Below are positions 1 to 64,000 of a DNA stretch of 64,000 nucleotides, in pieces. The notes beneath the pieces were generated by a model, which was not told the origin of the DNA, did not search any database, and saw only the letters and a program-made list of their open reading frames with translations. Origin of the DNA: Desulfurococcales archaeon (GTDB lineage Archaea; Thermoproteota; Thermoprotei_A; Sulfolobales; Desulfurococcaceae); contig JALVYU010000031.1 in the NCBI GenBank assembly GCA_027022365.1, forward strand, positions 256,001-320,000, given 5' to 3'. The stretch's first letter is position 1, and each line of letters starts with the position of its first letter. Position numbers and translations under genes: made by a program.

Positions 1-500
1 ACTATTTCTTTCGCATACCCCAGTATCCCTTTTTCGAGACTAATTACCAGCTTATCCATGATCACGTCTGGATCCAGAACTGGTTCTGAGCCTCTGCCTC
101 TCCCCCTGTACCTGGCTTCCCTCGGCGTAGCCAGAACAATTGCAACGAGCTTTCCCGATGGTGTCTGAGACATGGATATTAGTTTGATCTCGTTTGGCTC
201 AATAAATGATTTTAGTAAGGAAATATTCTGTTTGGCTCTCCTATACGGTATATCGAGGCCTTTCTCCCTTGCAAGAGCGACCAGCTCTTCGAGGCTGGCC
301 TCGCTCTCTTTTTCTTTGATTCCTAATATGTTTGCGAGCTTCTCATAGTCGGGATACACATTATCCGTCTCGATCTCAACACAAATCTTCAACGTAACCC
401 TGCCGTTCTTGACTGCTAGGCCGCAAACCTTTCCGAAAAACAATGCCTCGGAGTCGTACACATTGGCATTCATAAGCTCATTAATACTGTAGAACCTCAA
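1..500 (-). CDS. Partial CDS (runs off the window edge), PRC-barrel-like hypothetical protein; not in the ORF track
   Basis: Manual translation from TTG at 500 (GGCGGTGG upstream) gives MRFYSINELMNANVYDSEALFFGKVCGLAV...VIMDKLVISLEKGILGYAKEI, open to the window edge. Two segments resemble PRC-barrel starts. Confidence 0.6.
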   Translation of the reverse strand, partial: MRFYSINELMNANVYDSEALFFGKVCGLAVKNGRVTLKICVEIETDNVYPDYEKLANILGIKEKESEASLEELVALAREKGLDIPYRRAKQNISLLKSFIEPNEIKLISMSQTPSGKLVAIVLATPREARYRGRGRGSEPVLDPDVIMDKLVISLEKGILGYAKEI

Positions 501-596
501 TATTCGCCACCGCCTAGTTATCCATTTATCTAGGAGGAACTTCATATAAAAATATGATTCTATATTTGATCATTGTTATAGTTGGTGCGCTGAATC

Positions 597-1493
597 ATGA
601 TCGATATATGCGGTGTATCGAGACAAGCCATTAGGATGGGTGTAGCCGACGTATATGCCTTGCTACAGGGCAGCAGTAGGTCTAGGATCAAGGGGGAGGG
701 AATGGAGTATGTAGACTTTAGACCCTATGCGCCGGGCGATGATATTAGGTATGTGGATTGGAGAATGAGTGCTAGGAGGACGGGGCCTGGGAAGACAATT
801 GATTTAGTTGTCAAGGAGTTTATGAGCGAAAAAATGGTCAATACACTTATAGCTGTGGATATGTCGTCTCAGCTGAACTTTAAAGAAAAAATAGCCGGGT
901 CCTTGTACACGGCATCACTGATGACTAGCCTTGCGGGCATCCTAGAAGACAGAGTTTATGTCGGGATCATCCGGGATGATCGTTACAGGGTCTTCGTTCC
1001 GCATAGGCCGAGAGACGCGATCTACTATCTGGCCAATACTGTGTGTAGGGAAAAACCTAGTGGTGGAGAAATCGATTCTGCAGTGCTATTTGCTGATATG
1101 GTTAGAAAGACTAGGATGATAAGAGGGGGAGTATTGATCACGGATTACTCGCACCGGCCCGACTATATAAAATCGTTGAAAAACCTCTTCAGGGCAAGAA
1201 GGCTTGGTATCGCGCTAATATATATGTATGACTGGGCCGAGATCAATCCTCCCCTCGACAAGGGCTTTATCCCCATATGCAGTCTCAGCGGGGAGTGCAT
1301 AGTGAATGATATTGGAGAGATATACAAGGCTATAAGAGAGCATGTACAAAGAATACGGGCGGTATCGAGACTAGTAACACCATATACGCTCAGCTTGGCT
1401 GGTCTCCAAGGCGCTAGGGCGAACAAGCTAAGGATAATGGATGCATACCTGTCTATAAGGGCGAGGAAACCACCAGTCTTATCGAGGAGATGA
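597..1493 (+). CDS. DUF58-domain protein (family usually associated with MoxR/VWA systems)
   Basis: GEGMEYVDFRPYAPGDDIRYVDWRMSAR and VKEF signature of DUF58. Confidence 0.85.
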   Translation: MIDICGVSRQAIRMGVADVYALLQGSSRSRIKGEGMEYVDFRPYAPGDDIRYVDWRMSARRTGPGKTIDLVVKEFMSEKMVNTLIAVDMSSQLNFKEKIAGSLYTASLMTSLAGILEDRVYVGIIRDDRYRVFVPHRPRDAIYYLANTVCREKPSGGEIDSAVLFADMVRKTRMIRGGVLITDYSHRPDYIKSLKNLFRARRLGIALIYMYDWAEINPPLDKGFIPICSLSGECIVNDIGEIYKAIREHVQRIRAVSRLVTPYTLSLAGLQGARANKLRIMDAYLSIRARKPPVLSRR

Positions 1494-2005
1494 CTATGGA
1501 GAATACTCTGAGAGCAGGCATAATAGTTGTAAGCGACACGGTTTATGAGGGGAGCAAACAAGACGTTAGCGGAGAAGTAGCCCGTGAGATCCTCTCATCC
1601 AGAGGCTACCGTGTAGTCGACAAAATAGTTGTCCCCAATAGATACAGGGAAATACTGCGTGCGATCAACGAACTGTCGGGGAAAACAGACTTCATAATAG
1701 CCATAGGAGGCACTGGTCCAAGCCCCAGAGACATAACGGTAGACGTCGTAGAAAGTATTGCATGGAGGAAAATACCGGGATTCGGCGAGATATTCAGGCT
1801 AAGATCCTATGAGGAAATAGGGATGCGAGGAGCAATCTCTAGGGCAGAGCTATTCATACTGGCCAACGGCACCCCGGTCGCTGTAACCCCCGGCTCCACA
1901 GCGGCGGTCAAATTAGCTCTGAGCTTACTCCTAGAAATAATAGATCATCTCGTCGAGGAGTCACGCAGGTATGAGGGACAACACCGTATCTATGTTGAGA
2001 AATAG
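1490..2005 (+). CDS. moaB: Molybdopterin adenylyltransferase, MoaB/MogA family
   Basis: IIVVSD, DVSG, GGTGPSPRDIT, IPGFGE, SRA and PGS motifs; ATGA overlap with the upstream gene. Confidence 0.9.
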   Translation: MTMENTLRAGIIVVSDTVYEGSKQDVSGEVAREILSSRGYRVVDKIVVPNRYREILRAINELSGKTDFIIAIGGTGPSPRDITVDVVESIAWRKIPGFGEIFRLRSYEEIGMRGAISRAELFILANGTPVAVTPGSTAAVKLALSLLLEIIDHLVEESRRYEGQHRIYVEK

Positions 2006-2037
2006 AAAGAAGAAAAAAGATGAATAACGTATCTTTA

Positions 2038-3312
2038 TCAACCAGTGATGTTGACGCCGTAGAATTCCTTCGCGGCCCTAAAGAATTCTTCCGGAGAAGC
2101 CGTTATTGTCGGCGCATCCCCAGCCGTCTTCTTGACTATATCGGGGTCCTTTAAGCCGTGACCTGTTACTAGCACAACTATTGTCTCGTCCCTGTCGACC
2201 TTGCCTTCCTTGAGGGCCTTGATCAGGCCTGCAAGGCCTGCGGCGCCGCTGGGCTCGGCAAATATACCCTCCATGCTCGCCAGAAGCTTCATAGCCTCAA
2301 TTATCTCTGGATCACTCACCACTACGCCGTAACCATTGGTTCTATAGAGTGCTCTCAGGCCCGCGTCGCCATCCCATGGGAATGTGTCCTCTAGGCCCGT
2401 TGCGATGGTCTCCGGCGGCTTCTCCCAAGGCCTTATCTTATCCGGGTCGGCACGCTCCATCCAGGCCCTGACGAATGGGTGGTTACCCTCAGGCTGTACT
2501 GCCACCATCTTGGGATACTTGTCTATCCAGCCAACATTGTTCCAGTCCCTAAACCCGTTATAGACTCCAGTTAATAGGCTGGCGGCGCCTGTAGGTATGA
2601 AGACCTGGTCCGGCACCCGTAGCCCTAGCTGCTCAACTATCTCCATGGCAATAGTCTTGGGTCCCTCGATCTGGTATGGGTTGAACGGCCCGAAGCTAGG
2701 GGATGGATAGAACCCATAGTTTTCCGCGAGCAGGCGCATCATCTTAACGGTCGGGTCTTCGGCCTCCGTCCATCTTACCCTGAACACCTTGGCCCCGTAG
2801 AATAGTAGCTGTGCGATCTTGCCGTACCCGGCGAAGTCGGGGACGAAGGCATATACTTCTATCCCGGCCCGAGCACCATAGGCGGCTAGAGCGGCCGCTG
2901 CGTTACCGCTGCTGGCGACCACCGCTCTTTTGAAGCCAAAGTATTTTGCCATGCTCACCGATACACTCATGCATCTATCCTTGAAGCTACCCGTAGGGTT
3001 ACGGGTCTCGTCCTTCAGGTATAGGTTTTTGAGGCCTAGATGCTCGGCAAGCCTCTTAGCTTTTATAAGCGGCGTGTAGCCTTCGCCCAAGCTGATAATG
3101 TATTTCTCGTCGGGTACTGGTAGGAACTCCTTGTATCTCCACATATTCTTGTCTCTCTTCTTGATTTCGTCGAGGCTTACCGCCTCCTTTATAGCCTCAT
3201 AGTCATATATTATGTCGAGTCTCCCCAGATCCTTCTTACGGCACATGACCGGTTTATCTTCCAGCCTATATATGGTTCCACAACGACTACATTTCAGATA
3301 CTGGACATACAC
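2038..3312 (-). CDS. thrC: Threonine synthase (PLP fold II) with an N-terminal Zn-ribbon-like CxxC
   Basis: SLGEGYTPL, KDETRNPTGSFKDR (PLP Lys), ASSGNAA, EGIFAEPS, TGHGLKD. Start moved to GTG 3312 behind a GGGTG SD. Confidence 0.85.
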   Translation of the reverse strand: MYVQYLKCSRCGTIYRLEDKPVMCRKKDLGRLDIIYDYEAIKEAVSLDEIKKRDKNMWRYKEFLPVPDEKYIISLGEGYTPLIKAKRLAEHLGLKNLYLKDETRNPTGSFKDRCMSVSVSMAKYFGFKRAVVASSGNAAAALAAYGARAGIEVYAFVPDFAGYGKIAQLLFYGAKVFRVRWTEAEDPTVKMMRLLAENYGFYPSPSFGPFNPYQIEGPKTIAMEIVEQLGLRVPDQVFIPTGAASLLTGVYNGFRDWNNVGWIDKYPKMVAVQPEGNHPFVRAWMERADPDKIRPWEKPPETIATGLEDTFPWDGDAGLRALYRTNGYGVVVSDPEIIEAMKLLASMEGIFAEPSGAAGLAGLIKALKEGKVDRDETIVVLVTGHGLKDPDIVKKTAGDAPTITASPEEFFRAAKEFYGVNITG

Positions 3313-3440
3313 TTCATGAACACCCGAGCGTTTCTCTATTCCTCTATGGTTGTCGCAGATAGGTATTATTGTTATCCATAGGATCATGGATAACCGTATT
3401 AGCGCTACATGACTATAACCTATCAACAGGGCGCAAGGTA

Positions 3441-4166
3441 TTGGTACGACACGTAAAGAAGGAGAAACATGCAATATGCTTTGAGATCCAGGACGCCATG
3501 AAGCGTACTGGATGCCCTATCTGCAGTATCCTGAGAAATCTAGAAGAGGACACGATCAAGTACATGCTGTACAGCCAGGTAAACGATCCAGCTGTCCGCA
3601 GAAAGCTGAGGCAAAGCCTCGGTCTATGCCCTTATCACGCATGACTTCTAGCAGACATCGTAAGGGGGAATCCAGAAATTGATCTCCTCGGTCCATCGAT
3701 AATATACGAGGATATGCTCAGAACATATCTTGAAGAAAGGAAAGACACTAGTGGTGAGTGCTTCCTATGTGCTAAAACAAGAGAGTTCGAGAGAATTTAT
3801 ATTGAAGAGATGGCTTCATGCATCGAGATAGATCCAACTATGCTCGACGAGTATAGTAGGAGCCGCTCGATACTGTGCCGCAGACACTATGAAATGCTTT
3901 TAAGTCATCTAGACGGGGTACTCAGAGCCAAGCTCAAAGAGATACAGCTCAAGAAACTTAAGAAGATACTACATAATCTCTCAGAATATACAGAATATAT
4001 AAGGAAGCAGGATTACAGGGTCGAAGAAGCCCTAACATACGATGAGGCACGGGCATGGCTGGACGCTATAATATTTCTGAAAGGAGAACGTATATCCACT
4101 AATATCTATTCAAGAGAGGAGGTCAGGGAGAAGCATAGGAGGCGTAGACGTCTATTCTTGTTCTAG
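3441..4166 (+). pseudogene. DUF6062-like Cys/His protein interrupted by an in-frame TGA (3642-3644)
   Basis: ORFs 3369-3644 and 3714-4166 share a frame and the sequence between them is open: ...GLCPYHA*LLADIVRGNPEIDLLGPSIIYEDMLR... There are two CxxC...CxxH units (CPIC/CPYH and CFLC/CRRH). Confidence 0.65.
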
Positions 4167-4469
4167 GTAATGCCATGCAGAATTATGTATAGGGCCCTCA
4201 ATACCGGTCTTCAAAAGATCCTCTATCTCCTCTTCAGCCAGAAGTATTCTTGCAAGCTTCAAAACATTTTCCATTGAAGGGTTCCGTCGAACACTCCTAA
4301 TAAGTCCTGGGTGGTATTCTTTAGAGTATATCATTGACTTTATTATGTCTTCGAGTAATCTTCTACCATCACTGTTCAATACATCTCTGCTGAAATATAT
4401 TCTATAGCCCCTCAGTAGTTTCCTCATCAGGTTCTCAGCATATTTTCGATAACCTGTCAATGCTTTCAT
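4152..4469 (-). CDS. Hypothetical small helical protein
   Basis: 105-aa ORF filling the gap with plausible composition; no motif recognised. Confidence 0.6.
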   Translation of the reverse strand: MKALTGYRKYAENLMRKLLRGYRIYFSRDVLNSDGRRLLEDIIKSMIYSKEYHPGLIRSVRRNPSMENVLKLARILLAEEEIEDLLKTGIEGPIHNSAWHYLEQE

Positions 4470-4525
4470 CCATATTCTCGAAAAGATAATAAAATATTGG
4501 GGATTATTATAGCTTAGGTGTAATT

Positions 4526-5158
4526 ATGATCAGCCCTTCAACCGGTCATGTGAGATACGAACTATTTGTAGAAGCCATGGGGAAATTAAAAGAGGCAGCA
4601 CTACTGATGATTATTGGCAATATCTTGGCGTCGATCGGTACTGTTTCAATACTCCCCGCACTCGTTACAGGGTATCATGGCTTAGGCATTGGGCTGATCT
4701 CCGGTGCGGCAGCAATTGTGGGCCTCATCATCATATTGATCGCGCTATACATGCACGTGGTTCCCTCATTTGAGCTATTAAGGGATTACAAGCCCAGCGA
4801 ATACAGTACTGCGGCGACTCTTGTACGAATAGGTTATGTTTGGGGGGCAATACTGTTGATAGTAGGTATTGTTACGTTGATCATATTAATCGGCGCAGTA
4901 TTGTTGTTAATAGGTATAATCCTCTTACTACTCGGTAAAATAGGTATAATCATAGGCATGTTCCAGATAAATAGTGAAACAGGAGAATCAATGTTCTTAG
5001 TTGCAGGCATATTATTTATAATAGGACTATTCGTGCCCTTCCTATCATTTATAGGGTGGATACTGATCTACATTGCAGCGGATTCTGCTATAGCTAGAAT
5101 TAAGGAAAAAATAGGATCTCAACCAAGCACATCGCCAGAGTCAACAGACTTTATCTAA
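4526..5158 (+). CDS. Multi-pass membrane protein (DUF973/DUF996-like)
   Basis: About five hydrophobic helices; AGILFIIG...IGWILIY pattern; AGGTG SD. Confidence 0.65.
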   Translation: MISPSTGHVRYELFVEAMGKLKEAALLMIIGNILASIGTVSILPALVTGYHGLGIGLISGAAAIVGLIIILIALYMHVVPSFELLRDYKPSEYSTAATLVRIGYVWGAILLIVGIVTLIILIGAVLLLIGIILLLLGKIGIIIGMFQINSETGESMFLVAGILFIIGLFVPFLSFIGWILIYIAADSAIARIKEKIGSQPSTSPESTDFI

Positions 5159-5169
5159 GACGGCACGAA

Positions 5170-5216
5170 AGCCTAAGCGTTAATGCTAGGCTCAGATACG
5201 AACCGGAAGTTTTTTG
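5170..5216. terminator. Hairpin plus T-tract between convergent genes
   Basis: AGCCTA-AGCGTTAATGC-TAGGCT inverted repeat followed by TTTTTT. Confidence 0.35.
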
Positions 5217-5224
5217 TCACTTCA

Positions 5225-5650
5225 TTAATAACCCCTATTTTTCGGTAGATATATGTGTATTGACACAACCGCAACAAGTATTCTGCATTCCTTGTAACCG
5301 ATGGTTTCTAACCCTCCTTTGACGGGATAGACATATAATTTCATAGGCTTTACTGGTAGTAATTCCCAGATCTTACCCGGATCGATATCCTCTGGTTCGG
5401 GAACTCCCAGATCTATTACTATAACTGAATTCTTAAGCCCATAAGTACCGAGCTCGTCAGGGGCTGGTATGCAAACCCTGTGTATTATATCATTGATTGC
5501 TCTCGCTACGGCAACCATTGTTTCGGCGTGCATTAGATCAATGCCTATACCAGTCTCTATTATAAGGCGTCCATACCCCTTGTTTTTGAGATCAATATGT
5601 ATTTTCAGCCTTTCCTCAGGAGATTTAATTAAAAAATAGTTCTTTTTCAT
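5225..5650 (-). CDS. Lin0512-family protein
   Basis: IIETGIGIDLMH..TMVAVARAINDIIH and C-terminal V.GGL...VAVV match the Lin0512 pattern; GGTGA SD. Confidence 0.65.
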   Translation of the reverse strand: MKKNYFLIKSPEERLKIHIDLKNKGYGRLIIETGIGIDLMHAETMVAVARAINDIIHRVCIPAPDELGTYGLKNSVIVIDLGVPEPEDIDPGKIWELLPVKPMKLYVYPVKGGLETIGYKECRILVAVVSIHIYLPKNRGY

Positions 5651-5674
5651 CGAGATTATTCACCTCTGAGAAAC

Positions 5675-7171
5675 TTATTGTAGATATTTCCATTCTAGGT
5701 ACTCTATGAAGTATTTGGCCTCGTACTCCTCGCCGAATGCTTTCCTTAGCAGTTCTTTGGGCGCGTAGGTGGAGCCCCACTTATGTATTTTTTCTCTCTG
5801 CCAGTCTTGGATCGGCTTGTACTCCTTGTTCCTTATTTTCTCGTAGAGGTCTGGCATGTCTTTGAGAAGATGGTGTCTCATCTGCGCCGCAACAAGGTTT
5901 CCGAGGGTATATGTTGGGAAGTAGCCTATGCTTCCTATGCTCCAGTGTATGTCTTGTAGGATGCCCTCAGAATAGTTTCTAGGCCTTACGCCTATGAGTT
6001 CCTCCATGTACTGGTTCCATATCTCTGGTAGTTCGTCAACCTTTATTTCACCGGTCAGTAATTGTTTCTCGAGCTTTGTCCTCAATAGTATGTGGAGGTT
6101 GTAGGTTACTTCGTCCGCCTCTGTTCTTATTAGGCTCGGCCTGACTGTATTGAAGTAGTAGTAGATGTCCTCAGCATCATAGTCTTTGAGGAAATCGAGA
6201 TACTGTTTAAGCAGAGGGGTCAGCACTTCTACGAACTCCTTGCTCCTCCCTATAATGTTCTCCCAGAACCTTGATTGTCCCTCGTGTATGCCTAGGCTTA
6301 CACCATTACCTATAGGGGTTGCCATTAACCGCTCATCGATCTGTAGCTGATAGAGTGCGTGGCCGAACTCGTGAACCACACTAAGTATGCTCCGCTTAAA
6401 GTCGAAGCCCTCATACCTAGTGGTGATCCTTACGTCCTTTATCCCCATTGACTGGGTGAAGGGATGGGCTGACTCGTCAAGTCTTGCTCTACTGCCTAAA
6501 GGAAAGCCTAGGATCTCCAATATCCTCTTATTGACGATCCTCAGTTTATCGGGATCATACTTGATCTTCTCGAGCTCATGCTCCGCCGGGTACTTGCCGG
6601 AGCTCATGATCTTCTCGAGTATCCTCCTGATCCTTGGCTCGAGGTACCCGAATACTCTATCAACGTCCCTCGTCCTCAAGCCTTCCTCGAAAAGATCGAG
6701 CAGTGCGTCGTAGGGATGTTCTTCCCAGCCTAGATAATCAGCTATTTTCCGGGCCAGCTGAACGATCTTCTCTAGGTATGGCTTGAATATACTGAAGTCG
6801 TTCTTCTCCTTGGCAACCCTCCAATACTGCGTGGCTTCCTGGCTTATCCTAGCGTACTCAGCTATTACTTCTGGAGGTACTTTCAGCGCCTTCTCTATGT
6901 TCCTCTTAACAACCCTGATAACGCCTTTCTCATAATCGTTAAGGTCTTCCTGTTTCTCGGCTTTCTCGACAAGTTCTCTTATCTCGGGGCTAAGTATGAT
7001 CTTCTGCTTCAGAACAGCTAGTTCCGATTGAGCGATTGCTCGCTCCTGTATTCCCTCTCTAGGCATGTAGGTCTCTGCATCCCATCCCATTAGAGCTGTG
7101 GCGTGATCCAAGGCCCATAGGACGCGTAGCTTATTGGTCAGTTCTTTTATCACGGGGTTCTGGAATACCAA
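5675..7171 (-). CDS. Carboxypeptidase, M32 family (Taq-type)
   Basis: HPF, HEFGH (HExxH), HEGQS, IRTEADE, QDIHW and GYFPTY motifs. Confidence 0.95.
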   Translation of the reverse strand: MVFQNPVIKELTNKLRVLWALDHATALMGWDAETYMPREGIQERAIAQSELAVLKQKIILSPEIRELVEKAEKQEDLNDYEKGVIRVVKRNIEKALKVPPEVIAEYARISQEATQYWRVAKEKNDFSIFKPYLEKIVQLARKIADYLGWEEHPYDALLDLFEEGLRTRDVDRVFGYLEPRIRRILEKIMSSGKYPAEHELEKIKYDPDKLRIVNKRILEILGFPLGSRARLDESAHPFTQSMGIKDVRITTRYEGFDFKRSILSVVHEFGHALYQLQIDERLMATPIGNGVSLGIHEGQSRFWENIIGRSKEFVEVLTPLLKQYLDFLKDYDAEDIYYYFNTVRPSLIRTEADEVTYNLHILLRTKLEKQLLTGEIKVDELPEIWNQYMEELIGVRPRNYSEGILQDIHWSIGSIGYFPTYTLGNLVAAQMRHHLLKDMPDLYEKIRNKEYKPIQDWQREKIHKWGSTYAPKELLRKAFGEEYEAKYFIEYLEWKYLQ

Positions 7172-7474
7172 GATCGTGCACCTATTACGTTGTATTAGTT
7201 TTTATCATAACGTATTACTAAGCGATCTCAATATTATAAACAAATTGTTTCAACATCATTCTAATGCCTGTTCATAGCTTGACATATGATCATTTAGTTC
7301 AACTATTGACTCTTAGTTCTCGGCAAACTAATTCTGTGATTATTGATGAGATTAGAATTCATTGATTTAAGCTTGGTCAAAGAAATTATAACGGTTTTAT
7401 AGTCGATAATAAAGCTTATCTTTTATTTCTAAAAAGTATATGTATATACGAAGAATTTTAACTGGGTGTATACG

Positions 7475-9325
7475 TTGATAAGTGGCGGCGTATTAATAAT
7501 AATAGCCCTCATAATCTATGCGATCTTCTACTTCACCCACGGCAGGTATCTACAGAACAAGGTCGTCAAGGCGGACCCCAACAGACCAACACCCGCACAG
7601 AAGCTATACGATGGAGTAGACTATGTCCCGGCAAACAAGTATGTCCTATACGGTCATCACTTCGCCTCGATTGCGGGCGCCGGCCCAATAGTTGGCCCGG
7701 CCATCGCGCTTGGCTGGGGATGGCTCCCATCGATCATCTGGATCTGGTTCGGCAACGTCTTCATTGGAGTAGTCCACGACTACCTCGCCCTAATGAGCAG
7801 TGTAAGATATGATGGACGCAGCATCGGATGGGTAGCCGGCGAGATGCTGGGAAGAAGAGCTATGTTTGTATTCAATAGCTATATATGGTTCGCACTAGTC
7901 CTAGTGGTGGCGGCGTTCGGCTTCGTAATATCAGTATTATTCACCGCCACCGAGGGAGCTGGTCTAACGGCACTACTCCTCTTGTTCTTCGCAGTTATAG
8001 TTGGCTTCCTAATGTATAAGTCCCCTGTAGGGTTCAAGGGAGGAACAATCATTGCTTGGATATTCATAATAATAGCGATATATCTCGGCGTGCAGTGCCA
8101 GCTCAACCACTGGCTCAACCTAACCTTCGACGAGTGGCTGATCATACTATTGATCTACATTATTATCGCGGCATCACTGCCCGTATGGGTACTGCTACAG
8201 CCGCGTGACTATATGAACGCCTACATACTATGGGCCAGCCTGGCGATCGGAGGCGGCGCGCTCATATGGCTGGCGATACAGGGCCAGGGAGCACTGGTGT
8301 TCCCGTCCTTCACTAAGTTCGACGCCAACATTGTAGGCGGGCAGCCCTCGCCCTTCTACCCAACAGTCCCGCTAATAATCGCCTGTGGAGCACTGTCTGG
8401 ATTCCACAGCCTAGTGGGAAGCGGTACGACCAGCAAGCAGTTGGCCAATGAGTTGCACGGATTATTCGTAGCATATAGTGGTATGGAGACCGAGGGCTTC
8501 CTATCAACAATGGTAGTAGGCTCAATGGCAGGGTACGGCGTATATGCGTTTGTCGATGGAATAATCAAGAACTGGAGCAAGGTAAGCGGCTTAGTTGATA
8601 GTATTGCCAAGACCCTAGGAATAGGCAGCGTGACTAACACGCCGAGCTCGGTTCAAGCATTCATGAATGCCCTCGTAAACAACCCGTCTGCCTTCGGTAC
8701 ATGGTATGCTAAGCTGGCTGGTGCCGTAAAATGGAGCGTGATCCCGCGGAGCTACGCCTATGCTGTCAACTACGCATTCGGATGGGATATAACAGTCATG
8801 ACGATCTTCGCCACTCTATGGATCACAGGGTTCGCATTGACTTCGCTTGATACCGCTACTAGGCTCGGCAGATATGCATGGCAGGAGCTAATGGTGCCCT
8901 TGAAGGAAAAGGCTACGGGCGCGTATAAGGTACTGGCTAATAAGTGGGTTGCAGCGGCCATACTTGCAATTGTAGGAATAGCTCTGGCCTGGAGCAAGGA
9001 GTTCTTAATAATCTGGCCAGCATTCGCCGGCATGAACCAGTTGCTGAGCAGCCTCGCACTAATGACGGTCGCGGTGTGGGTTGCCAAGGTACAGAAGGCG
9101 AGCGGGCTAGGAAAGTTCCTAGTGATAGCGCCAGCCGTCTTCATGTGGTTCACCGTAACCATTGCGTTGCTGTGGTACGAGGCGGTAGTTGTTCCCCCCA
9201 TGCTAGCCGCTGGCGGTACCAAGGCTGTAACCGCTATTGTGGTAGCCATAGTGACAGCTATCGGTGTTATACTGAACCTGTACCTGTTCATTCTCTGGGT
9301 GCTGAGAATGAGAAAGAGGGAGTGA
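7475..9325 (+). CDS. cstA: Carbon starvation protein CstA-family transporter (peptide/pyruvate)
   Basis: TPA...DGVDYVP, GHHFASIAGAGPIVGP, LPVWVLLQPRDY, IACGALSGFHSL, TSLDTATRLGRY. Likely TTG start at 7475 after GGGTG. Confidence 0.93.
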   Translation: MISGGVLIIIALIIYAIFYFTHGRYLQNKVVKADPNRPTPAQKLYDGVDYVPANKYVLYGHHFASIAGAGPIVGPAIALGWGWLPSIIWIWFGNVFIGVVHDYLALMSSVRYDGRSIGWVAGEMLGRRAMFVFNSYIWFALVLVVAAFGFVISVLFTATEGAGLTALLLLFFAVIVGFLMYKSPVGFKGGTIIAWIFIIIAIYLGVQCQLNHWLNLTFDEWLIILLIYIIIAASLPVWVLLQPRDYMNAYILWASLAIGGGALIWLAIQGQGALVFPSFTKFDANIVGGQPSPFYPTVPLIIACGALSGFHSLVGSGTTSKQLANELHGLFVAYSGMETEGFLSTMVVGSMAGYGVYAFVDGIIKNWSKVSGLVDSIAKTLGIGSVTNTPSSVQAFMNALVNNPSAFGTWYAKLAGAVKWSVIPRSYAYAVNYAFGWDITVMTIFATLWITGFALTSLDTATRLGRYAWQELMVPLKEKATGAYKVLANKWVAAAILAIVGIALAWSKEFLIIWPAFAGMNQLLSSLALMTVAVWVAKVQKASGLGKFLVIAPAVFMWFTVTIALLWYEAVVVPPMLAAGGTKAVTAIVVAIVTAIGVILNLYLFILWVLRMRKRE

Positions 9326-9426
9326 ATTAGACTACGCTAGAAAGAACAATGTAAGACTAATTTTGTTTTTTAAGCACCTATAACATACTGTCTGTTATAC
9401 ACAAGTGCTCACGAGGCGGTAGCTGC

Positions 9427-9699
9427 TTGGTTCTCAAGAAGCTATCTGATTTCTTCGATGCAATAGTATCTATTTTCAAGGGCCGTAGTGTTGAGTATAT
9501 TGAGGCAGAGCTTAGGGAGCTCGAGAACGTTTTCGCACTCATAGTCCTCGGCTCATTCATAGGATTACCCAGCCCTCCGTCCACGATAAGCTTGAGGCTC
9601 CTCCCCTACATGGGGAGAGAGCTTCTCGTGATGAGCAGGATAAGTGAGAGGCTAGACGATATGTTGGGAGAAATGGCCGGGTTGTTCGATATAGCCTAG
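9427..9699 (+). CDS. Small CstA/ArsA-operon accessory protein
   Basis: ELENVFALIVLGSFIGLPSPP...LRLLP; lies between cstA and the ArsA ATPase. Confidence 0.75.
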   Translation: MVLKKLSDFFDAIVSIFKGRSVEYIEAELRELENVFALIVLGSFIGLPSPPSTISLRLLPYMGRELLVMSRISERLDDMLGEMAGLFDIA

Positions 9700-9715
9700 A
9701 CGTAGGTGGTATGGT

Positions 9716-10699
9716 ATGACACTGATAAGGTTCTTTCTAGGAAAGGGTGGTGTTGGAAAGACTACTTCTGCGGCCGCCTATAGTGTAAACAAGGCTTTAC
9801 AGGGTAAACGTGTACTCGTTGTAAGCCTAGATCCTGCGCATAACCTTGGAGATGTGTTTGATACTGAGCTTGGTGATGACCCGGTTAAACTAATGGATAA
9901 CCTCGTGGCGATCGAAGTAGACTATGATAAGATGATCAAGAAGCACCTAAAGGAGCTTACCGAGAAGATCAAGGACATCTATGGCTACCTGAAAATATTT
10001 AATCTAGACAAGTATGTCGACGTCCTCAAGCACAGCCCGGGAGTCGAGGAGCAGGCTAGCCTTGAGAAGATAATAGAGATAGTCAGAAAGTATGGAGTAG
10101 GCGACAAGGCATTCGATATAATAGTATTCGATACACCGCCAACCGGGTTAACGCTCCGAATAATGGCCCTACCAACTATAAGTCTTATATGGATCGAAAG
10201 ACTCATCAAACTAAGACTAGCTATACTCGAGAGAAGAAAAACTATATCCAGCATAACGGGTGAGCGGTTCGAAATAGAGATCGCTGGGAGGAAGTTCAAG
10301 GTACCAATAAGTGTTAAGGAGGATCCCATATTTAAGGAGCTCATGAAACTTAAAGACGAGTACAATTGGATAAACAAGCGCCTAACCGACCCTAACACGA
10401 CAGCTGCGATCATGGTGATAAATCCTGAAACACTGCCTGTTCTCGAGGCATACAGAGCGGTAAACTTCCTCAAAAAAATAAACGTACCCGTAACCCACCT
10501 GATCGTGAACAAGGTATTAGAGCTAGATACAGTACCCGAACGATTACGGCCGCGGATAGAAGAGCAGGAGATAGCACTAGCCCTTGCCAGGGAGAAGCTT
10601 CCGGGACTAGAAATGATAAAGATACCCTATCTGGAGAGAGAGCCGAGAGGCCTCCAGATGCTGAAAAGAGTGGCGGAGTACTTATCACCTATACCGTGA
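9716..10699 (+). CDS. ArsA/Get3-family ATPase (single domain)
   Basis: GKGGVGKTT deviant Walker A, SLDPAHNLGD, PGVEE, FDTPPTG, IVNKV; contains no Cys. Confidence 0.9.
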   Translation: MTLIRFFLGKGGVGKTTSAAAYSVNKALQGKRVLVVSLDPAHNLGDVFDTELGDDPVKLMDNLVAIEVDYDKMIKKHLKELTEKIKDIYGYLKIFNLDKYVDVLKHSPGVEEQASLEKIIEIVRKYGVGDKAFDIIVFDTPPTGLTLRIMALPTISLIWIERLIKLRLAILERRKTISSITGERFEIEIAGRKFKVPISVKEDPIFKELMKLKDEYNWINKRLTDPNTTAAIMVINPETLPVLEAYRAVNFLKKINVPVTHLIVNKVLELDTVPERLRPRIEEQEIALALAREKLPGLEMIKIPYLEREPRGLQMLKRVAEYLSPIP

Positions 10700-10726
10700 G
10701 AATATTTTTGTCTGGGTGTACATTCA

Positions 10727-11383
10727 TTGGATCCACTTATAGCGATCTTTGTAGTAGTCATATTGCTCGCAGGAGTCTCCGTGGTATGGTTCTATAGGAA
10801 GAGAAAAGTAAACCTCATGATCCTTGAGAAATCAATTAGGATCCTCGAGAAAGTCTACCAGCCCTACGATAAGAAATACACCGTGATAGGGATCTATGTA
10901 GGCTATTCCGCACTGTACAAGGTTTTGAAGAAAGCCTTGAAAACAATAGAGGTAGTCACTCTTCTCCTGCCTCGCCAAAGCCTCATGTATCTCCCTGTAG
11001 CTAAGCTGACATCGAGGTTCGACAAGATCTTCATAATCTATCACTATGACAAAGAGACGCATTTCCCGGGCGAAGCCCACCTTGTCAGGAAAGGATACTA
11101 TAGGCTCGGGATAAAGAGGGCGATACACGGCATAGAGAAGATGCATGTGGAGAAGACGAGAATAGGCGGTAAAGAATACTACATGGTGTACAACAACAGG
11201 AGAGTAGCGGAGAAACTATTGTCAATGATCCAGAACCTCAAGAACCCGCTACTCATACAGCATGCCGCCGTGGTGCCCAAACTGCACAGGCTCTACATAG
11301 CCGCTAAACTAGATATAAGATACCTAGAAGATCTCGCCTCGAAAACATATGTCTTCGCCCAGGAAATGGTGAGTGGACAATGA
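10727..11383 (+). CDS. Hypothetical protein with N-terminal membrane anchor
   Basis: One N-terminal hydrophobic helix followed by RKRK, then a basic soluble domain; GGGTG SD. Confidence 0.75.
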   Translation: MDPLIAIFVVVILLAGVSVVWFYRKRKVNLMILEKSIRILEKVYQPYDKKYTVIGIYVGYSALYKVLKKALKTIEVVTLLLPRQSLMYLPVAKLTSRFDKIFIIYHYDKETHFPGEAHLVRKGYYRLGIKRAIHGIEKMHVEKTRIGGKEYYMVYNNRRVAEKLLSMIQNLKNPLLIQHAAVVPKLHRLYIAAKLDIRYLEDLASKTYVFAQEMVSGQ

Positions 11384-12216
11384 GTGGGCTGGAGAGACTA
11401 TACAGGGTTTTCAAGTGGGTCGAAGATATAGACACGCCCGAGGGCCGGAAGAGGCTTCAAGAATCAATAGGTAATATTGGTAAAGCAATAGATCATCCCA
11501 GCATAAAGGATCTACTTGCCAGGAAGGACAAGATCACTATAATCGATGTATGTAGTGGTAAAGGAATAGGCTTCATAGCACTGGCAAAAGCTATTCTCCA
11601 GAAACATGATGTAAAAATTGAGATAATAGCAGTTGACCTCAGGCAGTCAGCCCTTGAAAAAGCAGAGGAGTACGCTGAGAAGGAGCTGGGGATAAAGATC
11701 AAGACATTCGTCTATGATGCGACCAGGCTATGGGAGCTGGGAGTTTCTGCTGACATAGGGTTGCTTTACGGCTTCTCAACTCCTCATTTCAACCCATATG
11801 ATATGGTTAAGCTCGCCGCAAGTATGGCGAGTATTCTCGGCCCAGAAGGAGCCTTCTTGGTGGAAGAAGCTGATAGGGTATATAGTATTTGTCAAAGGAC
11901 CGGCTATAAGGACGTTATCCCGGACTATGTCGATGAAGACAGAGTGATATTATCGATAGAAGCGGGTAGAGAACCACTAAAGGGCGTAAACCGGAGATTA
12001 ATAATAGACTTGATAACGGGGAATCGTGTAATGAGCGAGTTTAGGTTGTGGGATATCGCTGGAACAGCCTCTATTCTCTGGTGCTTCTTCAGGCATGTGG
12101 ACTTCATTAAATACAGGCATCCATATTCTGGTCTTCTAGTAGCATGGAAGCCGAGAGGAATAGAGCCTATGCAGTACGCCGAGTATCCGGAGATAATATC
12201 AGGGAGGAATCGTTGA
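11380..12216 (+). CDS. Class I SAM-dependent methyltransferase
   Basis: IIDVCSGKGIG motif I, AVDL, YDA; ATGA overlap. Confidence 0.8.
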   Translation: MSGLERLYRVFKWVEDIDTPEGRKRLQESIGNIGKAIDHPSIKDLLARKDKITIIDVCSGKGIGFIALAKAILQKHDVKIEIIAVDLRQSALEKAEEYAEKELGIKIKTFVYDATRLWELGVSADIGLLYGFSTPHFNPYDMVKLAASMASILGPEGAFLVEEADRVYSICQRTGYKDVIPDYVDEDRVILSIEAGREPLKGVNRRLIIDLITGNRVMSEFRLWDIAGTASILWCFFRHVDFIKYRHPYSGLLVAWKPRGIEPMQYAEYPEIISGRNR

Positions 12217-12285
12217 CAGGTTAATGTTATGAATTCCGGGATCAATGTAAAAACAGAACATTATTGGAATTGTAAAGAAATAATG

Positions 12286-14091
12286 CTATGTTGTAACAGC
12301 CTTTGCCAGCCCTGGAGGCGTATCTATCGGCCTACCTAGCTTTACGCCTATCCTGTATGCGAGGAGCTGTAGTGGGATAATGTTCGCTATTGGGGCCAAG
12401 TATTTGATTGTAGGCACTGTACGGACTATATTCTCTCCTTCATCATCCATAGATACGACGAGAAGGTTTGCATCCTTACTCTTTATTTCTCTGACAACCT
12501 TATCATATAGCTCGAGGGCCTGCTCCTCGTATGGCTTTATCAATATAACAGGGAATCCTGGCCTGACGAGCACCATTGGGCCATGCCTTAGCTCGCCCAG
12601 TTGTACTCCCTCACTATGGAGTATAGCGGCTTCCTTCAGCTTGAGCGCTGCCTCCAGTGCTACCGGGTAGTTTATACCGCTACTACTCACGTAGATGTTA
12701 TCCCAATTATTATGAACATCAACGATCCTTGTGACATCTCTATCAATTCTGGATAATTCGTGTTGTAGCCTCTTGGAGAGCTCCTCTATTTCCCCATAGA
12801 TCATTCTGACATCGCCTTGGCCTATCTGGCCTGTATGCACTCCTGTATACGCAGCTAGGATCAAGAGAGTTGCAACGGTTGATGTGAATGTCTTTGTTGC
12901 AGGCACAGCTATTTCGGGCCCCGCGCTTATCGGTAGGTAGACGTTGCTTTCAAGTGTGAGCCTTGAGCCAACCATATTTGTTACCCCGACGACCACGGCT
13001 CCTCTCTGTTTTGCTAGCTTGATGCTTCTTATGACATCGCTTGTCTCGCCGCTCTGGCTCACGGCAATTATGACTGTTCCTGTACCAACGTGTTCAAGGC
13101 CATAGTACGGGAACTCCGCCGCACTGACAACTTCTAGATCGATCTTTGCCAGGTCGGCGAAATAGTAGAGCGAGACCAGGCCGGCGTGAAGGCTTGTACC
13201 GTTCGCGATTACATATACGTTCTTGGCGCCCTGGATGATCATTGCGGCTAGTCTGAGATACTTGTCCATTAGGCCATTGATCGTCTGTCTTAATGCGTGT
13301 GGTATCTCGTATATTTCCTTCAACATGTAATGGGGATAGCCCGCCTTATCCCATAGTCCTGCAGGGTATTTGACCCTCTTTCTTATCAATTGTTTGACTT
13401 CGCCGCCTGTAAGGACATCGTAGACTTTGAATTCATCATGACTAATTACCCCGGCCATATTATCTCCCAGCACGGCAGCTTCTGTGGCGAATCCGTGGAG
13501 GCTTGGGATATCGCTGGATATGAAGAATCCCCTTTGCCCGATACCTATTACGAGGGGCTGACCATGTGTTAGTACATATAACCTGTTATCTCCTTGGAAT
13601 AGAACAGCGAAAGCATATACGCCGTCAATGGTTCTCCCTATACCGATAATATCTTCTATCTTATTTTCTTTCTCTGAGACTGACTCGAGAAGATGCGCGA
13701 GTACCTCTGCGTCTGTCGTGGATGAGAATCTATGTCCTTCCCTGATAAGATCGTCTCGGAGTACTTCATAGTCCTTAATGATGCCGTCCACCACGATAGC
13801 TAGGCTTTCCCTACAATCCTGTAGGGGATGTGTATTATTGTCTTTGGGCCATCCCCTGCTGGCGTATCTTGTATGAGCGATCGCTATCTTGGAGGAGATC
13901 TCCGTTATTCCGATATCCTTCCATATTTTTTCTATATGTCCTGCTTTCTTTCTAACTACGAGTTTACCCTCATCGTCGAGGTAAGCGTAACCGGCTCCAT
14001 CATATCCGCGATATATGAGTCTTCTAAGGCCCTCAAACAATATTTTGCCTGGTAACTTGTCTTTGGAAACAAAACCGAAAATGCCGCCCAT
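12286..14091 (-). CDS. glmS: GlmS-like protein (GATase-II plus two SIS domains) with Cys1 replaced by Gly
   Basis: MGGIFG start (ATG 14091 behind GGGGTG), YRGYDGAG, AHTRYAS, SQSGETSD, AGPEIAVPATKTF, EAALKLKE, GELRHGP, DTPPGLAKAVTT. Confidence 0.85.
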   Translation of the reverse strand: MGGIFGFVSKDKLPGKILFEGLRRLIYRGYDGAGYAYLDDEGKLVVRKKAGHIEKIWKDIGITEISSKIAIAHTRYASRGWPKDNNTHPLQDCRESLAIVVDGIIKDYEVLRDDLIREGHRFSSTTDAEVLAHLLESVSEKENKIEDIIGIGRTIDGVYAFAVLFQGDNRLYVLTHGQPLVIGIGQRGFFISSDIPSLHGFATEAAVLGDNMAGVISHDEFKVYDVLTGGEVKQLIRKRVKYPAGLWDKAGYPHYMLKEIYEIPHALRQTINGLMDKYLRLAAMIIQGAKNVYVIANGTSLHAGLVSLYYFADLAKIDLEVVSAAEFPYYGLEHVGTGTVIIAVSQSGETSDVIRSIKLAKQRGAVVVGVTNMVGSRLTLESNVYLPISAGPEIAVPATKTFTSTVATLLILAAYTGVHTGQIGQGDVRMIYGEIEELSKRLQHELSRIDRDVTRIVDVHNNWDNIYVSSSGINYPVALEAALKLKEAAILHSEGVQLGELRHGPMVLVRPGFPVILIKPYEEQALELYDKVVREIKSKDANLLVVSMDDEGENIVRTVPTIKYLAPIANIIPLQLLAYRIGVKLGRPIDTPPGLAKAVTT

Positions 14092-14369
14092 CAGGTACAC
14101 CCCGATTATCGTACAGATGATATACTAATATTTATGAGCTTGTTAAAAAATATCGTAATATTTTTTACACATTCTATTCTTGGTCTTTTACAATATCTAT
14201 TTGTATAAACACATATGTCCACATATATATGTATTTATCCGTTATATAAAGTATACTAGCAAATATATTTGATATATATGACATATTAGGTTAGTCTAAT
14301 CACTCAGTTATAATTGATCTACATAGTATTTCCTAAAGTTAAATTTTTATAAGAAAGTTTTTTATTGCA

Positions 14370-14419
14370 TTCGCACGGATTTTCTATATTAAATGATAAC
14401 TTTAAGGAAAATGTGCGAA
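14370..14419. promoter_or_regulatory. Long imperfect inverted repeat immediately upstream of amt
   Basis: Nested arms TTCGCAC/GTGCGAA, ATTTTCT/GGAAAAT and TTAAA/TTTAA. Confidence 0.4.
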
Positions 14420-14429
14420 GTGACCTATC

Positions 14430-15638
14430 TTGATGGACCCCATTAATACTGGAAATACTGCTTTCGTTCTCTTATCTGCCGCACTAGTAATGATAATGAC
14501 GCCCGGGCTAGGATTCTTCTACGGCGGACTTGTAGGCCGAAAGAATGCCCTGACAATACTGATGGAATCCTTCTTCTCGCTTGGATGGGTTACGATACTA
14601 TGGGTATTGTTCGGCTACTCGCTGTCTTTCGGGCCCGACATAGCGGGAGTTATTGGTGGCGCAAAGTATTTCTTTATGAACAATATCTTCGAGACGACGA
14701 GGATGGCCGCATTCCAGGGACCATTATACGCTTATGTTATGTTCCAGCTAATGTTCGCCGTAATAACGCCTGCGCTGATAACAGGTGCTTTCGCCAACAA
14801 GATGAAGTTCACGGCATGGATAGCCTTCCTGACACTATGGTCGTTCCTAGTATACTTCCCGGTCGCCCACTGGGTCTGGGGAGGAGGATTCCTGCAGAAA
14901 TGGGGCGTCGAGGACTTCGCAGGAGGTATCGTCGTACACGCTACAGCTGGCTTCTCAGCATTAGCGGCCGCGCTGTGGTTCGGTGTAAGTAGGGTTAAGA
15001 ACAGGCCTCACAACCTCATGTGGGTGGCCCTAGGAACAGCTCTTCTGTGGTTTGGATGGTTCGGCTTCAACGCTGGGAGTGCTCTACGCGCGGGTGGTGA
15101 TGCAGCAATAGCCTTCACGAACACGCAGATCGCCGCGGCATTCGCCGCCGTAACATGGGTATTCCTAGACGTCGCACGTGGAGGCAAGATATCGGCTTCA
15201 GGATTCTGCACAGGGGCCATCGCTGGTCTAGCGACTGTGACGCCGACAGCGGGCTTTATCATGCCTCAGGCCGCGATGATAGTAGGTATTGTCGCCGCCC
15301 TAGTCTGTTATGCAGCAGTAATGTATAAGAACAAGAAGGGATGGGACGACGTACTGGATGTCTGGGGAGTCCACGGCATAGGAGGCTACACGGGTATATT
15401 AATGCTGGGGCTATTCGGTACAAGCCAGGTGCTCGGAGAGAACGGCCTCTTCTACGGCAACCCTGTGTTCTTCCTCAAGGAATGGGCCGCGGTGACATTC
15501 GTATCTGCGTATAGCTTCGTGGTTACGTTGTTCATACTGTGGATAATATCGAGGTTTACTAGGGTCAAGGTTCCGGAGTCCGAAATGGAGTCAGGGCTGG
15601 ATGAAATAGAGCTCGGTGAAGTAGCTTATCCACAGTAG
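14430..15638 (+). CDS. amt: Ammonium transporter Amt
   Basis: MTPGLGFFYGG, FQLMFAVITPALI, DFAGGIVVH, LWFGWFGFNAGS, DDVLDVWGVHG (twin His present). Confidence 0.96.
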   Translation: MMDPINTGNTAFVLLSAALVMIMTPGLGFFYGGLVGRKNALTILMESFFSLGWVTILWVLFGYSLSFGPDIAGVIGGAKYFFMNNIFETTRMAAFQGPLYAYVMFQLMFAVITPALITGAFANKMKFTAWIAFLTLWSFLVYFPVAHWVWGGGFLQKWGVEDFAGGIVVHATAGFSALAAALWFGVSRVKNRPHNLMWVALGTALLWFGWFGFNAGSALRAGGDAAIAFTNTQIAAAFAAVTWVFLDVARGGKISASGFCTGAIAGLATVTPTAGFIMPQAAMIVGIVAALVCYAAVMYKNKKGWDDVLDVWGVHGIGGYTGILMLGLFGTSQVLGENGLFYGNPVFFLKEWAAVTFVSAYSFVVTLFILWIISRFTRVKVPESEMESGLDEIELGEVAYPQ

Positions 15639-15790
15639 CGGATTAATGTATCTATGAACCTCTATACGATAAACACATCATTTTTTCATTACTTTCATAT
15701 CATCAGCTGAGTCGTGATTCGGGGAAATGATTAAATTCTCGACATACCAGATAATCAATAGAAGATCTATAGATATAATGATGATCAGTC

Positions 15791-16258
15791 TTGAGCATTA
15801 AGAAGCTGATCCACTACATGGTTGAATATGGTAGAATGCTTATCCTGGCTGTCGATATAGTTATCATAACAGTTATGACTATACTCGTATGCTTAACAAC
15901 CGTGATTATTGTAAGGGATATTATGGGTGTATGGAATTATGAAGCGGTCAGCATAGGAGAGCTACAGATAACGGTTAACGATGTGTTTTTGCTCATAGTT
16001 TTCGCCGAGATTATTAGGAGCATCATAGTTGGTCGCCGTCAGCCCGAGATGTATCTTGTCGCTATAGCGGAAGTAGGTTTTGTAATCAGTATTAGAGAGG
16101 TTATAGCCTCTGTCGTGAGGGGTAGTAAGATCGATATACTCTACGCCTCTATCTCGAGCCTCATTCTAGCAATAGTCCTACTCCTCATGTACAGGTATGT
16201 ATTACCTCATAGGGGAAGCCTTAAAAGGACAAGTTCTACTCATTCCTCTCAGCACTGA
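15791..16258 (+). CDS. PsiE-like small membrane protein
   Basis: Four hydrophobic helices; FLLIVFAEIIRSI and SIREVI patterns. Confidence 0.6.
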   Translation: MSIKKLIHYMVEYGRMLILAVDIVIITVMTILVCLTTVIIVRDIMGVWNYEAVSIGELQITVNDVFLLIVFAEIIRSIIVGRRQPEMYLVAIAEVGFVISIREVIASVVRGSKIDILYASISSLILAIVLLLMYRYVLPHRGSLKRTSSTHSSQH

Positions 16259-17060
16259 TCTTTTTCCTCAGCAAAATCATGGTTATTGTTATCAGTACAA
16301 TAACCGTGATTACAACTGCAAGAGATTGTTGTCCAAGCAATTCTGGTTGAGACGAGGAAGACGTTGTTGTTATTGATTGTGTTGTGGATGTGTTCAGTAT
16401 AGGTGGAGGAGTTATTGTTGGTGTCGGTGTTGCGGTAGATGTAGTTATCGTCACGGGTGTGAACGATATGTTAACTGCTACGATCATTGATTTGGGAGGA
16501 ATCCCTTGTGAGAGCATTGCGCTTATCTCTCTTCCTGATAGACTTGAATTTGTTACATAGACAACGATCTTATTGAAGACAATCTTGGGTGCCGTAGATG
16601 TTCTGCCCGTGACATTACCGACTACAAGATGTAAAGTTGTTAGCGGGGGTAAGTATACCAAATCATGCTTCCCTGTTTTTCCACCAATATTATATAATAA
16701 AGTATTGTTTTCGAGAATGAGAATATATGCAGTAATATCTTCGCCGATACGGGCATCCCTTATAGGGCCTAGCCAGTGATTTTGATCGCCTGCCATAATG
16801 TAGATTTCAGGGTTTTTATCCGGTGCTTTGAGAATTATTAAACCATAAGCGTAAACACCATTATAAGTCAGGTAGATCGACGCGTAGCCGTAATCACCTA
16901 TATCTTTGACAGTGAATGCCACGGTCAATAATGTATTATTCCCGATAGTGCTTAGCCTTCTTGTCTCATTATAGAGCATACCATGTAGTAGAACATTGCA
17001 TCCAGTTGCAAAGATTAACGACGATAAAAGTATGATCGCTATAATTCTTCTAAGTATTAA
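16236..17060 (-). CDS. Secreted/surface protein with Thr/Pro/Ser linker and C-terminal TM anchor; apparent non-canonical start
   Basis: The frame extends upstream of ATG 16979 to LILRRIIAIILLSSLIFATGC (signal-peptide-like) behind GGAGGTGA. TITTSTATPTPTITPPP linker; hydrophobic tail followed by RKK. Confidence 0.7.
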   Translation of the reverse strand, partial: LILRRIIAIILLSSLIFATGCNVLLHGMLYNETRRLSTIGNNTLLTVAFTVKDIGDYGYASIYLTYNGVYAYGLIILKAPDKNPEIYIMAGDQNHWLGPIRDARIGEDITAYILILENNTLLYNIGGKTGKHDLVYLPPLTTLHLVVGNVTGRTSTAPKIVFNKIVVYVTNSSLSGREISAMLSQGIPPKSMIVAVNISFTPVTITTSTATPTPTITPPPILNTSTTQSITTTSSSSQPELLGQQSLAVVITVIVLITITMILLRKKISAERNE

Positions 17061-17171
17061 GTCGAATCACCTCCTTGGCCGTGGAAATATAGTATATGAA
17101 ATACGTTAATAACTAGTATCTGTTTCTAAGATGGATAACGTGGATGATGAACGGTTAGGAGATGTTAGATC

Positions 17172-17591
17172 ATGGGGTCTATACATGAATGGCTAGTACC
17201 AGCTATACTAACACTAGTGCTTTGGGGTTTATGGGGCTATATGTTGAAATTTGCTGGAACTAGGCTTGATTGGAGAGAAGTATACTTTATCAGTAGCTTG
17301 GCCAGCTTTACTTTGGCATTAATATTCTATCTGTACTCTAAGGGATTTAGTATTAGCCTAAACATCTACGCATTATACGCAGCGATCGCCGGCCTTATGG
17401 GAGGACTCGGATACCTGGCCTTCATGATAGCTATTAGCAAGGGGAAAGCCTCGATAATAATTCCTTTAACAGCACTATATCCAGCTATAACTGCTGTCCT
17501 CGCAGTGTTGTTCCTAGGAGAAAAGCTGAAGCCGACACAGCTCGCGGGAATAATAATGGCGCTCATAGCAGGTATACTCGTATCCCTCTAG
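17172..17591 (+). CDS. EamA/DMT-family small membrane transporter
   Basis: LWGLWG, A...GKASIIIPL..LYP...VLFLGEKL. Confidence 0.85.
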   Translation: MGSIHEWLVPAILTLVLWGLWGYMLKFAGTRLDWREVYFISSLASFTLALIFYLYSKGFSISLNIYALYAAIAGLMGGLGYLAFMIAISKGKASIIIPLTALYPAITAVLAVLFLGEKLKPTQLAGIIMALIAGILVSL

Positions 17592-17899
17592 GCATCGCCG
17601 CTCCATGCCGTAGCGGCTGCTACAGCGTCTATTAGGAAGTCTTTATTGTTGGAATAGTCTTCCTCGATGAGAGAGGCATAGGCTGTCTCGATGATCTTCT
17701 CGTACAGGTTTTCATCGATATCAACTTCTAATCCATTAACACTAACCTCCAGCTTAGCGCCAGGCTGGTAGACCTGGAGGATCCTAGGCTCTATGCCGTC
17801 TTTTCCTAGCTCTGATGCGGCAACCATGACAGCGTTTAGTACTATCGCGTCAATACTTGAGCCGTAAGTTATTGTGATGTTTACAACCGCTTTTGGCAT
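17588..17899 (-). CDS. Hypothetical acidic protein
   Basis: 103-aa ORF with GGTGGT SD; no family recognised. Confidence 0.6.
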   Translation of the reverse strand: MPKAVVNITITYGSSIDAIVLNAVMVAASELGKDGIEPRILQVYQPGAKLEVSVNGLEVDIDENLYEKIIETAYASLIEEDYSNNKDFLIDAVAAATAWSGDA

Positions 17900-17956
17900 T
17901 CCGCGACCACCACTGATCCGATGACATGTTATAGGGATAAAAGAGCGGGGAAGGTA

Positions 17957-17976
17957 TTGTTACCGCGTTGTTACCG
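17957..17976. repeat. Direct repeat TTGTTACCG x2 (11-bp period) in a divergent intergenic region
   Basis: Copies at 17957-17965 and 17968-17976. Confidence 0.55.
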
Positions 17977-18084
17977 GGAGATATAGGGTCTTATTACAGG
18001 GTTAACACGGTAGCCTCCCTATTATAAACCCGGGATAAGCCATTCGCTAGATAGAAGATGAAGATGAGAGGTGTGCTTTAGAGT

Positions 18085-18381
18085 ATGAATGTTCAAGCAA
18101 GAGTTTATGACCGTGCCCGTGAGATAAGCAATTTTATCTTATTAAAATATGTGCACGAACTAGAAGAAATAATGGCTAGAGAAGCCAGGCTGGTTTCAAA
18201 GCAGAGCCTTTCCCCGGAGGATAAGGTCGAGCTGGCTGGTATTAGGGCTTTGAAGAAGGTTATAGCTGAGGAGCTCGGAATACCGATCAAGGAGTTCAAC
18301 CCTGAGGAGGAGAAGATCGCACAATCAATACTGAGCATTATGGATATATTCAAGGACGAGGAAGTAGCGCTTGAGGCTTAA
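18085..18381 (+). CDS. Hypothetical helical protein
   Basis: 98-aa Glu-rich ORF; GAGGTG SD; TATA-like TTATAAA upstream. Confidence 0.65.
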   Translation: MNVQARVYDRAREISNFILLKYVHELEEIMAREARLVSKQSLSPEDKVELAGIRALKKVIAEELGIPIKEFNPEEEKIAQSILSIMDIFKDEEVALEA

Positions 18382-18570
18382 CCCCAAATATACTCGAGCA
18401 CCCGGGAACCCCTATTTCGCCCTAAACGTCTTAAACATTTTTCTAATATAGTTCTTTGCCTAGCCCCTTGAACCCCTTACCAATATTCTATACAATTCTT
18501 TAAGGTAAATAATATATAAACAACTATTATCAAAACCTTCTTAGACGTACAATAGTGTGGATGATATGCG

Positions 18571-19584
18571 TTGCCAGCAGTCATCGAGGCTAGTGATCTC
18601 CACAAGACCTATATCGAGAAGCGAGGCCTAATCCATAGAAAAGTGAGAAGGGTAGAGGCGCTTAAGGGCATAAGTTTCAAGGTGGAAAAAGGCACTGTAT
18701 TCGGTCTACTTGGACCGAATGGTGCGGGGAAGACAACGACCGTCAAAATACTGAGCACCCTACTTATACCTGACAAGGGAAGAGCCTGGATAATGGGTTA
18801 TGATGCCCTAGAAGAACCAGAGAATGTAAGAGAAATAATAGGTGTTTCCCTGAGTGTTGAGCGTGGATTCTTCTGGAAGCTCACAGGCTATGAAAACCTA
18901 AAATACTTCGGGATGCTGCGGGGCCTTAGCGGCCGTGAGCTGGACAAGAGGATAAGGGAGCTCATGGATCTTCTAGGCCTACTAGAGCTTGGAGCAGACA
19001 CTAAGTTCTATGAAGACTTCAGCTTGGGCATGAAGGCGAGGCTGAGTCTTGCACGGGCCCTCATACATGACCCTCCCGTACTAATATTGGATGAACCAAC
19101 CCTAGGCCTCGACCCTGCGAGCTCGAGGCATATAAGGAACCTTATCGTCCGACTGACGCATGAGGAGGGGAAGACAGTCCTCATCACAAGCCACAATATG
19201 TGGGAGGTAGAGGTCATATGCGACTATGTTGCGATAATCAATAAGGGAAGAATAATAGCGATGGGCACAGTGCCTGAGCTAAAGAGAATGGTCAGCAGAG
19301 AAATACCTATTGAAATAACGAGCTATGCAGGAAAACTTGTCTCGGAGGACATTCTCGAGAAGATCGTAAGAGAGACTCTCGGCATCGAACGTGTAGCTGT
19401 TAAGATGGATAAGCAGGGGAAAGTAAGGATCAGAATATTGGTTGAGAACGGCATGGAGGACAGTGTTGTGAACAAGGCGCTCGAAATTCTTAGAGCCAAG
19501 GGGCTCAGGATCCTCGAGGCAAGGATCATGGAGCCTAGCTTAGAGGATGTATTTATCAAGCTGACCAGTGGTGCTAGGTCTTGA
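18571..19584 (+). CDS. ABC exporter ATP-binding subunit (DrrA-like)
   Basis: GPNGAGKTT, FSLGM, ILDEPT, SHNM, EPSLEDVF. Confidence 0.95.
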   Translation: MPAVIEASDLHKTYIEKRGLIHRKVRRVEALKGISFKVEKGTVFGLLGPNGAGKTTTVKILSTLLIPDKGRAWIMGYDALEEPENVREIIGVSLSVERGFFWKLTGYENLKYFGMLRGLSGRELDKRIRELMDLLGLLELGADTKFYEDFSLGMKARLSLARALIHDPPVLILDEPTLGLDPASSRHIRNLIVRLTHEEGKTVLITSHNMWEVEVICDYVAIINKGRIIAMGTVPELKRMVSREIPIEITSYAGKLVSEDILEKIVRETLGIERVAVKMDKQGKVRIRILVENGMEDSVVNKALEILRAKGLRILEARIMEPSLEDVFIKLTSGARS

Positions 19585-20399
19585 GCGAGCTAAGATACGC
19601 CAAGATGATAGTGAAGGCAGAGTTCTACGCGTATATGTGCTGGCTGAAGAACAACAAGCTATTCGCATTTATGACTCTCGCTTGGCCATATCTCATGGCA
19701 GCCTTTATACTCGGGCTCGGCACTGCTCTGGGGAGTCTCTCTGTTTTTGCTTCCAAGGTGGGTGTAGGAGACCCGATATTCTACATTGTATTGGCGAGCG
19801 GGGTACTTGTCTCGAGCATCAACGTGGTAGATTATTCTGCGTGGACACTCATCGACCTGAAGTGGCTGGGAGTGCTTCCATATATCATGGCTTCGCCTCC
19901 AGGCCTTAGGCGTGTAACGATGTACGGCTTGATTATACCGGCAATGATAAGTAGCGCGATAAGCCTGACGGCCGTTGCGCCCGTCGCTGTGTTCACTGAG
20001 GGACCACTAGGACTCGTCAAGGTCGTCGTGGTTCTCGGCCTTGTTTATCTCGCCACGATACCTCTAATCGGGATAGCGGTGATCGCGGGGAGCCTCTCGC
20101 TGATATTCAAGGAGGAGAGCTTCGTGTCTTTTCTGAGCCCACTAATGCTGCTTGTTAGCGGTGTTTACTACCCCATAACATTTCTCCCCAAGATACTCCA
20201 GGTTTTCTCCTACATAGTGCCCGTGACGTATGTTGTGGAGGCCGCGAAGATATTGTCGGTCTACGGTGTACCCCCGTTTGACAAGCTCTTCTGGATAATA
20301 GGGGTACTCGTCGCAATGAGCATATCATACAATCTAATAGCGTACCCCGGCCTCAGGAGTGTGGAGAAGAATGTCAGGAAGCACGGCATATCTACGTAA
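19581..20399 (+). CDS. ABC-2 type permease
   Basis: About six TM helices; SGVYYPITFLP...PVTY. Confidence 0.88.
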   Translation: MSELRYAKMIVKAEFYAYMCWLKNNKLFAFMTLAWPYLMAAFILGLGTALGSLSVFASKVGVGDPIFYIVLASGVLVSSINVVDYSAWTLIDLKWLGVLPYIMASPPGLRRVTMYGLIIPAMISSAISLTAVAPVAVFTEGPLGLVKVVVVLGLVYLATIPLIGIAVIAGSLSLIFKEESFVSFLSPLMLLVSGVYYPITFLPKILQVFSYIVPVTYVVEAAKILSVYGVPPFDKLFWIIGVLVAMSISYNLIAYPGLRSVEKNVRKHGIST

Positions 20400-21186
20400 A
20401 GCCCTGGCGATCGTGTGGCTTCATCTTGTGAGGCTGCACAGGTACAAGCTGGGATTCATGAATATGATACTTACCGACATGATATGGTATATCCTGTTGG
20501 CCCTAGGAGCCCTAGCGTTTTCCCCGGCCGGATCTCATAGCGTGACAGCAGTCATTATCTTCTGGGGAATAGTGATGTGGAGCATCATGAACAACACCAT
20601 ATGGCTTATTGTGGGCTGGGTAAGATTTGTTCTCGCGTGGCGTATATTTGAGGATCACATTCTCCACAATACAAACCCCATATTACTGATAAGCGGGAGA
20701 ATAATTACATCAACAATAGTTACAGCGACGGCCGTACCCGTGATCGCTATAGCCTTCTACTTCCTAACCGGGGCGCCGATAATTTTCGTAAAGAATATAG
20801 GGCTCATGGCACTAGGCATAGTACTCCTGATTATCTATGCAGCCCTCTATAGCATGATGCTTGTATGCTTGTCTCTAAGGCTAAGAATACCTGGTGCAAT
20901 GCTGGATATCACGAACATCGCTATGTTCGTGATAGGAGGCCTCGGAGTCCCCCTAGCATGGATGGCGCCTATCATCAGGAATATAGCGTTCTTCATACCA
21001 TACACCTACGCGGCAGAAATTGCAAGAGCCGGAATAGCTGGTATAGAGCCTTATTTCGGCCTCACGGGTACACTATCTATCGGCGGGATATATATGGCGA
21101 TAATGCTCCTTACCACAATTGTCGTTATAAAGTATAGTATTGATTATATTAGGAGGCATGGCGTAAAAGGAGTCGGCATGATGTAA
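20359..21186 (+). CDS. ABC-2 type permease (second subunit)
   Basis: About six TM helices; GG..VPL.WM...IPYTYAAE. Confidence 0.85.
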   Translation: MWRRMSGSTAYLRKALAIVWLHLVRLHRYKLGFMNMILTDMIWYILLALGALAFSPAGSHSVTAVIIFWGIVMWSIMNNTIWLIVGWVRFVLAWRIFEDHILHNTNPILLISGRIITSTIVTATAVPVIAIAFYFLTGAPIIFVKNIGLMALGIVLLIIYAALYSMMLVCLSLRLRIPGAMLDITNIAMFVIGGLGVPLAWMAPIIRNIAFFIPYTYAAEIARAGIAGIEPYFGLTGTLSIGGIYMAIMLLTTIVVIKYSIDYIRRHGVKGVGMM

Positions 21187-21273
21187 TAGTAATTAGACGG
21201 TGGCTTACGCTATTTATTCTCGCTCAGTACTAATTATGGTTCTAGAAAAGCAAACGTAACAACACGATAAACG

Positions 21274-22149
21274 GTGCCAGGGTTGAGGCCTAGGCTTCTA
21301 ACGGACTGGCTGGGAATGCTGAGGATAGGCAACGCTGTAGTAATAGGATTTGCAGCCATAACCGGGTACGTGGTAAGCGGCGGGCACCATCTCTGGGAGG
21401 CTCTACTCCTAGCGCTGTCAGCAACACTGATCGGATGTTATGGGAACGTTATAAATGATGTACTCGATGTAGAGATAGATAGGATCAATAAGCCGTGGAG
21501 GCCGCTTCCATCCGGACGGATAAGTCTCTCCTCGGCGAAAACCGGTGCAGCCATACTTCTCATAGCAGGTATAGCTTTATCACTGCTCCTACCACCTGTC
21601 TGCCCGGTCATAGCAGTCATTGCATCGGTTCTCCTCTACGCCTACTCATGGAGGGTCAAGAAGACAGGGTTTCCAGGGAACCTAGTTATAGCATTTCTAT
21701 CATTCATGGTCGTCGTATACGGCGGCCTCGCAGGCCCCGATCCGGGCAGATCACTAGTTCCCGGCCTATATGCCTTCTTCATAATACTCGGTAGAGAAAT
21801 ATACAAGGGTGTAGAGGACGTTGAGGGCGATCGGCGCCATGGGGTTAAGACCATAGCGGCAAGCCTCGGCGTGAAACCGGCTGTGATCATGGGGACAATA
21901 CTATTGTTCACAGTTGTAGCCATCAGTCCCTTCCCTTATTTCTACATGGGGATGAACATAGCATATCTACTATCAGCTTTCATAGGCGTGGATCTACCTA
22001 TTATAATCGCTTTTATAAAGATCATTAAGAACCCTGTCAAACATGCTTGGACATCAACCCGTATCCTTAAGATCCCCTTGTTCATGGGTCTTCTCGCCTT
22101 CTTTCTCGGCTCACTACCTTTAAATCACAGCTATCTACAGTTCACATAA
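21274..22149 (+). CDS. Digeranylgeranylglyceryl-phosphate synthase (UbiA family)
   Basis: NDVLDVEIDRINKPWRPLPSG, GNLVIA, REIYKGVEDVEGD. Confidence 0.88.
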   Translation: MPGLRPRLLTDWLGMLRIGNAVVIGFAAITGYVVSGGHHLWEALLLALSATLIGCYGNVINDVLDVEIDRINKPWRPLPSGRISLSSAKTGAAILLIAGIALSLLLPPVCPVIAVIASVLLYAYSWRVKKTGFPGNLVIAFLSFMVVVYGGLAGPDPGRSLVPGLYAFFIILGREIYKGVEDVEGDRRHGVKTIAASLGVKPAVIMGTILLFTVVAISPFPYFYMGMNIAYLLSAFIGVDLPIIIAFIKIIKNPVKHAWTSTRILKIPLFMGLLAFFLGSLPLNHSYLQFT

Positions 22150-22394
22150 TACATAGCTTCATAAAACACTGCCAATATTGGGTAATGATAACTAAAAGCA
22201 GGCTTTATGCTACCCGTATTGAAATACGTAGGCCCAAAAGGAACAACCCGTCAAAGGAGCGTGATGAATTAATGAGGATATACGGGCGTAACATTACATA
22301 CAGTATCAGCATACCTGATATTCTTGAAAGGCATAAAAGAAACACTATAACACAGAAAGCTACAGTCTAAGTGTTTCCGCCCCTATAATTAAAA

Positions 22395-23012
22395 GTGTCT
22401 GGTGAAAACGCTTTGACCACGAAAGAAGATGTGTTGAAGGAAATAAAGCGGAAATCAATACATGTGATCCCCGGGTTCTTCGCTATACCCTTTATTGAAT
22501 GGCTGGGCAAACCATACGCATTAGCTGTCAGCATCTTTTTCTTCACATTATATGCTCTAAACGAATATGCATTGAGAAAGGGTAAGAAGTGGAGTGTACC
22601 TATAGCGGGCCATACCTTCAAGATCATGGCCAGAAAAGAAGAGCTTGAAAAGAGAACTTTTATCGGCACTGTTTACTTCTGGGGACTAACGATACTGATC
22701 ATCGCTTTTCTACCCCCGGCCCAAGCGGCAGCCGCTATCATGATATCGAGTTTCGGGGACGCCGCAGCAGCGATCATAGGTAAGGCTATCGGTGGTCCCC
22801 GCATACCGTATAATAAGAGAAAGACCTTGGCGGGATCGATCGCTATGTTTCTAGTGTCGGTAGCCAGCTGTATAGTGGCTGGGGTACAGCTATATTCAGG
22901 CCTCCTAGCGTCGGGTATCTCCACGATCGCGGAATCGATGACGAGAATATCTGTTAATGACGAGATAACTGTCCCGGTAATAGCGAGTATTTCCCTCTAC
23001 ATATTAGGATGA
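22395..23012 (+). CDS. CTP-dependent polyprenol/lipid kinase family (dolichol/phytol/DAG kinase-like)
   Basis: RKSIH, FGDAAAAIIGK, KTLAGS, AES...NDEITVP. Confidence 0.8.
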   Translation: MSGENALTTKEDVLKEIKRKSIHVIPGFFAIPFIEWLGKPYALAVSIFFFTLYALNEYALRKGKKWSVPIAGHTFKIMARKEELEKRTFIGTVYFWGLTILIIAFLPPAQAAAAIMISSFGDAAAAIIGKAIGGPRIPYNKRKTLAGSIAMFLVSVASCIVAGVQLYSGLLASGISTIAESMTRISVNDEITVPVIASISLYILG

Positions 23013-23334
23013 GCCTTGTTATCCCGACTATTTATGGGAACCATGTATTACTCATAGCAAATTATTCGCTGAGAGGATTAATAACAAGTTATCAAGCCCC
23101 CACTATGAAGGGCCTTGAGAATTCCTTGTACTGCATAAATACAATGATCAAAGGTTTTTGAAATACATAACGTGAAACAAAGGAGTGTAATTTTGTCTAA
23201 ATAACTAGTAAAAACGGTGGGTGAAAACAGGCATAAGTACACGTAAACAAATTACTTAGAAAACACAGAATAATCTTCGGGCCTACTATCTCTATTGTGC
23301 AGAGTTAATAGCTCCTCAGTTGTGGGTCGACCCT

Positions 23335-24078
23335 ATGGCCTCGGACAAGATCTATGAATACTACGTGAAAGTACAAGAAATTATCAAAAAGATCTACAGC
23401 GCCGAAAAACATAACATCTTAAAATCAGCTGAAATGTTTGCAGATGCGTTGATCTCTGATCATATCATCCACGTGGCTGGAGCAGGGCACTCGGCTATGG
23501 CTGGAGAAGAACTATTCTATAGGGCTGGAGGCCTTGTCCCCGTGGATCCTATGATAGGGAATGATATAACAATAAGTTCAGGAGCCATCAAGTCGACAAT
23601 GATGGAGTCTGTCGTAGGCTATGCTAAGGTATTGCTGAACCATCATAACGTCGGGAGAGACGATGTAGTATTAATAGTATCGACGAGCGGGAAGAACCAG
23701 TTCCCCGTAGAAATGGCTGTTGAGGCCAAAAACCTTGGTGCAAAAACAATAGGCATAACGAGCGTTAAGTACTCGGAGACGCTCGAGCCGAAGAACACTT
23801 ATGGTAAAAGGCTCTTCGAGGTCGTAGATATTGTGATAGACAACCACGTTCCACCCGGCGATGCATCTGTGGAATACGAGGGCTTCCCAATGAAAACCTC
23901 GCCCCTGTCAACAATAGCTAATACATTTATTGTCAACTCTATCGTTGCACAGACAACTCAGATCTTGCTAGAAAAAGGTGTTGAACCACCTGTATGGCTA
24001 AGCGCTCATCTGCCAGGTGCTATGGAGCACAACTTGGAGTTACTCGAAAAATATAGAGGAAGGATCAGGCTGTTATAA
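23335..24078 (+). CDS. Stand-alone SIS sugar-phosphate protein, UPF0309 (NagS-like) family
   Basis: GAGHSAMAGEELFYRAGG, STSGKN..PVEMA, DNHVPPGDA, PPVWLS. Confidence 0.8.
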   Translation: MASDKIYEYYVKVQEIIKKIYSAEKHNILKSAEMFADALISDHIIHVAGAGHSAMAGEELFYRAGGLVPVDPMIGNDITISSGAIKSTMMESVVGYAKVLLNHHNVGRDDVVLIVSTSGKNQFPVEMAVEAKNLGAKTIGITSVKYSETLEPKNTYGKRLFEVVDIVIDNHVPPGDASVEYEGFPMKTSPLSTIANTFIVNSIVAQTTQILLEKGVEPPVWLSAHLPGAMEHNLELLEKYRGRIRLL

Positions 24079-24183
24079 GCGGTTTTAAATTATGGATTTA
24101 AGTCTTCAATTCCCTAGTGGAGTCTTAAGATTTGGAGGTAAAATGATTCATTAAAATTGCTATGACCAACGCGGTGAGGGAAC

Positions 24184-25359
24184 GTGGCGAGAGAACTTGT
24201 TATTAGACATGCTAGAATCTATACTCCATTAACAGTCATTAGAGAAGGGTATATCGTTGTCGAAGAAGACGCTATAGCAGAAATCGGCAGAGAGCCCTAT
24301 TCGGGAACAATATCCGACCAATTACACGCGGAAGGACTAATAATTGCACCGGGATTCATCGATACACATATTCACGGTTATGGCGGAAGGGATACTGATG
24401 AAGCAGACGTAGAAGCAATATATACGATATCGAAGGGCTTGGTCAAGCATGGTGTGACAAGCTTCGTCCCATCCTCTGTCACTATGCCTCATGAAGCCCT
24501 AGTCGAAATTGCTAAGTCGATCAAAGAAGCGAGGGAGCAGTGGAAGCCTGAAATAGGGGCGAGAGTACTGGGCCTCCACCTTGAAGGACCGTATCTAAGT
24601 GTGGAGAAGGCAGGTGCTCAGAACAAGGAATATATAAGGCCTGCTTCAATCAAGGAGCTGAAACAATACATTGAGGCTAGCGGAGGACTAATAAGACAAA
24701 TAACCGTTGCACCAGAAAATCCCGGCGCACTAGACCTGATAACATATGCTGTATCTCAAGGCATAACAGTATCCATAGGTCATACAAACGCTACCTACGA
24801 GCAGACAAGACTAGCCATCGAGAGAGGAGCAAGGAAGTCAACACATACATTTAACGGTATGAGGGGAATACATCATCGCGAACCAGGCCCGGTTATCGTC
24901 GTTCTCGAAGATAATAGTGTCTATATCGAGCTAATCACCGACTTCATCCACATAAGTCCTCCCGTAGTCAAGTTCGTGATAAGACATGTTGGGCCATACA
25001 GGATGGTCCTCATATCGGACTCAATATGTGCAACGGGTCTCCCTGACGGTGCATACGAGTTAGGCGGGTTAAAGGTAATCGTTAAGAATGGCGTCCCAAG
25101 GCTTGCCGAAACCGGTGCCCTTGCTGGTAGTACATTGACTCTGGACCGTGCTGTAAGGAACGTTCATAGCCTGGGCTTCGATCTAGGAGAAACACTAGTT
25201 ATGGCCAGCTATACCCCGGCGGCATCTATTAACGCTCTCTGCAGGGATAAAGTAGGGTTGTTGGCGCCCGGGTTCAAGGCAGACCTTGTGTTTCTTGATG
25301 ATTCACTCAATGTTGTTAGGACAATGATTGGTGGAGAAATAGTTTATGAAAAGAGCTAA
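24184..25359 (+). CDS. nagA: N-acetylglucosamine-6-phosphate deacetylase
   Basis: PGFIDTHIHGYGG, HLEGPYL, GHTNA, THTFNGM, HHREPG, LAGSTL. Confidence 0.93.
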   Translation: MARELVIRHARIYTPLTVIREGYIVVEEDAIAEIGREPYSGTISDQLHAEGLIIAPGFIDTHIHGYGGRDTDEADVEAIYTISKGLVKHGVTSFVPSSVTMPHEALVEIAKSIKEAREQWKPEIGARVLGLHLEGPYLSVEKAGAQNKEYIRPASIKELKQYIEASGGLIRQITVAPENPGALDLITYAVSQGITVSIGHTNATYEQTRLAIERGARKSTHTFNGMRGIHHREPGPVIVVLEDNSVYIELITDFIHISPPVVKFVIRHVGPYRMVLISDSICATGLPDGAYELGGLKVIVKNGVPRLAETGALAGSTLTLDRAVRNVHSLGFDLGETLVMASYTPAASINALCRDKVGLLAPGFKADLVFLDDSLNVVRTMIGGEIVYEKS

Positions 25360-26750
25360 GGCGTTTTTTCAGTCTCTATAACTTTTTTCAGCCACCTACC
25401 ACTCCTTATCCAAGTCAATGATATTATTCCGGCAACTATATTGCTTATTGACATTCCCATGTAAATGCCGGTGCTGCCGAATCCTAGCAGTAGGGCTAGT
25501 AGGTAGCTCAGACCTATTCTCAGAATCCATAGCCTCACAATAGATATTACAGCGAATGCCCTGGTGTGACCAGATCCATTGGCTATTGCTCCCGCTACGA
25601 AGAATAAGCCGAAGAACGGTATGCTCCACACGAATATGCTTATGAGCCGCGAACCCTCAGCTATGACCATCGGGTCATTAATGAATATGGATACAAGGCC
25701 CTCACGGAAGAAATAGATTAGGATCCCGCCTAGAACTAGGCTTGAAAATACGAGTAGCAATCCGGTCTCTGATATCTTCCTAGCTCTATCGTATTTCTCT
25801 GCACCGATGTTCTGCCCAATCATGATCGACACGGCTCTACTGATTGATCCAACAAACGCCGTCAGGATGTCTATGATCCTGATCGCCACGCCATAAGCCG
25901 CTACAACAACACTGCCAAACATGCTTACGAGGCTCATCATGACCGTGAAGCCCAGCGCATTGCTGCTCTGCTGTATTGCGAGCGGTGTACCTATACGAAA
26001 TATTTTCTTGAGCCACCACTTCTCGATACGCATGTATTTCAGCTCTATCTTCACTCCCCTGATCCCTTTTGCGAGAAAGTATCCGCCGATAATGCTAAGA
26101 AGAGATCTTGAAAGTATTGTCGCGACAGCTGCACCTACAACACCTAGTTGGGGGGCATCTAGTAACCCAAATATCAGTACGGGATCGAGGATCATGTTGG
26201 CTATACTAGAAATTATGCTTAGCATTGTCGGTGTCCTGGTGTCCCCCATGCTATTTGCTATAATCATGTACGCGAAGCCAAGGAAAACAAGGGGGATCCC
26301 GATGAAAATAGTCCTTGTGTATTGTACGGCTAATGGATAGATATTCTTGGGGACATGCATCCATGAGAGGAAATATGGGCTGCCAACATATCCTACTAGA
26401 CTGAATGTCACGGCTAAAATAAGCGCGAACCCGACAAACATGCTCGCGGATTTTTTAACCATTACCTCGTCTCCTGCACCATGATACTGGCTTATCAAGC
26501 TTATCGCGGCATTCATATAGCCTAGCCCGACCGAGTAGACAAGCATTATTAGCGGCCAGGAGACAGTGGGTGCTCCGAACGCGTACCGGCCAAGGCGTCC
26601 AAGCCATAGTGCGTCCACCAGATTATAGGATATGTTAACTAGGTTTGCTAGGAAGACAGGCCAGGCTAGCCACAGGACTGTACGTAGTATTGGTGCCTCC
26701 AGTATTCTTTGTCTGAAAATCCTTGTCCTAGCATCCATCTGCGGCACCAA
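25356..26750 (-). CDS. MATE-family efflux transporter
   Basis: YNLVDALWLGRLG, GDTRTP, NMILDPVLIFG, GVVGAAVAT, GQNIGA. Confidence 0.93.
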   Translation of the reverse strand: MVPQMDARTRIFRQRILEAPILRTVLWLAWPVFLANLVNISYNLVDALWLGRLGRYAFGAPTVSWPLIMLVYSVGLGYMNAAISLISQYHGAGDEVMVKKSASMFVGFALILAVTFSLVGYVGSPYFLSWMHVPKNIYPLAVQYTRTIFIGIPLVFLGFAYMIIANSMGDTRTPTMLSIISSIANMILDPVLIFGLLDAPQLGVVGAAVATILSRSLLSIIGGYFLAKGIRGVKIELKYMRIEKWWLKKIFRIGTPLAIQQSSNALGFTVMMSLVSMFGSVVVAAYGVAIRIIDILTAFVGSISRAVSIMIGQNIGAEKYDRARKISETGLLLVFSSLVLGGILIYFFREGLVSIFINDPMVIAEGSRLISIFVWSIPFFGLFFVAGAIANGSGHTRAFAVISIVRLWILRIGLSYLLALLLGFGSTGIYMGMSISNIVAGIISLTWIRSGRWLKKVIETEKTP

Positions 26751-26913
26751 TAATACGGTGTTATATAGAGCATAGTTGACCTGGTCGAAAAATACGGTTC
26801 ATGAGTCCTAATAATAGTATCTCTATAACTGATGAGTACCCATGATAAATTTGATAAATTGTTCAAAACATAGCAAGAAGTGTACCTAGACCTATTACGG
26901 GGTGATACCCTTC

Positions 26914-28023
26914 ATGAGCTATAGAACAGATAAGGACAAGCTCTTCCAAACCCTAAAGAAGCTGACAGACGTGCCATCGCCATCCGGGTTCGAGGACAAA
27001 ATACGAGAAGTAGTGATCGAGGAGCTGAAGCCCTACGCCGACAAGATATGGGTAGACAGCATGGGAAATGTAATCGCCCTAAAGAAGGGATCCGGGGAAG
27101 GAAAACTGATGCTTGCCGCACACATGGACGAGATCGCGCTCATGGTGAAAGCCATCGATAAGAACGGGTTCATAAGATTCGTACCCATAGGAGGCTGGTC
27201 TCCCAGAATACTCCCAGGCCAGAGAGTCGTAATAGTGACTCTAGACGGTAAGACGATCAGAGGGGTGATCGGTAGCAAGCCTCCGCACATCATGAAGCCC
27301 GAGGAGCAGAACAAGGTCATCCCAATACACGAGCTATTCATAGACATCGGCGTAACGAGTAGAGAGGAAGCCGAGAAGCTCGGAGTAACCATAGGCAGTG
27401 TCATTGTAATGGATAGAGAGACCGTGAGGATAGGGAATGGCGACATAGTTACTGGTAGAGCACTGGACGATAAAATCGGAGTAGCTGTAATGATTGAATC
27501 ATTCAAAGAGCTCGAGAACCCAGCAGTAGATGTTTACGCCGTGGCCACAGTACAGGAAGAAGTGGGGCTAAAGGGAGCAAGGACGGCCGCCTACAGCATT
27601 TCCCCCGACCTAGCAATAGCCCTCGATGTTACAGTAGCCTCGGACATACCAGGTGTACCGGAGGAGGACTACGTGACGAGAGTTGGGAAGGGCCCAGCAA
27701 TCAAGATAATGGATGGTAGAGCGGGGACAGGGCAGATAGTGCCTAAACCAATAAGGGACCTACTGATTAGGACCGCCAAGGAGGATAATATACCGTACCA
27801 GCTCGAAGTACTGCCTGGCGGAACAACCGATGCTGCGGCAATACAGCTGACTAAATCCGGTATTCCTGCCGGCACGGTGAGCATACCGACGAGATATCTG
27901 CACAGCCCCGTAGAGCTACTGAGCCTTGAAGACAGCTTCAATGCGGTTCGATTGATCAACGGGTTCATTAAGAGGCTAAATAAGGACTGGGTAAACAATG
28001 TCCTCAGACGCGAAGTCAAATAA
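26914..28023 (+). CDS. M42-family (TET) aminopeptidase
   Basis: PSGFE, AAHMDEI, ALDDKIG, QEEVGLKGA, GGTTDA, RYLHSPVE. Confidence 0.93.
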   Translation: MSYRTDKDKLFQTLKKLTDVPSPSGFEDKIREVVIEELKPYADKIWVDSMGNVIALKKGSGEGKLMLAAHMDEIALMVKAIDKNGFIRFVPIGGWSPRILPGQRVVIVTLDGKTIRGVIGSKPPHIMKPEEQNKVIPIHELFIDIGVTSREEAEKLGVTIGSVIVMDRETVRIGNGDIVTGRALDDKIGVAVMIESFKELENPAVDVYAVATVQEEVGLKGARTAAYSISPDLAIALDVTVASDIPGVPEEDYVTRVGKGPAIKIMDGRAGTGQIVPKPIRDLLIRTAKEDNIPYQLEVLPGGTTDAAAIQLTKSGIPAGTVSIPTRYLHSPVELLSLEDSFNAVRLINGFIKRLNKDWVNNVLRREVK

Positions 28024-28071
28024 TGTTTTTATAGCACATTATATGCCCCTATCTATAAATGGTAAACAATC

Positions 28072-29394
28072 TTGGAGAAAAACACTAGACACAGGATAGT
28101 GCTCGTATCACTCATTATGGCTGGTCTAGTAATAAGGTCTATTCTAGCCCCATATACTACCGGGAGCGATATAGCCCAGTTCGCCGGCTTCGCGGATACC
28201 TTCCTGAGACACGGCATTTGCTTCTACAAGTATAGCGGCTCTGCCTCCTTCATCGCCGAAAACTGGCCATACGATTGGCCCTACGTATATGGTCCGCCAC
28301 TCATATTGTTTCTTGGATTGCTCCGATTATTCGTTCATGATAAAGTGATCCACTACTATGACACATTAGGCCATTATTACGTCTACGTACCAGTGAATTG
28401 GATCGTAGCTTGCAAGGCATTATTCATACTATTCGATACCCTGTCGGCGATCATGGTATATCTGATAATAAAGAGGATTACGGGTCGTGCCAGTAAGGCG
28501 CTGCTCGGCATGACTGTATACTACTTCAACCCAATGACAATCTATGTATCATCCATATATGGGATGTTCGACCCAATAGCATTCTTCTTCCTGCTAGCAT
28601 CACTATACTTCATAATCAACAACAAGAGAATTCTGGGCGCTCTTTCAATGGGGTTATCGCTGGTAATTAAGCAAACAATGTTATTTCCGACAATCTATTA
28701 TTTGTTGTATACTCTCCGGAGCGACGGTATAAAGAGATCCATTAGGGATGCTGTACTAATAGTCCTTCCCGGAATAGTTTTCATGGTTCCTTTCATGCTT
28801 TGCCCTAGATCGATGGATGTTTTTCTAGAGGATCTAAAGATGGTCAGTAACCCGTCATATACTTATCCTATATCATATAGCTTTAACGGATTTTCGAGCC
28901 TAGCCACCTACCTTAACAGCATAAGCGGTTCAAACACATTATGGGTTATAAAATACTGGTTCGTTCCAGCACTATTACTGACGATAGTTTATGTTTTCGT
29001 GCTCGCGAGAAAAGGAGGTGATCCGCTGTTATCTATTGTCATAGGATATCTGGTCTACATCGCTACCTATTGGAGGATTAATGCACAGTACTTATTGCCT
29101 GCTATAGGGCTCCTGGCTGTAGCGTTTTTTCACCCCCTAATAACTGGTAGGGCAAGAATAGCTGTAGCGGCATCCATATTCCTCATCGGATTCTGGCCCA
29201 TAATGTTCCCGACGAGCTGGTGGGCACACGTACATATAAGGAGCCCCAATATGTTAATCTGGAGGCTTCTAGACTTCTTCAGCTTGATGGTGTTTGATCG
29301 CCTATACTATGTCTGCTACAGTATACTATTGACATTAACACTTTATGTTACCATAATCACATTAATATCTAGAATACATAGAAGAATAATATAG
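28072..29394 (+). CDS. GT-C-type polytopic glycosyltransferase (GT87/DUF2029-like)
   Basis: GSD after TM1, YVYGPP, FNP...SSIYGMFD, K in a TM, NAQY. Confidence 0.65.
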   Translation: MEKNTRHRIVLVSLIMAGLVIRSILAPYTTGSDIAQFAGFADTFLRHGICFYKYSGSASFIAENWPYDWPYVYGPPLILFLGLLRLFVHDKVIHYYDTLGHYYVYVPVNWIVACKALFILFDTLSAIMVYLIIKRITGRASKALLGMTVYYFNPMTIYVSSIYGMFDPIAFFFLLASLYFIINNKRILGALSMGLSLVIKQTMLFPTIYYLLYTLRSDGIKRSIRDAVLIVLPGIVFMVPFMLCPRSMDVFLEDLKMVSNPSYTYPISYSFNGFSSLATYLNSISGSNTLWVIKYWFVPALLLTIVYVFVLARKGGDPLLSIVIGYLVYIATYWRINAQYLLPAIGLLAVAFFHPLITGRARIAVAASIFLIGFWPIMFPTSWWAHVHIRSPNMLIWRLLDFFSLMVFDRLYYVCYSILLTLTLYVTIITLISRIHRRII

Positions 29395-29415
29395 GTCATC
29401 GCCTGACCGTAACCG

Positions 29416-30693
29416 GTGGTGCAACTCTTGTCAACACACTCTCTCAGGAAGATCATAGAAGACACGTTGATGCAAATGATATCTTCAGGAGGCGCTATGG
29501 CAGGTATTGCTGGACTATTGTGGGGTCTGAGAGAACAAGTATTTGTCGAAACAGTAACAGGGGGGGCACCACTCATTACTGATGGCATCTATATAGGTGT
29601 TGACCCGATAAAGCTATCGTCTTTGAACATAGATGTGAGGGCCCGCCTACTTTATCATGTCGGTCTACACATGCTGGATGGTGATCCCCCGATTATCTAT
29701 GGACGTGGAATATATAGCGGGCTGGCCGAGGCAGTGATAGATCCCTATCTCAGATACGGAGAAGTGGAGGAGCTTGTCGATTACTTTGTCAAAAAGATCA
29801 GAAAAGAAACGGGTCTGCTAGTCTATACCGACGAGTTTGACCCATACCTTGAAGACCCGGGCATACTCTATGGTGTACTTAAATCGCTTTGTCTTAGGAA
29901 CAAGGTTGATCCGAACACTATTTTCGATTTGGAACGACACGTTGTCCCGCCCGGAAGTATATCGGGGAAAGGCCTTGACGGCAAAACGAAGAATCCGCCG
30001 GAAAAACCATATATTGTCGCTGTGAACATGTCGAGGCGTATGGTGTCTGATCTAAGAAGGAACGCCGATACGCAATCCTTGTTTCTCGTCGAGAACCTTC
30101 CATCAATGAGAAGGCCTAAGAAGACATGGGTCGAAAGGATCAGAGATATAGTATCGAGTCTTTCAGGCGAGAAGGCAAGCTTGATACTAGTTATTGATCT
30201 TCCGGGCGTTACCGATGAAGAAGCAGAGATATTCACGGGTACCATAAAGGTCGCGGTCGGTGAAGCAGGCTATAATCTCGATATTGTTAGAACCATGTGT
30301 GTAGCAGATACGCTATGTACATCATACATCGGCCTAACGCCCAGGTATAAGGAGATAAATGAGAAATGCCGAAGATCCGGAGAAACTCTGATGACGGAGC
30401 CTATGAGACTTGTAAAATCTATGACTTTCGAAGCAGCCATAATATTTACTGACGGCTACTGGGGAGACGAGTACGAGGAAGAGCTGCTCAAGGACGCTAA
30501 AAGCGTATGTACTAAGTTCAGAAAACCAGTAAAGAAAGGATTCTTCTTCAAGAGAGTTCTTCCCCGTACAGTAGACACACTCGTTTTAACGACAGGGCTG
30601 GAACCCGGGGGATTAAAGGATGCTGGCTGGGAAATACTGTTTTTCTATGAAGGCATGTATAATGGGCTGAGAGAAGTATTCATCAAACGCTAA
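29416..30693 (+). CDS. Degenerate DUF2201-like protein (metallopeptidase-like plus VWA-like domains)
   Basis: TDG...LLYHVGLH in the N-terminal part; LVID, GET and IIFTDGY in the C-terminal part. Confidence 0.5.
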   Translation: MVQLLSTHSLRKIIEDTLMQMISSGGAMAGIAGLLWGLREQVFVETVTGGAPLITDGIYIGVDPIKLSSLNIDVRARLLYHVGLHMLDGDPPIIYGRGIYSGLAEAVIDPYLRYGEVEELVDYFVKKIRKETGLLVYTDEFDPYLEDPGILYGVLKSLCLRNKVDPNTIFDLERHVVPPGSISGKGLDGKTKNPPEKPYIVAVNMSRRMVSDLRRNADTQSLFLVENLPSMRRPKKTWVERIRDIVSSLSGEKASLILVIDLPGVTDEEAEIFTGTIKVAVGEAGYNLDIVRTMCVADTLCTSYIGLTPRYKEINEKCRRSGETLMTEPMRLVKSMTFEAAIIFTDGYWGDEYEEELLKDAKSVCTKFRKPVKKGFFFKRVLPRTVDTLVLTTGLEPGGLKDAGWEILFFYEGMYNGLREVFIKR

Positions 30694-30781
30694 CAGACTA
30701 CATATTTCTTTGTTGAACGTGCAGTAATATTAATTCGATACATTCAGACTGTATAATCTAGTATAGATAATCTATACATGG

Positions 30782-31495
30782 GTGGAGATCTTGATTAAGG
30801 CTGTAACATTTGATGTATGGAATACTCTCCTAAGACTAGATGTCATGAGAGAACGGATGGCCGAGGGAATAGCCGAGGTCGTTGGTCGAGATCCCCTTGA
30901 GATGAGGCTCGTCGTCGAGGAACTAGTACGCGATATAAAGGCTAAAAGGCAGAGGCTCGAGGTAACAGATCCTCTTGAAGCCTCTTGGGAACTGCTTGCC
31001 GAAAGACTAGAGTGTAGAATTAATGATATTAAGAACGGGGTTGCTAGGGGGCTGCTTAGAGTCCTTGAGGATCCCGAGCCCCTCTTGTTCTCGGATACGC
31101 TGGGCGTTATTAGGTCTCTAAGGGATGATATGGAGAAACTAGCGGTAATAGGCAATGTACTCCTATGGCCCGGAAGCTATACTAGAGTCATACTTGAGAG
31201 GCTCGGTATAGCTGAGTACATGGACCTGATTGTATTCGCGGACGAGGCGGGAGCCATGAAGCCTGACAGAAGGCTATTCTTGAATGTTTTAAAACAACTT
31301 GGGATAGAGCCGTCCGAGGCAATACATGTTGGTGACGGGATAATAGAGGATCTAGGCGGAGCACTATCTTCCGGGATGAAAGCAGCTATAATAAGACCAG
31401 AAACCGGAAGAACCACGGTAATTAAGGAACTAGGTATAGCGATCATACCGAACATAGGCTTTCTCCCGGAGGCCATCTACATGCTTAATAGATAA
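30782..31495 (+). CDS. HAD-superfamily hydrolase
   Basis: FDVWNTL, KPD, HVGDG..EDLGGA. Confidence 0.9.
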   Translation: MEILIKAVTFDVWNTLLRLDVMRERMAEGIAEVVGRDPLEMRLVVEELVRDIKAKRQRLEVTDPLEASWELLAERLECRINDIKNGVARGLLRVLEDPEPLLFSDTLGVIRSLRDDMEKLAVIGNVLLWPGSYTRVILERLGIAEYMDLIVFADEAGAMKPDRRLFLNVLKQLGIEPSEAIHVGDGIIEDLGGALSSGMKAAIIRPETGRTTVIKELGIAIIPNIGFLPEAIYMLNR

Positions 31496-31555
31496 AGGAC
31501 AAGCCGTACCCGGCAACTACCAATAACTCGGTTCTCAGTCTTAATTTATGTATGG

Positions 31556-31915
31556 GTGAATAACGTGCAACCACTGATTAAATCCTATAGTTTCGGAAAA
31601 ATCATCATAGACGGTGAGGTATATACACATGATATAATCATACTTCCTGATAGAATAATTGATAATTGGTGGAGGAAAGAAGGCCATTATCTCCAACTCG
31701 ACGATCTAAAGGATATAGGGGAGATCATAGCCGATGCGGCCGTTATAGGGACTGGATACTATGGACTAATGCGTGTCGACAAGGAAGTGATCGAGTACTT
31801 CAAGGAGAAGGGCATGGAGGTATACGTGGCTGAGACGAGGAAAGCCGTTGAGAAATACAATGAGCTTGTCAAGAAGGGTAAGAAGGTGATCGGATTATTC
31901 CACTTGACCTGCTAG
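31556..31915 (+). CDS. Mth938/DUF498-domain protein
   Basis: SYSFGKI.IDG, WWRKEGH, IGTG..G, HLTC C-terminus. Confidence 0.88.
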   Translation: MNNVQPLIKSYSFGKIIIDGEVYTHDIIILPDRIIDNWWRKEGHYLQLDDLKDIGEIIADAAVIGTGYYGLMRVDKEVIEYFKEKGMEVYVAETRKAVEKYNELVKKGKKVIGLFHLTC

Positions 31916-32856
31916 TTTCCGCCCAAGCTCACTATCATATAGTTTAGCGTTTTTGGTAATTGCTCAATACTATATTCTATATTGATATATCTCCGCAATA
32001 TCTTGAACCCGCACCTCATATAGTAGTCGACAACCTCAGGGTAAGCGTCGAGATAAACTATTTCTAGTCCCGCCTCCCTAAGCTTCCTTAGTGCTTCGGC
32101 GAGTAATTTCCGGCCTATCCCCATGCCATGGTACTTCTTCTTAACAGCTAAAGTATAAATATAGCCCGCCTTGACGCCTATTCCTCTAGTCATAAAATCT
32201 ACGTATCCTACGGGCTCGCCGTCCAGCATGGCTATGAGGGCCCTGATCCTCCCTGACCTATACATCTTCGCTACGTCAGCCGGACTGATCGGTGTGAACC
32301 ATGGATACAGCGAGAAAGCATCATTATAAATACTGGCCACAGCCTCCTCTAAGCCAGGCCTATAATCTATTATCTCAACAACGGGTTCTCCACCGATCCT
32401 AATTCTTCTCGGGGCTAACATAATATATGTAGAGTAAATACTGCGCCCAACACCGAGTATTTCCTGGACAGCGCGGTGGAGAATACCGTATTCTGGCCCG
32501 GCGAATACCTGGACAATATATGAGTCTTTCTCTAAACCTTTTAGCCTAGTCCATGAGAGCATTATTTCGAGTACATCGATGAATAAACCCCTGGGGAGAC
32601 GGGGATCAATATATGGGTTTATTCTAATCCTTCCGTTTCTCCACCATATAAATGCGAATCCGGCGGGCCTACCCATAACATATAGCGTTATGAATTTATC
32701 CGGCTCGAACCACGAGGCGTCAAACCATTGTCTTATCATCTCGTCGCCACTCATATCCTCAGCTATCCACGGTATATCATACGATGTAGCCTCACGGTAT
32801 ATCTCTGCCAATAAATCGATCCTCCACGGCCTACTAGTATCCGTCAACACGATCAA
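31912..32856 (-). CDS. Tandem GNAT acetyltransferase
   Basis: LAVKKKYHGMGIGRKLL acetyl-CoA motif in the C-terminal domain; YYMRCGF. Confidence 0.8.
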   Translation of the reverse strand: MIVLTDTSRPWRIDLLAEIYREATSYDIPWIAEDMSGDEMIRQWFDASWFEPDKFITLYVMGRPAGFAFIWWRNGRIRINPYIDPRLPRGLFIDVLEIMLSWTRLKGLEKDSYIVQVFAGPEYGILHRAVQEILGVGRSIYSTYIMLAPRRIRIGGEPVVEIIDYRPGLEEAVASIYNDAFSLYPWFTPISPADVAKMYRSGRIRALIAMLDGEPVGYVDFMTRGIGVKAGYIYTLAVKKKYHGMGIGRKLLAEALRKLREAGLEIVYLDAYPEVVDYYMRCGFKILRRYINIEYSIEQLPKTLNYMIVSLGGN

Positions 32857-32982
32857 ATAGTCTCACCCCCTTCACAATTATTGATCACTATCCATGCACT
32901 CGAACAGGACAGTCTTGCCTTTACCATAATACAATAATATAATAACAATACGCCATAATTTATTACTCTGAAAAACATTATC

Positions 32983-34026
32983 TTGAGGCCATCCACCGAT
33001 ATGAGGAAAACAATCAGCGTTGACGAGATAATAAGAGACATATATGTGTCGCCGAGCAAACCAGCCATCAGGCTAGCAAGAAAGTACGGGTACCTCCCCT
33101 ACATGGTTGAACGATACATACGTATTATAGGCCTCAGAGAGACCACTAAGCTCCTGGAGGCTTTCGAGAAACCCCTCGCGCCCGTAATAAGGACAAACAC
33201 AGTCCTTATTGAGCCGGAGAAGCTGACGAAAAAACTGGAAAGCCTTGGCTTCAATCTAGAACCTATAGCCTGGCTCCCCTACGCATTCAGAGTCGTGAGG
33301 GCGCCAAGATCACCTAGTATCGGTAGTACACACGAGTATTTGAAGGGGCTGTATTATGTCCATAGGGATGCAGCCGCACTACTTCCCCCGGTTCTCTTGA
33401 TCGACGACCGCTACGAAGGCGATGCTCTCGATATGTGTGCGGCACCCGGCGGGAAGGCTACACATTTAGCCCAGCTACTATATGGGCGGGGAAGGGTTAT
33501 CGCTAACGATCTTGTGCTCTACAGGATAAAGTCGCTTATAGGCCACGTCATGAGGATGAGGCTAGACAATGTCGATGTGACATGGGCAGACGCCCGTAAA
33601 CTCCCCAGTATAATGAAAAGAAGATTCAAGAGAATACTCCTCGATGCACCATGTAGTGGGGAAGGAACGATAATGTTTGACCCCGGCAGGAAGACCAGGA
33701 CGACGATTAACGATTTAGCTGTGATCGTTAAGCGTGAAATAGAGCTCCTCAATGCAGCCCTAGATATGCTTGAGCCCGGCGGCATCCTTGCCTACTCCAC
33801 ATGTAGTATAGCTCCGGAGGAAAACGAGTATGTGATCTACAGGCTGATGATGATAAGGGATGACTTTGAAATAGTTGAACCGCGCAACAAATTATTTGAA
33901 TGGTCTACATGGCTTACCAGTTATAAGGACATGGATTACCCGGACGACTACATGAAATGTGTGAGGATATGGCCACACAGACACGGAATGATAGGATTCA
34001 CAGTCTGCCTGCTAAGGAAGACCTAG
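32983..34026 (+). CDS. RsmB/Nop2-family RNA m5C methyltransferase
   Basis: DMCAAPGGK, LLDAPCSGEG, YSTCS..PEENE, RIWPH. Confidence 0.93.
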   Translation: MRPSTDMRKTISVDEIIRDIYVSPSKPAIRLARKYGYLPYMVERYIRIIGLRETTKLLEAFEKPLAPVIRTNTVLIEPEKLTKKLESLGFNLEPIAWLPYAFRVVRAPRSPSIGSTHEYLKGLYYVHRDAAALLPPVLLIDDRYEGDALDMCAAPGGKATHLAQLLYGRGRVIANDLVLYRIKSLIGHVMRMRLDNVDVTWADARKLPSIMKRRFKRILLDAPCSGEGTIMFDPGRKTRTTINDLAVIVKREIELLNAALDMLEPGGILAYSTCSIAPEENEYVIYRLMMIRDDFEIVEPRNKLFEWSTWLTSYKDMDYPDDYMKCVRIWPHRHGMIGFTVCLLRKT

Positions 34027-34571
34027 CCTAGAGCTCTGAGGAACAAGCCTAGATCGTAGATGTTCCTATAAATCCTCTTCCGTGGATCCCATCGTACGAC
34101 CCCGATTACTCTATAATCACTACTATCGATAACAGCCAATGGATGCTTCTTTGGCCCATAGACTTTCTGTACGCTCACAGGGAGTAGATCATTACCGTAA
34201 AGGAAAGCCTTGACGCCTTTATCCCGGGCTATCACGGCCGCTCTGAACCCGTGCTCCATATATATTTCCTCGTAAAGCACTGGTGATAGGTAGGGATAAT
34301 CATCTATGATAAGTCCTACCCAGCGCCCGCTATAGAGTGTTGTAGCTGGATAAGTATTTCTCCCTTCATGAATGATGCATGTTTTACCGAGGCAAGTCAC
34401 CATGAGGCTATTGCCGATATAGTTGCTTGGATAGGCTCTCAGTGATTTACGAACATAGTTTTTCAGAATGAAGAGATGCCTTCTCGCTAATCTCTTCGAT
34501 TCATAGGTTATTTTTTGTTCTATACCTTGTTTTCTGTACTTCATGGTTTTTACCTGGTTATTCTTATACAT
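34023..34571 (-). CDS. Nip7-like/PUA-domain RNA-binding protein
   Basis: KAFLYGNDL, VIGV, NIYDLGLFLR. Confidence 0.65.
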   Translation of the reverse strand: MYKNNQVKTMKYRKQGIEQKITYESKRLARRHLFILKNYVRKSLRAYPSNYIGNSLMVTCLGKTCIIHEGRNTYPATTLYSGRWVGLIIDDYPYLSPVLYEEIYMEHGFRAAVIARDKGVKAFLYGNDLLPVSVQKVYGPKKHPLAVIDSSDYRVIGVVRWDPRKRIYRNIYDLGLFLRALG

Positions 34572-34746
34572 ATCTATGTTTTACCCTATATGCGTAGATA
34601 TTTACGATCATATATTTGTCGTCGGTTATTATATAGATGTAAATGTAGATTGTATCCCACTATTTCTACCATAATATTTTATAGTTCCTCATGACACTAC
34701 GTTATCACGAAGTAATTAACACTTTATAATCAATAATAACTCGTTC

Positions 34747-35826
34747 ATGGTGAATAATTTGAGGTTTACCTGGATGTGTAAAGAGCCCGAGAACGTGCCG
34801 GGCCGTTCTAAGACAAAGATATCCATCATTGGCGCAGGCCCGGCCGGACTAGCTGCTGCAGGCTTTCTCGCCTGTAAGGGCTACAGTATAACCATGTATG
34901 ATAAGCAGCCTCTAGCGGGAGGCCTAATGGTCTTCGCAATACCCAAGATAAGGATAAGGGATGAGACAGTATTTGTTGGTGTCGACGAGCTCCGCGACAA
35001 GTTTGGCATAGAGTTTAAGCTCGCCACGAAAGTATTCGCGGATCCGACGCCCAGGAAGGATGAAGGAGAAGAACTAGTCAAGGAGAACTTGCCCCTCAAG
35101 GAGATAATTGAGAAAAGCGACGCCGTAATGATAACAACGGGTACGTGGAGGAGTAGAAGACTAGGTCTACCCGGCGAAGACGGGCCCGGAGTGCTGAGCG
35201 CTCTCGATTTCCTATACGCGATAAGACTCTACGAGAAAGGATTGACAAGCCACAAGCCCAGAATAGGTAGACGTGTAGTAGTAATAGGAGCTGGCCTCAG
35301 CGCCGTGGACGCTGCAATGGAGGCGTGGGACAGGGGTGCACAAGAAGTAATCATCGCCTATAGGAGAACGATCAAGCAGGCCCCGGCAGGAGTCTACGAG
35401 ATAAACCAGCTGATCAGGAAGGGCATAAAATGGATCGAGCTGGCAAGCCCCCTTGAGATAATACGTGAGAATGGCGTGGTGAAAGCAATAAAGCTCCAGA
35501 GGATGAGGCTCGGAGAACCGGATGCAAGTGGAAGGCCAAGGCCAATACCAATACCGGGGAGCGAGTTCACCCTTGAGGCAGATACCGTGATCCTAGCGGT
35601 GGGCGAGCTCGCGACACCACCGTTTGAGAAGGAGAATCTCGGCATAACTGTTGATAGGAAAGGGAGGATACAAGTCGATCAGTACTATAGGACCACGAAC
35701 CCGAAGGTATGGGCAGCTGGAGATGTTGTCACGGGGCCTAGCTTCATCGGCAATGCTGTGAAGACCGCCTTATATGCTGCGAAGGCCATGCATATCCACT
35801 TAAGTGGGAAGAAATTACTGTATTAG
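34747..35826 (+). CDS. GltD-like FAD/NAD(P)H oxidoreductase lacking the N-terminal Fe-S domain
   Basis: IIGAGPAG, GGLMVFAIP, VIGAGLSAVD, YRR, LGEPDASGRPRP, AAGDVVTGP. Confidence 0.88.
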   Translation: MVNNLRFTWMCKEPENVPGRSKTKISIIGAGPAGLAAAGFLACKGYSITMYDKQPLAGGLMVFAIPKIRIRDETVFVGVDELRDKFGIEFKLATKVFADPTPRKDEGEELVKENLPLKEIIEKSDAVMITTGTWRSRRLGLPGEDGPGVLSALDFLYAIRLYEKGLTSHKPRIGRRVVVIGAGLSAVDAAMEAWDRGAQEVIIAYRRTIKQAPAGVYEINQLIRKGIKWIELASPLEIIRENGVVKAIKLQRMRLGEPDASGRPRPIPIPGSEFTLEADTVILAVGELATPPFEKENLGITVDRKGRIQVDQYYRTTNPKVWAAGDVVTGPSFIGNAVKTALYAAKAMHIHLSGKKLLY

Positions 35827-35930
35827 TACTTGTTTTTGACCAGGTTTACAATACATTAGAATCTGTATGTTACAAAATAAGTATATAATACGTAATAAAC
35901 AAAGTTCAAAACCTGGGATGGAGGAGAACC

Positions 35931-36449
35931 GTGATGGCGGAAGAAGGGGTTAAGGGGAGGAACACTTTCCTAAGGTATATTGATCTCGATAAGTGCATGG
36001 GATGCTACACCTGCCAGGCCGTTTGTGACTTCATACATGATGGGAAACCCTATATAATCGTCTACGAGACGAGCATCGGGCTGAAAACACCTATCTCTTG
36101 TATGCACTGTAGCCGTGCTCCATGTGTAGAGGTATGCCCGACAGGGGCCATGACGCGGGATGAGAGCGGCGCGGTCTATGTTGATACAATGAAATGCATT
36201 GGCTGTATGGCTTGCCTATATGCCTGTCCTTTTGGGATACCGGAGCTAGACCCTGAGCTGAGAGTTGCGACAAAATGTGATCTCTGTAGGCCGTTGAGGA
36301 AGCAGGGCCTAGACCCCGCTTGCTACGCGATGTGCCCAGCCGAGGCAATAATCTACGGCGAGACGAAAGAGGTAGCAGACAAGATTAAAAGGAGGAAAGC
36401 TGAGCAGCTCGTCCGTGCCAAGATGCTGGACTATTTTCCCAGTGCATAA
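35931..36449 (+). CDS. 4x[4Fe-4S] electron-transfer subunit (HycB/CooF-like)
   Basis: CMGCYTCQAVC, CMHCSRAPCVEVCP, CIGCMACLYACPFG, KCDLC...PACYAMCP. Confidence 0.92.
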   Translation: MMAEEGVKGRNTFLRYIDLDKCMGCYTCQAVCDFIHDGKPYIIVYETSIGLKTPISCMHCSRAPCVEVCPTGAMTRDESGAVYVDTMKCIGCMACLYACPFGIPELDPELRVATKCDLCRPLRKQGLDPACYAMCPAEAIIYGETKEVADKIKRRKAEQLVRAKMLDYFPSA

Positions 36450-36490
36450 TACTTATTGTTTTCAGCCTATGAGGCCAACCGGGATCAACG

Positions 36491-37966
36491 ATGTTAAGCC
36501 TTGAGTACTTCGTGTTATTTACGATCATTTCTTATATACTCATATTTATACCTATTAAGAACAAGGCTCTACAGATCGTTCTACGCATAACCTCATATCT
36601 ATTAATACTGGCCGCAATACCTTTCGGTTTTCTCGATTTCCTATCACTTATTTTCTTAGGTTTAGCGATCCCTGTAAGTCTTCTCACAAGCCTCTACAAT
36701 CTCTGGTATGGAGAGGCGAAGTACAGGGGCAAGAACCTGCAGGGCTTGATAGATGTCTTCAACTTATCGATCATATATACTTTCGCGGCACCCAACATGA
36801 TAGCCTTCATATCCCTCTGGACGCTGTCCGAGATAGTGGGTTTCCTACTGGTAAGCTTTGAGGGCGGCGACGAAGCATTCCGCGCTGGCTACAGGTTCTT
36901 CTTTCTCAAGAGCATGACATTCGAGCTGAGCGCTCTCACAGCCGTGATAATACTTGCTTATCACATAGGAATAGTTAATGCCCTGCTACTTCCGTTCGAC
37001 AAGCTACAGCCGATCAATATCGGGCTTATCTACTCGACACTAACGATTATCGGGTTCACGACCACCGCGGCCATAGCACCCTTCCATTTCTGGCTGCCAC
37101 ACGCACACAGCACAGCCCCGAGCAGCGGCTCAGCCGTGCTCAGCGGATTAACGGTGAAGATGGGGTTCTACGCCATCATTAGATTTGCGGGATTCTTTAA
37201 CTATCCGTCGAGTCTATGGTACATCATACTGGGGCTCAGTGCCGTGACGGCCTTCTACGGCTTCACAGTCCTCTTGGGTCAGAGGGATATCAAGAGACTC
37301 CTCGCCTACAGCACTATGGGCAATACAGGATTCATGATGGTGTTGCTAGCCATATATGCGCTGACAAACAATAATCTCGTATTCTACGCACTAATAGCGA
37401 ACATCTATGCCCATGGACTCTACAAGGCGAGCCTGTTCTTGAATACCGGCACAATACTTGTCCTCGCCCACACCCGCGACATGACGAGGTTGTCGGCCCT
37501 TGCAGCCTTCACGCCCACCAGTAGTCTCGGAGTCTTACTGACTGTATTGAGCGTGATAGGGGTTCCACCAACAATCGGCTTTACGGGCAAGCTATTAGCG
37601 ATAATTGCCTTAATAACGATCCAGTCGAAATCGCTGGAAATACTGGGCCTAGTGGTCACAGCCTACGCCATATTGGTTAGCATAGTCTACGGCTTCAATA
37701 TCATGGGTATTCATTGGAGAGCCGGCACAATAGGTTTCAAGCCGCGCAGCATACCAATGTATCCTCAAATAATAGAGCTCATACTTTCCACGCTTAGTAT
37801 TATTTATGGAATAGTCCTACTCATGTTCTTCAACCTTGGAGCCCTACAAGTCCTAGTAATAATAAACTCCTTTAGCCTCCTCCTAGTCCTCGGGCTTGTA
37901 GCTGTCTTCTACTACAACATAAAGCCGAGACTATCAAGGGAGCTGAGCGTATATGCCGGCGCCTGA
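36491..37966 (+). CDS. Hydrogenase antiporter-like membrane subunit (HyfB/NuoL type)
   Basis: PFHFWLPHAH, KMGFY, DIKRLLAYST, HGLYKASLFL, GVPPTIGF. Confidence 0.88.
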   Translation: MLSLEYFVLFTIISYILIFIPIKNKALQIVLRITSYLLILAAIPFGFLDFLSLIFLGLAIPVSLLTSLYNLWYGEAKYRGKNLQGLIDVFNLSIIYTFAAPNMIAFISLWTLSEIVGFLLVSFEGGDEAFRAGYRFFFLKSMTFELSALTAVIILAYHIGIVNALLLPFDKLQPINIGLIYSTLTIIGFTTTAAIAPFHFWLPHAHSTAPSSGSAVLSGLTVKMGFYAIIRFAGFFNYPSSLWYIILGLSAVTAFYGFTVLLGQRDIKRLLAYSTMGNTGFMMVLLAIYALTNNNLVFYALIANIYAHGLYKASLFLNTGTILVLAHTRDMTRLSALAAFTPTSSLGVLLTVLSVIGVPPTIGFTGKLLAIIALITIQSKSLEILGLVVTAYAILVSIVYGFNIMGIHWRAGTIGFKPRSIPMYPQIIELILSTLSIIYGIVLLMFFNLGALQVLVIINSFSLLLVLGLVAVFYYNIKPRLSRELSVYAGA

Positions 37967-39512
37967 CCCGTTTCAGGGCCTCACAGCCATACTTGGCATT
38001 AAGTACGTGTTGTTGTTAGTGGCTATTGCCCCGCTAATAGCTGGTAGCCTACTAGTGGACGGGATGAGGAGACTGGGCCGTGGGCTCAGGTTGTTCGCTT
38101 ATTCCTTCATGATATTCCTCGCCATAGCAGATTATCTGTGGCTACACATACTTCTACCGCTATCATACCCGTTCCTCGTACTACTCGGCGCTGTGGGCTT
38201 AGCCATCACGCTTTACACGGAAGGATACTCAAGAGTACTACTAGGCATGGCCCGCCCCCTACAGATCATCGTGGAGATACTCTCGGTCTCACTTCTCCTC
38301 CTATTCACCTCGACACTCCTCATAGAATTTGTAATGTACTGGATACTAACGGAGCTCATAGGCTTCATCATAATCATATTTGATGGGACAAGGGAGTCCT
38401 GGAGAGCAGCGATTACCTATCTCGTGATAGGTGCATTGACAGCCGATTTCAGCCTCTTCACCCTACTAGCGGTGGTGGCGGAGAAGGTCGGCTTGACTGC
38501 TCTCTTTTCAATGACCCTCCAAGCGGTCATGTTTCAAGGCATACATGTCGGGCCGTTCTTGACTATATTGATACTGCTTGGATTCATAGCAAAATCAGCG
38601 CTTGTCCCCCTGCATTTCTGGCTCCCAGAAGCGTACACGCTTGCCCCTAGTCCTGCCTCGGCGAGTTTCAGTGGGATCATGGAGAAGATGAGTATTTTTG
38701 GAGTACTCTTAGTGACTAGATTGGTCGGGCTCGACCCACGGGTCACTATTGGCTTATTCTTAGGGCTTGGAACCATAACGATATTTTACGCGGCAACACA
38801 AGCTATGCTGCAGACCGACGCTAAGAAGCTGTTAAGCTATAGTACGATGGCTTACAGCGGTTGCCTCATGACGCTCCTAGCACTATACCTTGCATCCGGC
38901 ATGAGCTTCACAATGTACCTAGCCATAATATTCCTAATGTTTGCTCATGGCTTATCTAAGAGCCTCTTATTCCTCAATGCTGGGACCATGGAGATACTAG
39001 CTAACACCCGCGAGATATATAGACTAGGATACCTTGCTAGGATAGACCGCAACGGCGCTTTCTCGATCGTTATTGGCGGGATAAGCCTACTGGGAGTCCC
39101 CTCGACGATAGGATTTGTCGGGAAGCTCTACGCTATAATAGCTTTGATCACCACGTATTTCAGCGTGGGATCAATAGTTCTTCCAGCAATAGTGGCATTC
39201 ATCTATTTATCATCGACAGGCATAGTCTACACTCTAAAGTATCTCGGCTGCTATTATGGAGGCTATAAACCCCTTATAAGTGGTGTAGAGAAATACTACC
39301 TTCTAGACCTAGGTGAAGCGCTTGGCGTTGCATCGATAATAGTGTTCGGTGCAGCGAGCTCAATATACTTGTATCTGCTAGGTCTAACACCATACATTAT
39401 AGTGGCTAACCTTGCCATGCTGGCGATCCTCGGTGTAATGCTCTACATTGTGAGGAAGAAGGGGATACAGTACCGTGAAGACGAGCCCTGGCTGGGAGGT
39501 GCATACCCGTGA
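37953..39512 (+). CDS. Hydrogenase antiporter-like membrane subunit (second HyfB/NuoL type)
   Basis: KSALVPLHFWLPEAY, DAKKLLSYST, HGLSKSLLFL. Confidence 0.88.
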   Translation: MPAPDPFQGLTAILGIKYVLLLVAIAPLIAGSLLVDGMRRLGRGLRLFAYSFMIFLAIADYLWLHILLPLSYPFLVLLGAVGLAITLYTEGYSRVLLGMARPLQIIVEILSVSLLLLFTSTLLIEFVMYWILTELIGFIIIIFDGTRESWRAAITYLVIGALTADFSLFTLLAVVAEKVGLTALFSMTLQAVMFQGIHVGPFLTILILLGFIAKSALVPLHFWLPEAYTLAPSPASASFSGIMEKMSIFGVLLVTRLVGLDPRVTIGLFLGLGTITIFYAATQAMLQTDAKKLLSYSTMAYSGCLMTLLALYLASGMSFTMYLAIIFLMFAHGLSKSLLFLNAGTMEILANTREIYRLGYLARIDRNGAFSIVIGGISLLGVPSTIGFVGKLYAIIALITTYFSVGSIVLPAIVAFIYLSSTGIVYTLKYLGCYYGGYKPLISGVEKYYLLDLGEALGVASIIVFGAASSIYLYLLGLTPYIIVANLAMLAILGVMLYIVRKKGIQYREDEPWLGGAYP

Positions 39513-39814
39513 GCTATACCCGGGCTTCAATAGTTTATGGTATCGATAAGTTGTTGGAGAAGATTAAGAAGGGAGTCGCTAAGCTAAAGGGCCCTATCGG
39601 CAGGATAGCGGCGACCATCGTCGTTGCACCCGTCATCCTTGGACAGAAAACGGAGAACGCGATCATATCATTCTCTAATAAGCTGGCCCGGAAGATCAAC
39701 GAGGCCCAGAGAAGCCTCGAGGAAAGCCTAACAATGGCGAGCCTCTATATAGGCTTCCTCATGACAACAGCAATAGTGCTTGCAACGGTGATCATGTATG
39801 TGGCTGGCCATTAG
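39509..39814 (+). CDS. Small hydrogenase-associated membrane subunit
   Basis: Translationally coupled; amphipathic helix plus C-terminal TM. Confidence 0.65.
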   Translation: MSYTRASIVYGIDKLLEKIKKGVAKLKGPIGRIAATIVVAPVILGQKTENAIISFSNKLARKINEAQRSLEESLTMASLYIGFLMTTAIVLATVIMYVAGH

Positions 39815-40703
39815 CCTCTACATAGTGTTCCTGCTGGTCTTCCTGCTCATACCGCCGCTCTATGACGGTATTGAGAGGAAGATACGTGCTAAGCTACACA
39901 GCCGTATAGGTCCTCCAACCCTGCTCCAGACTTGGTACGATATACTTAAACTGTTCAAGAAAGAACTAGTGATAACCGATACTGGTTTGGCCTCGGTGCT
40001 CTTATCAGGCCTCCTAATAGCGACAGTTATAATCACAGCATCCACTCTCCCGCTAGGCTTCAGCACGCCTATAACCAGCAGTGGATCCAGCCTTGTCCTA
40101 TTCACAGTACTCTTGATCGGGTGTCAGCTCCTATGGGTCAGTCTGACCCTAACGCCCGGTAATCCATATGCTACTATAGGTGTTTTCAGGGAAGCCTTGA
40201 TCGGTATGATCAATGAGTTCTTCCTTGTGATGGGCCTCGTGGCCTTGATGTTCTATACCGGTTCGCCAAGCTTTGATGGGATGATATGGGCGAGGCCTAG
40301 TTTAACATACTTGCTTATCTTTATCCTCTTAGCTGTATCAGCCTTTATCGGGTCAGGCAGAATACCGTATGACATCGCTGAGGCTGAGCCGGAGCTCGCT
40401 AGCGGCGTTCTCATAGAGTTCTCTGGCCCCCTCCTAGGTATAACCTTGTATAGCCATTACCTGAAGCGGGCTATACTCTACGGGTTATTGGCTGACATGA
40501 TATTATTGCCTCTAACAAGGATCATCGGGGTAGCGGTGTCCGCATTAATTTATCCAGTCATGGTTCTCGCAATATGGATAGTGTTCGCCGTGATAAGCGT
40601 TATGCTTGGCAGGACACGTGTCGATATAGCCCCCAGATCCATGCTTAAGATCTATATTCCATTAACGATCGCCATGCTAATCGCATGGCTAGCAGGAGTG
40701 TGA
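39798..40703 (+). CDS. Hydrogenase membrane anchor (HyfC/HycD/NuoH type)
   Basis: GIERKIRAKLHSRIGPP, YDILKL, RIPYDIAEAEPEL..G..EFSG. Confidence 0.92.
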   Translation: MWLAISLYIVFLLVFLLIPPLYDGIERKIRAKLHSRIGPPTLLQTWYDILKLFKKELVITDTGLASVLLSGLLIATVIITASTLPLGFSTPITSSGSSLVLFTVLLIGCQLLWVSLTLTPGNPYATIGVFREALIGMINEFFLVMGLVALMFYTGSPSFDGMIWARPSLTYLLIFILLAVSAFIGSGRIPYDIAEAEPELASGVLIEFSGPLLGITLYSHYLKRAILYGLLADMILLPLTRIIGVAVSALIYPVMVLAIWIVFAVISVMLGRTRVDIAPRSMLKIYIPLTIAMLIAWLAGV

Positions 40704-40708
40704 TCATT

Positions 40709-42358
40709 ATGAGCGTCGAAGAAATACTGGATATAATTAGAGAGAAGCTCGGAGGCATAGCCGAGGACATAAGGTACGTGGAGTCAGCAGGAATAATAGT
40801 GCGCGTGAAGCCAGTCAATTTGCGCGAGGCCTCACATATAGTACATGATGTATTGGATGCCTACTTCAGGACGATGATGGCTGTTGATGAGCGCCCGATA
40901 AACAATACTTTTGCCGCATACTATGTGTATGGCCTAGACGATAAAGGCATAAACATCATCATAGAGACACATGCAGATCCATACACGCCTGTGCTCCCAA
41001 GCATAGCGGACATTGTGCCCGCCGCAGACTGGTATGAGCTAGAAGCATGGGATCTCCTCGGTATAAGGTTCAAGGACAGGAAGCTCTATAGATTCGTTCT
41101 ACCGGACGACTGGCCCGAAGGCCTATATCCTCTGAGGAAGGATGTCGACTACACTGCGCGTCCAAGCCCGAGGATAACCTATAAGCCACCCCTCCAGGGC
41201 CCGAGGCTACCGGTTGGCCCGTATCACCCAGCGCTCCACGAGCCCGAGTACTTCGAGCTATTCGTTGAGGGGGAAAGAGTAGTAGATGTGGAGTACAACG
41301 GCTTCCACGTACACCGCGGCATCGAGAAGCTGGCTGAGAGCCCGAGGTTCACATACCAGAAGGTCCCGTTCCTAGCTGAGCGTATATGTGGTATATGCGG
41401 CTTCGTCCACAGCGTAGCCTATACGCTGAGCGTTGAAAACGCTGCAAAAATAGAGGTTCCGGAGCGGGCGCAGTATATCCGCAGTATCGTCCTCGAGGTG
41501 GAGAGGCTTCACAGCCACCTGCTCTGGCTTGGAGTAGCCTGCCACCTCTTAGGCTACGACGCGGGCTTCATGCATTCTTGGAGGATCCGTGAGAAAGTAA
41601 TGGTACTAGCCGAGCTCCTCACAGGCAGCAGGAAGACCTATGGCATAAACCTTGTGGGCGGCGTGAGGAAGGATATCAACATGGACAAGATAACTGCAAT
41701 AAGGAACACGCTCGCATGGCTCCGCAGCGAGTTCGCTAAGCTAGCAGACCTGGTGACGAGCGTCCCCCAGATAGTTAGGAGGGCTAGGGGTACAGGAGTA
41801 CTGCCCAGAGATGAGGCGAGGAAGCTGAGCGTAGTCGGGCCTGTTGCAAGGGCTTCCGGGCTGGACAGGGATGTCAGGCGTGACTACCCGTACTGCGCTT
41901 ACAAGGACGTGTCATTCAGGGTGCCGGTCTATACTGAGGGCGATAACCTCGCGAGATTAATGGTCAGGGTTGAAGAAATCTTTGAGTCCATGGACATAAT
42001 AGATCAGCTACTAGACAAGCTGCCGGGTGGATCGATAATGGCTGAGAAGATAGAGGTGCCGGAGGGACTCATAGGCATTGGCAACGTGGAGGCGCCTCGT
42101 GGAGAAGACATACATGTCGTAATAACCGGGCGGGGCAGACCATATCGTTGGAGGGTCCGCGCACCAACATATCAGAACATCCCGGCCCTTAAGGTCATGC
42201 TACGGGACACGCCCCTAGCGGATGCGCCTCTGACGATCGCCAGCATAGATCCTTGTTTCTCGTGCACTGATAGAATAGTAGTGATCGATCTAAAGACGGG
42301 CAAGAAGGAGAAGCTACAAACAGTATCAATACCTGGTGGATGCGGGTGTGAGATATGA
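40709..42358 (+). CDS. Group-4 [NiFe]-hydrogenase large subunit (HycE type, NuoC+D fused)
   Basis: YPLRKD, GPYHPALHEP, HRGIEKL, L1 ERICGICGFVH, L2 DPCFSCTDR plus a C-terminal extension. Confidence 0.95.
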   Translation: MSVEEILDIIREKLGGIAEDIRYVESAGIIVRVKPVNLREASHIVHDVLDAYFRTMMAVDERPINNTFAAYYVYGLDDKGINIIIETHADPYTPVLPSIADIVPAADWYELEAWDLLGIRFKDRKLYRFVLPDDWPEGLYPLRKDVDYTARPSPRITYKPPLQGPRLPVGPYHPALHEPEYFELFVEGERVVDVEYNGFHVHRGIEKLAESPRFTYQKVPFLAERICGICGFVHSVAYTLSVENAAKIEVPERAQYIRSIVLEVERLHSHLLWLGVACHLLGYDAGFMHSWRIREKVMVLAELLTGSRKTYGINLVGGVRKDINMDKITAIRNTLAWLRSEFAKLADLVTSVPQIVRRARGTGVLPRDEARKLSVVGPVARASGLDRDVRRDYPYCAYKDVSFRVPVYTEGDNLARLMVRVEEIFESMDIIDQLLDKLPGGSIMAEKIEVPEGLIGIGNVEAPRGEDIHVVITGRGRPYRWRVRAPTYQNIPALKVMLRDTPLADAPLTIASIDPCFSCTDRIVVIDLKTGKKEKLQTVSIPGGCGCEI

Positions 42359-42894
42359 GTCTCAAGAAGCTCCTCAAACCCTTCAAGCTGATCAGCATTG
42401 CGCGCAGGAGCGGAGTGGTCACCGTACTCTATCCCTACCAGAAGTCATTGATAACCACCGAGTTCCGTGGGAAGATAAGCATCGACGCCACAAAGTGTAT
42501 GGGCTGTGGCGCATGCGTAAATGCCTGTCCACCGAACGCACTAACTCTATCACGAAGAGATGACACAATCATACTAAACTATTTCATAGGAAGATGTATT
42601 TTCTGCGGACGCTGTGCAGAGGTATGTCCCGTCGGAGCAATAACGGTTACACACGAATTCGAGCTGGCATCAACAAGTACTAGGGATCTGAACGAGAGCC
42701 TCGTTCACCGTATTGAGAGGTGCAGTGGTTGCGGCGGAGGACTAGGGGCTACGAGCAGGATGCTACAATACGTGATCCTGCATAGCCCGGCCTCCGAGAA
42801 CTACGTACACCTATGTCCCGACTGCAGGAAGAAGAAGCTCATACAATCCCTGGCAATGAAGATGGGTGCGAGGACTGAAGACTATGAGGGTTGA
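42355..42894 (+). CDS. Hydrogenase Fe-S subunit (HycF/NuoI type)
   Basis: YP...FRGK, CMGCGACVNACP, CIFCGRCAEVCP, extra CSGC...CPDC. Confidence 0.92.
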   Translation: MSLKKLLKPFKLISIARRSGVVTVLYPYQKSLITTEFRGKISIDATKCMGCGACVNACPPNALTLSRRDDTIILNYFIGRCIFCGRCAEVCPVGAITVTHEFELASTSTRDLNESLVHRIERCSGCGGGLGATSRMLQYVILHSPASENYVHLCPDCRKKKLIQSLAMKMGARTEDYEG

Positions 42895-43357
42895 CCCGCT
42901 CAAGAAGAGCATATGGGTTTTCCACCTGAACACTGGTAGCTGTAACGCCTGCGACATAGAAATACTCGATGCACTAACACCATATTTTGACGTTGAGAGG
43001 TTCGGGATAAAGCTCGTCGCCTCCCCACGGCACGCGGACCTAGTACTCCTTACTGGGCCGATAACTAGGAAGACTCTCCCTAAAGTGATCAATGCTCTGC
43101 GCGCTGTTCCCCGTCCACGCTATGTCTTAGCCATAGGGGCGTGTGCCGTAGGCGGGGGAATATGGTATGATACCTACAGCGTGATAGGCGGTGTTGAGGA
43201 GCTGAAGAAGATACTCGAGGAGAACGGGATCGAGATAGATAGGATAGTCTATGTACCCGGATGCCCTGCCAGGCCTGAGGCGATAATATATGGTGTGGCA
43301 GTACTCCTCGGCCTCGTCGAGCAGAAAGTTCACGGGGAGGTGAAGATCGCTGAGTAA
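42884..43357 (+). CDS. Group-4 hydrogenase small subunit (HycG/NuoB type)
   Basis: GSCNACDIE, SPRHAD, GACA..GG, PGCPARPE. Confidence 0.94.
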   Translation: MRVDPLKKSIWVFHLNTGSCNACDIEILDALTPYFDVERFGIKLVASPRHADLVLLTGPITRKTLPKVINALRAVPRPRYVLAIGACAVGGGIWYDTYSVIGGVEELKKILEENGIEIDRIVYVPGCPARPEAIIYGVAVLLGLVEQKVHGEVKIAE

Positions 43358-43610
43358 AGTCAAGATATACCTCTGCACTTACCATGACGAGAAACCAGAG
43401 CTTTCGGCAAGACATTTCATATCGTCGATAGGGCACTGCTACCACGTTGCCGATGCAGAGCTCGCGGAGCTAGGCCTCGATGAGAAAACATTAGAGAAGC
43501 TTAGGCTCCGCGGCGAGGTAAACCTCTACGAAAACAAATACTTCGAGAAAATACTGGGTCGGCCACATGAGGACCTTGAATATCTGAAGATCAGGCTCGC
43601 GGAGGGCTGA
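43350..43610 (+). CDS. Unannotated 86-aa protein with CTG start between the hydrogenase and Mrp genes
   Basis: GGAGGTGA (43336-43343) + 6 nt + CTG AGT AAA... gives MSKVKIYLCTYHDEKPELSARHFISSIGHCYHVADAELAELGLDEKTLEKLRLRGEVNLYENKYFEKILGRPHEDLEYLKIRLAEG*. It fills the operon gap exactly. Confidence 0.72.
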   Translation: MSKVKIYLCTYHDEKPELSARHFISSIGHCYHVADAELAELGLDEKTLEKLRLRGEVNLYENKYFEKILGRPHEDLEYLKIRLAEG

Positions 43611-43617
43611 AAGGATC

Positions 43618-43905
43618 GTGATATCCCTTCACGACGAGGTAACCCTGTTCATCATGATTGTGTTTCCGTTATACCTACTTGCCTTCACGCTCTACATCAT
43701 AAGAGCTGTCCGGGGACCCACTATACCTGATACTGTCCTCGCGATAGATGCGCTGAGCTTTGATATAGCGGCATTCCTAGCACTACTAGCAATAATATAC
43801 CAGTCTCCAATCCTGATCGCCTGCACGATAGTCTTGGCTCTCTGGGTCTACGCCCTCGACATCTATGTATCCAAGTACTTCACAGCCGAGGAGATGGGTG
43901 ATTAG
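43618..43905 (+). CDS. mnhF: Mrp/Mnh antiporter subunit F
   Basis: RAVRGPTIPDTVLAID; three TMs; SKYF. Confidence 0.88.
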   Translation: MISLHDEVTLFIMIVFPLYLLAFTLYIIRAVRGPTIPDTVLAIDALSFDIAAFLALLAIIYQSPILIACTIVLALWVYALDIYVSKYFTAEEMGD

Positions 43906-43907
43906 AC

Positions 43908-44288
43908 ATGTTACTCAACGCCCTGCTCATATTTATCGGTGAGGCCCTAGTAGCGATAGGGGTATTCTGCGACCTAGCCGCCAGCATAGGCATGATAAGA
44001 TTCCCGAACTTCTATACCAGGCTCCACGCGGCCACGGTAGGCACGATAGGCGGAGCGGTTGTCCCGCTGATCGGCGTAGCGCTCATGGCTCTAGGCGCAG
44101 ACTGGCTCGGCAACTACAGGTTCTTCTTGGCGGGTGCTAGTATTGTCGCAGGGATATTGATCCTCCTCCTAGCCCCCGTGGGCTCCCACGTACTTGCACA
44201 GGCCGCCCATAAGGCTGGGCTGGCTTCCCATGAACCTATTGCTTTCGATCACCTCGAGGAGGATCGTAGGAGGGGTGAGAAGGAGTGA
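43908..44288 (+). CDS. mnhG: Mrp/Mnh antiporter subunit G
   Basis: GMIRFPNFYTRLHAAT, PVGSHVLAQA. Confidence 0.92.
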   Translation: MLLNALLIFIGEALVAIGVFCDLAASIGMIRFPNFYTRLHAATVGTIGGAVVPLIGVALMALGADWLGNYRFFLAGASIVAGILILLLAPVGSHVLAQAAHKAGLASHEPIAFDHLEEDRRRGEKE

Positions 44289-44542
44289 TCGAGGTATTCA
44301 CTCTAGCCTTCCTGATGCTGGTAAGCGTGGCGAGCGTTGTAGCCGCTTATCTAGCGATACGTGAACGGGACATGGTTAAAGCCATCGTGTACTCCGCAAT
44401 ACAGAGCGCCATGTATGCCCTGATCTTCTATGTCCTTATGGCGCCCGACATAGTGCTGGTCTACATACCCGTCTCTGTAGGGATAACCCCGGCTGTACTG
44501 CTCTTTGTAACGAAGAAGACCGAGAGATATGATGGTGATTAG
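44285..44542 (+). CDS. Mrp/Mnh small subunit (DUF4040, MbhD-like)
   Basis: RDMVKAIV, MAPDIVL...VGI; three TMs. Confidence 0.82.
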   Translation: MIEVFTLAFLMLVSVASVVAAYLAIRERDMVKAIVYSAIQSAMYALIFYVLMAPDIVLVYIPVSVGITPAVLLFVTKKTERYDGD

Positions 44543-44544
44543 CT

Positions 44545-45342
44545 ATGAAGGCCAGCGAATTATTCGTGCTGGTATCGATAATAGTGTTCATATTCAGCCT
44601 GGCCTACATCACAAGCCTTGGGGGCCTGGGCCAGCTACCCCCAGTAAATGTTAGATTGCTTGCTCAACGCTACCTTGAGCTCACATGGAATCCGCTCAAA
44701 CCATTCATGAGTAGCAGCGGCTACGAGAGCGTAACGGCTATTGTATGGGATTTCCGCGGCCTAGACACTTTCTTCGAAACAGCTGTGTTCTACGGCGCGA
44801 TCATAGCCGCCATAGCGATCTATAGGGGAGTCAAGATAACCGGTAAGGGGAGAACAACCGGTATGAGCCCGATAGCAAGGACGATCACGAGGCTCAGCAT
44901 AATACTGATACCAACGGTTGCGGCCAGCATAGCGCTTCACGGACACCTTACCCCGGGCGGAGGCTTCCAAGCAGGTAGCGTCGCGACAGTAGTCGTGGTG
45001 CTTATCATTATGGTCTTCGGAAGGAAAGCCCTGATCCGGAAGGGGATGACGAAGGCCCGAATACTGCTGTTCAGGAGCCTCGGCCTCCTGGGAATAGGTT
45101 TCACCGCAGTAGCGATACTACTGGCAGGCATCATCCTAGGTCTAAACGCCTATATATTCCAGAACCAGCCAAAACCATTCGCGCCGCTCGGATTCCCCAA
45201 GCTATACGACGGCATGATACTCGGTGGAAGCCTGCTCCTCTTCAACCTCTTCGAGTTCATAGCAGTAACCGCTGGCTTCACGCTTGTACTCCTACTGCTT
45301 AGCCTTGGAGAAGAAGAAGTGAGGGGTGTGGTGGAGAAGTGA
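44545..45342 (+). CDS. mnhB: Mrp/Mnh antiporter subunit B
   Basis: VTAIVWDFRGLDTFFE, HGHLTPGGGFQAG. Confidence 0.92.
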   Translation: MKASELFVLVSIIVFIFSLAYITSLGGLGQLPPVNVRLLAQRYLELTWNPLKPFMSSSGYESVTAIVWDFRGLDTFFETAVFYGAIIAAIAIYRGVKITGKGRTTGMSPIARTITRLSIILIPTVAASIALHGHLTPGGGFQAGSVATVVVVLIIMVFGRKALIRKGMTKARILLFRSLGLLGIGFTAVAILLAGIILGLNAYIFQNQPKPFAPLGFPKLYDGMILGGSLLLFNLFEFIAVTAGFTLVLLLLSLGEEEVRGVVEK

Positions 45343-45728
45343 ACCTGTCGCTAATGACTGCCTATGTGGTCGTTATAAGCCTCTACGTGAACCTAGGCAT
45401 AGCTCTCTATGGCGTATTCGCCAGGCCGAGCCTGGTCAAGAAGCTACTGGCCATAACGATCCTCAGCGACACCGCCAACGCTTTCGCCGTACTGGTCGGC
45501 TATCGGTGGCCTGCATCGGGGACGCCTAAACCGCCCGTATATACTAACACGACGTTCAATAACCAGACACTCCACTACTATGTCAGCCACGCCGTGGATC
45601 CTCTCCCGCAAGCCCTTGTGCTTACCGCTATTGTGATAGGCTTGGCTGTCACTATGTTCATAGCCTTCATCATAATCCAGTACTATAGGCTTCACGGAAC
45701 AGTGGATGTCCGTAAAGCCCGGAGGTGA
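45339..45728 (+). CDS. mnhC: Mrp/Mnh antiporter subunit C
   Basis: DPLPQALVLTAIVIGLA. Confidence 0.93.
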   Translation: MNLSLMTAYVVVISLYVNLGIALYGVFARPSLVKKLLAITILSDTANAFAVLVGYRWPASGTPKPPVYTNTTFNNQTLHYYVSHAVDPLPQALVLTAIVIGLAVTMFIAFIIIQYYRLHGTVDVRKARR

Positions 45729-46237
45729 TCGTGGTGAACCTGAAGTCGGCGATACCCGCCATGATATTGTCGTTCATAGTATACATAGTCTACACGGGAA
45801 GCATCGACCCCTATGACCTATTAACAGGGGCAATAGTAGCAGTAATAATCGGGCTCCTTACAGGAGAGATCGTTATTAAGGATCCTGGGAAGGCCTTTGA
45901 CCCTAAGAGGCTCTACTGGCTGATCAAGTACACGATATGGTACTTCCTAGTAGCGGAGGTGAAGGCCCACGTCGACGTGATTAAGAGGGCTCTAAGCCCG
46001 AGAATCCCGCTCAACCCCGCGATCGTACGCGTCCCATATTATGTTGAGACGGACTACGCAATGACAACAATCGCGAACAGCATAACCAATACCCCGGGCA
46101 CCGTCGTCGTGGACATAGACTATGGCCGCAAAATATTCTACGTACACTGGATAGACGCTAAGACAAGCGATCCGGGGGAAGCCCGGAAGATGATCAGCCT
46201 CGATTTCGAAGAGCATGCAAGGAAGATATTCGATTAG
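45725..46237 (+). CDS. mnhE: Mrp/Mnh antiporter subunit E
   Basis: NPAIVRVP, ANSITNTPGT, YVHWID. Confidence 0.92.
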   Translation: MIVVNLKSAIPAMILSFIVYIVYTGSIDPYDLLTGAIVAVIIGLLTGEIVIKDPGKAFDPKRLYWLIKYTIWYFLVAEVKAHVDVIKRALSPRIPLNPAIVRVPYYVETDYAMTTIANSITNTPGTVVVDIDYGRKIFYVHWIDAKTSDPGEARKMISLDFEEHARKIFD

Positions 46238-46255
46238 ACCGTGAGGTGTTAGAAA

Positions 46256-47917
46256 ATGATGATCTATACACCGCTCGGAATAGTCCCCCTAATGCTCACG
46301 TTCGCGGCTTTCGCCATACCCTTACTAACACTAATTATTAAGAAGGAGTGGTTCTATCACCTGTACGCCCTGGTCTTCAGCATCATAGCCCTCTGCTATA
46401 CTGCCGAGAACTTCTGGCTAGTAGTATACGGTGTCAAGCAGCCAGTATCCTATTTGTTCGGTGGATGGATTGCGCCTCTAGGCATAGTATATACGGTCGA
46501 CGGCCTTGGCGCTGTTCTCGGCCTCCTAGTAGGCATTGACATGGTGCTAATAGTACTGTACAGCATATGGTACATGAGGGGAGAGGAGGGCATAGAATGG
46601 TATTATACCCTCCTACTCCTGCTCGAGTCGGCCATGATAGGGATCGTGTATACGGGCGACATATTCAACCTCTTCGTAATGATCGAGCTCCTAGCAATAA
46701 GCGCCTACGGCCTTGTGGGGTTTTATAGGCACAAGAAGGAAGCCATAGAGGCGGCGATAAAGTATGCATTAATAGGAGCCACAGCGACAACTATGTTCTT
46801 CCTATCAATAGTCTATATCTATGGGACTTACGGCACCGTCAACATGGCGGATCTAGCGCTTAAGGCGAGGCTACCGTGGATAACACGGTATATACCGCAG
46901 GCGGCCGCATATTTTGCTCATCTCAGCGGAACAGGCTACGGGAACCCGATAGTGGCAACAGCTATAGCAATAGCGCTAGCACTATGGGCCTTCACGTTTA
47001 AAGCAGCAGTGTTCCCCAACTATTTCTGGCTCCCGGACGCCCACCCCGAGGCCCCTACCCCGGTGTCCGCGGCTCTCTCGGGGCTAGTGGTGAAGATGGG
47101 TGCGTATGCTACTATAAGGCTTCTTTACACGATCTTCGGTGTCGGGTCACTGATAGATGCATCAGCTGCTGGCGGCTGGAGCCTCCGCGATGTAATACTC
47201 TTCATCATATTGTTACTGGGCGCTGTATCGGCAATGATAGGGAGCCTGGTAATGATCATCCAGAACGATATCAAGAGAATCCTAGCTTACTCGACAATAG
47301 ATCATCTTGGAATAATATTCATGGGAATAGGCGTAGCCATGCATAGTGTGAGTCAAGCAGTGGTAGCCATAGCCCTGACGGGAGTGGTACTCCACATGAT
47401 AAACCATAGCTTCGGCAAAACAATGCTCTTCATGGCGAGCGGAATATACATCAAGAACAGCGGTACGAGAGACATAACGAGAATGAGGGGTATTGGCAGG
47501 CTATTGCCGGTGACGAGCCTGGTCATGATAATCGGGCTGCTACACTTACTAGGAGTTCCTCCCTTCGGAGGATTCTTCAGCAAGCTCCTAATATATAATG
47601 CCCTGATAGGGGCTGGGCAAGTAGTCTTCGCGCTAATACTCATCCTATCAACGGCGATAAGCATGCTGGGATATATGAGGATAATAGTTAACTTGATCCT
47701 GCCTCCGAGGCCTCCGGAACTAATTGGGAAGGCGAGGGAGAGCATACCTGCCACGACAATACTCTGCGTATTAGCGGCTATCATAATAATCATAGGCATC
47801 TATTGCCTTACAGGAGGGATAAACACCCTACAGTCAATAATAGAGCCTTCAACAACGCTTAAGGGACTAGTTCAATACATAGATTCTACATTCTCTACAT
47901 ACATGCTTCCAAGATAA
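46256..47917 (+). CDS. mnhD: Mrp/Mnh antiporter subunit D
   Basis: GGWIAPLGI, DIFNLFVMIE, EAAIKY, WLPDAHPEAP, DIKRILAYS. Confidence 0.92.
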   Translation: MMIYTPLGIVPLMLTFAAFAIPLLTLIIKKEWFYHLYALVFSIIALCYTAENFWLVVYGVKQPVSYLFGGWIAPLGIVYTVDGLGAVLGLLVGIDMVLIVLYSIWYMRGEEGIEWYYTLLLLLESAMIGIVYTGDIFNLFVMIELLAISAYGLVGFYRHKKEAIEAAIKYALIGATATTMFFLSIVYIYGTYGTVNMADLALKARLPWITRYIPQAAAYFAHLSGTGYGNPIVATAIAIALALWAFTFKAAVFPNYFWLPDAHPEAPTPVSAALSGLVVKMGAYATIRLLYTIFGVGSLIDASAAGGWSLRDVILFIILLLGAVSAMIGSLVMIIQNDIKRILAYSTIDHLGIIFMGIGVAMHSVSQAVVAIALTGVVLHMINHSFGKTMLFMASGIYIKNSGTRDITRMRGIGRLLPVTSLVMIIGLLHLLGVPPFGGFFSKLLIYNALIGAGQVVFALILILSTAISMLGYMRIIVNLILPPRPPELIGKARESIPATTILCVLAAIIIIIGIYCLTGGINTLQSIIEPSTTLKGLVQYIDSTFSTYMLPR

Positions 47918-48056
47918 ACTGTCCTTTTAACCGGGATGATCGTTTAAACCTTGCTGGCGATAATCTGTACCCGTTGCCCTTATTTTCCGTAGCCACATAA
48001 TTTACAGTGTAATAATTAATCCCACAGGATTACCACGGATACATCCTGGTGGTAAG

Positions 48057-49352
48057 ATGGGTGAGGAACCCCGCGGTATATCTTCTCTCAAAGCTCTTGT
48101 CTACGGCGCTGGCACCCTCATGGGCGTTGGCAGCAGTATGATCGTATCATGGCTAATGTACTACTACTGCCCCCCGCCAGAGGCTGGGCTTATCGCGCTA
48201 GCACCCGTTTTCGCGATGGGAGTAGTTATATTGTTTGGAAGATTCATAGACGCTATAAGCGACCCTATTATCGGGTGGTGGAGCGACCGAACGGTAACCC
48301 GTTGGGGACGGAGAAGGCCCTTCATATTCTTCGGTTTCTTGGCGATGTTGTTCAGCCAGATATTGATCTGGATCCCCCTTGTGCACCAGGTATCATTAAT
48401 CAATGTTCTATACGCAGCGGTTATGGATGGTATATTCTGGTTCGGATATACTGCCGCTATAAATCCATACCTAGCCCTTATACCAGAGATCGCTAGAAAC
48501 CCTAATGATAGAGTTAAACTCACCACATTCCAAGCCTTCTTCAGCCAGATAAGCCTCGTGATAGGCGGTGTGATAGTACCCCTATTACTTGCGGCTATAG
48601 GATTCATTAGCACAGCAGTTGTTCTGGGGGCTATAGGATTCGCCGTGATGCTACCCCTCCTCATAGTGATTAAGGAGAAGCCGCCGGAAGATAAGAAGAT
48701 AGCTACGGGTATGGGAATCTACCGTGCTCTCCTACTAACGTTCAAGAACAGGACATTCCTCCTCTACTTGATCCCTACAGCCATACTATTCCTGAGCGCC
48801 ACGATGATCCAGATGGAGATACCCTACGCAGTCAATGTATTGGCCGGGCTCAACAAGAAGGATGTCTCGCTCTTCTACCTACCACTAATAATCACAGCGA
48901 TCATATCACTTCCTTTCTACAAGAAGCTCGCCTCGAAATATGGTAAGAAAAAACTATACCTGATGGCCATGACATGCTTCATGATACCAGCCTTCCTCAC
49001 AGCATTCATAGGAATAATACCCGTTAGCCCGCGCATAATGATCATAGGCCTCGGAGCGCTGGCAGGAGTATTCGTAGCGCCGCTCTACATTTTCCCCAAC
49101 GCGATCATAGCGGACATAACTGATATAGATGAGCAGATGACGGGATACAGGAGAGAAGCAATTTACTTCGGATCACAGGGACTGATCACAAAAACAATGG
49201 CGGGGCTAGCCGGGGTACTAACAGGGACACTAATGTGGAAACTAGGATACAGTCCAGGCAACGACCTCGGAATAAGAGCATCATTCATACTAGCAGCACT
49301 AGTACTAATAATAGCCGCACTAATATTCAGAAAGTATCCTATCGAAAAATAA
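48057..49352 (+). CDS. MFS transporter, GPH/MelB-like glycoside:cation symporter
   Basis: DAISDPIIGWWSDRT.TRWGRRRPF, PYLALIPE, ADITDIDE..TGYRREAIYFG. Confidence 0.9.
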   Translation: MGEEPRGISSLKALVYGAGTLMGVGSSMIVSWLMYYYCPPPEAGLIALAPVFAMGVVILFGRFIDAISDPIIGWWSDRTVTRWGRRRPFIFFGFLAMLFSQILIWIPLVHQVSLINVLYAAVMDGIFWFGYTAAINPYLALIPEIARNPNDRVKLTTFQAFFSQISLVIGGVIVPLLLAAIGFISTAVVLGAIGFAVMLPLLIVIKEKPPEDKKIATGMGIYRALLLTFKNRTFLLYLIPTAILFLSATMIQMEIPYAVNVLAGLNKKDVSLFYLPLIITAIISLPFYKKLASKYGKKKLYLMAMTCFMIPAFLTAFIGIIPVSPRIMIIGLGALAGVFVAPLYIFPNAIIADITDIDEQMTGYRREAIYFGSQGLITKTMAGLAGVLTGTLMWKLGYSPGNDLGIRASFILAALVLIIAALIFRKYPIEK

Positions 49353-49713
49353 CGTCTCATCGAAATCGCTGGTATAGCCACACAAGTTTTTAAAAACAAT
49401 TAGCACTCGTCCAGGGGTAAAAGGGAGACTAAGGGAGAGGCGAGATAAAACATAATCTATAGGACAACTACCAGGAGAGCCGGGCTTTAGAATAAAGTAA
49501 TAATGCATTATACATAGCGCCTGCTGAGGAAAAGACCTACCCTTATTTTGCTCCGGAGGAGAAGCAAGCGAGAAACCGCTAAAGGACTCGGTGTAAAGAC
49601 AGTTCATATTGACCATAAGGAAAATAATTAGTGTTCATCAACAAATGTGTTCCGACAATACAGCGTCACGGAAGTGTCATTGAAAAACTATCTAGTGATC
49701 CGCCAGTGGTGCT

Positions 49714-50901
49714 ATGGAAATGCGTTTTCAAGAGCTCCCCGTCAGTGCCCGTAGATACATATTGTATCACGCTCTTGTCTCACCGGTTCTTATTACCTGG
49801 TATTTGTTACCATATTATCTGTTGTTGACCGGGTATAGTGTCCTAGAGGTAGGCGCTATATTTACGGCGGTAAATGTTCTAAGTGTTCCTCTAACTCTTT
49901 GGCTCGGCAAGAAGTTCCAAAGCATTGATATTAGGAAGGGATTAGCGACTATCGACGTGCTTGAATCCATGTCGAATGTAGCATACGGCTTTGCCTACGG
50001 TCCCATAGCGCCCTTAATGATCGTTCTTGGCGGGCTTACCGAGAAAGCTAGCGGCACCTTATATTTTCTATACCCGGCCTACGAGAGGATAATATATCCC
50101 GAGGACAGGATGAAGGAAGCACTGTCTATTCATTTGAGGATACCAGAGCTAACAATAATTCTCACATATCCCGTCATAGGGTTCATGCTCGGCTACGTAT
50201 GGTCTTCCCCAGCCTCAATAAGGTACTCTTTTCTCATGTTCGCCGCATACCAGTTTGCACTAGTACCCTATATATTATGGTTCTTTAGACCCGTAAAGAT
50301 ATCCCGCGAAGAGGAAGACAGCCCTAACACCTCTAAGCCTTCCTTAGGCCGTCTACCCAGAAAGTACTTGGCTTACATCATAGCCGATGTACTGTTTATT
50401 CTGGCTTGGCTACTCGCACCCAATCTAGCTCTCGTGTATTATGTCCTCAAATGGCTGCATGGAAACATATTCCATGTAGCATTGATTGAGGCCAGTATAT
50501 CTACAGCTACAATTATCGGTACCTTCATAGTTGATAGGCTAGCAAGAGACAAGCCCGGGCGATACTTGGCAGCGGGAACACTCATAACAGTAGCAGGTTT
50601 AGGGATGGCCGTAGCAACCAGTATATTTCCAATCATACTGCTTGCCTTCTTCATAGTTAGGCTGGGGGATAGTATCGTGTTTGTCTACAAGCGGTTATGG
50701 CTATACAGCATAATGAGTAGAGGAGAAGCATCCATAGCATCCGCATTGATCTCGAGCATAAGGCGGACAATATCATTGTTCTCTCCCGGCCTAGCATCCC
50801 TACTTTCAACATTGAATCCCCGTGCACCATACATCGCGTGCTTGACACTGTTACTCGTGACTATACCAGTGTATCTATCATTTCTGGCAAAGAAAAAATA
50901 G
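49714..50901 (+). CDS. MFS-type membrane transporter
   Basis: About 11-12 hydrophobic helices with a central hydrophilic loop. Confidence 0.7.
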   Translation: MEMRFQELPVSARRYILYHALVSPVLITWYLLPYYLLLTGYSVLEVGAIFTAVNVLSVPLTLWLGKKFQSIDIRKGLATIDVLESMSNVAYGFAYGPIAPLMIVLGGLTEKASGTLYFLYPAYERIIYPEDRMKEALSIHLRIPELTIILTYPVIGFMLGYVWSSPASIRYSFLMFAAYQFALVPYILWFFRPVKISREEEDSPNTSKPSLGRLPRKYLAYIIADVLFILAWLLAPNLALVYYVLKWLHGNIFHVALIEASISTATIIGTFIVDRLARDKPGRYLAAGTLITVAGLGMAVATSIFPIILLAFFIVRLGDSIVFVYKRLWLYSIMSRGEASIASALISSIRRTISLFSPGLASLLSTLNPRAPYIACLTLLLVTIPVYLSFLAKKK

Positions 50902-51168
50902 AGAGGCCATGAGAACCACATAATGTATCTATAATGTTCAAAACATATACCAAGGATTCTCCTAGAGAGCTGACATCGTACGAGATACAGTCATCCCCAA
51001 CGAATTTTGGACTAGACCATCATTTCTACTGAGACCCGGGAAACAGGATCACTGTTGTCTATAGTGTTAATCTAGTATTTGTTGTTCTCGCTACGTTCAT
51101 TACATGGTTATATAATAAATACATACAATACTTATATAGTGATTACAATAGCGTCAGGTGCCCGCGTC

Positions 51169-51954
51169 TTGTCCTATGAAGAAATTAGTAGATTGGCGGA
51201 TTTGATACGCTCTTATTTAAAACAATATGGCTACGATATAGACGAAGCCCCATACACTGCTAATCGAATACTCTGTATTGCTCCTCACCCTGACGATTGT
51301 GAAGTTGGAGCCGGAGGCCTGCTGGCTAAGGCATCGGATCACGGGACAGAAACCTACATCCTCGTCCTCACAGATGGGTCAATGGGCACTAGCAGGCCGG
51401 GCATAAGTAGGGATGAACTAGCGCTGAGAAGACGTAGAGAGCAGGAGGAGGCTGCGAAAGTCTTAGGGGTTAAGAAGGTTTACTGGCTAGGCTACAGGGA
51501 TGGCTTCCTCCCATATACTGATGAGGCTCGATTAAGGATAGCCACCATAATACGGCGGGTTAAACCCGATCTCGTATTGGCCCCCGATCCATGGATGATG
51601 TATGAGGCCCACCCAGATCATCGGAGAGCAGGACTACTGGTTTCAGAGGCCTTCCTCTACTCTGGCTTCCCCCTCTACGGTCCCGAGACCGGTGATCCCT
51701 GGAGCCCCCGGTATATCGCCTACTACTACACTGGCAGGCCGAACGTCTACGTTGACATAACGGGTTATCTGGAAAAGAAGCTTGAAGCCTTAAAGAAGCA
51801 TGAAAGCCAGCTAGAAGGCCTAGAACCACTTCTCAAACTCCTAGTCGTCTATGCAGAGCAAGCTGGGAAGAAAATAGGCGTCAAATACGCAGAACCACTA
51901 AAGATCCTGCCAAGAATACTCGTGCACGCCATACCCCTCGCAGAGATAATCTAA
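51169..51954 (+). CDS. PIG-L/LmbE-family N-deacetylase (diacetylchitobiose deacetylase-like)
   Basis: IAPHPDDCEVGAGG, TDGSMG, RRREQEEAA, YEAHPDH, KHESQ. TTG start at 51169 behind AGGTG. Confidence 0.88.
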   Translation: MSYEEISRLADLIRSYLKQYGYDIDEAPYTANRILCIAPHPDDCEVGAGGLLAKASDHGTETYILVLTDGSMGTSRPGISRDELALRRRREQEEAAKVLGVKKVYWLGYRDGFLPYTDEARLRIATIIRRVKPDLVLAPDPWMMYEAHPDHRRAGLLVSEAFLYSGFPLYGPETGDPWSPRYIAYYYTGRPNVYVDITGYLEKKLEALKKHESQLEGLEPLLKLLVVYAEQAGKKIGVKYAEPLKILPRILVHAIPLAEII

Positions 51955-51967
51955 GAGGGCACAGGAA

Positions 51968-53113
51968 ATGATCAAGGGAGTAGTAGAGGGGTTCTACGGG
52001 CCTACATGGGACCTGCTCGACAGGCTCTCAATAATAGACCTACTGTCTTATCTCGAGATGAACACATACGTGTATGCGCCGAAATGGGATCCCTACCATA
52101 GGGAGAGGTGGAGGAGCCCCTACCCCGAAAACATCCTCCTCGAACTGGAAATACTCTCTGACCATGCCAGGAGGAGAAGAGTAGAACCAGTATACGCGTT
52201 ATCCCCGGGACTAGACATAGATTATTCGAGCAGAGAAGACCTAGGAGCACTACTGAGGAAATACCAGCAGGTAATGAATGCTGGCTACGACTCGATAGCG
52301 CTGCTCCTAGATGATATCCCCCCAGTACTGAGGGGTAAAGGCTATAAAACACTAGCAGAGGCCCAGGCAAGCTTGGCGAACAAAGTCTACAAGGAGCTAA
52401 AGCCGAAGATAATGATGTTATGTCCAACACACTATTGGGGATACCATGAAGACTACCTAAGGGAGCTCGGCGAGAAACTAGACCCCGAGGTAAAGATATT
52501 TTGGACAGGGCCCGGAATAGTATCCCGTAAAATAACGGTAGAAGGCGTCAAGAAATTCATCGAGATCACGGGTAGAAAGCCACTGATCTGGGATAACTAT
52601 CCGGTAAACGACTACTTCTTAGTAAAAGGCTACTATCGCCTACACCTAGGACCATACAAGGGCAGAGACCCCAAAATACTAGACATGGCCGAGGGGATCC
52701 TATTGAACCCGATGAACCAGGCAGAACTATCGAAAATCCCGATCCACACAGCGGGAATATTTCTACAAGACCCACAGCACTACAACCCCCTGCAGGCTTT
52801 AGAGGAAGCAATAACACACAACATAAACCCCGAGGCAAGAAGAGCCTTCAGAATCATAGTTATGCTACAACAATCAACGCCAATGGATCCCCAGGCAGAC
52901 CACAAGCCTAGACCCGAAGAAGCGGACACATTATTAAAAGCAGTGATGGAGCTACAGACAAAATTAACAAACAAGAAGATGCTACATGAACTAGCCTATT
53001 TACTACAAGGAGTACAACAACTAGTTCAAAGCCTCGAAGGAAAAGCGGAACCCCACCCAAGGATATTGCTGGCAGGAAAATACCTAGTTCAACTCATACC
53101 GGGGTATAAGTAA
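51968..53113 (+). CDS. GH84 beta-N-acetylglucosaminidase (O-GlcNAcase/hyaluronidase family), cytoplasmic
   Basis: GVVEGFYG.W, MNTYVYAPK.DPYHR..WR.PYP, ALSPG, catalytic LLDDI, CPTHY, WTGP, WDNYPVND, NPMNQ; no signal peptide. Confidence 0.9.
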   Translation: MIKGVVEGFYGPTWDLLDRLSIIDLLSYLEMNTYVYAPKWDPYHRERWRSPYPENILLELEILSDHARRRRVEPVYALSPGLDIDYSSREDLGALLRKYQQVMNAGYDSIALLLDDIPPVLRGKGYKTLAEAQASLANKVYKELKPKIMMLCPTHYWGYHEDYLRELGEKLDPEVKIFWTGPGIVSRKITVEGVKKFIEITGRKPLIWDNYPVNDYFLVKGYYRLHLGPYKGRDPKILDMAEGILLNPMNQAELSKIPIHTAGIFLQDPQHYNPLQALEEAITHNINPEARRAFRIIVMLQQSTPMDPQADHKPRPEEADTLLKAVMELQTKLTNKKMLHELAYLLQGVQQLVQSLEGKAEPHPRILLAGKYLVQLIPGYK

Positions 53114-53267
53114 TATGTAAGGATAAATGATCCTAACATGGTATAATTTTTCCCATTAAATCAGTATAAGATATCAGATGTTTATCTTCTTTACCTCCTC
53201 GAGCTGTTTTACGATATGATCTATTCTCTGTTCCTTGGTATAGTTGTGGATCTAACTACTTTTGTTT

Positions 53268-54173
53268 TCATAAAACCTTGCTATAGATCAAGTATTCCCT
53301 TATATCCGTGACTCCCGGTATCCATGCATAGAAGAACAGGTGTGTTGTCCATGGGATGATCGCGTACCGTATTCCTAGGAGTCTCATAGAGTCCAGTGTA
53401 TGTAGTAGGAGGATCTTTCCTAAGCCTCGGCCCCGGTATTTCTCGTCGACGCCTATTGGGCCGAACCTGTACCTGTGGCTTGCACTGTGTACGGCGAATC
53501 CAGCTATCCCGTTGTTTGTTTCAGCCACGTATATTCTGCCGTATTTTTTCTCTAGGGCTAGCTGGGCCTCTATACTCCATTGCAGCGAGAAGTTCTTCTC
53601 GATCCACTTGAATACGGGATCATTTCTGCTCGTCGATTCTCTGATCTCTACGTCATCTGTTCTAATCCTTATGTCTTGTCTCTCGATCCAGTATCGCTCT
53701 AGATCTACTGTGTAATCAACTGCTCTTGATACTATCTTGTAGCCTCGGTCTTTAAGCCGTTCTCGTAGCCTGTAGTTCCTAGAGTTTACCCCGGTGAGGA
53801 AGTACCAGGGAGCATACCCGTATATTCTGACGCCTCTTTTACCCTTTTTCTCCGCGAGCTCCTCGATATAGGATAGTAGTTTTTCGAAGCATTCTTCGGA
53901 GTCTTTATCGACGGCTAGCAGCTTGACCCATAAGTATTCGAGTGCTTGTCTAGGTGGTTTTAGGCCGGGCAGTGCTGCGGGCTCTGCATAGACGAGCAAC
54001 CCCTTAGTATCACCGTTTTCTATGCAGGCTATAATGTAGTCGGGTTTTGTGAATGGGTCTTTATGGATACATGTTTCTACGTGTTCATAGTCAATAAAGT
54101 CGTGGGGAAGGAGCTTGTTTGCCGTAGTGACTATCTCGTGGTCGTTTAACCCCTTGATGATCTTGATGGTCAT
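53268..54173 (-). CDS. Tandem GNAT acetyltransferase (glucosamine N-acetyltransferase-like)
   Basis: YAPWYFLTGV, FGPIGVDEKYRGRGLGKILL, YAIIPWT. Confidence 0.75.
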   Translation of the reverse strand: MTIKIIKGLNDHEIVTTANKLLPHDFIDYEHVETCIHKDPFTKPDYIIACIENGDTKGLLVYAEPAALPGLKPPRQALEYLWVKLLAVDKDSEECFEKLLSYIEELAEKKGKRGVRIYGYAPWYFLTGVNSRNYRLRERLKDRGYKIVSRAVDYTVDLERYWIERQDIRIRTDDVEIRESTSRNDPVFKWIEKNFSLQWSIEAQLALEKKYGRIYVAETNNGIAGFAVHSASHRYRFGPIGVDEKYRGRGLGKILLLHTLDSMRLLGIRYAIIPWTTHLFFYAWIPGVTDIREYLIYSKVL

Positions 54174-54339
54174 ATTATCACATGGTTAATAGTAATTGCT
54201 AGAGGAATAATTGCTTTCGTATAATAGCACGGCTTAAAAGGGATTTGTACATTATAGATAGTAGTTTTCTATTAGAGTGGCTTCTAGAACAAATCAATAT
54301 TAATACGATGGTTCACAAAACATTACTCTGTATACTGCG

Positions 54340-54840
54340 GTGTATGTAGACTTGGCGACAACTTCGCCTCCCTCATCACCAGTAGTTCTCGGTAGGGTGT
54401 CTTGGTTCTACTATTATCCTATTGAGGGGATTGTTTATGATCTTAACTTCTCCGGAGATGTGGCTGTTCTTCATACCAATCATGGTGCTCTGAGATATAG
54501 ATATACAGGTATTTCTGTCAAGTACCTTAGAATTCCGGATCCGAGGATCACGAAGATCACTATGATTTTCACCGCAATAATGTTCGTAATTATCGCATTG
54601 ATCGTGCTCAGCTCCGTGAACACAGGCTTCGGACTATTATTCGGGTCAAGCCCATCTGGGTTCTTCCGGCTCTTCACTCTCCTCATCATCGTCTCAGCGA
54701 TATTCGCGGCTTTCACTCTCGTATCAGCTTGTAGATCTAAGCCCGTCCTCGCCCTAATCGATCATGCTGGTGTTGAGCATTATTATATCGTCGATTCTAA
54801 GAGCAGGGATAGAATTCTCCGTAATGTTGTCTCTCTGTAA
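54340..54840 (+). CDS. Hypothetical membrane protein (two TMs)
   Basis: Two central hydrophobic helices; no family recognised. Confidence 0.55.
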   Translation: MYVDLATTSPPSSPVVLGRVSWFYYYPIEGIVYDLNFSGDVAVLHTNHGALRYRYTGISVKYLRIPDPRITKITMIFTAIMFVIIALIVLSSVNTGFGLLFGSSPSGFFRLFTLLIIVSAIFAAFTLVSACRSKPVLALIDHAGVEHYYIVDSKSRDRILRNVVSL

Positions 54841-54963
54841 TAGTTTTTGTCGGTTAGATATGCTGATTGTTTTCTATAACGTTGTAACACTATTCAATTA
54901 TTCTTAACAGTTCAAGAAAAAATTGAAACATGACGTAAGGCTTAAATACTGTTATGGGACAAA

Positions 54964-56292
54964 ATGGTGGGTTTGAGGTGGTATTTTGCAGCGCCAATGG
55001 CGTTAAGAGCTAGTCAAGTCCCGGATTATCTCCCTTCCTCATGGTATAATATCCTCGCAGACCTGCCCGGAGAACTGCCCCCTATGAAGCTGCCCAACGG
55101 CCAAATAGTCGAGAAGCTCATGCTGGAAAAACTATTCGCTAAAACACTTGTCGAGCAGGAATATAGCCGCGAGAGATACATACAGATACCTGCCGAGCTA
55201 CGCAGCAAATATCTTGAGCTCGGAAGACCTACACCTCTTCTGCGCGCCAAGAACCTAGAAGAATACCTTGGGACACCAGCGATAATACTCTATAAGTATG
55301 AAGGAGTAACGCCAACTGGTAGCCACAAGATAAACACAGCTCTAGCCCAGGCCTATTATAATAAGCTCGAGGGGACAGAGACAATAGTGACAGAGACAGG
55401 GGCTGGGCAGTGGGGTTCAGCGCTTAGCCTCGCTGGGGCACTGACCGGAATACATGTCAGGGTGTACATGGTTAGAGTGAGCTACTATCAGAAGCCTTAC
55501 CGCGGAGTACTCATGAGAATATATGGTGCCGAGGTATATCCTAGCCCGAGCAACAGGACGAGCTTCGGACGCAAGCTCTTGGAGCAAAACCCTGAACACC
55601 CGGGTAGCCTAGGCATAGCAATTAGTGAAGCCATAGAAGACGTAGTGATGAGCGGCGGTAAGGCAAAATACTGTCTAGGTAGCGTGTTGAACCACGTCCT
55701 CCTCCACCAAACAGTAATAGGGCTCGAAGCCAAGAAGCAAGTGGAGGAACTAGGACTCTACCCCGACGTCGTCATAGGATGTGTCGGCGGGGGAAGCAAC
55801 TACGCGGGGCTCAGCTACCCTTTCATATATGATAGGCTGAAGGGATCAAGCGATACAAGGTTTATAGCAGCCGAGCCAAAGGCTGTTCCAAGCATGACCC
55901 GCGGAGAATACAGGTATGACTACGGAGATACGGCGGGCATGACCCCTATGATCAAGATGCATACTCTTGGCCACGAGTTCACGCCGCCACCGATCCACGC
56001 GGGAGGGCTACGGTACCACGGCGTAGCACCCACGCTCAGCGTACTCATAAATCACGGTGTAGTGGAGCCTGTAGCCTATGGTCAGAGGGAGGTGTTTGAG
56101 GCCGGAACATTGTTCGCCAAGCTCGAAGGAATAGTTCCTGCTCCGGAGAGCGCCCATGCAGTTAAAGCAGTGATTGAGGAGGCTCTGAGAGCCAAGGAAA
56201 GAGGTAGAAGAGAGGTAATATTATTCAATATGAGTGGGCACGGGCTACTCGATCTACAGGGATACATCGACTACTTAGAGGGAAGGATTTAG
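54964..56292 (+). CDS. trpB2: Tryptophan synthase beta chain, type 2 (stand-alone)
   Basis: [57 protein letters not shown]. Confidence 0.95.
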
Positions 56293-56397
56293 AACGAACA
56301 ATGAGCTACCATCCTTTTGATCGGAACAAACAATTAATTTTTCCTTTTTGCCTAAATGGTACAATATGTTAAAAATATTTGTAGCGGTGCATGGTTC

Positions 56398-57306
56398 TTG
56401 GAGAAAACAGCAAGGTTATTCGAGATTATTTGTAGAGCTCTTCCCCAGCCATGCCGTGTAACCTACATGTCTAGCGCGAAAAACCCTTTCACAGCCAGTG
56501 TTTTCAGCCCAGCAGATGGCATCGTTGATTCGGATATAATCGTAATGGATGCCCAGATACTATATCATGACCTGCTCGTAAACGTCCTCCCAAGGACTGG
56601 TTCTGATACAATAGTGGCTATACCCAACATATTCGATCAGATGGTAAGGCTTCCAAAAATAATGCATACAGCCAGGACAAACTATTATGTTTCATCGATC
56701 CTATCGGTTGATAACGGCCTGCTCCTAATGATGAAGACCCGTATCCCCCGCGAGTTCCTCGAAGCGCTTGGGAGAGCCTACCGCGAAGCAATGCTAAGGG
56801 GGGCTCACCCGGTATCATATAATACAGGCAGGTTTCTCTACATGATCGCGAGGTTTATGGGGACAAGGAGGAAGACGTCGATACTTGAGATAGGCGCTGG
56901 AACAGGCTTCTCAACACTATGGCTAGGCCTGGCAGCACAGCACGCTGGTGCCAAGCTGGTATCCTATGAGAGGGATCCTGATCTCGCGGGGCTGGCTCGG
57001 GCACATATCGTATCTTCTAGTCTTCAGAAAAACATAGAACTACTATGCGGCGATGCAGCTAGAGGTATTAAGGAAAAAGACTACTACTTAGCGTTCATAG
57101 ATGGCGAGAAAACAGAGTATATAAAATATATCCAAATACTTGAGCCCCTCATGAACAACACGGTCATAATCTCCCACAACACGTTATCCCATCCCATAGA
57201 GCTAAGAGAATTCATCGAGAAGATCTATGGGAAAAACTATCTATCGCTTACACTCATGCCCGACAACGCAGGCCTTACAATATCGCTTTACCATATCAAC
57301 AAATAG
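56398..57306 (+). CDS. O-methyltransferase-family protein with an extra N-terminal domain
   Basis: ILEIGAGTGFSTLWL, YERD, GDA, AFIDGEK.EY; TTG start behind GCGGTG. Confidence 0.75.
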   Translation: MEKTARLFEIICRALPQPCRVTYMSSAKNPFTASVFSPADGIVDSDIIVMDAQILYHDLLVNVLPRTGSDTIVAIPNIFDQMVRLPKIMHTARTNYYVSSILSVDNGLLLMMKTRIPREFLEALGRAYREAMLRGAHPVSYNTGRFLYMIARFMGTRRKTSILEIGAGTGFSTLWLGLAAQHAGAKLVSYERDPDLAGLARAHIVSSSLQKNIELLCGDAARGIKEKDYYLAFIDGEKTEYIKYIQILEPLMNNTVIISHNTLSHPIELREFIEKIYGKNYLSLTLMPDNAGLTISLYHINK

Positions 57307-57508
57307 TCCCACTTGATAACGAAGTTTTATCATGGTCTAGAATATCTGTACCTTTTTATGTGGGTTAACAACAGCTATAATCGAAGCGATAATAGATTCC
57401 TAATTATACGCTGGGCCTGCACGACAATATATGAGTGGGAACACCTGCCCGGCAACATTTATTCAATCCTTCTAAGATAAGGCATTCATAGAGGATCAGG
57501 TGAGCCTC

Positions 57509-58582
57509 ATGTTTAGAATCGGTGGAGAATATCTGGTTCGTTCAACGGATCCTGTTATCCTTGAACGGGCGCTTAGCGGCGGCGTAGCAACTGCGCTCAC
57601 GAAATATTTGCTCGAGAAAAGAATTGTGGACATGGCGCTCCTTATCAGATCTGATGGAATCACTGGTGGCAGGTTATTCTTTGCGCGCGACCCCGAGGAA
57701 GTAGTCGAGTCTGCTGGTAGTATTTGCTTATCCCCTATAAACATGGCCAAGGCTATACGGGACTACGTCTCAAGAGACGAGAAGGTCGCAATAACGGTTA
57801 AGCCGTGCGAAGAGAAAGCGATCGACTACTTGGTCAGAACAGGACGTGTTAGGAGGGAGAACCTCTTCCTTATAGGATTGAATTGCGGCGGGTTATTTGA
57901 CCCGCTAAGCCTTGAGAAGACCATGGAGGAGCTAAGCGTAGACCCCGACAAGATAACCGATATCAGGTATCATGACGACGCGATAGAGATAGTTATTGAT
58001 AACGATAAGTCCTTCAGGATAGACTATGTGAAAGGATATGAGAAGCTAGGGCAGAGAGACGCTTGTAAGAGATGCTTAGACCATACTCCCTCATTATCAG
58101 ACGTAGCTCTTGGATACTGGGGCGTACCGATCAGGACCGCCAAGTACACGTATACCATACCCTTGACCGAGCGTGGAAGGAGAGCATTGGAGGAGATGCT
58201 CTACAATGGCTATATCGAAGCGGTTCCAGCTCCGCCGAGCGCCGTGGAAGCTAGGAAGAGGATCATAGAGACTATTAGGAAGGCCAGCATGATCGCGAGG
58301 GAGAAACAATACGAGGTATTGGATAGGGCTGGCATAGCGATGTTTCTCCAGAAATGCCTAATGTGTATGGAGTGCTGGCACGCCTGCCCGATCAGGAGCG
58401 AGAAAGAAATCTATGCGTGGAAGAAGAAGCTCGACCCTGTATTGTGGCAGATCAGCGTGATCACGTACATGTACGACAAATGTGTCGGGTGCGGGGCCTG
58501 TGAGGACGCCTGCCCCGTCAAGATACCGTTTGCACTCATCATAGAGCGTCTACGCGACCTAAGAAGAGAGCTGGGTGTCTAG
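57509..58582 (+). CDS. fdhB: Formate dehydrogenase beta subunit, FrhB/FdhB (F420-binding) family with C-terminal 2x[4Fe-4S]
   Basis: SGGVATAL, SAGS, KVAITVKPC, IGLNCGG, RDACKRC, DVALGYWG, CLMCMECWHACP, CVGCGACEDACP. Confidence 0.82.
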   Translation: MFRIGGEYLVRSTDPVILERALSGGVATALTKYLLEKRIVDMALLIRSDGITGGRLFFARDPEEVVESAGSICLSPINMAKAIRDYVSRDEKVAITVKPCEEKAIDYLVRTGRVRRENLFLIGLNCGGLFDPLSLEKTMEELSVDPDKITDIRYHDDAIEIVIDNDKSFRIDYVKGYEKLGQRDACKRCLDHTPSLSDVALGYWGVPIRTAKYTYTIPLTERGRRALEEMLYNGYIEAVPAPPSAVEARKRIIETIRKASMIAREKQYEVLDRAGIAMFLQKCLMCMECWHACPIRSEKEIYAWKKKLDPVLWQISVITYMYDKCVGCGACEDACPVKIPFALIIERLRDLRRELGV

Positions 58583-58584
58583 CC

Positions 58585-60690
58585 ATGGCGGGAGAGATAA
58601 GGCTTGGATATACTGTGTGCCCCTTCTGCGGAGCCGGCTGTGGATTCCATCTCGTTGTACGGGATGGGAGAGTAATCGGTGCTGAGAGAATATATGATCA
58701 CCCTGTCTCCGCCGGAGTACTATGTCCCAAGGGAGCATATGCGTGGAAGATCATAAATCACCCCGACAGGCTCACAACACCGCTGAAGCGGACCGAGAGG
58801 GGCTTCAGGCCAATAACATGGAGAGAAGCAATCAGAGAAATAGCAGAGGCTATGAGGAGGATAGCCAAAGACGATCCGGACAGAGCATACTTCCTGGCGA
58901 GCGCTAAGTGCACGAACGAGGAGAACTTCCTCCTACAGAAAATAGCGAGGACGATCATAGGGACCAACAACATAGATCACTGTGCAAGGCTATGCCACAG
59001 CCCGACCGTCGCCGCCCTGGCGCGCAGCCTTGGATCAGCGGCTATGACTAATCCTATAAACGATGTAGCGAACGCCAAGACACTGTTCATCATAGGCTAT
59101 AACCCTGCAGAGACCCATCCCGCCATATTCAGGTTCGTAGAGGACGCACGCAGGAAATACGCATCGGTACCCGCACGGAAGATCGCAATCGCGAGGTTCG
59201 GCCTAGGACTAGGAGAGACAGAGTTCAAAATGATAGTGGCCGATCCAAGGAAGACGATGACGGCCGTACAAGCCGATATTCATCTCCAGCAAAAGCCGGG
59301 AACAGATGCTGTATTGATAAACGCAATGATAAAAACAATCATAGATCACGGCCTCGTGGACAAAGAATTCGTAGAGAAGAGAACAACTGGCTACGAGAGA
59401 CTAGTTGAGAGCCTCAAAGACTTCGACCTAGATGAGGCCTCGAGGATTACGGGGGTGCCACGGAAACTCATAGAGGAAGCAGCAATAACATATGCGGTGA
59501 ACAAGCCCTCCACGATATACTACGGAATGGGGATAACCCAGCACAGGAACGGCACAGCCCTCGTCCAAGCCCTCGTAAACATGGCACTAATAACAGGAAA
59601 CATAGGCAGGCCAGGGGCAGGAATATGTCCTGCAAGGGGACAAGCCAACGTGCAGGGAGCATGTGATATGGCCGCACTACCTGACTTCTACCCAGGGTAC
59701 AGGAAGATAGCGCCGGAGAACGCCCGTGAACTCAGCCACATATGGGGCCTACCAGTACCGGTTGATGAGGGAATGTTTAGCACCGAGATGTGGAATGTAG
59801 CCTTGACGGGAGGCATAGACCTCCTGTACATAATGGGTGAAAACCCGCTGATCTCCGAGCCGGGATACTACCGTATAATGAGGGCGCTCAAAAGAATAGA
59901 TCTGGTCGTGGTGCAGGATATATTCCTCACCGAGACAGCCAGGCATGCAGACATAGTATTGCCAGCAGGGCTGTGGGCTGAGAAAACAGGCACAATGACA
60001 AACACGGAGAGAAGAGTACAGCTATTCGAGAAAATAGTTGACCCGCCCGGAGAGGCTAGGCCCGACCTAGACATCCTATTGGCACTACTCAAAGAGCTGG
60101 GGGCACCATTCAGATACGACGGGCCGGAACAAGTATTCGAGGACATCCGACGAACAATACCTACTTACCGCGGGATAACATACGAGAGGCTGAGAAAGAA
60201 GCGCTATGGCATACAGTGGCCGTGTCCCAACGAGAATCATCCGGGGACACCGATCCTCCATACCGAGAGGTTCCCGACACCCGACGGCAAGGCGAGGATC
60301 ACGCCTGTTAGGCCCGAGGTAACCGTTAAGACCACTGATGAATACCCGTTCATACTCATCAACGGCAGGCTCATAACACACTATAACACAGGGACAATGA
60401 CGAGACGCATAATGGAGCTCCTACTAAAGGATGATTCAAGCCTTCTATATATAAGCCCTGACGACGCGAGGAGCCTAGGAATATTAGACGGAGACATAGT
60501 AGAGCTCGAGACGCCCTACGGCAGAGAGAGGATAACAGTCAAGATAACGACGGAAGTACCAAAAGGCGTGCTATTCGTGCCGAACCACTTCATAGACCCG
60601 CCGGTAAACACGTTCGTCGGCGATATAATAGATCCTGTGTCGGGGATACCGGAGTATAAGGGGATACCGGCAAGAATTAACCTGATATAG
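58585..60690 (+). CDS. fdhA: Mo/W formate dehydrogenase alpha subunit (Cys-type)
   Basis: CPFCGAGC...LCPKG, SAKCTNEENF, NIDHCARLCHSPT, GITQH, RGQANVQGACDM, HYNTGTMTRR, PEYK. Confidence 0.93.
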   Translation: MAGEIRLGYTVCPFCGAGCGFHLVVRDGRVIGAERIYDHPVSAGVLCPKGAYAWKIINHPDRLTTPLKRTERGFRPITWREAIREIAEAMRRIAKDDPDRAYFLASAKCTNEENFLLQKIARTIIGTNNIDHCARLCHSPTVAALARSLGSAAMTNPINDVANAKTLFIIGYNPAETHPAIFRFVEDARRKYASVPARKIAIARFGLGLGETEFKMIVADPRKTMTAVQADIHLQQKPGTDAVLINAMIKTIIDHGLVDKEFVEKRTTGYERLVESLKDFDLDEASRITGVPRKLIEEAAITYAVNKPSTIYYGMGITQHRNGTALVQALVNMALITGNIGRPGAGICPARGQANVQGACDMAALPDFYPGYRKIAPENARELSHIWGLPVPVDEGMFSTEMWNVALTGGIDLLYIMGENPLISEPGYYRIMRALKRIDLVVVQDIFLTETARHADIVLPAGLWAEKTGTMTNTERRVQLFEKIVDPPGEARPDLDILLALLKELGAPFRYDGPEQVFEDIRRTIPTYRGITYERLRKKRYGIQWPCPNENHPGTPILHTERFPTPDGKARITPVRPEVTVKTTDEYPFILINGRLITHYNTGTMTRRIMELLLKDDSSLLYISPDDARSLGILDGDIVELETPYGRERITVKITTEVPKGVLFVPNHFIDPPVNTFVGDIIDPVSGIPEYKGIPARINLI

Positions 60691-60724
60691 GCAGGCGTGA
60701 CAGTAGCGTTAAAAACAGTTTTTA

Positions 60725-61411
60725 TCATCTGTAACATGTTTTTATCCATTGAACGCACCTCAGGCAAGGATCAGGTTCTCCCGCCAGTACGCCGTCCTCG
60801 AAGCATCTAACGTCATCCCTGTTGTTGATATTATAGAGACTCAGTTTTACGAGGTCTGGATAATCATCGATCAATAAGATCTTAGCGCCGGGAACCAAGC
60901 GAACGGCCTGGGAAAGACTCCTGATCCCGCGTAGGTATAGTTTACGGAGATAGCTTTCGGCCCCCCTAGAATAGTATCCATGCAGTGGCTCGAGGAAACC
61001 ATTCCTCCATCCAGGCAAAACTATGGAGAACCCTTGCAGAGCGGTATTGAGGATCTCAGATACTAGTTCCATGCGTACACACGGCATATCCCCGCCGAAA
61101 ACCATTATCTGGTCGTAAAGCTCCAGTGCCTTCAGAATACCCGTGATAGGGCCTCCGAGCAGGTTATCAACGTGTATTTTCGAGGAAATCTTGGCCCGTG
61201 ATAGCTTCTCAGCATTCGTCTTAGAAGCGATAATGACTGGTTCTCTACCAAATATCTTCTCAACGTTCTCGCATGTATATTTTATCAATGGTTTTTCAGC
61301 TATTCTATAAAATAATTTGTCTCCGTCGAATCTCCTGGATGAACCACCTGCGAGAATAATTGGAATCAAGTCTTTAAATATATCATTTGTTATATCGTTA
61401 TCGTCTTCCAC
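60725..61411 (-). CDS. mobA: Molybdenum cofactor guanylyltransferase
   Basis: ILAGGSSRRF..DK, GPITGI, GGDMP, EPLHGYY, NINN.DD. Confidence 0.88.
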   Translation of the reverse strand: MEDDNDITNDIFKDLIPIILAGGSSRRFDGDKLFYRIAEKPLIKYTCENVEKIFGREPVIIASKTNAEKLSRAKISSKIHVDNLLGGPITGILKALELYDQIMVFGGDMPCVRMELVSEILNTALQGFSIVLPGWRNGFLEPLHGYYSRGAESYLRKLYLRGIRSLSQAVRLVPGAKILLIDDYPDLVKLSLYNINNRDDVRCFEDGVLAGEPDPCLRCVQWIKTCYR

Positions 61412-61553
61412 TGTCTTTCCCTATAAGAATTAGTACGAAAACCACGTATTAGGATAGGGGTTATTTAAAATTATGAAAGAGTGTTCACAAGATCCTGTAA
61501 CAAACACGTTCAATTCCAATAGCACATGATTACGAAAAAACCTTGTCCTCGTC

Positions 61554-62996
61554 CTAGCCGAAATGCTTCTTCATTTCCTCGTTACCCGGCATATTAAGGA
61601 GATCGTCTATGGTCTCTTGTACCTGTCTTGTAGACTTTGTACGTGGATCCATGTGTAGCCAGTCCTCGAGTATCTCCCTCCCGCCCTCCAGGAAAGCTGT
61701 GAGGGCCATCTCCATCCTGGTCATTCTAGGCAGTAGGACTAGATCCCTGATCTTCTTGGGTAGGGGCTCGAATATATAGCGGTGCAGGCCCTTCCCATCG
61801 ATCTGCACGGGCATCTCTACCGCTACATTATCGGGTATTCCCGGTATGCTGCCCAGGTTTAATGTGTTGACAATGTATTCATCCCTCCTATTATTGGCTA
61901 TGCTGTCTATGATTGGCACGATTGATTCGCCGCTCCACTCCGGCGGTATATGTACGGCGAGCGGGTGCTTCTGATCCCTGAGGGCTTCGTATAGTCTTTG
62001 TAGCTGCATGTTTAGATAGGCGATATACATCATCCACCCTATCTCTGAGTCAGGCCCTCCTGTCGAGCCGTACCATTTCTGTTTCGTCTTGAGGTCCCAG
62101 TGGTACATCCACGTGCCTCCACGTACAGTGTCCCCTACGGGTAGGAGGCCGTACCTTTTATACATGTCTATGGCTGCTGGCGATAGATCTATATCGAACG
62201 GGTTTACCTGCGTCTCTCTCCAGCGTTCCCAGTACTTCTCGGCTTTTTCCTCGATCCACTTATCCAGTAATGGATAAGCGTCTTCGCTCTTGTACTTGAA
62301 TTTCGTCAGCCAGATCACATGGTTGAACCCTAGGACTTCGAACTCGGTTTCCTCGCGTGGTAGGCCGAGCTCCTTCATGACATTGTAGATGCCGTGGTAT
62401 CCATGGCATAGACCGATCATCTTTATCTTGACGTGTCTCTGGATCAGGGTTGTGAGCTCGAAGACGGGGTTAGCGACATTGATTAGCCAGGCATCGGGAG
62501 CGTATTCCTCGACATCCTTCGCTATGCTTAGGGCTAGTTTGAACTGGTAGTAACCCCAGATCGTGTGGTAGTCGCTTACCATGTTCCACTCAACACTATT
62601 TATACCACGGTAGTAGCCGTGGCGTTCACATATCTCTCTCATACGCTCATAGTACATGTGGCCGCCATACATGGCGGAGTTCACGACGAAGTCGGCGTCC
62701 TTTATCGCCTCGATGCGATCCGTTGTTAGTACGAATTCTAGGTCGGCATGTAGCTCTGAGGCGTATCGTTTGGCGAAGCTTGTTATTAGGTTGAGCCTCT
62801 CCCTGTTTATATCCATGAGGTAAACCCTGGCTCCATGGAGGCTCTTGGCAAGTATGAGGTCTATGATGATCCTCGAGCTCCATACAGCGCTTCCCGCGCC
62901 TATAAAGGCGATCTTGAGTCCCTTGCCCTTAGGCTCATCCTCCATAAGGGGTTTAAGCCTGTTCTTGTACTTCATGGAGGAACAACCCTTAACCAT
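61554..62996 (-). CDS. GH4 NAD+/Mn2+-dependent glycosidase (Thermotoga AglA/alpha-glucuronidase-like)
   Basis: KIAFIGAGS, LMDIN, YYRGI, ANPV, GLCHG, GFNH, VEMP. Confidence 0.9.
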   Translation of the reverse strand: MVKGCSSMKYKNRLKPLMEDEPKGKGLKIAFIGAGSAVWSSRIIIDLILAKSLHGARVYLMDINRERLNLITSFAKRYASELHADLEFVLTTDRIEAIKDADFVVNSAMYGGHMYYERMREICERHGYYRGINSVEWNMVSDYHTIWGYYQFKLALSIAKDVEEYAPDAWLINVANPVFELTTLIQRHVKIKMIGLCHGYHGIYNVMKELGLPREETEFEVLGFNHVIWLTKFKYKSEDAYPLLDKWIEEKAEKYWERWRETQVNPFDIDLSPAAIDMYKRYGLLPVGDTVRGGTWMYHWDLKTKQKWYGSTGGPDSEIGWMMYIAYLNMQLQRLYEALRDQKHPLAVHIPPEWSGESIVPIIDSIANNRRDEYIVNTLNLGSIPGIPDNVAVEMPVQIDGKGLHRYIFEPLPKKIRDLVLLPRMTRMEMALTAFLEGGREILEDWLHMDPRTKSTRQVQETIDDLLNMPGNEEMKKHFG

Positions 62997-63118
62997 GTAA
63001 TGGATTCTCTGATAATCTATTGTCGCCTCATGCTAATTAATTTTTAACTGAAATGTTTAAAGCATTCAAAGAAGAGGCCATGAATTTTACATAGGTATTT
63101 TTAATTGTGTAGGAAAAA

Positions 63119-63919
63119 CTACATGATCCCAATGGCTTTAACGCCTTCACGCCTGATCTTATGGATGCTGTAGTGCAGGAGCAGTAATGCCATGACTAGG
63201 AAGCCCAGTGAGTACGGCAGACCAATCATGATTAGTGTGCTGGTCGGTAGGACAGGCATTGTCCCTATCAACCCATATCTGATGAGCTCGGCTGGGTAGC
63301 TGAACGGCGTTGTGAGGGCGATAATCCTGAGTATCTCCGGATACATTATAAGCGGTGTAAAGCCTCCCGTCGCTATAGGGAGTATCCATGAAAGTATCTC
63401 GACGACTGGGCCGCTTGTACCGCTCAACAGCATGCTCGAGCCTAGGATCAAGCTATACCCGGACAGGACTATTAACAGGCAGGCGAAACCAGCGATCAAC
63501 GCTAGGGGGTCGTGAACCCATATTGCAGGAGGCGCGTAAAGTATTGCCATGATAACATATACCATTGCAAGACTCAGAGCAACCCATAATAGCCCGACGG
63601 GCATGAGGCCGACGTAGACCATGATCACTGGTCTTCCGCTTATAATGTAATGCTCGAGAATACCCCTGATCATCATTTGGCGGAGGCTCCACGCCCAGTC
63701 CCAGCCAGCCATATTGTACGACATGAAGACCAGCACAGCGATGAAGGCATAGGCAGCAGCGACTTCGCGGGGAGTCGAGGGCCTGCTGAACAGGATCATC
63801 GGAGAAATCAATAGCGTCATCCATAAAGCCATCTGCAAAACTCCAACTATGATCGCTTTATTCCTAAGCAGCGAAGCGGTGAGATAAGCCTTAAGTATGG
63901 CCAGCAAGGAGCGGATCAA
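63119..63919 (-). CDS. ABC-2 type permease
   Basis: About six TMs; GGFTPL..YP...TPFSYPAELIR. Confidence 0.82.
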   Translation of the reverse strand: MIRSLLAILKAYLTASLLRNKAIIVGVLQMALWMTLLISPMILFSRPSTPREVAAAYAFIAVLVFMSYNMAGWDWAWSLRQMMIRGILEHYIISGRPVIMVYVGLMPVGLLWVALSLAMVYVIMAILYAPPAIWVHDPLALIAGFACLLIVLSGYSLILGSSMLLSGTSGPVVEILSWILPIATGGFTPLIMYPEILRIIALTTPFSYPAELIRYGLIGTMPVLPTSTLIMIGLPYSLGFLVMALLLLHYSIHKIRREGVKAIGIM

Positions 63920-64000
63920 TACTCTTTCACCCCCTTAAACCTCAGCCTCTCCTCCCATCTTGTCACGGTCTTACCGCCTATGGGGAGGAGTAGAATGAAA
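63916..64000 (-). CDS. C-terminal end of an upstream gene, probably another ABC-2 permease (partial)
   Basis: Manual translation ...FILLLPIGGKTVTRWEERLRFKGVKEY*; TTGA overlap with the next permease. Confidence 0.55.
   Translation of the reverse strand, partial: FILLLPIGGKTVTRWEERLRFKGVKEY

Follow-up and report, generated by a model that had tools for sequence, protein, structure and literature searches.

In the chitin route of the Thermococcales, uptake proceeds through an ABC system. A different arrangement is known from the chb operon of Escherichia coli, in which the deacetylase ChbG, a member of the YdjC family and not of PIG-L, is combined with the GH4 phospho-β-glucosidase ChbF, which cleaves mono-deacetylated chitobiose in the form of the 6-phosphorylated PTS product. 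Acetyltransferases of the Clostridium acetobutylicum GlmA type are expected to N-acetylate free or terminal GlcN, thereby giving enzymes specific for GlcNAc access to it. To our knowledge, the GH84 family is unstudied in archaea, with an activity known for none of its archaeal members. The chitinolytic pathway of the Thermococcales comprises ChiA, the deacetylase Dac, the exo-β-D-glucosaminidase GlmA (GH35), and GlmD (PMC9779004; Tanaka et al. 2004, as cited in PMC3102087). Rhizomucor miehei RmNag is a GH3 β-N-acetylglucosaminidase fused to a GlcN N-acetyltransferase region (4zm6), and this acetyltransferase is reported to be necessary for (GlcN)2 cleavage (PMC4680927).

The window considered here is a 64,000-nucleotide stretch from a Desulfurococcales archaeon, a heat-loving vent organism; near-identical DNA is present in sequencing runs labelled hydrothermal vent metagenome, from studies distinct from the one that may be its source. 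It contains a cluster of five ORFs at positions 48057–54173, for which the coordinates and protein families given in an earlier note on this DNA agree with ORF calls and profile searches. We propose, with a probability of roughly 55%, that this module serves the cytoplasmic salvage or catabolism of small glycosides carrying GlcNAc or GlcN at their non-reducing end; the most likely substrates would be chito-oligosaccharides of mixed acetylation originating from vent chitin. The component families are all known; new are the Dac orthology of the deacetylase, the fold match of the acetyltransferase, the recurrence of the module in two further genera, and its association with a GH4 enzyme.

The first gene (48057–49352, forward strand) encodes a 431-aa GPH/MFS_2-type glycoside:cation symporter, a predicted importer, whose assignment is borne out by matches to MFS_2 (Pfam, 2.5e-52) and MelB (5.4e-30); the NCBIfam GPH model TIGR00792 yields 135 bits, which is under its 231-bit cut-off. 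Orthologues adjoin Dac genes in genomes G023 and G020 (63% identity) and in two of the eight loci of genus g24 (59% identity). The second transporter (49714–50901, forward strand, 395 aa), located upstream of the deacetylase gene as previously stated, has MFS_1 as its sole match (Pfam, 3.4e-10; 39.8 bits against a cut-off of 33.4) and none in NCBIfam. According to tblastn, its orthologues occur only in loci of its own genus (L013/L016 and L026/L027) and were not found in the 21 further Dac loci searched; it is confined to the source genus.

The deacetylase (51079–51954, forward strand), which the earlier note had placed in the PIG-L family, indeed matches the PIG-L profile (5.4e-33; CE14), and this assignment can be narrowed to an orthologue of the Thermococcales diacetylchitobiose deacetylase Dac, with about 50% identity. 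In a phmmer search of the PDB, the solved Dac structures 3wl4 (8.4e-68), 8bgo (2.6e-66), and 3we7 (4.5e-65) were retrieved. Since residues 33–291 of the query align with residues 2–267 of the solved chains, the true start is probably not that of the longest ORF but a GTG at position 51166, giving a protein of 262 aa. In the alignment, the Zn triad of Pch-Dac (H40/D43/H151) is kept, as are its catalytic residues D42 and H259* (PMC9779004), and the acetyl-pocket residues depart from Pch-Dac (I46V, F219L, W227L, I260A). Because the PIG-L gene product is a Dac orthologue (E 8e-68), the module overlaps the known archaeal chitin route, from which it had initially been set apart. Common to both would be the processing of imported chito-oligomers in the cytoplasm with deacetylation before cleavage. 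The window module, however, would rely on a GPH symporter for uptake and includes GH84, GNAT, and GH4 proteins, while neither GlmA-type GH35/GH42 enzymes nor GlmD nor a GH18 chitinase were found in the 99.97%-complete source genome, the single weak PF02449 match being a GH1 enzyme. Given the lack of a GH18 chitinase in this genome, other organisms would have to cut chitin first.

Separated from the deacetylase stop (51954) by the 13 nt already noted, a compact 381-aa GH84 protein follows (51968–53113, forward strand), a predicted cytoplasmic β-N-acetylglucosaminidase. It matches PF07555 with 8.8e-91 and 304.7 bits (cut-off, 25), and its residues 3–297 fill profile positions 1–293 of 295, which leaves no space for a signal peptide and upholds the view that it has none. 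The catalytic DD pair to which the earlier note had drawn attention corresponds to D115-D116, without exception among the 22 archaeal GH84s in the alignment; archaeal GH84s form a single clade. Thirty-eight distinct GH84 sequences in the PDB match the protein, with 5diy being the best (1.7e-59), and the structure model (pLDDT 92.3) consists of a (β/α)8 barrel and a C-terminal helical bundle with Foldseek TM values of 0.78–0.84 to TtOGA, hOGA, CpOGA, and OgOGA.

The enzyme shares family, fold, and catalytic DD pair with the O-GlcNAcases (hOGA, TtOGA, CpOGA/NagJ, BtGH84, OgOGA) but, having 381 aa, is smaller than any solved full-length GH84 and is devoid of a fused HAT, CBM, or leader. A true O-GlcNAcase acting on cytoplasmic proteins as a signalling eraser, as in animals, would be in line with the best sequence and fold matches (TtOGA 5diy, human OGA, CpOGA), the OGA-type helical bundle, the missing leader, and the neighbouring GNAT, which recalls the HAT-like domain of OGA. 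Nevertheless, its gene forms one transcription unit with that of a sugar deacetylase and lies downstream of sugar transporter genes, its clade relatives reside in amino-sugar catabolic clusters, and the GNAT matches sugar N-acetyltransferases, with no OGA-HAT or OgpAT entry among the 31 Foldseek matches listed. No GT41 OGT match was obtained in the 99.97%-complete genome, in a search whose control recovered GT41 in 2 of 14 named genomes, which makes O-GlcNAc cycling unlikely. Removal of protein O-GlcNAc, regarded as the less likely option from the outset, is therefore a highly improbable function.

The GNAT gene (53268–54173, reverse strand) encodes a 301-aa protein with a GNAT profile match. 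Its tandem nature, as postulated, stands, given that the model (pLDDT 88.8) superposes full-length on the two-domain C. acetobutylicum GlmA (5kf1); its orientation relative to GH84 is convergent, tail to tail, and not divergent. The resemblance to a clostridial glucosamine N-acetyltransferase, which the earlier note had pointed out, is corroborated both by phmmer (5kf1, E 1.3e-8, across residues 58–278) and by Foldseek, where 5kf1 ranks first (E 1.3e-17, TM 0.79, about 20% identity). The RGRGLGK stretch, presumably the acetyl-CoA-binding motif, is intact. In contrast, Asp287 of 5kf1, which is mutated in 5kga according to the entry title, aligns with the invariant Pro274 of the archaeal GNATs. 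We know of no activity reported for the archaeal clade to which this GNAT belongs. The fungal GH3-GNAT protein 4zm6 (RmNag) is found at rank 8 (TMq 0.76) and represents the same structural GNAT type coupled to a β-N-acetylglucosaminidase, but as a fusion with a GH3 domain, whereas the archaeal cluster has separate genes for the acetyltransferase and for a hydrolase of family GH84. Orthologues with 35–38% identity lie beside GH84 in G023, G020, G030, and G040. GH20 enzymes, like those of GH84, cleave by substrate assistance, and in G039, a genome without a GH84 match, the gene of the GNAT orthologue runs in the same direction as nagA and diverges from that of a GH20 hexosaminidase, which constitutes an independent GNAT–hexosaminidase link.

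As the earlier note had anticipated, the cluster genes recur together in other genera. GPH, Dac, GH84, GNAT, and GH4 are grouped in G023, G082, and G020, with varying order and orientation and with identities to the window proteins of 49–52% (GH84), 49–54% (Dac), 36–37% (GNAT), 63% (GPH), and 62–68% (GH4); the GPH-Dac-GH84-GNAT set recurs, rearranged, in two genera besides that of the window, with the AglA-like GH4 inside. Among 41 relatives, a count that includes close kin and, hence, genomes that are not independent, GH84 is present in nine genomes, GNAT in nine, and both in eight. Dac is present in seven of these relatives, all of which also carry a full-length GH4 at an identity of at least 63%. 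GH4 lies at most 6 kb from Dac in 7 of the 21 further Dac loci; six of these seven belong to genera g8 and g57, and their fetched Dac flanks are free of GH84 and GNAT. Dac, GH84, and GNAT are all present in only 3 of 34 genera among relatives. Dac tracks GH4, not GH84. The idea of an import of GlcNAc glycosides with adjustment of their acetylation for GH84 fits the comparative data, but, on account of this distribution, the adjustment probably concerns the GNAT only.

In the source genus, the GH4 gene (61554–62996, reverse strand; Pfam GH4 N- and C-domains) is 8.4 kb away from the cluster, and in two other loci (L010, L012) GH4 adjoins GNAT or GH84. The pairing of deacetylase and GH4 in the E. 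coli chb operon follows the logic that may, by analogy, apply to Dac and GH4; however, the archaeal GH4 resembles AglA, and a PTS plays no part. In the PDB, its match to 1obb reaches 4.3e-133 and that to 6-phospho-β-glucosidases only about 1e-25; the AglA model NF041089 scores 540 bits, under its cut-off of 650. Being most like the α-glucosidase AglA, the window GH4 may just hydrolyse α-glucosides instead of GlcN-glycosides. For AglA-like GH4 enzymes of this module, no activity is known to us.

In the proposed salvage of GlcNAc and GlcN glycosides, whose substrates, step order, and roles for GH4 and the GlmS paralogue described below are predictions from sequence, the glycoside would be taken up by the GPH symporter, together with the second MFS transporter in the source genus. 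The leaderless GH84 would then strip terminal β-GlcNAc by substrate-assisted catalysis, with D115 polarising the 2-acetamido group and D116 serving as acid/base. Because this chemistry requires an N-acetyl group, the GlmA-type GNAT would acetylate terminal or free GlcN with acetyl-CoA and so open it to GH84 cleavage and to use by a GlcNAc kinase. In a second arm, Dac would deacetylate terminal GlcNAc, whereupon the AglA-like GH4, with its NAD+/elimination chemistry for which the acetamido group is not required, would cut the GlcN-glycoside. Dac and GNAT catalyse opposite reactions and could run a futile cycle if acting together.

The monosaccharides would be passed on to a NagK-like kinase of the BadF type, of which the source genome has one, and to NagA (24184–25359, forward strand; TIGR00221, 317.6 bits over a cut-off of 225.65). 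The nagA gene, 24 kb away from the cluster, is adjoined by that for a UPF0309 sugar-phosphate protein of the SIS_2, NagS family (23320–24078, forward strand; PF13580, 6.1e-39; NF002805, 283 bits over 135), with PDB matches to 3cvj (5.7e-45) and SCO4393/NagS (9eol, 2.1e-34). NagB was not found in the source genome; the last step, to fructose-6-P and ammonia, might be carried out by this SIS protein or by a GlmS paralogue (12286–14100, reverse strand; TIGR01135, 498 bits), a candidate GlcN-6-P deaminase. The paralogue is without the N-terminal catalytic Cys (it begins with MGGIFG, the canonical GlmS encoded on contig C26 with (M)CGIIG), adjoins an Amt ammonium transporter gene (14430–15638), and has a Cys-less counterpart beside NagA-GNAT-GH20 in G039.

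Elsewhere in the archaeal GH84 clade, the neighbours are genes of amino-sugar or muropeptide catabolism: among 35 archaeal GH84 loci, a NagA-like gene lies within 9 kb in 10, UPF0309 near GH84 in 12 (plus three bacterial loci), AnmK in 5 (one of which exceeds the NCBIfam equivalog cut-off, 414 versus 387 bits), a PBP4B-like PF00144 hydrolase in 6, and a NagK-like BadF kinase in 2. Clade relatives beside AnmK, PBP4B-like, and NagA genes make bacterial peptidoglycan fragments a serious, albeit on balance doubtful, alternative substrate, with GH84 acting NagZ-like on GlcNAc-(anh)MurNAc and the GNAT re-acetylating GlcN-MurNAc from N-deacetylated walls. Among GNATs of solved structure, the nearest is that of C. 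acetobutylicum, which is said to have a role in cell-wall recycling, and a PF00144 plus tandem-GNAT fusion protein exists (P0275). Compared with bacterial muropeptide recycling (AmpG, NagZ, AnmK, MurQ, NagA), however, GH84 would replace the GH3 NagZ and the MurQ-related UPF0309 protein would replace MurQ; moreover, the source genome, despite its completeness, gave no AnmK or PF00144 match and no MurQ type among its seven SIS matches. The substrates of characterised Dacs, according to PMC9779004, are (GlcNAc)2, GlcNAc, and (GlcNAc)3. Finally, the GNAT-carrying GH84 subclade holds Dac, GPH, and GH4 in place of the AnmK and PF00144 neighbours.

Crenarchaeal N-glycans have a chitobiose core, and the cytoplasmic, leaderless enzymes could conceivably recycle such N-glycans or free or lipid-linked oligosaccharides of the cell itself, returning GlcNAc to UDP-GlcNAc synthesis; in one locus (L033), the genes after that of GH84 encode a canonical GlmS and a nucleotidyltransferase resembling GlmU. 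This function is improbable: N-glycosylation is general in these archaea, yet GH84 occurs in only 9 of the 41 relatives; the module includes a dedicated importer, with two in the source genus; and the neighbours in other lineages, such as NagA and AnmK, are catabolic.

Five open reading frames make up the cluster, and an ORF check placed all of them where the earlier note had put them. The gene at 51968–53113 (+ strand) encodes a member of glycoside hydrolase family GH84 (PF07555), the Pfam profile (cut-off 25 bits) being matched with a score of 304.7 bits and an E-value of 8.8e-91 over profile positions 1–293 of 295. Because residues 3–297 of the protein span nearly the whole profile, with the match beginning at residue 3, no leader peptide is present, as had been claimed on first reading; the distance of 13 nt between the stop of the preceding deacetylase gene and the GH84 start was likewise found. 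The catalytic DD pair recognised in the earlier note corresponds to D115-D116; it is invariant in 22/22 aligned archaeal GH84 proteins and aligns with the DD of 9ba8 in a comparison with PDB sequences, as the pair that would serve substrate-assisted catalysis. In the structure model (pLDDT 92.3), a (β/α)8 barrel leads into a helical bundle, and Foldseek relates the model to the solved O-GlcNAcases TtOGA, hOGA, CpOGA and OgOGA with TM-scores of 0.78–0.84. β-N-acetylglucosaminidase activity is predicted for the protein.

GH84 enzymes are known from animal O-GlcNAc signalling and from bacteria, and “protein O-GlcNAcase” is the automatic database name of some of the GH84 proteins from metagenome-assembled genomes (MAGs) compared here. 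Family resemblance is all that speaks for the erasure of O-GlcNAc from proteins, which is very improbable considering that every context of the gene is catabolic and that no O-GlcNAc transferase (OGT) was found; PF13844 (GT41) has zero matches in the 99.97%-complete genome, with a control search finding GT41 in 2 of 14 named genomes.

Upstream, a putative GPH/MFS_2-type symporter is encoded at 48057–49352 (+; Pfam MFS_2, E = 2.5e-52, 178 bits against a cut-off of 27), to which NCBIfam TIGR00792 assigns 135 bits, under its cut-off of 231. The second MFS gene (49714–50901, +) is a weak MFS_1 match (39.8 bits) and is confined to the window's genus within the relatives' loci and deacetylase loci searched. 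A cytoplasmic GH84 would fit the recycling of the cell's own glycans; however, the presence of an importer and the patchy distribution of the module make this function improbable.

The PIG-L deacetylase (51079–51954, +; Pfam PIG-L, E = 5.4e-33) is, as judged from sequence, an orthologue of the diacetylchitobiose deacetylase (Dac) of Thermococcales. In a phmmer search of the PDB, it matches the solved Dacs 3wl4 (8.4e-68), 8bgo (2.6e-66) and 3we7 (4.5e-65) over the whole chain, with the next family at 4e-23. The true start is probably the GTG at 51166, because the alignment to the solved homologues begins at residue 33. For Pch-Dac, excerpts of PMC9779004 describe a zinc triad of His40, Asp43 and His151 together with the catalytic Asp42 and His259, the latter from the C-terminal arm of the neighbouring subunit, and all five are kept in the window's protein in the 3wl4 alignment, which reaches the C-terminal end of each protein. 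The acetyl-methyl pocket described in these excerpts (Ile46, Phe219, Trp227 and Ile260) is hydrophobic; the aligned residues of the window's Dac are Val, Leu, Leu and Ala, hydrophobic as well and smaller, and five residues are missing between positions 219 and 227. According to the same excerpts, known Dac substrates are (GlcNAc)2, GlcNAc and (GlcNAc)3 (PMC9779004).

The acetyltransferase gene (53268–54173, −; Pfam GNAT) lies beside the GH84 gene on the opposite strand, as had been noted; the arrangement is to be corrected to convergent. The likeness to the clostridial glucosamine N-acetyltransferase, proposed on first reading, is borne out by sequence (1.3e-8 to C. acetobutylicum GlmA, 5kf1, over residues 58–278 in phmmer) and by the structure model (pLDDT 88.8), for which 5kf1, 5kgh, 5kf2 and 5kga occupy Foldseek ranks 1–6 (TM 0.78–0.80, E down to 1.3e-17). 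The tandem, two-domain GNAT fold stands with these matches, and the fungal GH3-GNAT RmNag (4zm6) follows at rank 8. A relation to the acetyltransferase-like domain of animal OGA (OGA-HAT) or to OgpAT was considered and rejected, with neither occurring in phmmer at E ≤ 1 nor among the 31 best Foldseek matches listed. Acetylation of GlcN and of terminal GlcN is predicted. A weak point of this GlmA-type reading is the loss of Asp287 of 5kf1, one of the two residues probed according to PDB titles: it aligns to Pro274, a proline invariant in 10/10 archaeal GNATs, and the phmmer alignment stops before the other residue, Tyr297. His278 and Tyr282, both invariant and close by, might serve instead. With a word-based search only 8 homologues were obtained, and the large family becomes visible only by profile search of cluster representatives, 1963 of which match a profile of the archaeal GNATs at E ≤ 0.001; the few named matches are generic “GNAT family” proteins from archaeal and bacterial MAGs. 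One family member, P0275 (673 aa), is a natural fusion of a PF00144 β-lactamase-type domain with the tandem GNAT.

The genes, proposed earlier to form one module, were found together in other genomes. Of 41 related genomes, a set that includes the window's own, nine contain PF07555. In two species of the window's genus the region is fully syntenic, with ~93% protein identity; the symporter, Dac, GH84 and GNAT are found together again in two other genera (genomes G023 with G082, and G020), at identities to the window's proteins of 63%, 49–54%, 49–52% and 36–37%, respectively. In both of these genera an AglA-like GH4 lies inside the cluster. Across the three genera, gene order and orientation differ and membership is the same, which argues for function over inherited order.

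The window's own AglA-like GH4 gene (61554–62996) is located 8.4 kb downstream of the cluster and contains both Pfam GH4 domains. Its score against the AglA equivalog NF041089 (539.6 bits) is below the cut-off of 650, so that by sequence it is a GH4 family member and not a certified AglA. Dac occurs in 7 of the 41 relatives, and all seven also possess a full-length GH4 at an identity of at least 63%; GH4 is additionally found in G030, with a partial match in G028, and, since four of the Dac/GH4 genomes come from a single genus, these counts are not independent. Across a sample of the class, 26 of 301 genomes, and 10 of 99 genera, have a Dac orthologue (E ≤ 1e-40). Among 21 Dac loci examined outside the window's genus, several of them on short contigs, GH4 is located within 6 kb of Dac in seven, six of which are from two genera (g8 and g57) whose fetched Dac loci are devoid of GH84 and GNAT. 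There, Dac and the AglA-like GH4 adjoin in loci L123, L126–L128, L118 and L120, with the order GH1-MFS-GH4-Dac in L126. In a further genus (g24), eight loci carry Dac without GH4, the neighbours being a xylose-isomerase-like TIM-barrel protein, transporters (GPH in 2 of 8) and a GH29 fucosidase.

GH84 and GNAT each occur in nine of the 41 relatives, eight of them common to both, the exceptions being G008 with GH84 only and G039 with GNAT only. In G039, the GNAT orthologue is followed co-directionally by NagA, and both are divergent from a GH20 hexosaminidase (L109 5982–9980), so that GH20 appears to stand in place of GH84; GH20, like GH84, depends on the acetamido group of the substrate. The sharing of GH84 with GNAT and of Dac with GH4, together with the GNAT-GH20 pattern of G039, suggests two arms, one comprising the GNAT and a GlcNAc-specific hydrolase, the other Dac and GH4.

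From the observed protein families and folds, the catalytic residues, and the linkage and co-occurrence of the genes, we infer import, substrates and individual steps as follows. The GPH symporter would import a small GlcNAc or GlcN glycoside, from which GH84 would remove the terminal β-GlcNAc. The GNAT would acetylate GlcN, either terminal or free, making it usable by GH84 and by a GlcNAc kinase, while Dac and GH4 would constitute the opposite arm, as do Dac and GlmA in Thermococcus; the same logic is found in E. coli ChbG and ChbF. The products would proceed via kinase, NagA and deaminase to fructose-6-P. Of the earlier proposal that GlcNAc glycosides are imported and their acetylation is adjusted for GH84, the deacetylase and GNAT families and the linkage have held; Dac, however, tracks GH4 and not GH84, and such adjustment probably concerns the GNAT only. 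Near-identical DNA occurs in sequencing runs labelled hydrothermal vent metagenome, and vents are rich in chitin. Because of this provenance and the known substrates of Dac, chito-oligomers are the substrate we prefer. Weak points are that a futile cycle could arise between Dac and GNAT and that GH4 is close to the α-glucosidase AglA. Precedents for “acetylate, then cleave” are the RmNag acetyltransferase, stated in an excerpt of PMC4680927 to be “required for the N-acetylglucosaminidase to cleave (GlcN)2”, and lysosomal HGSNAT, which must act ahead of glycosidases according to excerpts of PMC11199644 and PMC2757673.

For the downstream steps, the window contains a nagA equivalog (24184–25359, +; 317.6 bits against a cut-off of 225.65), directly preceded by a UPF0309/SIS_2 gene (23320–24078, +) whose product is homologous to Streptomyces NagS (2.1e-34). 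For NagS homologues outside Streptomycetaceae, PMC12680351 reports no NagS activity and a function that is not known. UPF0309 genes are also found near GH84 in three bacterial loci (L059, L063 and L100). The genome encodes one BadF-type kinase, and zero matches to NagB, AnmK (PF03702), PF00144 or GH18 were obtained at 99.97% completeness; none of its seven SIS matches is of the MurQ type, the MurQ-related UPF0309 protein alone being present. A Thermococcus-type GlmA was rejected, as the sole PF02449 match in the genome is weak (8.3e-5) and is a GH1 β-glucosidase, and so was a GlmD-type deaminase, which scores only as part of full GlmS proteins. Of these there are two full-length genes, a canonical copy beginning (M)CGIIG and a Cys-less paralogue (12286–14100, −) beginning MGGIFG and devoid of the N-terminal catalytic glutaminase cysteine, the latter beside an ammonium transporter gene (14430–15638, +). 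The same Cys-less form is found beside NagA-GNAT-GH20 in G039 (L109 3857–5704), which, together with the lack of a NagB match, makes it a candidate for the missing GlcN-6-P deaminase; its function may be either this one or that of an ammonia-dependent synthase.

One genome per species was scanned, giving 80 loci; with the loci of the related genomes added, the comparison covered 35 archaeal GH84 loci. Most of them are from MAGs of Desulfurococcales and Sulfolobales, and Zestosphaera tikiterensis, a Staphylothermus MAG and Desulfurococcaceae archaeon AG1 are represented as well. A tree was built from 81 GH84 sequences (448 of 1060 alignment columns kept; two rows of <280 aa dropped beforehand), in which 33 archaeal rows group as a single clade (SH-aLRT 99), with one Thermoproteota MAG and a WOR-3 bacterium just outside on long branches; the Dac/GNAT/GPH loci form one subclade of eight rows (support 92). 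Neighbours of GH84 over the 35 loci are UPF0309 SIS_2 (12), NagA-like (10), a PBP4B-like PF00144 hydrolase (6), AnmK (5), a NagK-like BadF kinase (2) and an Eis-like Acetyltransf_9 GNAT (2), all counts being lower bounds as many contigs are short. Taken together, the wider neighbourhood is that of an amino-sugar and muropeptide catabolic gene set. The Eis-like acetyltransferase (427 aa) lies directly 3′ of GH84 in two other archaeal lineages (L047 10219–11502; L054 2287–3570), grouped in L047 with GH42, a ROK kinase, UPF0309 and an ABC transporter.

In L034 (Zestosphaera tikiterensis, 4345–11000), L057, L052, L044 and L037, GH84 occurs with AnmK, the PBP4B-like serine hydrolase, the NagK-like kinase, UPF0309 and NagA. 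Clusters of this kind resemble a gene set for muropeptide (anhMurNAc) catabolism, in organisms that lack peptidoglycan. These AnmK-type sister loci and the PF00144-GNAT fusion point to salvage of peptidoglycan fragments; however, the window's genome is without a match to AnmK or PF00144, and for this cluster such salvage is doubtful.

The joint reading, to which we assign a probability of roughly 0.3, is that the GH84 of hyperthermophilic Thermoprotei would be the general cytoplasmic exo-GlcNAcase, coupled in this lineage to the GNAT (acetylate, then cleave), with the AglA-like GH4 as glucosaminidase partner of Dac (functionally equivalent to GlmA, the GH35 enzyme of Thermococcales, and to ChbF of E. 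coli) and the Cys-less GlmS as GlcN-6-P deaminase; in sister lineages, GH84 would provide the NagZ-like step of the AnmK/PBP4B-like/UPF0309 cluster, those archaea feeding on bacterial peptidoglycan. If true, a second archaeal route for chitin-derived sugars would exist beside that of Thermococcales, and “edit the acetyl group, then cleave” would be a recurring design (GNAT with GH84, GNAT with GH20, the GH3-GNAT fusion, Dac with GlmA, Dac with GH4). Three orphan groups, namely the archaeal GH4 resembling AglA, the Cys-less GlmS, and UPF0309 beyond Streptomyces, would receive testable functions. Thermostable enzymes for the processing of GlcNAc and GlcN would be supplied, and archaea of vents and hot springs may be scavengers of bacterial cell wall. 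Each part of the cluster is from a known family; new here are the Dac-GH4 link, the GNAT-GH20 link, the AnmK-type contexts and the downstream candidates. As far as titles and abstracts from the openly searchable full-text literature go, neither an activity or role for an archaeal GH84, nor a Dac-GH4 pair, nor an archaeal AnmK cluster was found.

An origin of the cluster as a genomic island or contamination was rejected, because its GC content (0.46–0.47) is inside the range of the rest of the window (0.42–0.53), the contig measures 494 kb, and GH84 is also present in three single-contig genomes (G008, G023 and G082). No RNA run was found among the sequencing runs matching the 6.2-kb cluster stretch. 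One flank (within 36491–47917) carries a multi-subunit Mrp/Mnh-type antiporter-like gene set, the other (within 57500–61411) a formate dehydrogenase alpha subunit (TIGR01591, 770 bits), an Fe-S protein and MobA. Just past the GNAT, a 166-aa predicted membrane protein without family match (54340–54840, +) is conserved at 80–84% identity, within the genus only. In several lineages, the xylose-isomerase-like TIM-barrel protein (AP_endonuc_2) recurs beside Dac, GNAT or a BadF-type kinase (L014 5435–6277, L110 8715–9527, L111 8419–9534, L116 8130–9254, L121 12852–13967 and L130 6552–7541).
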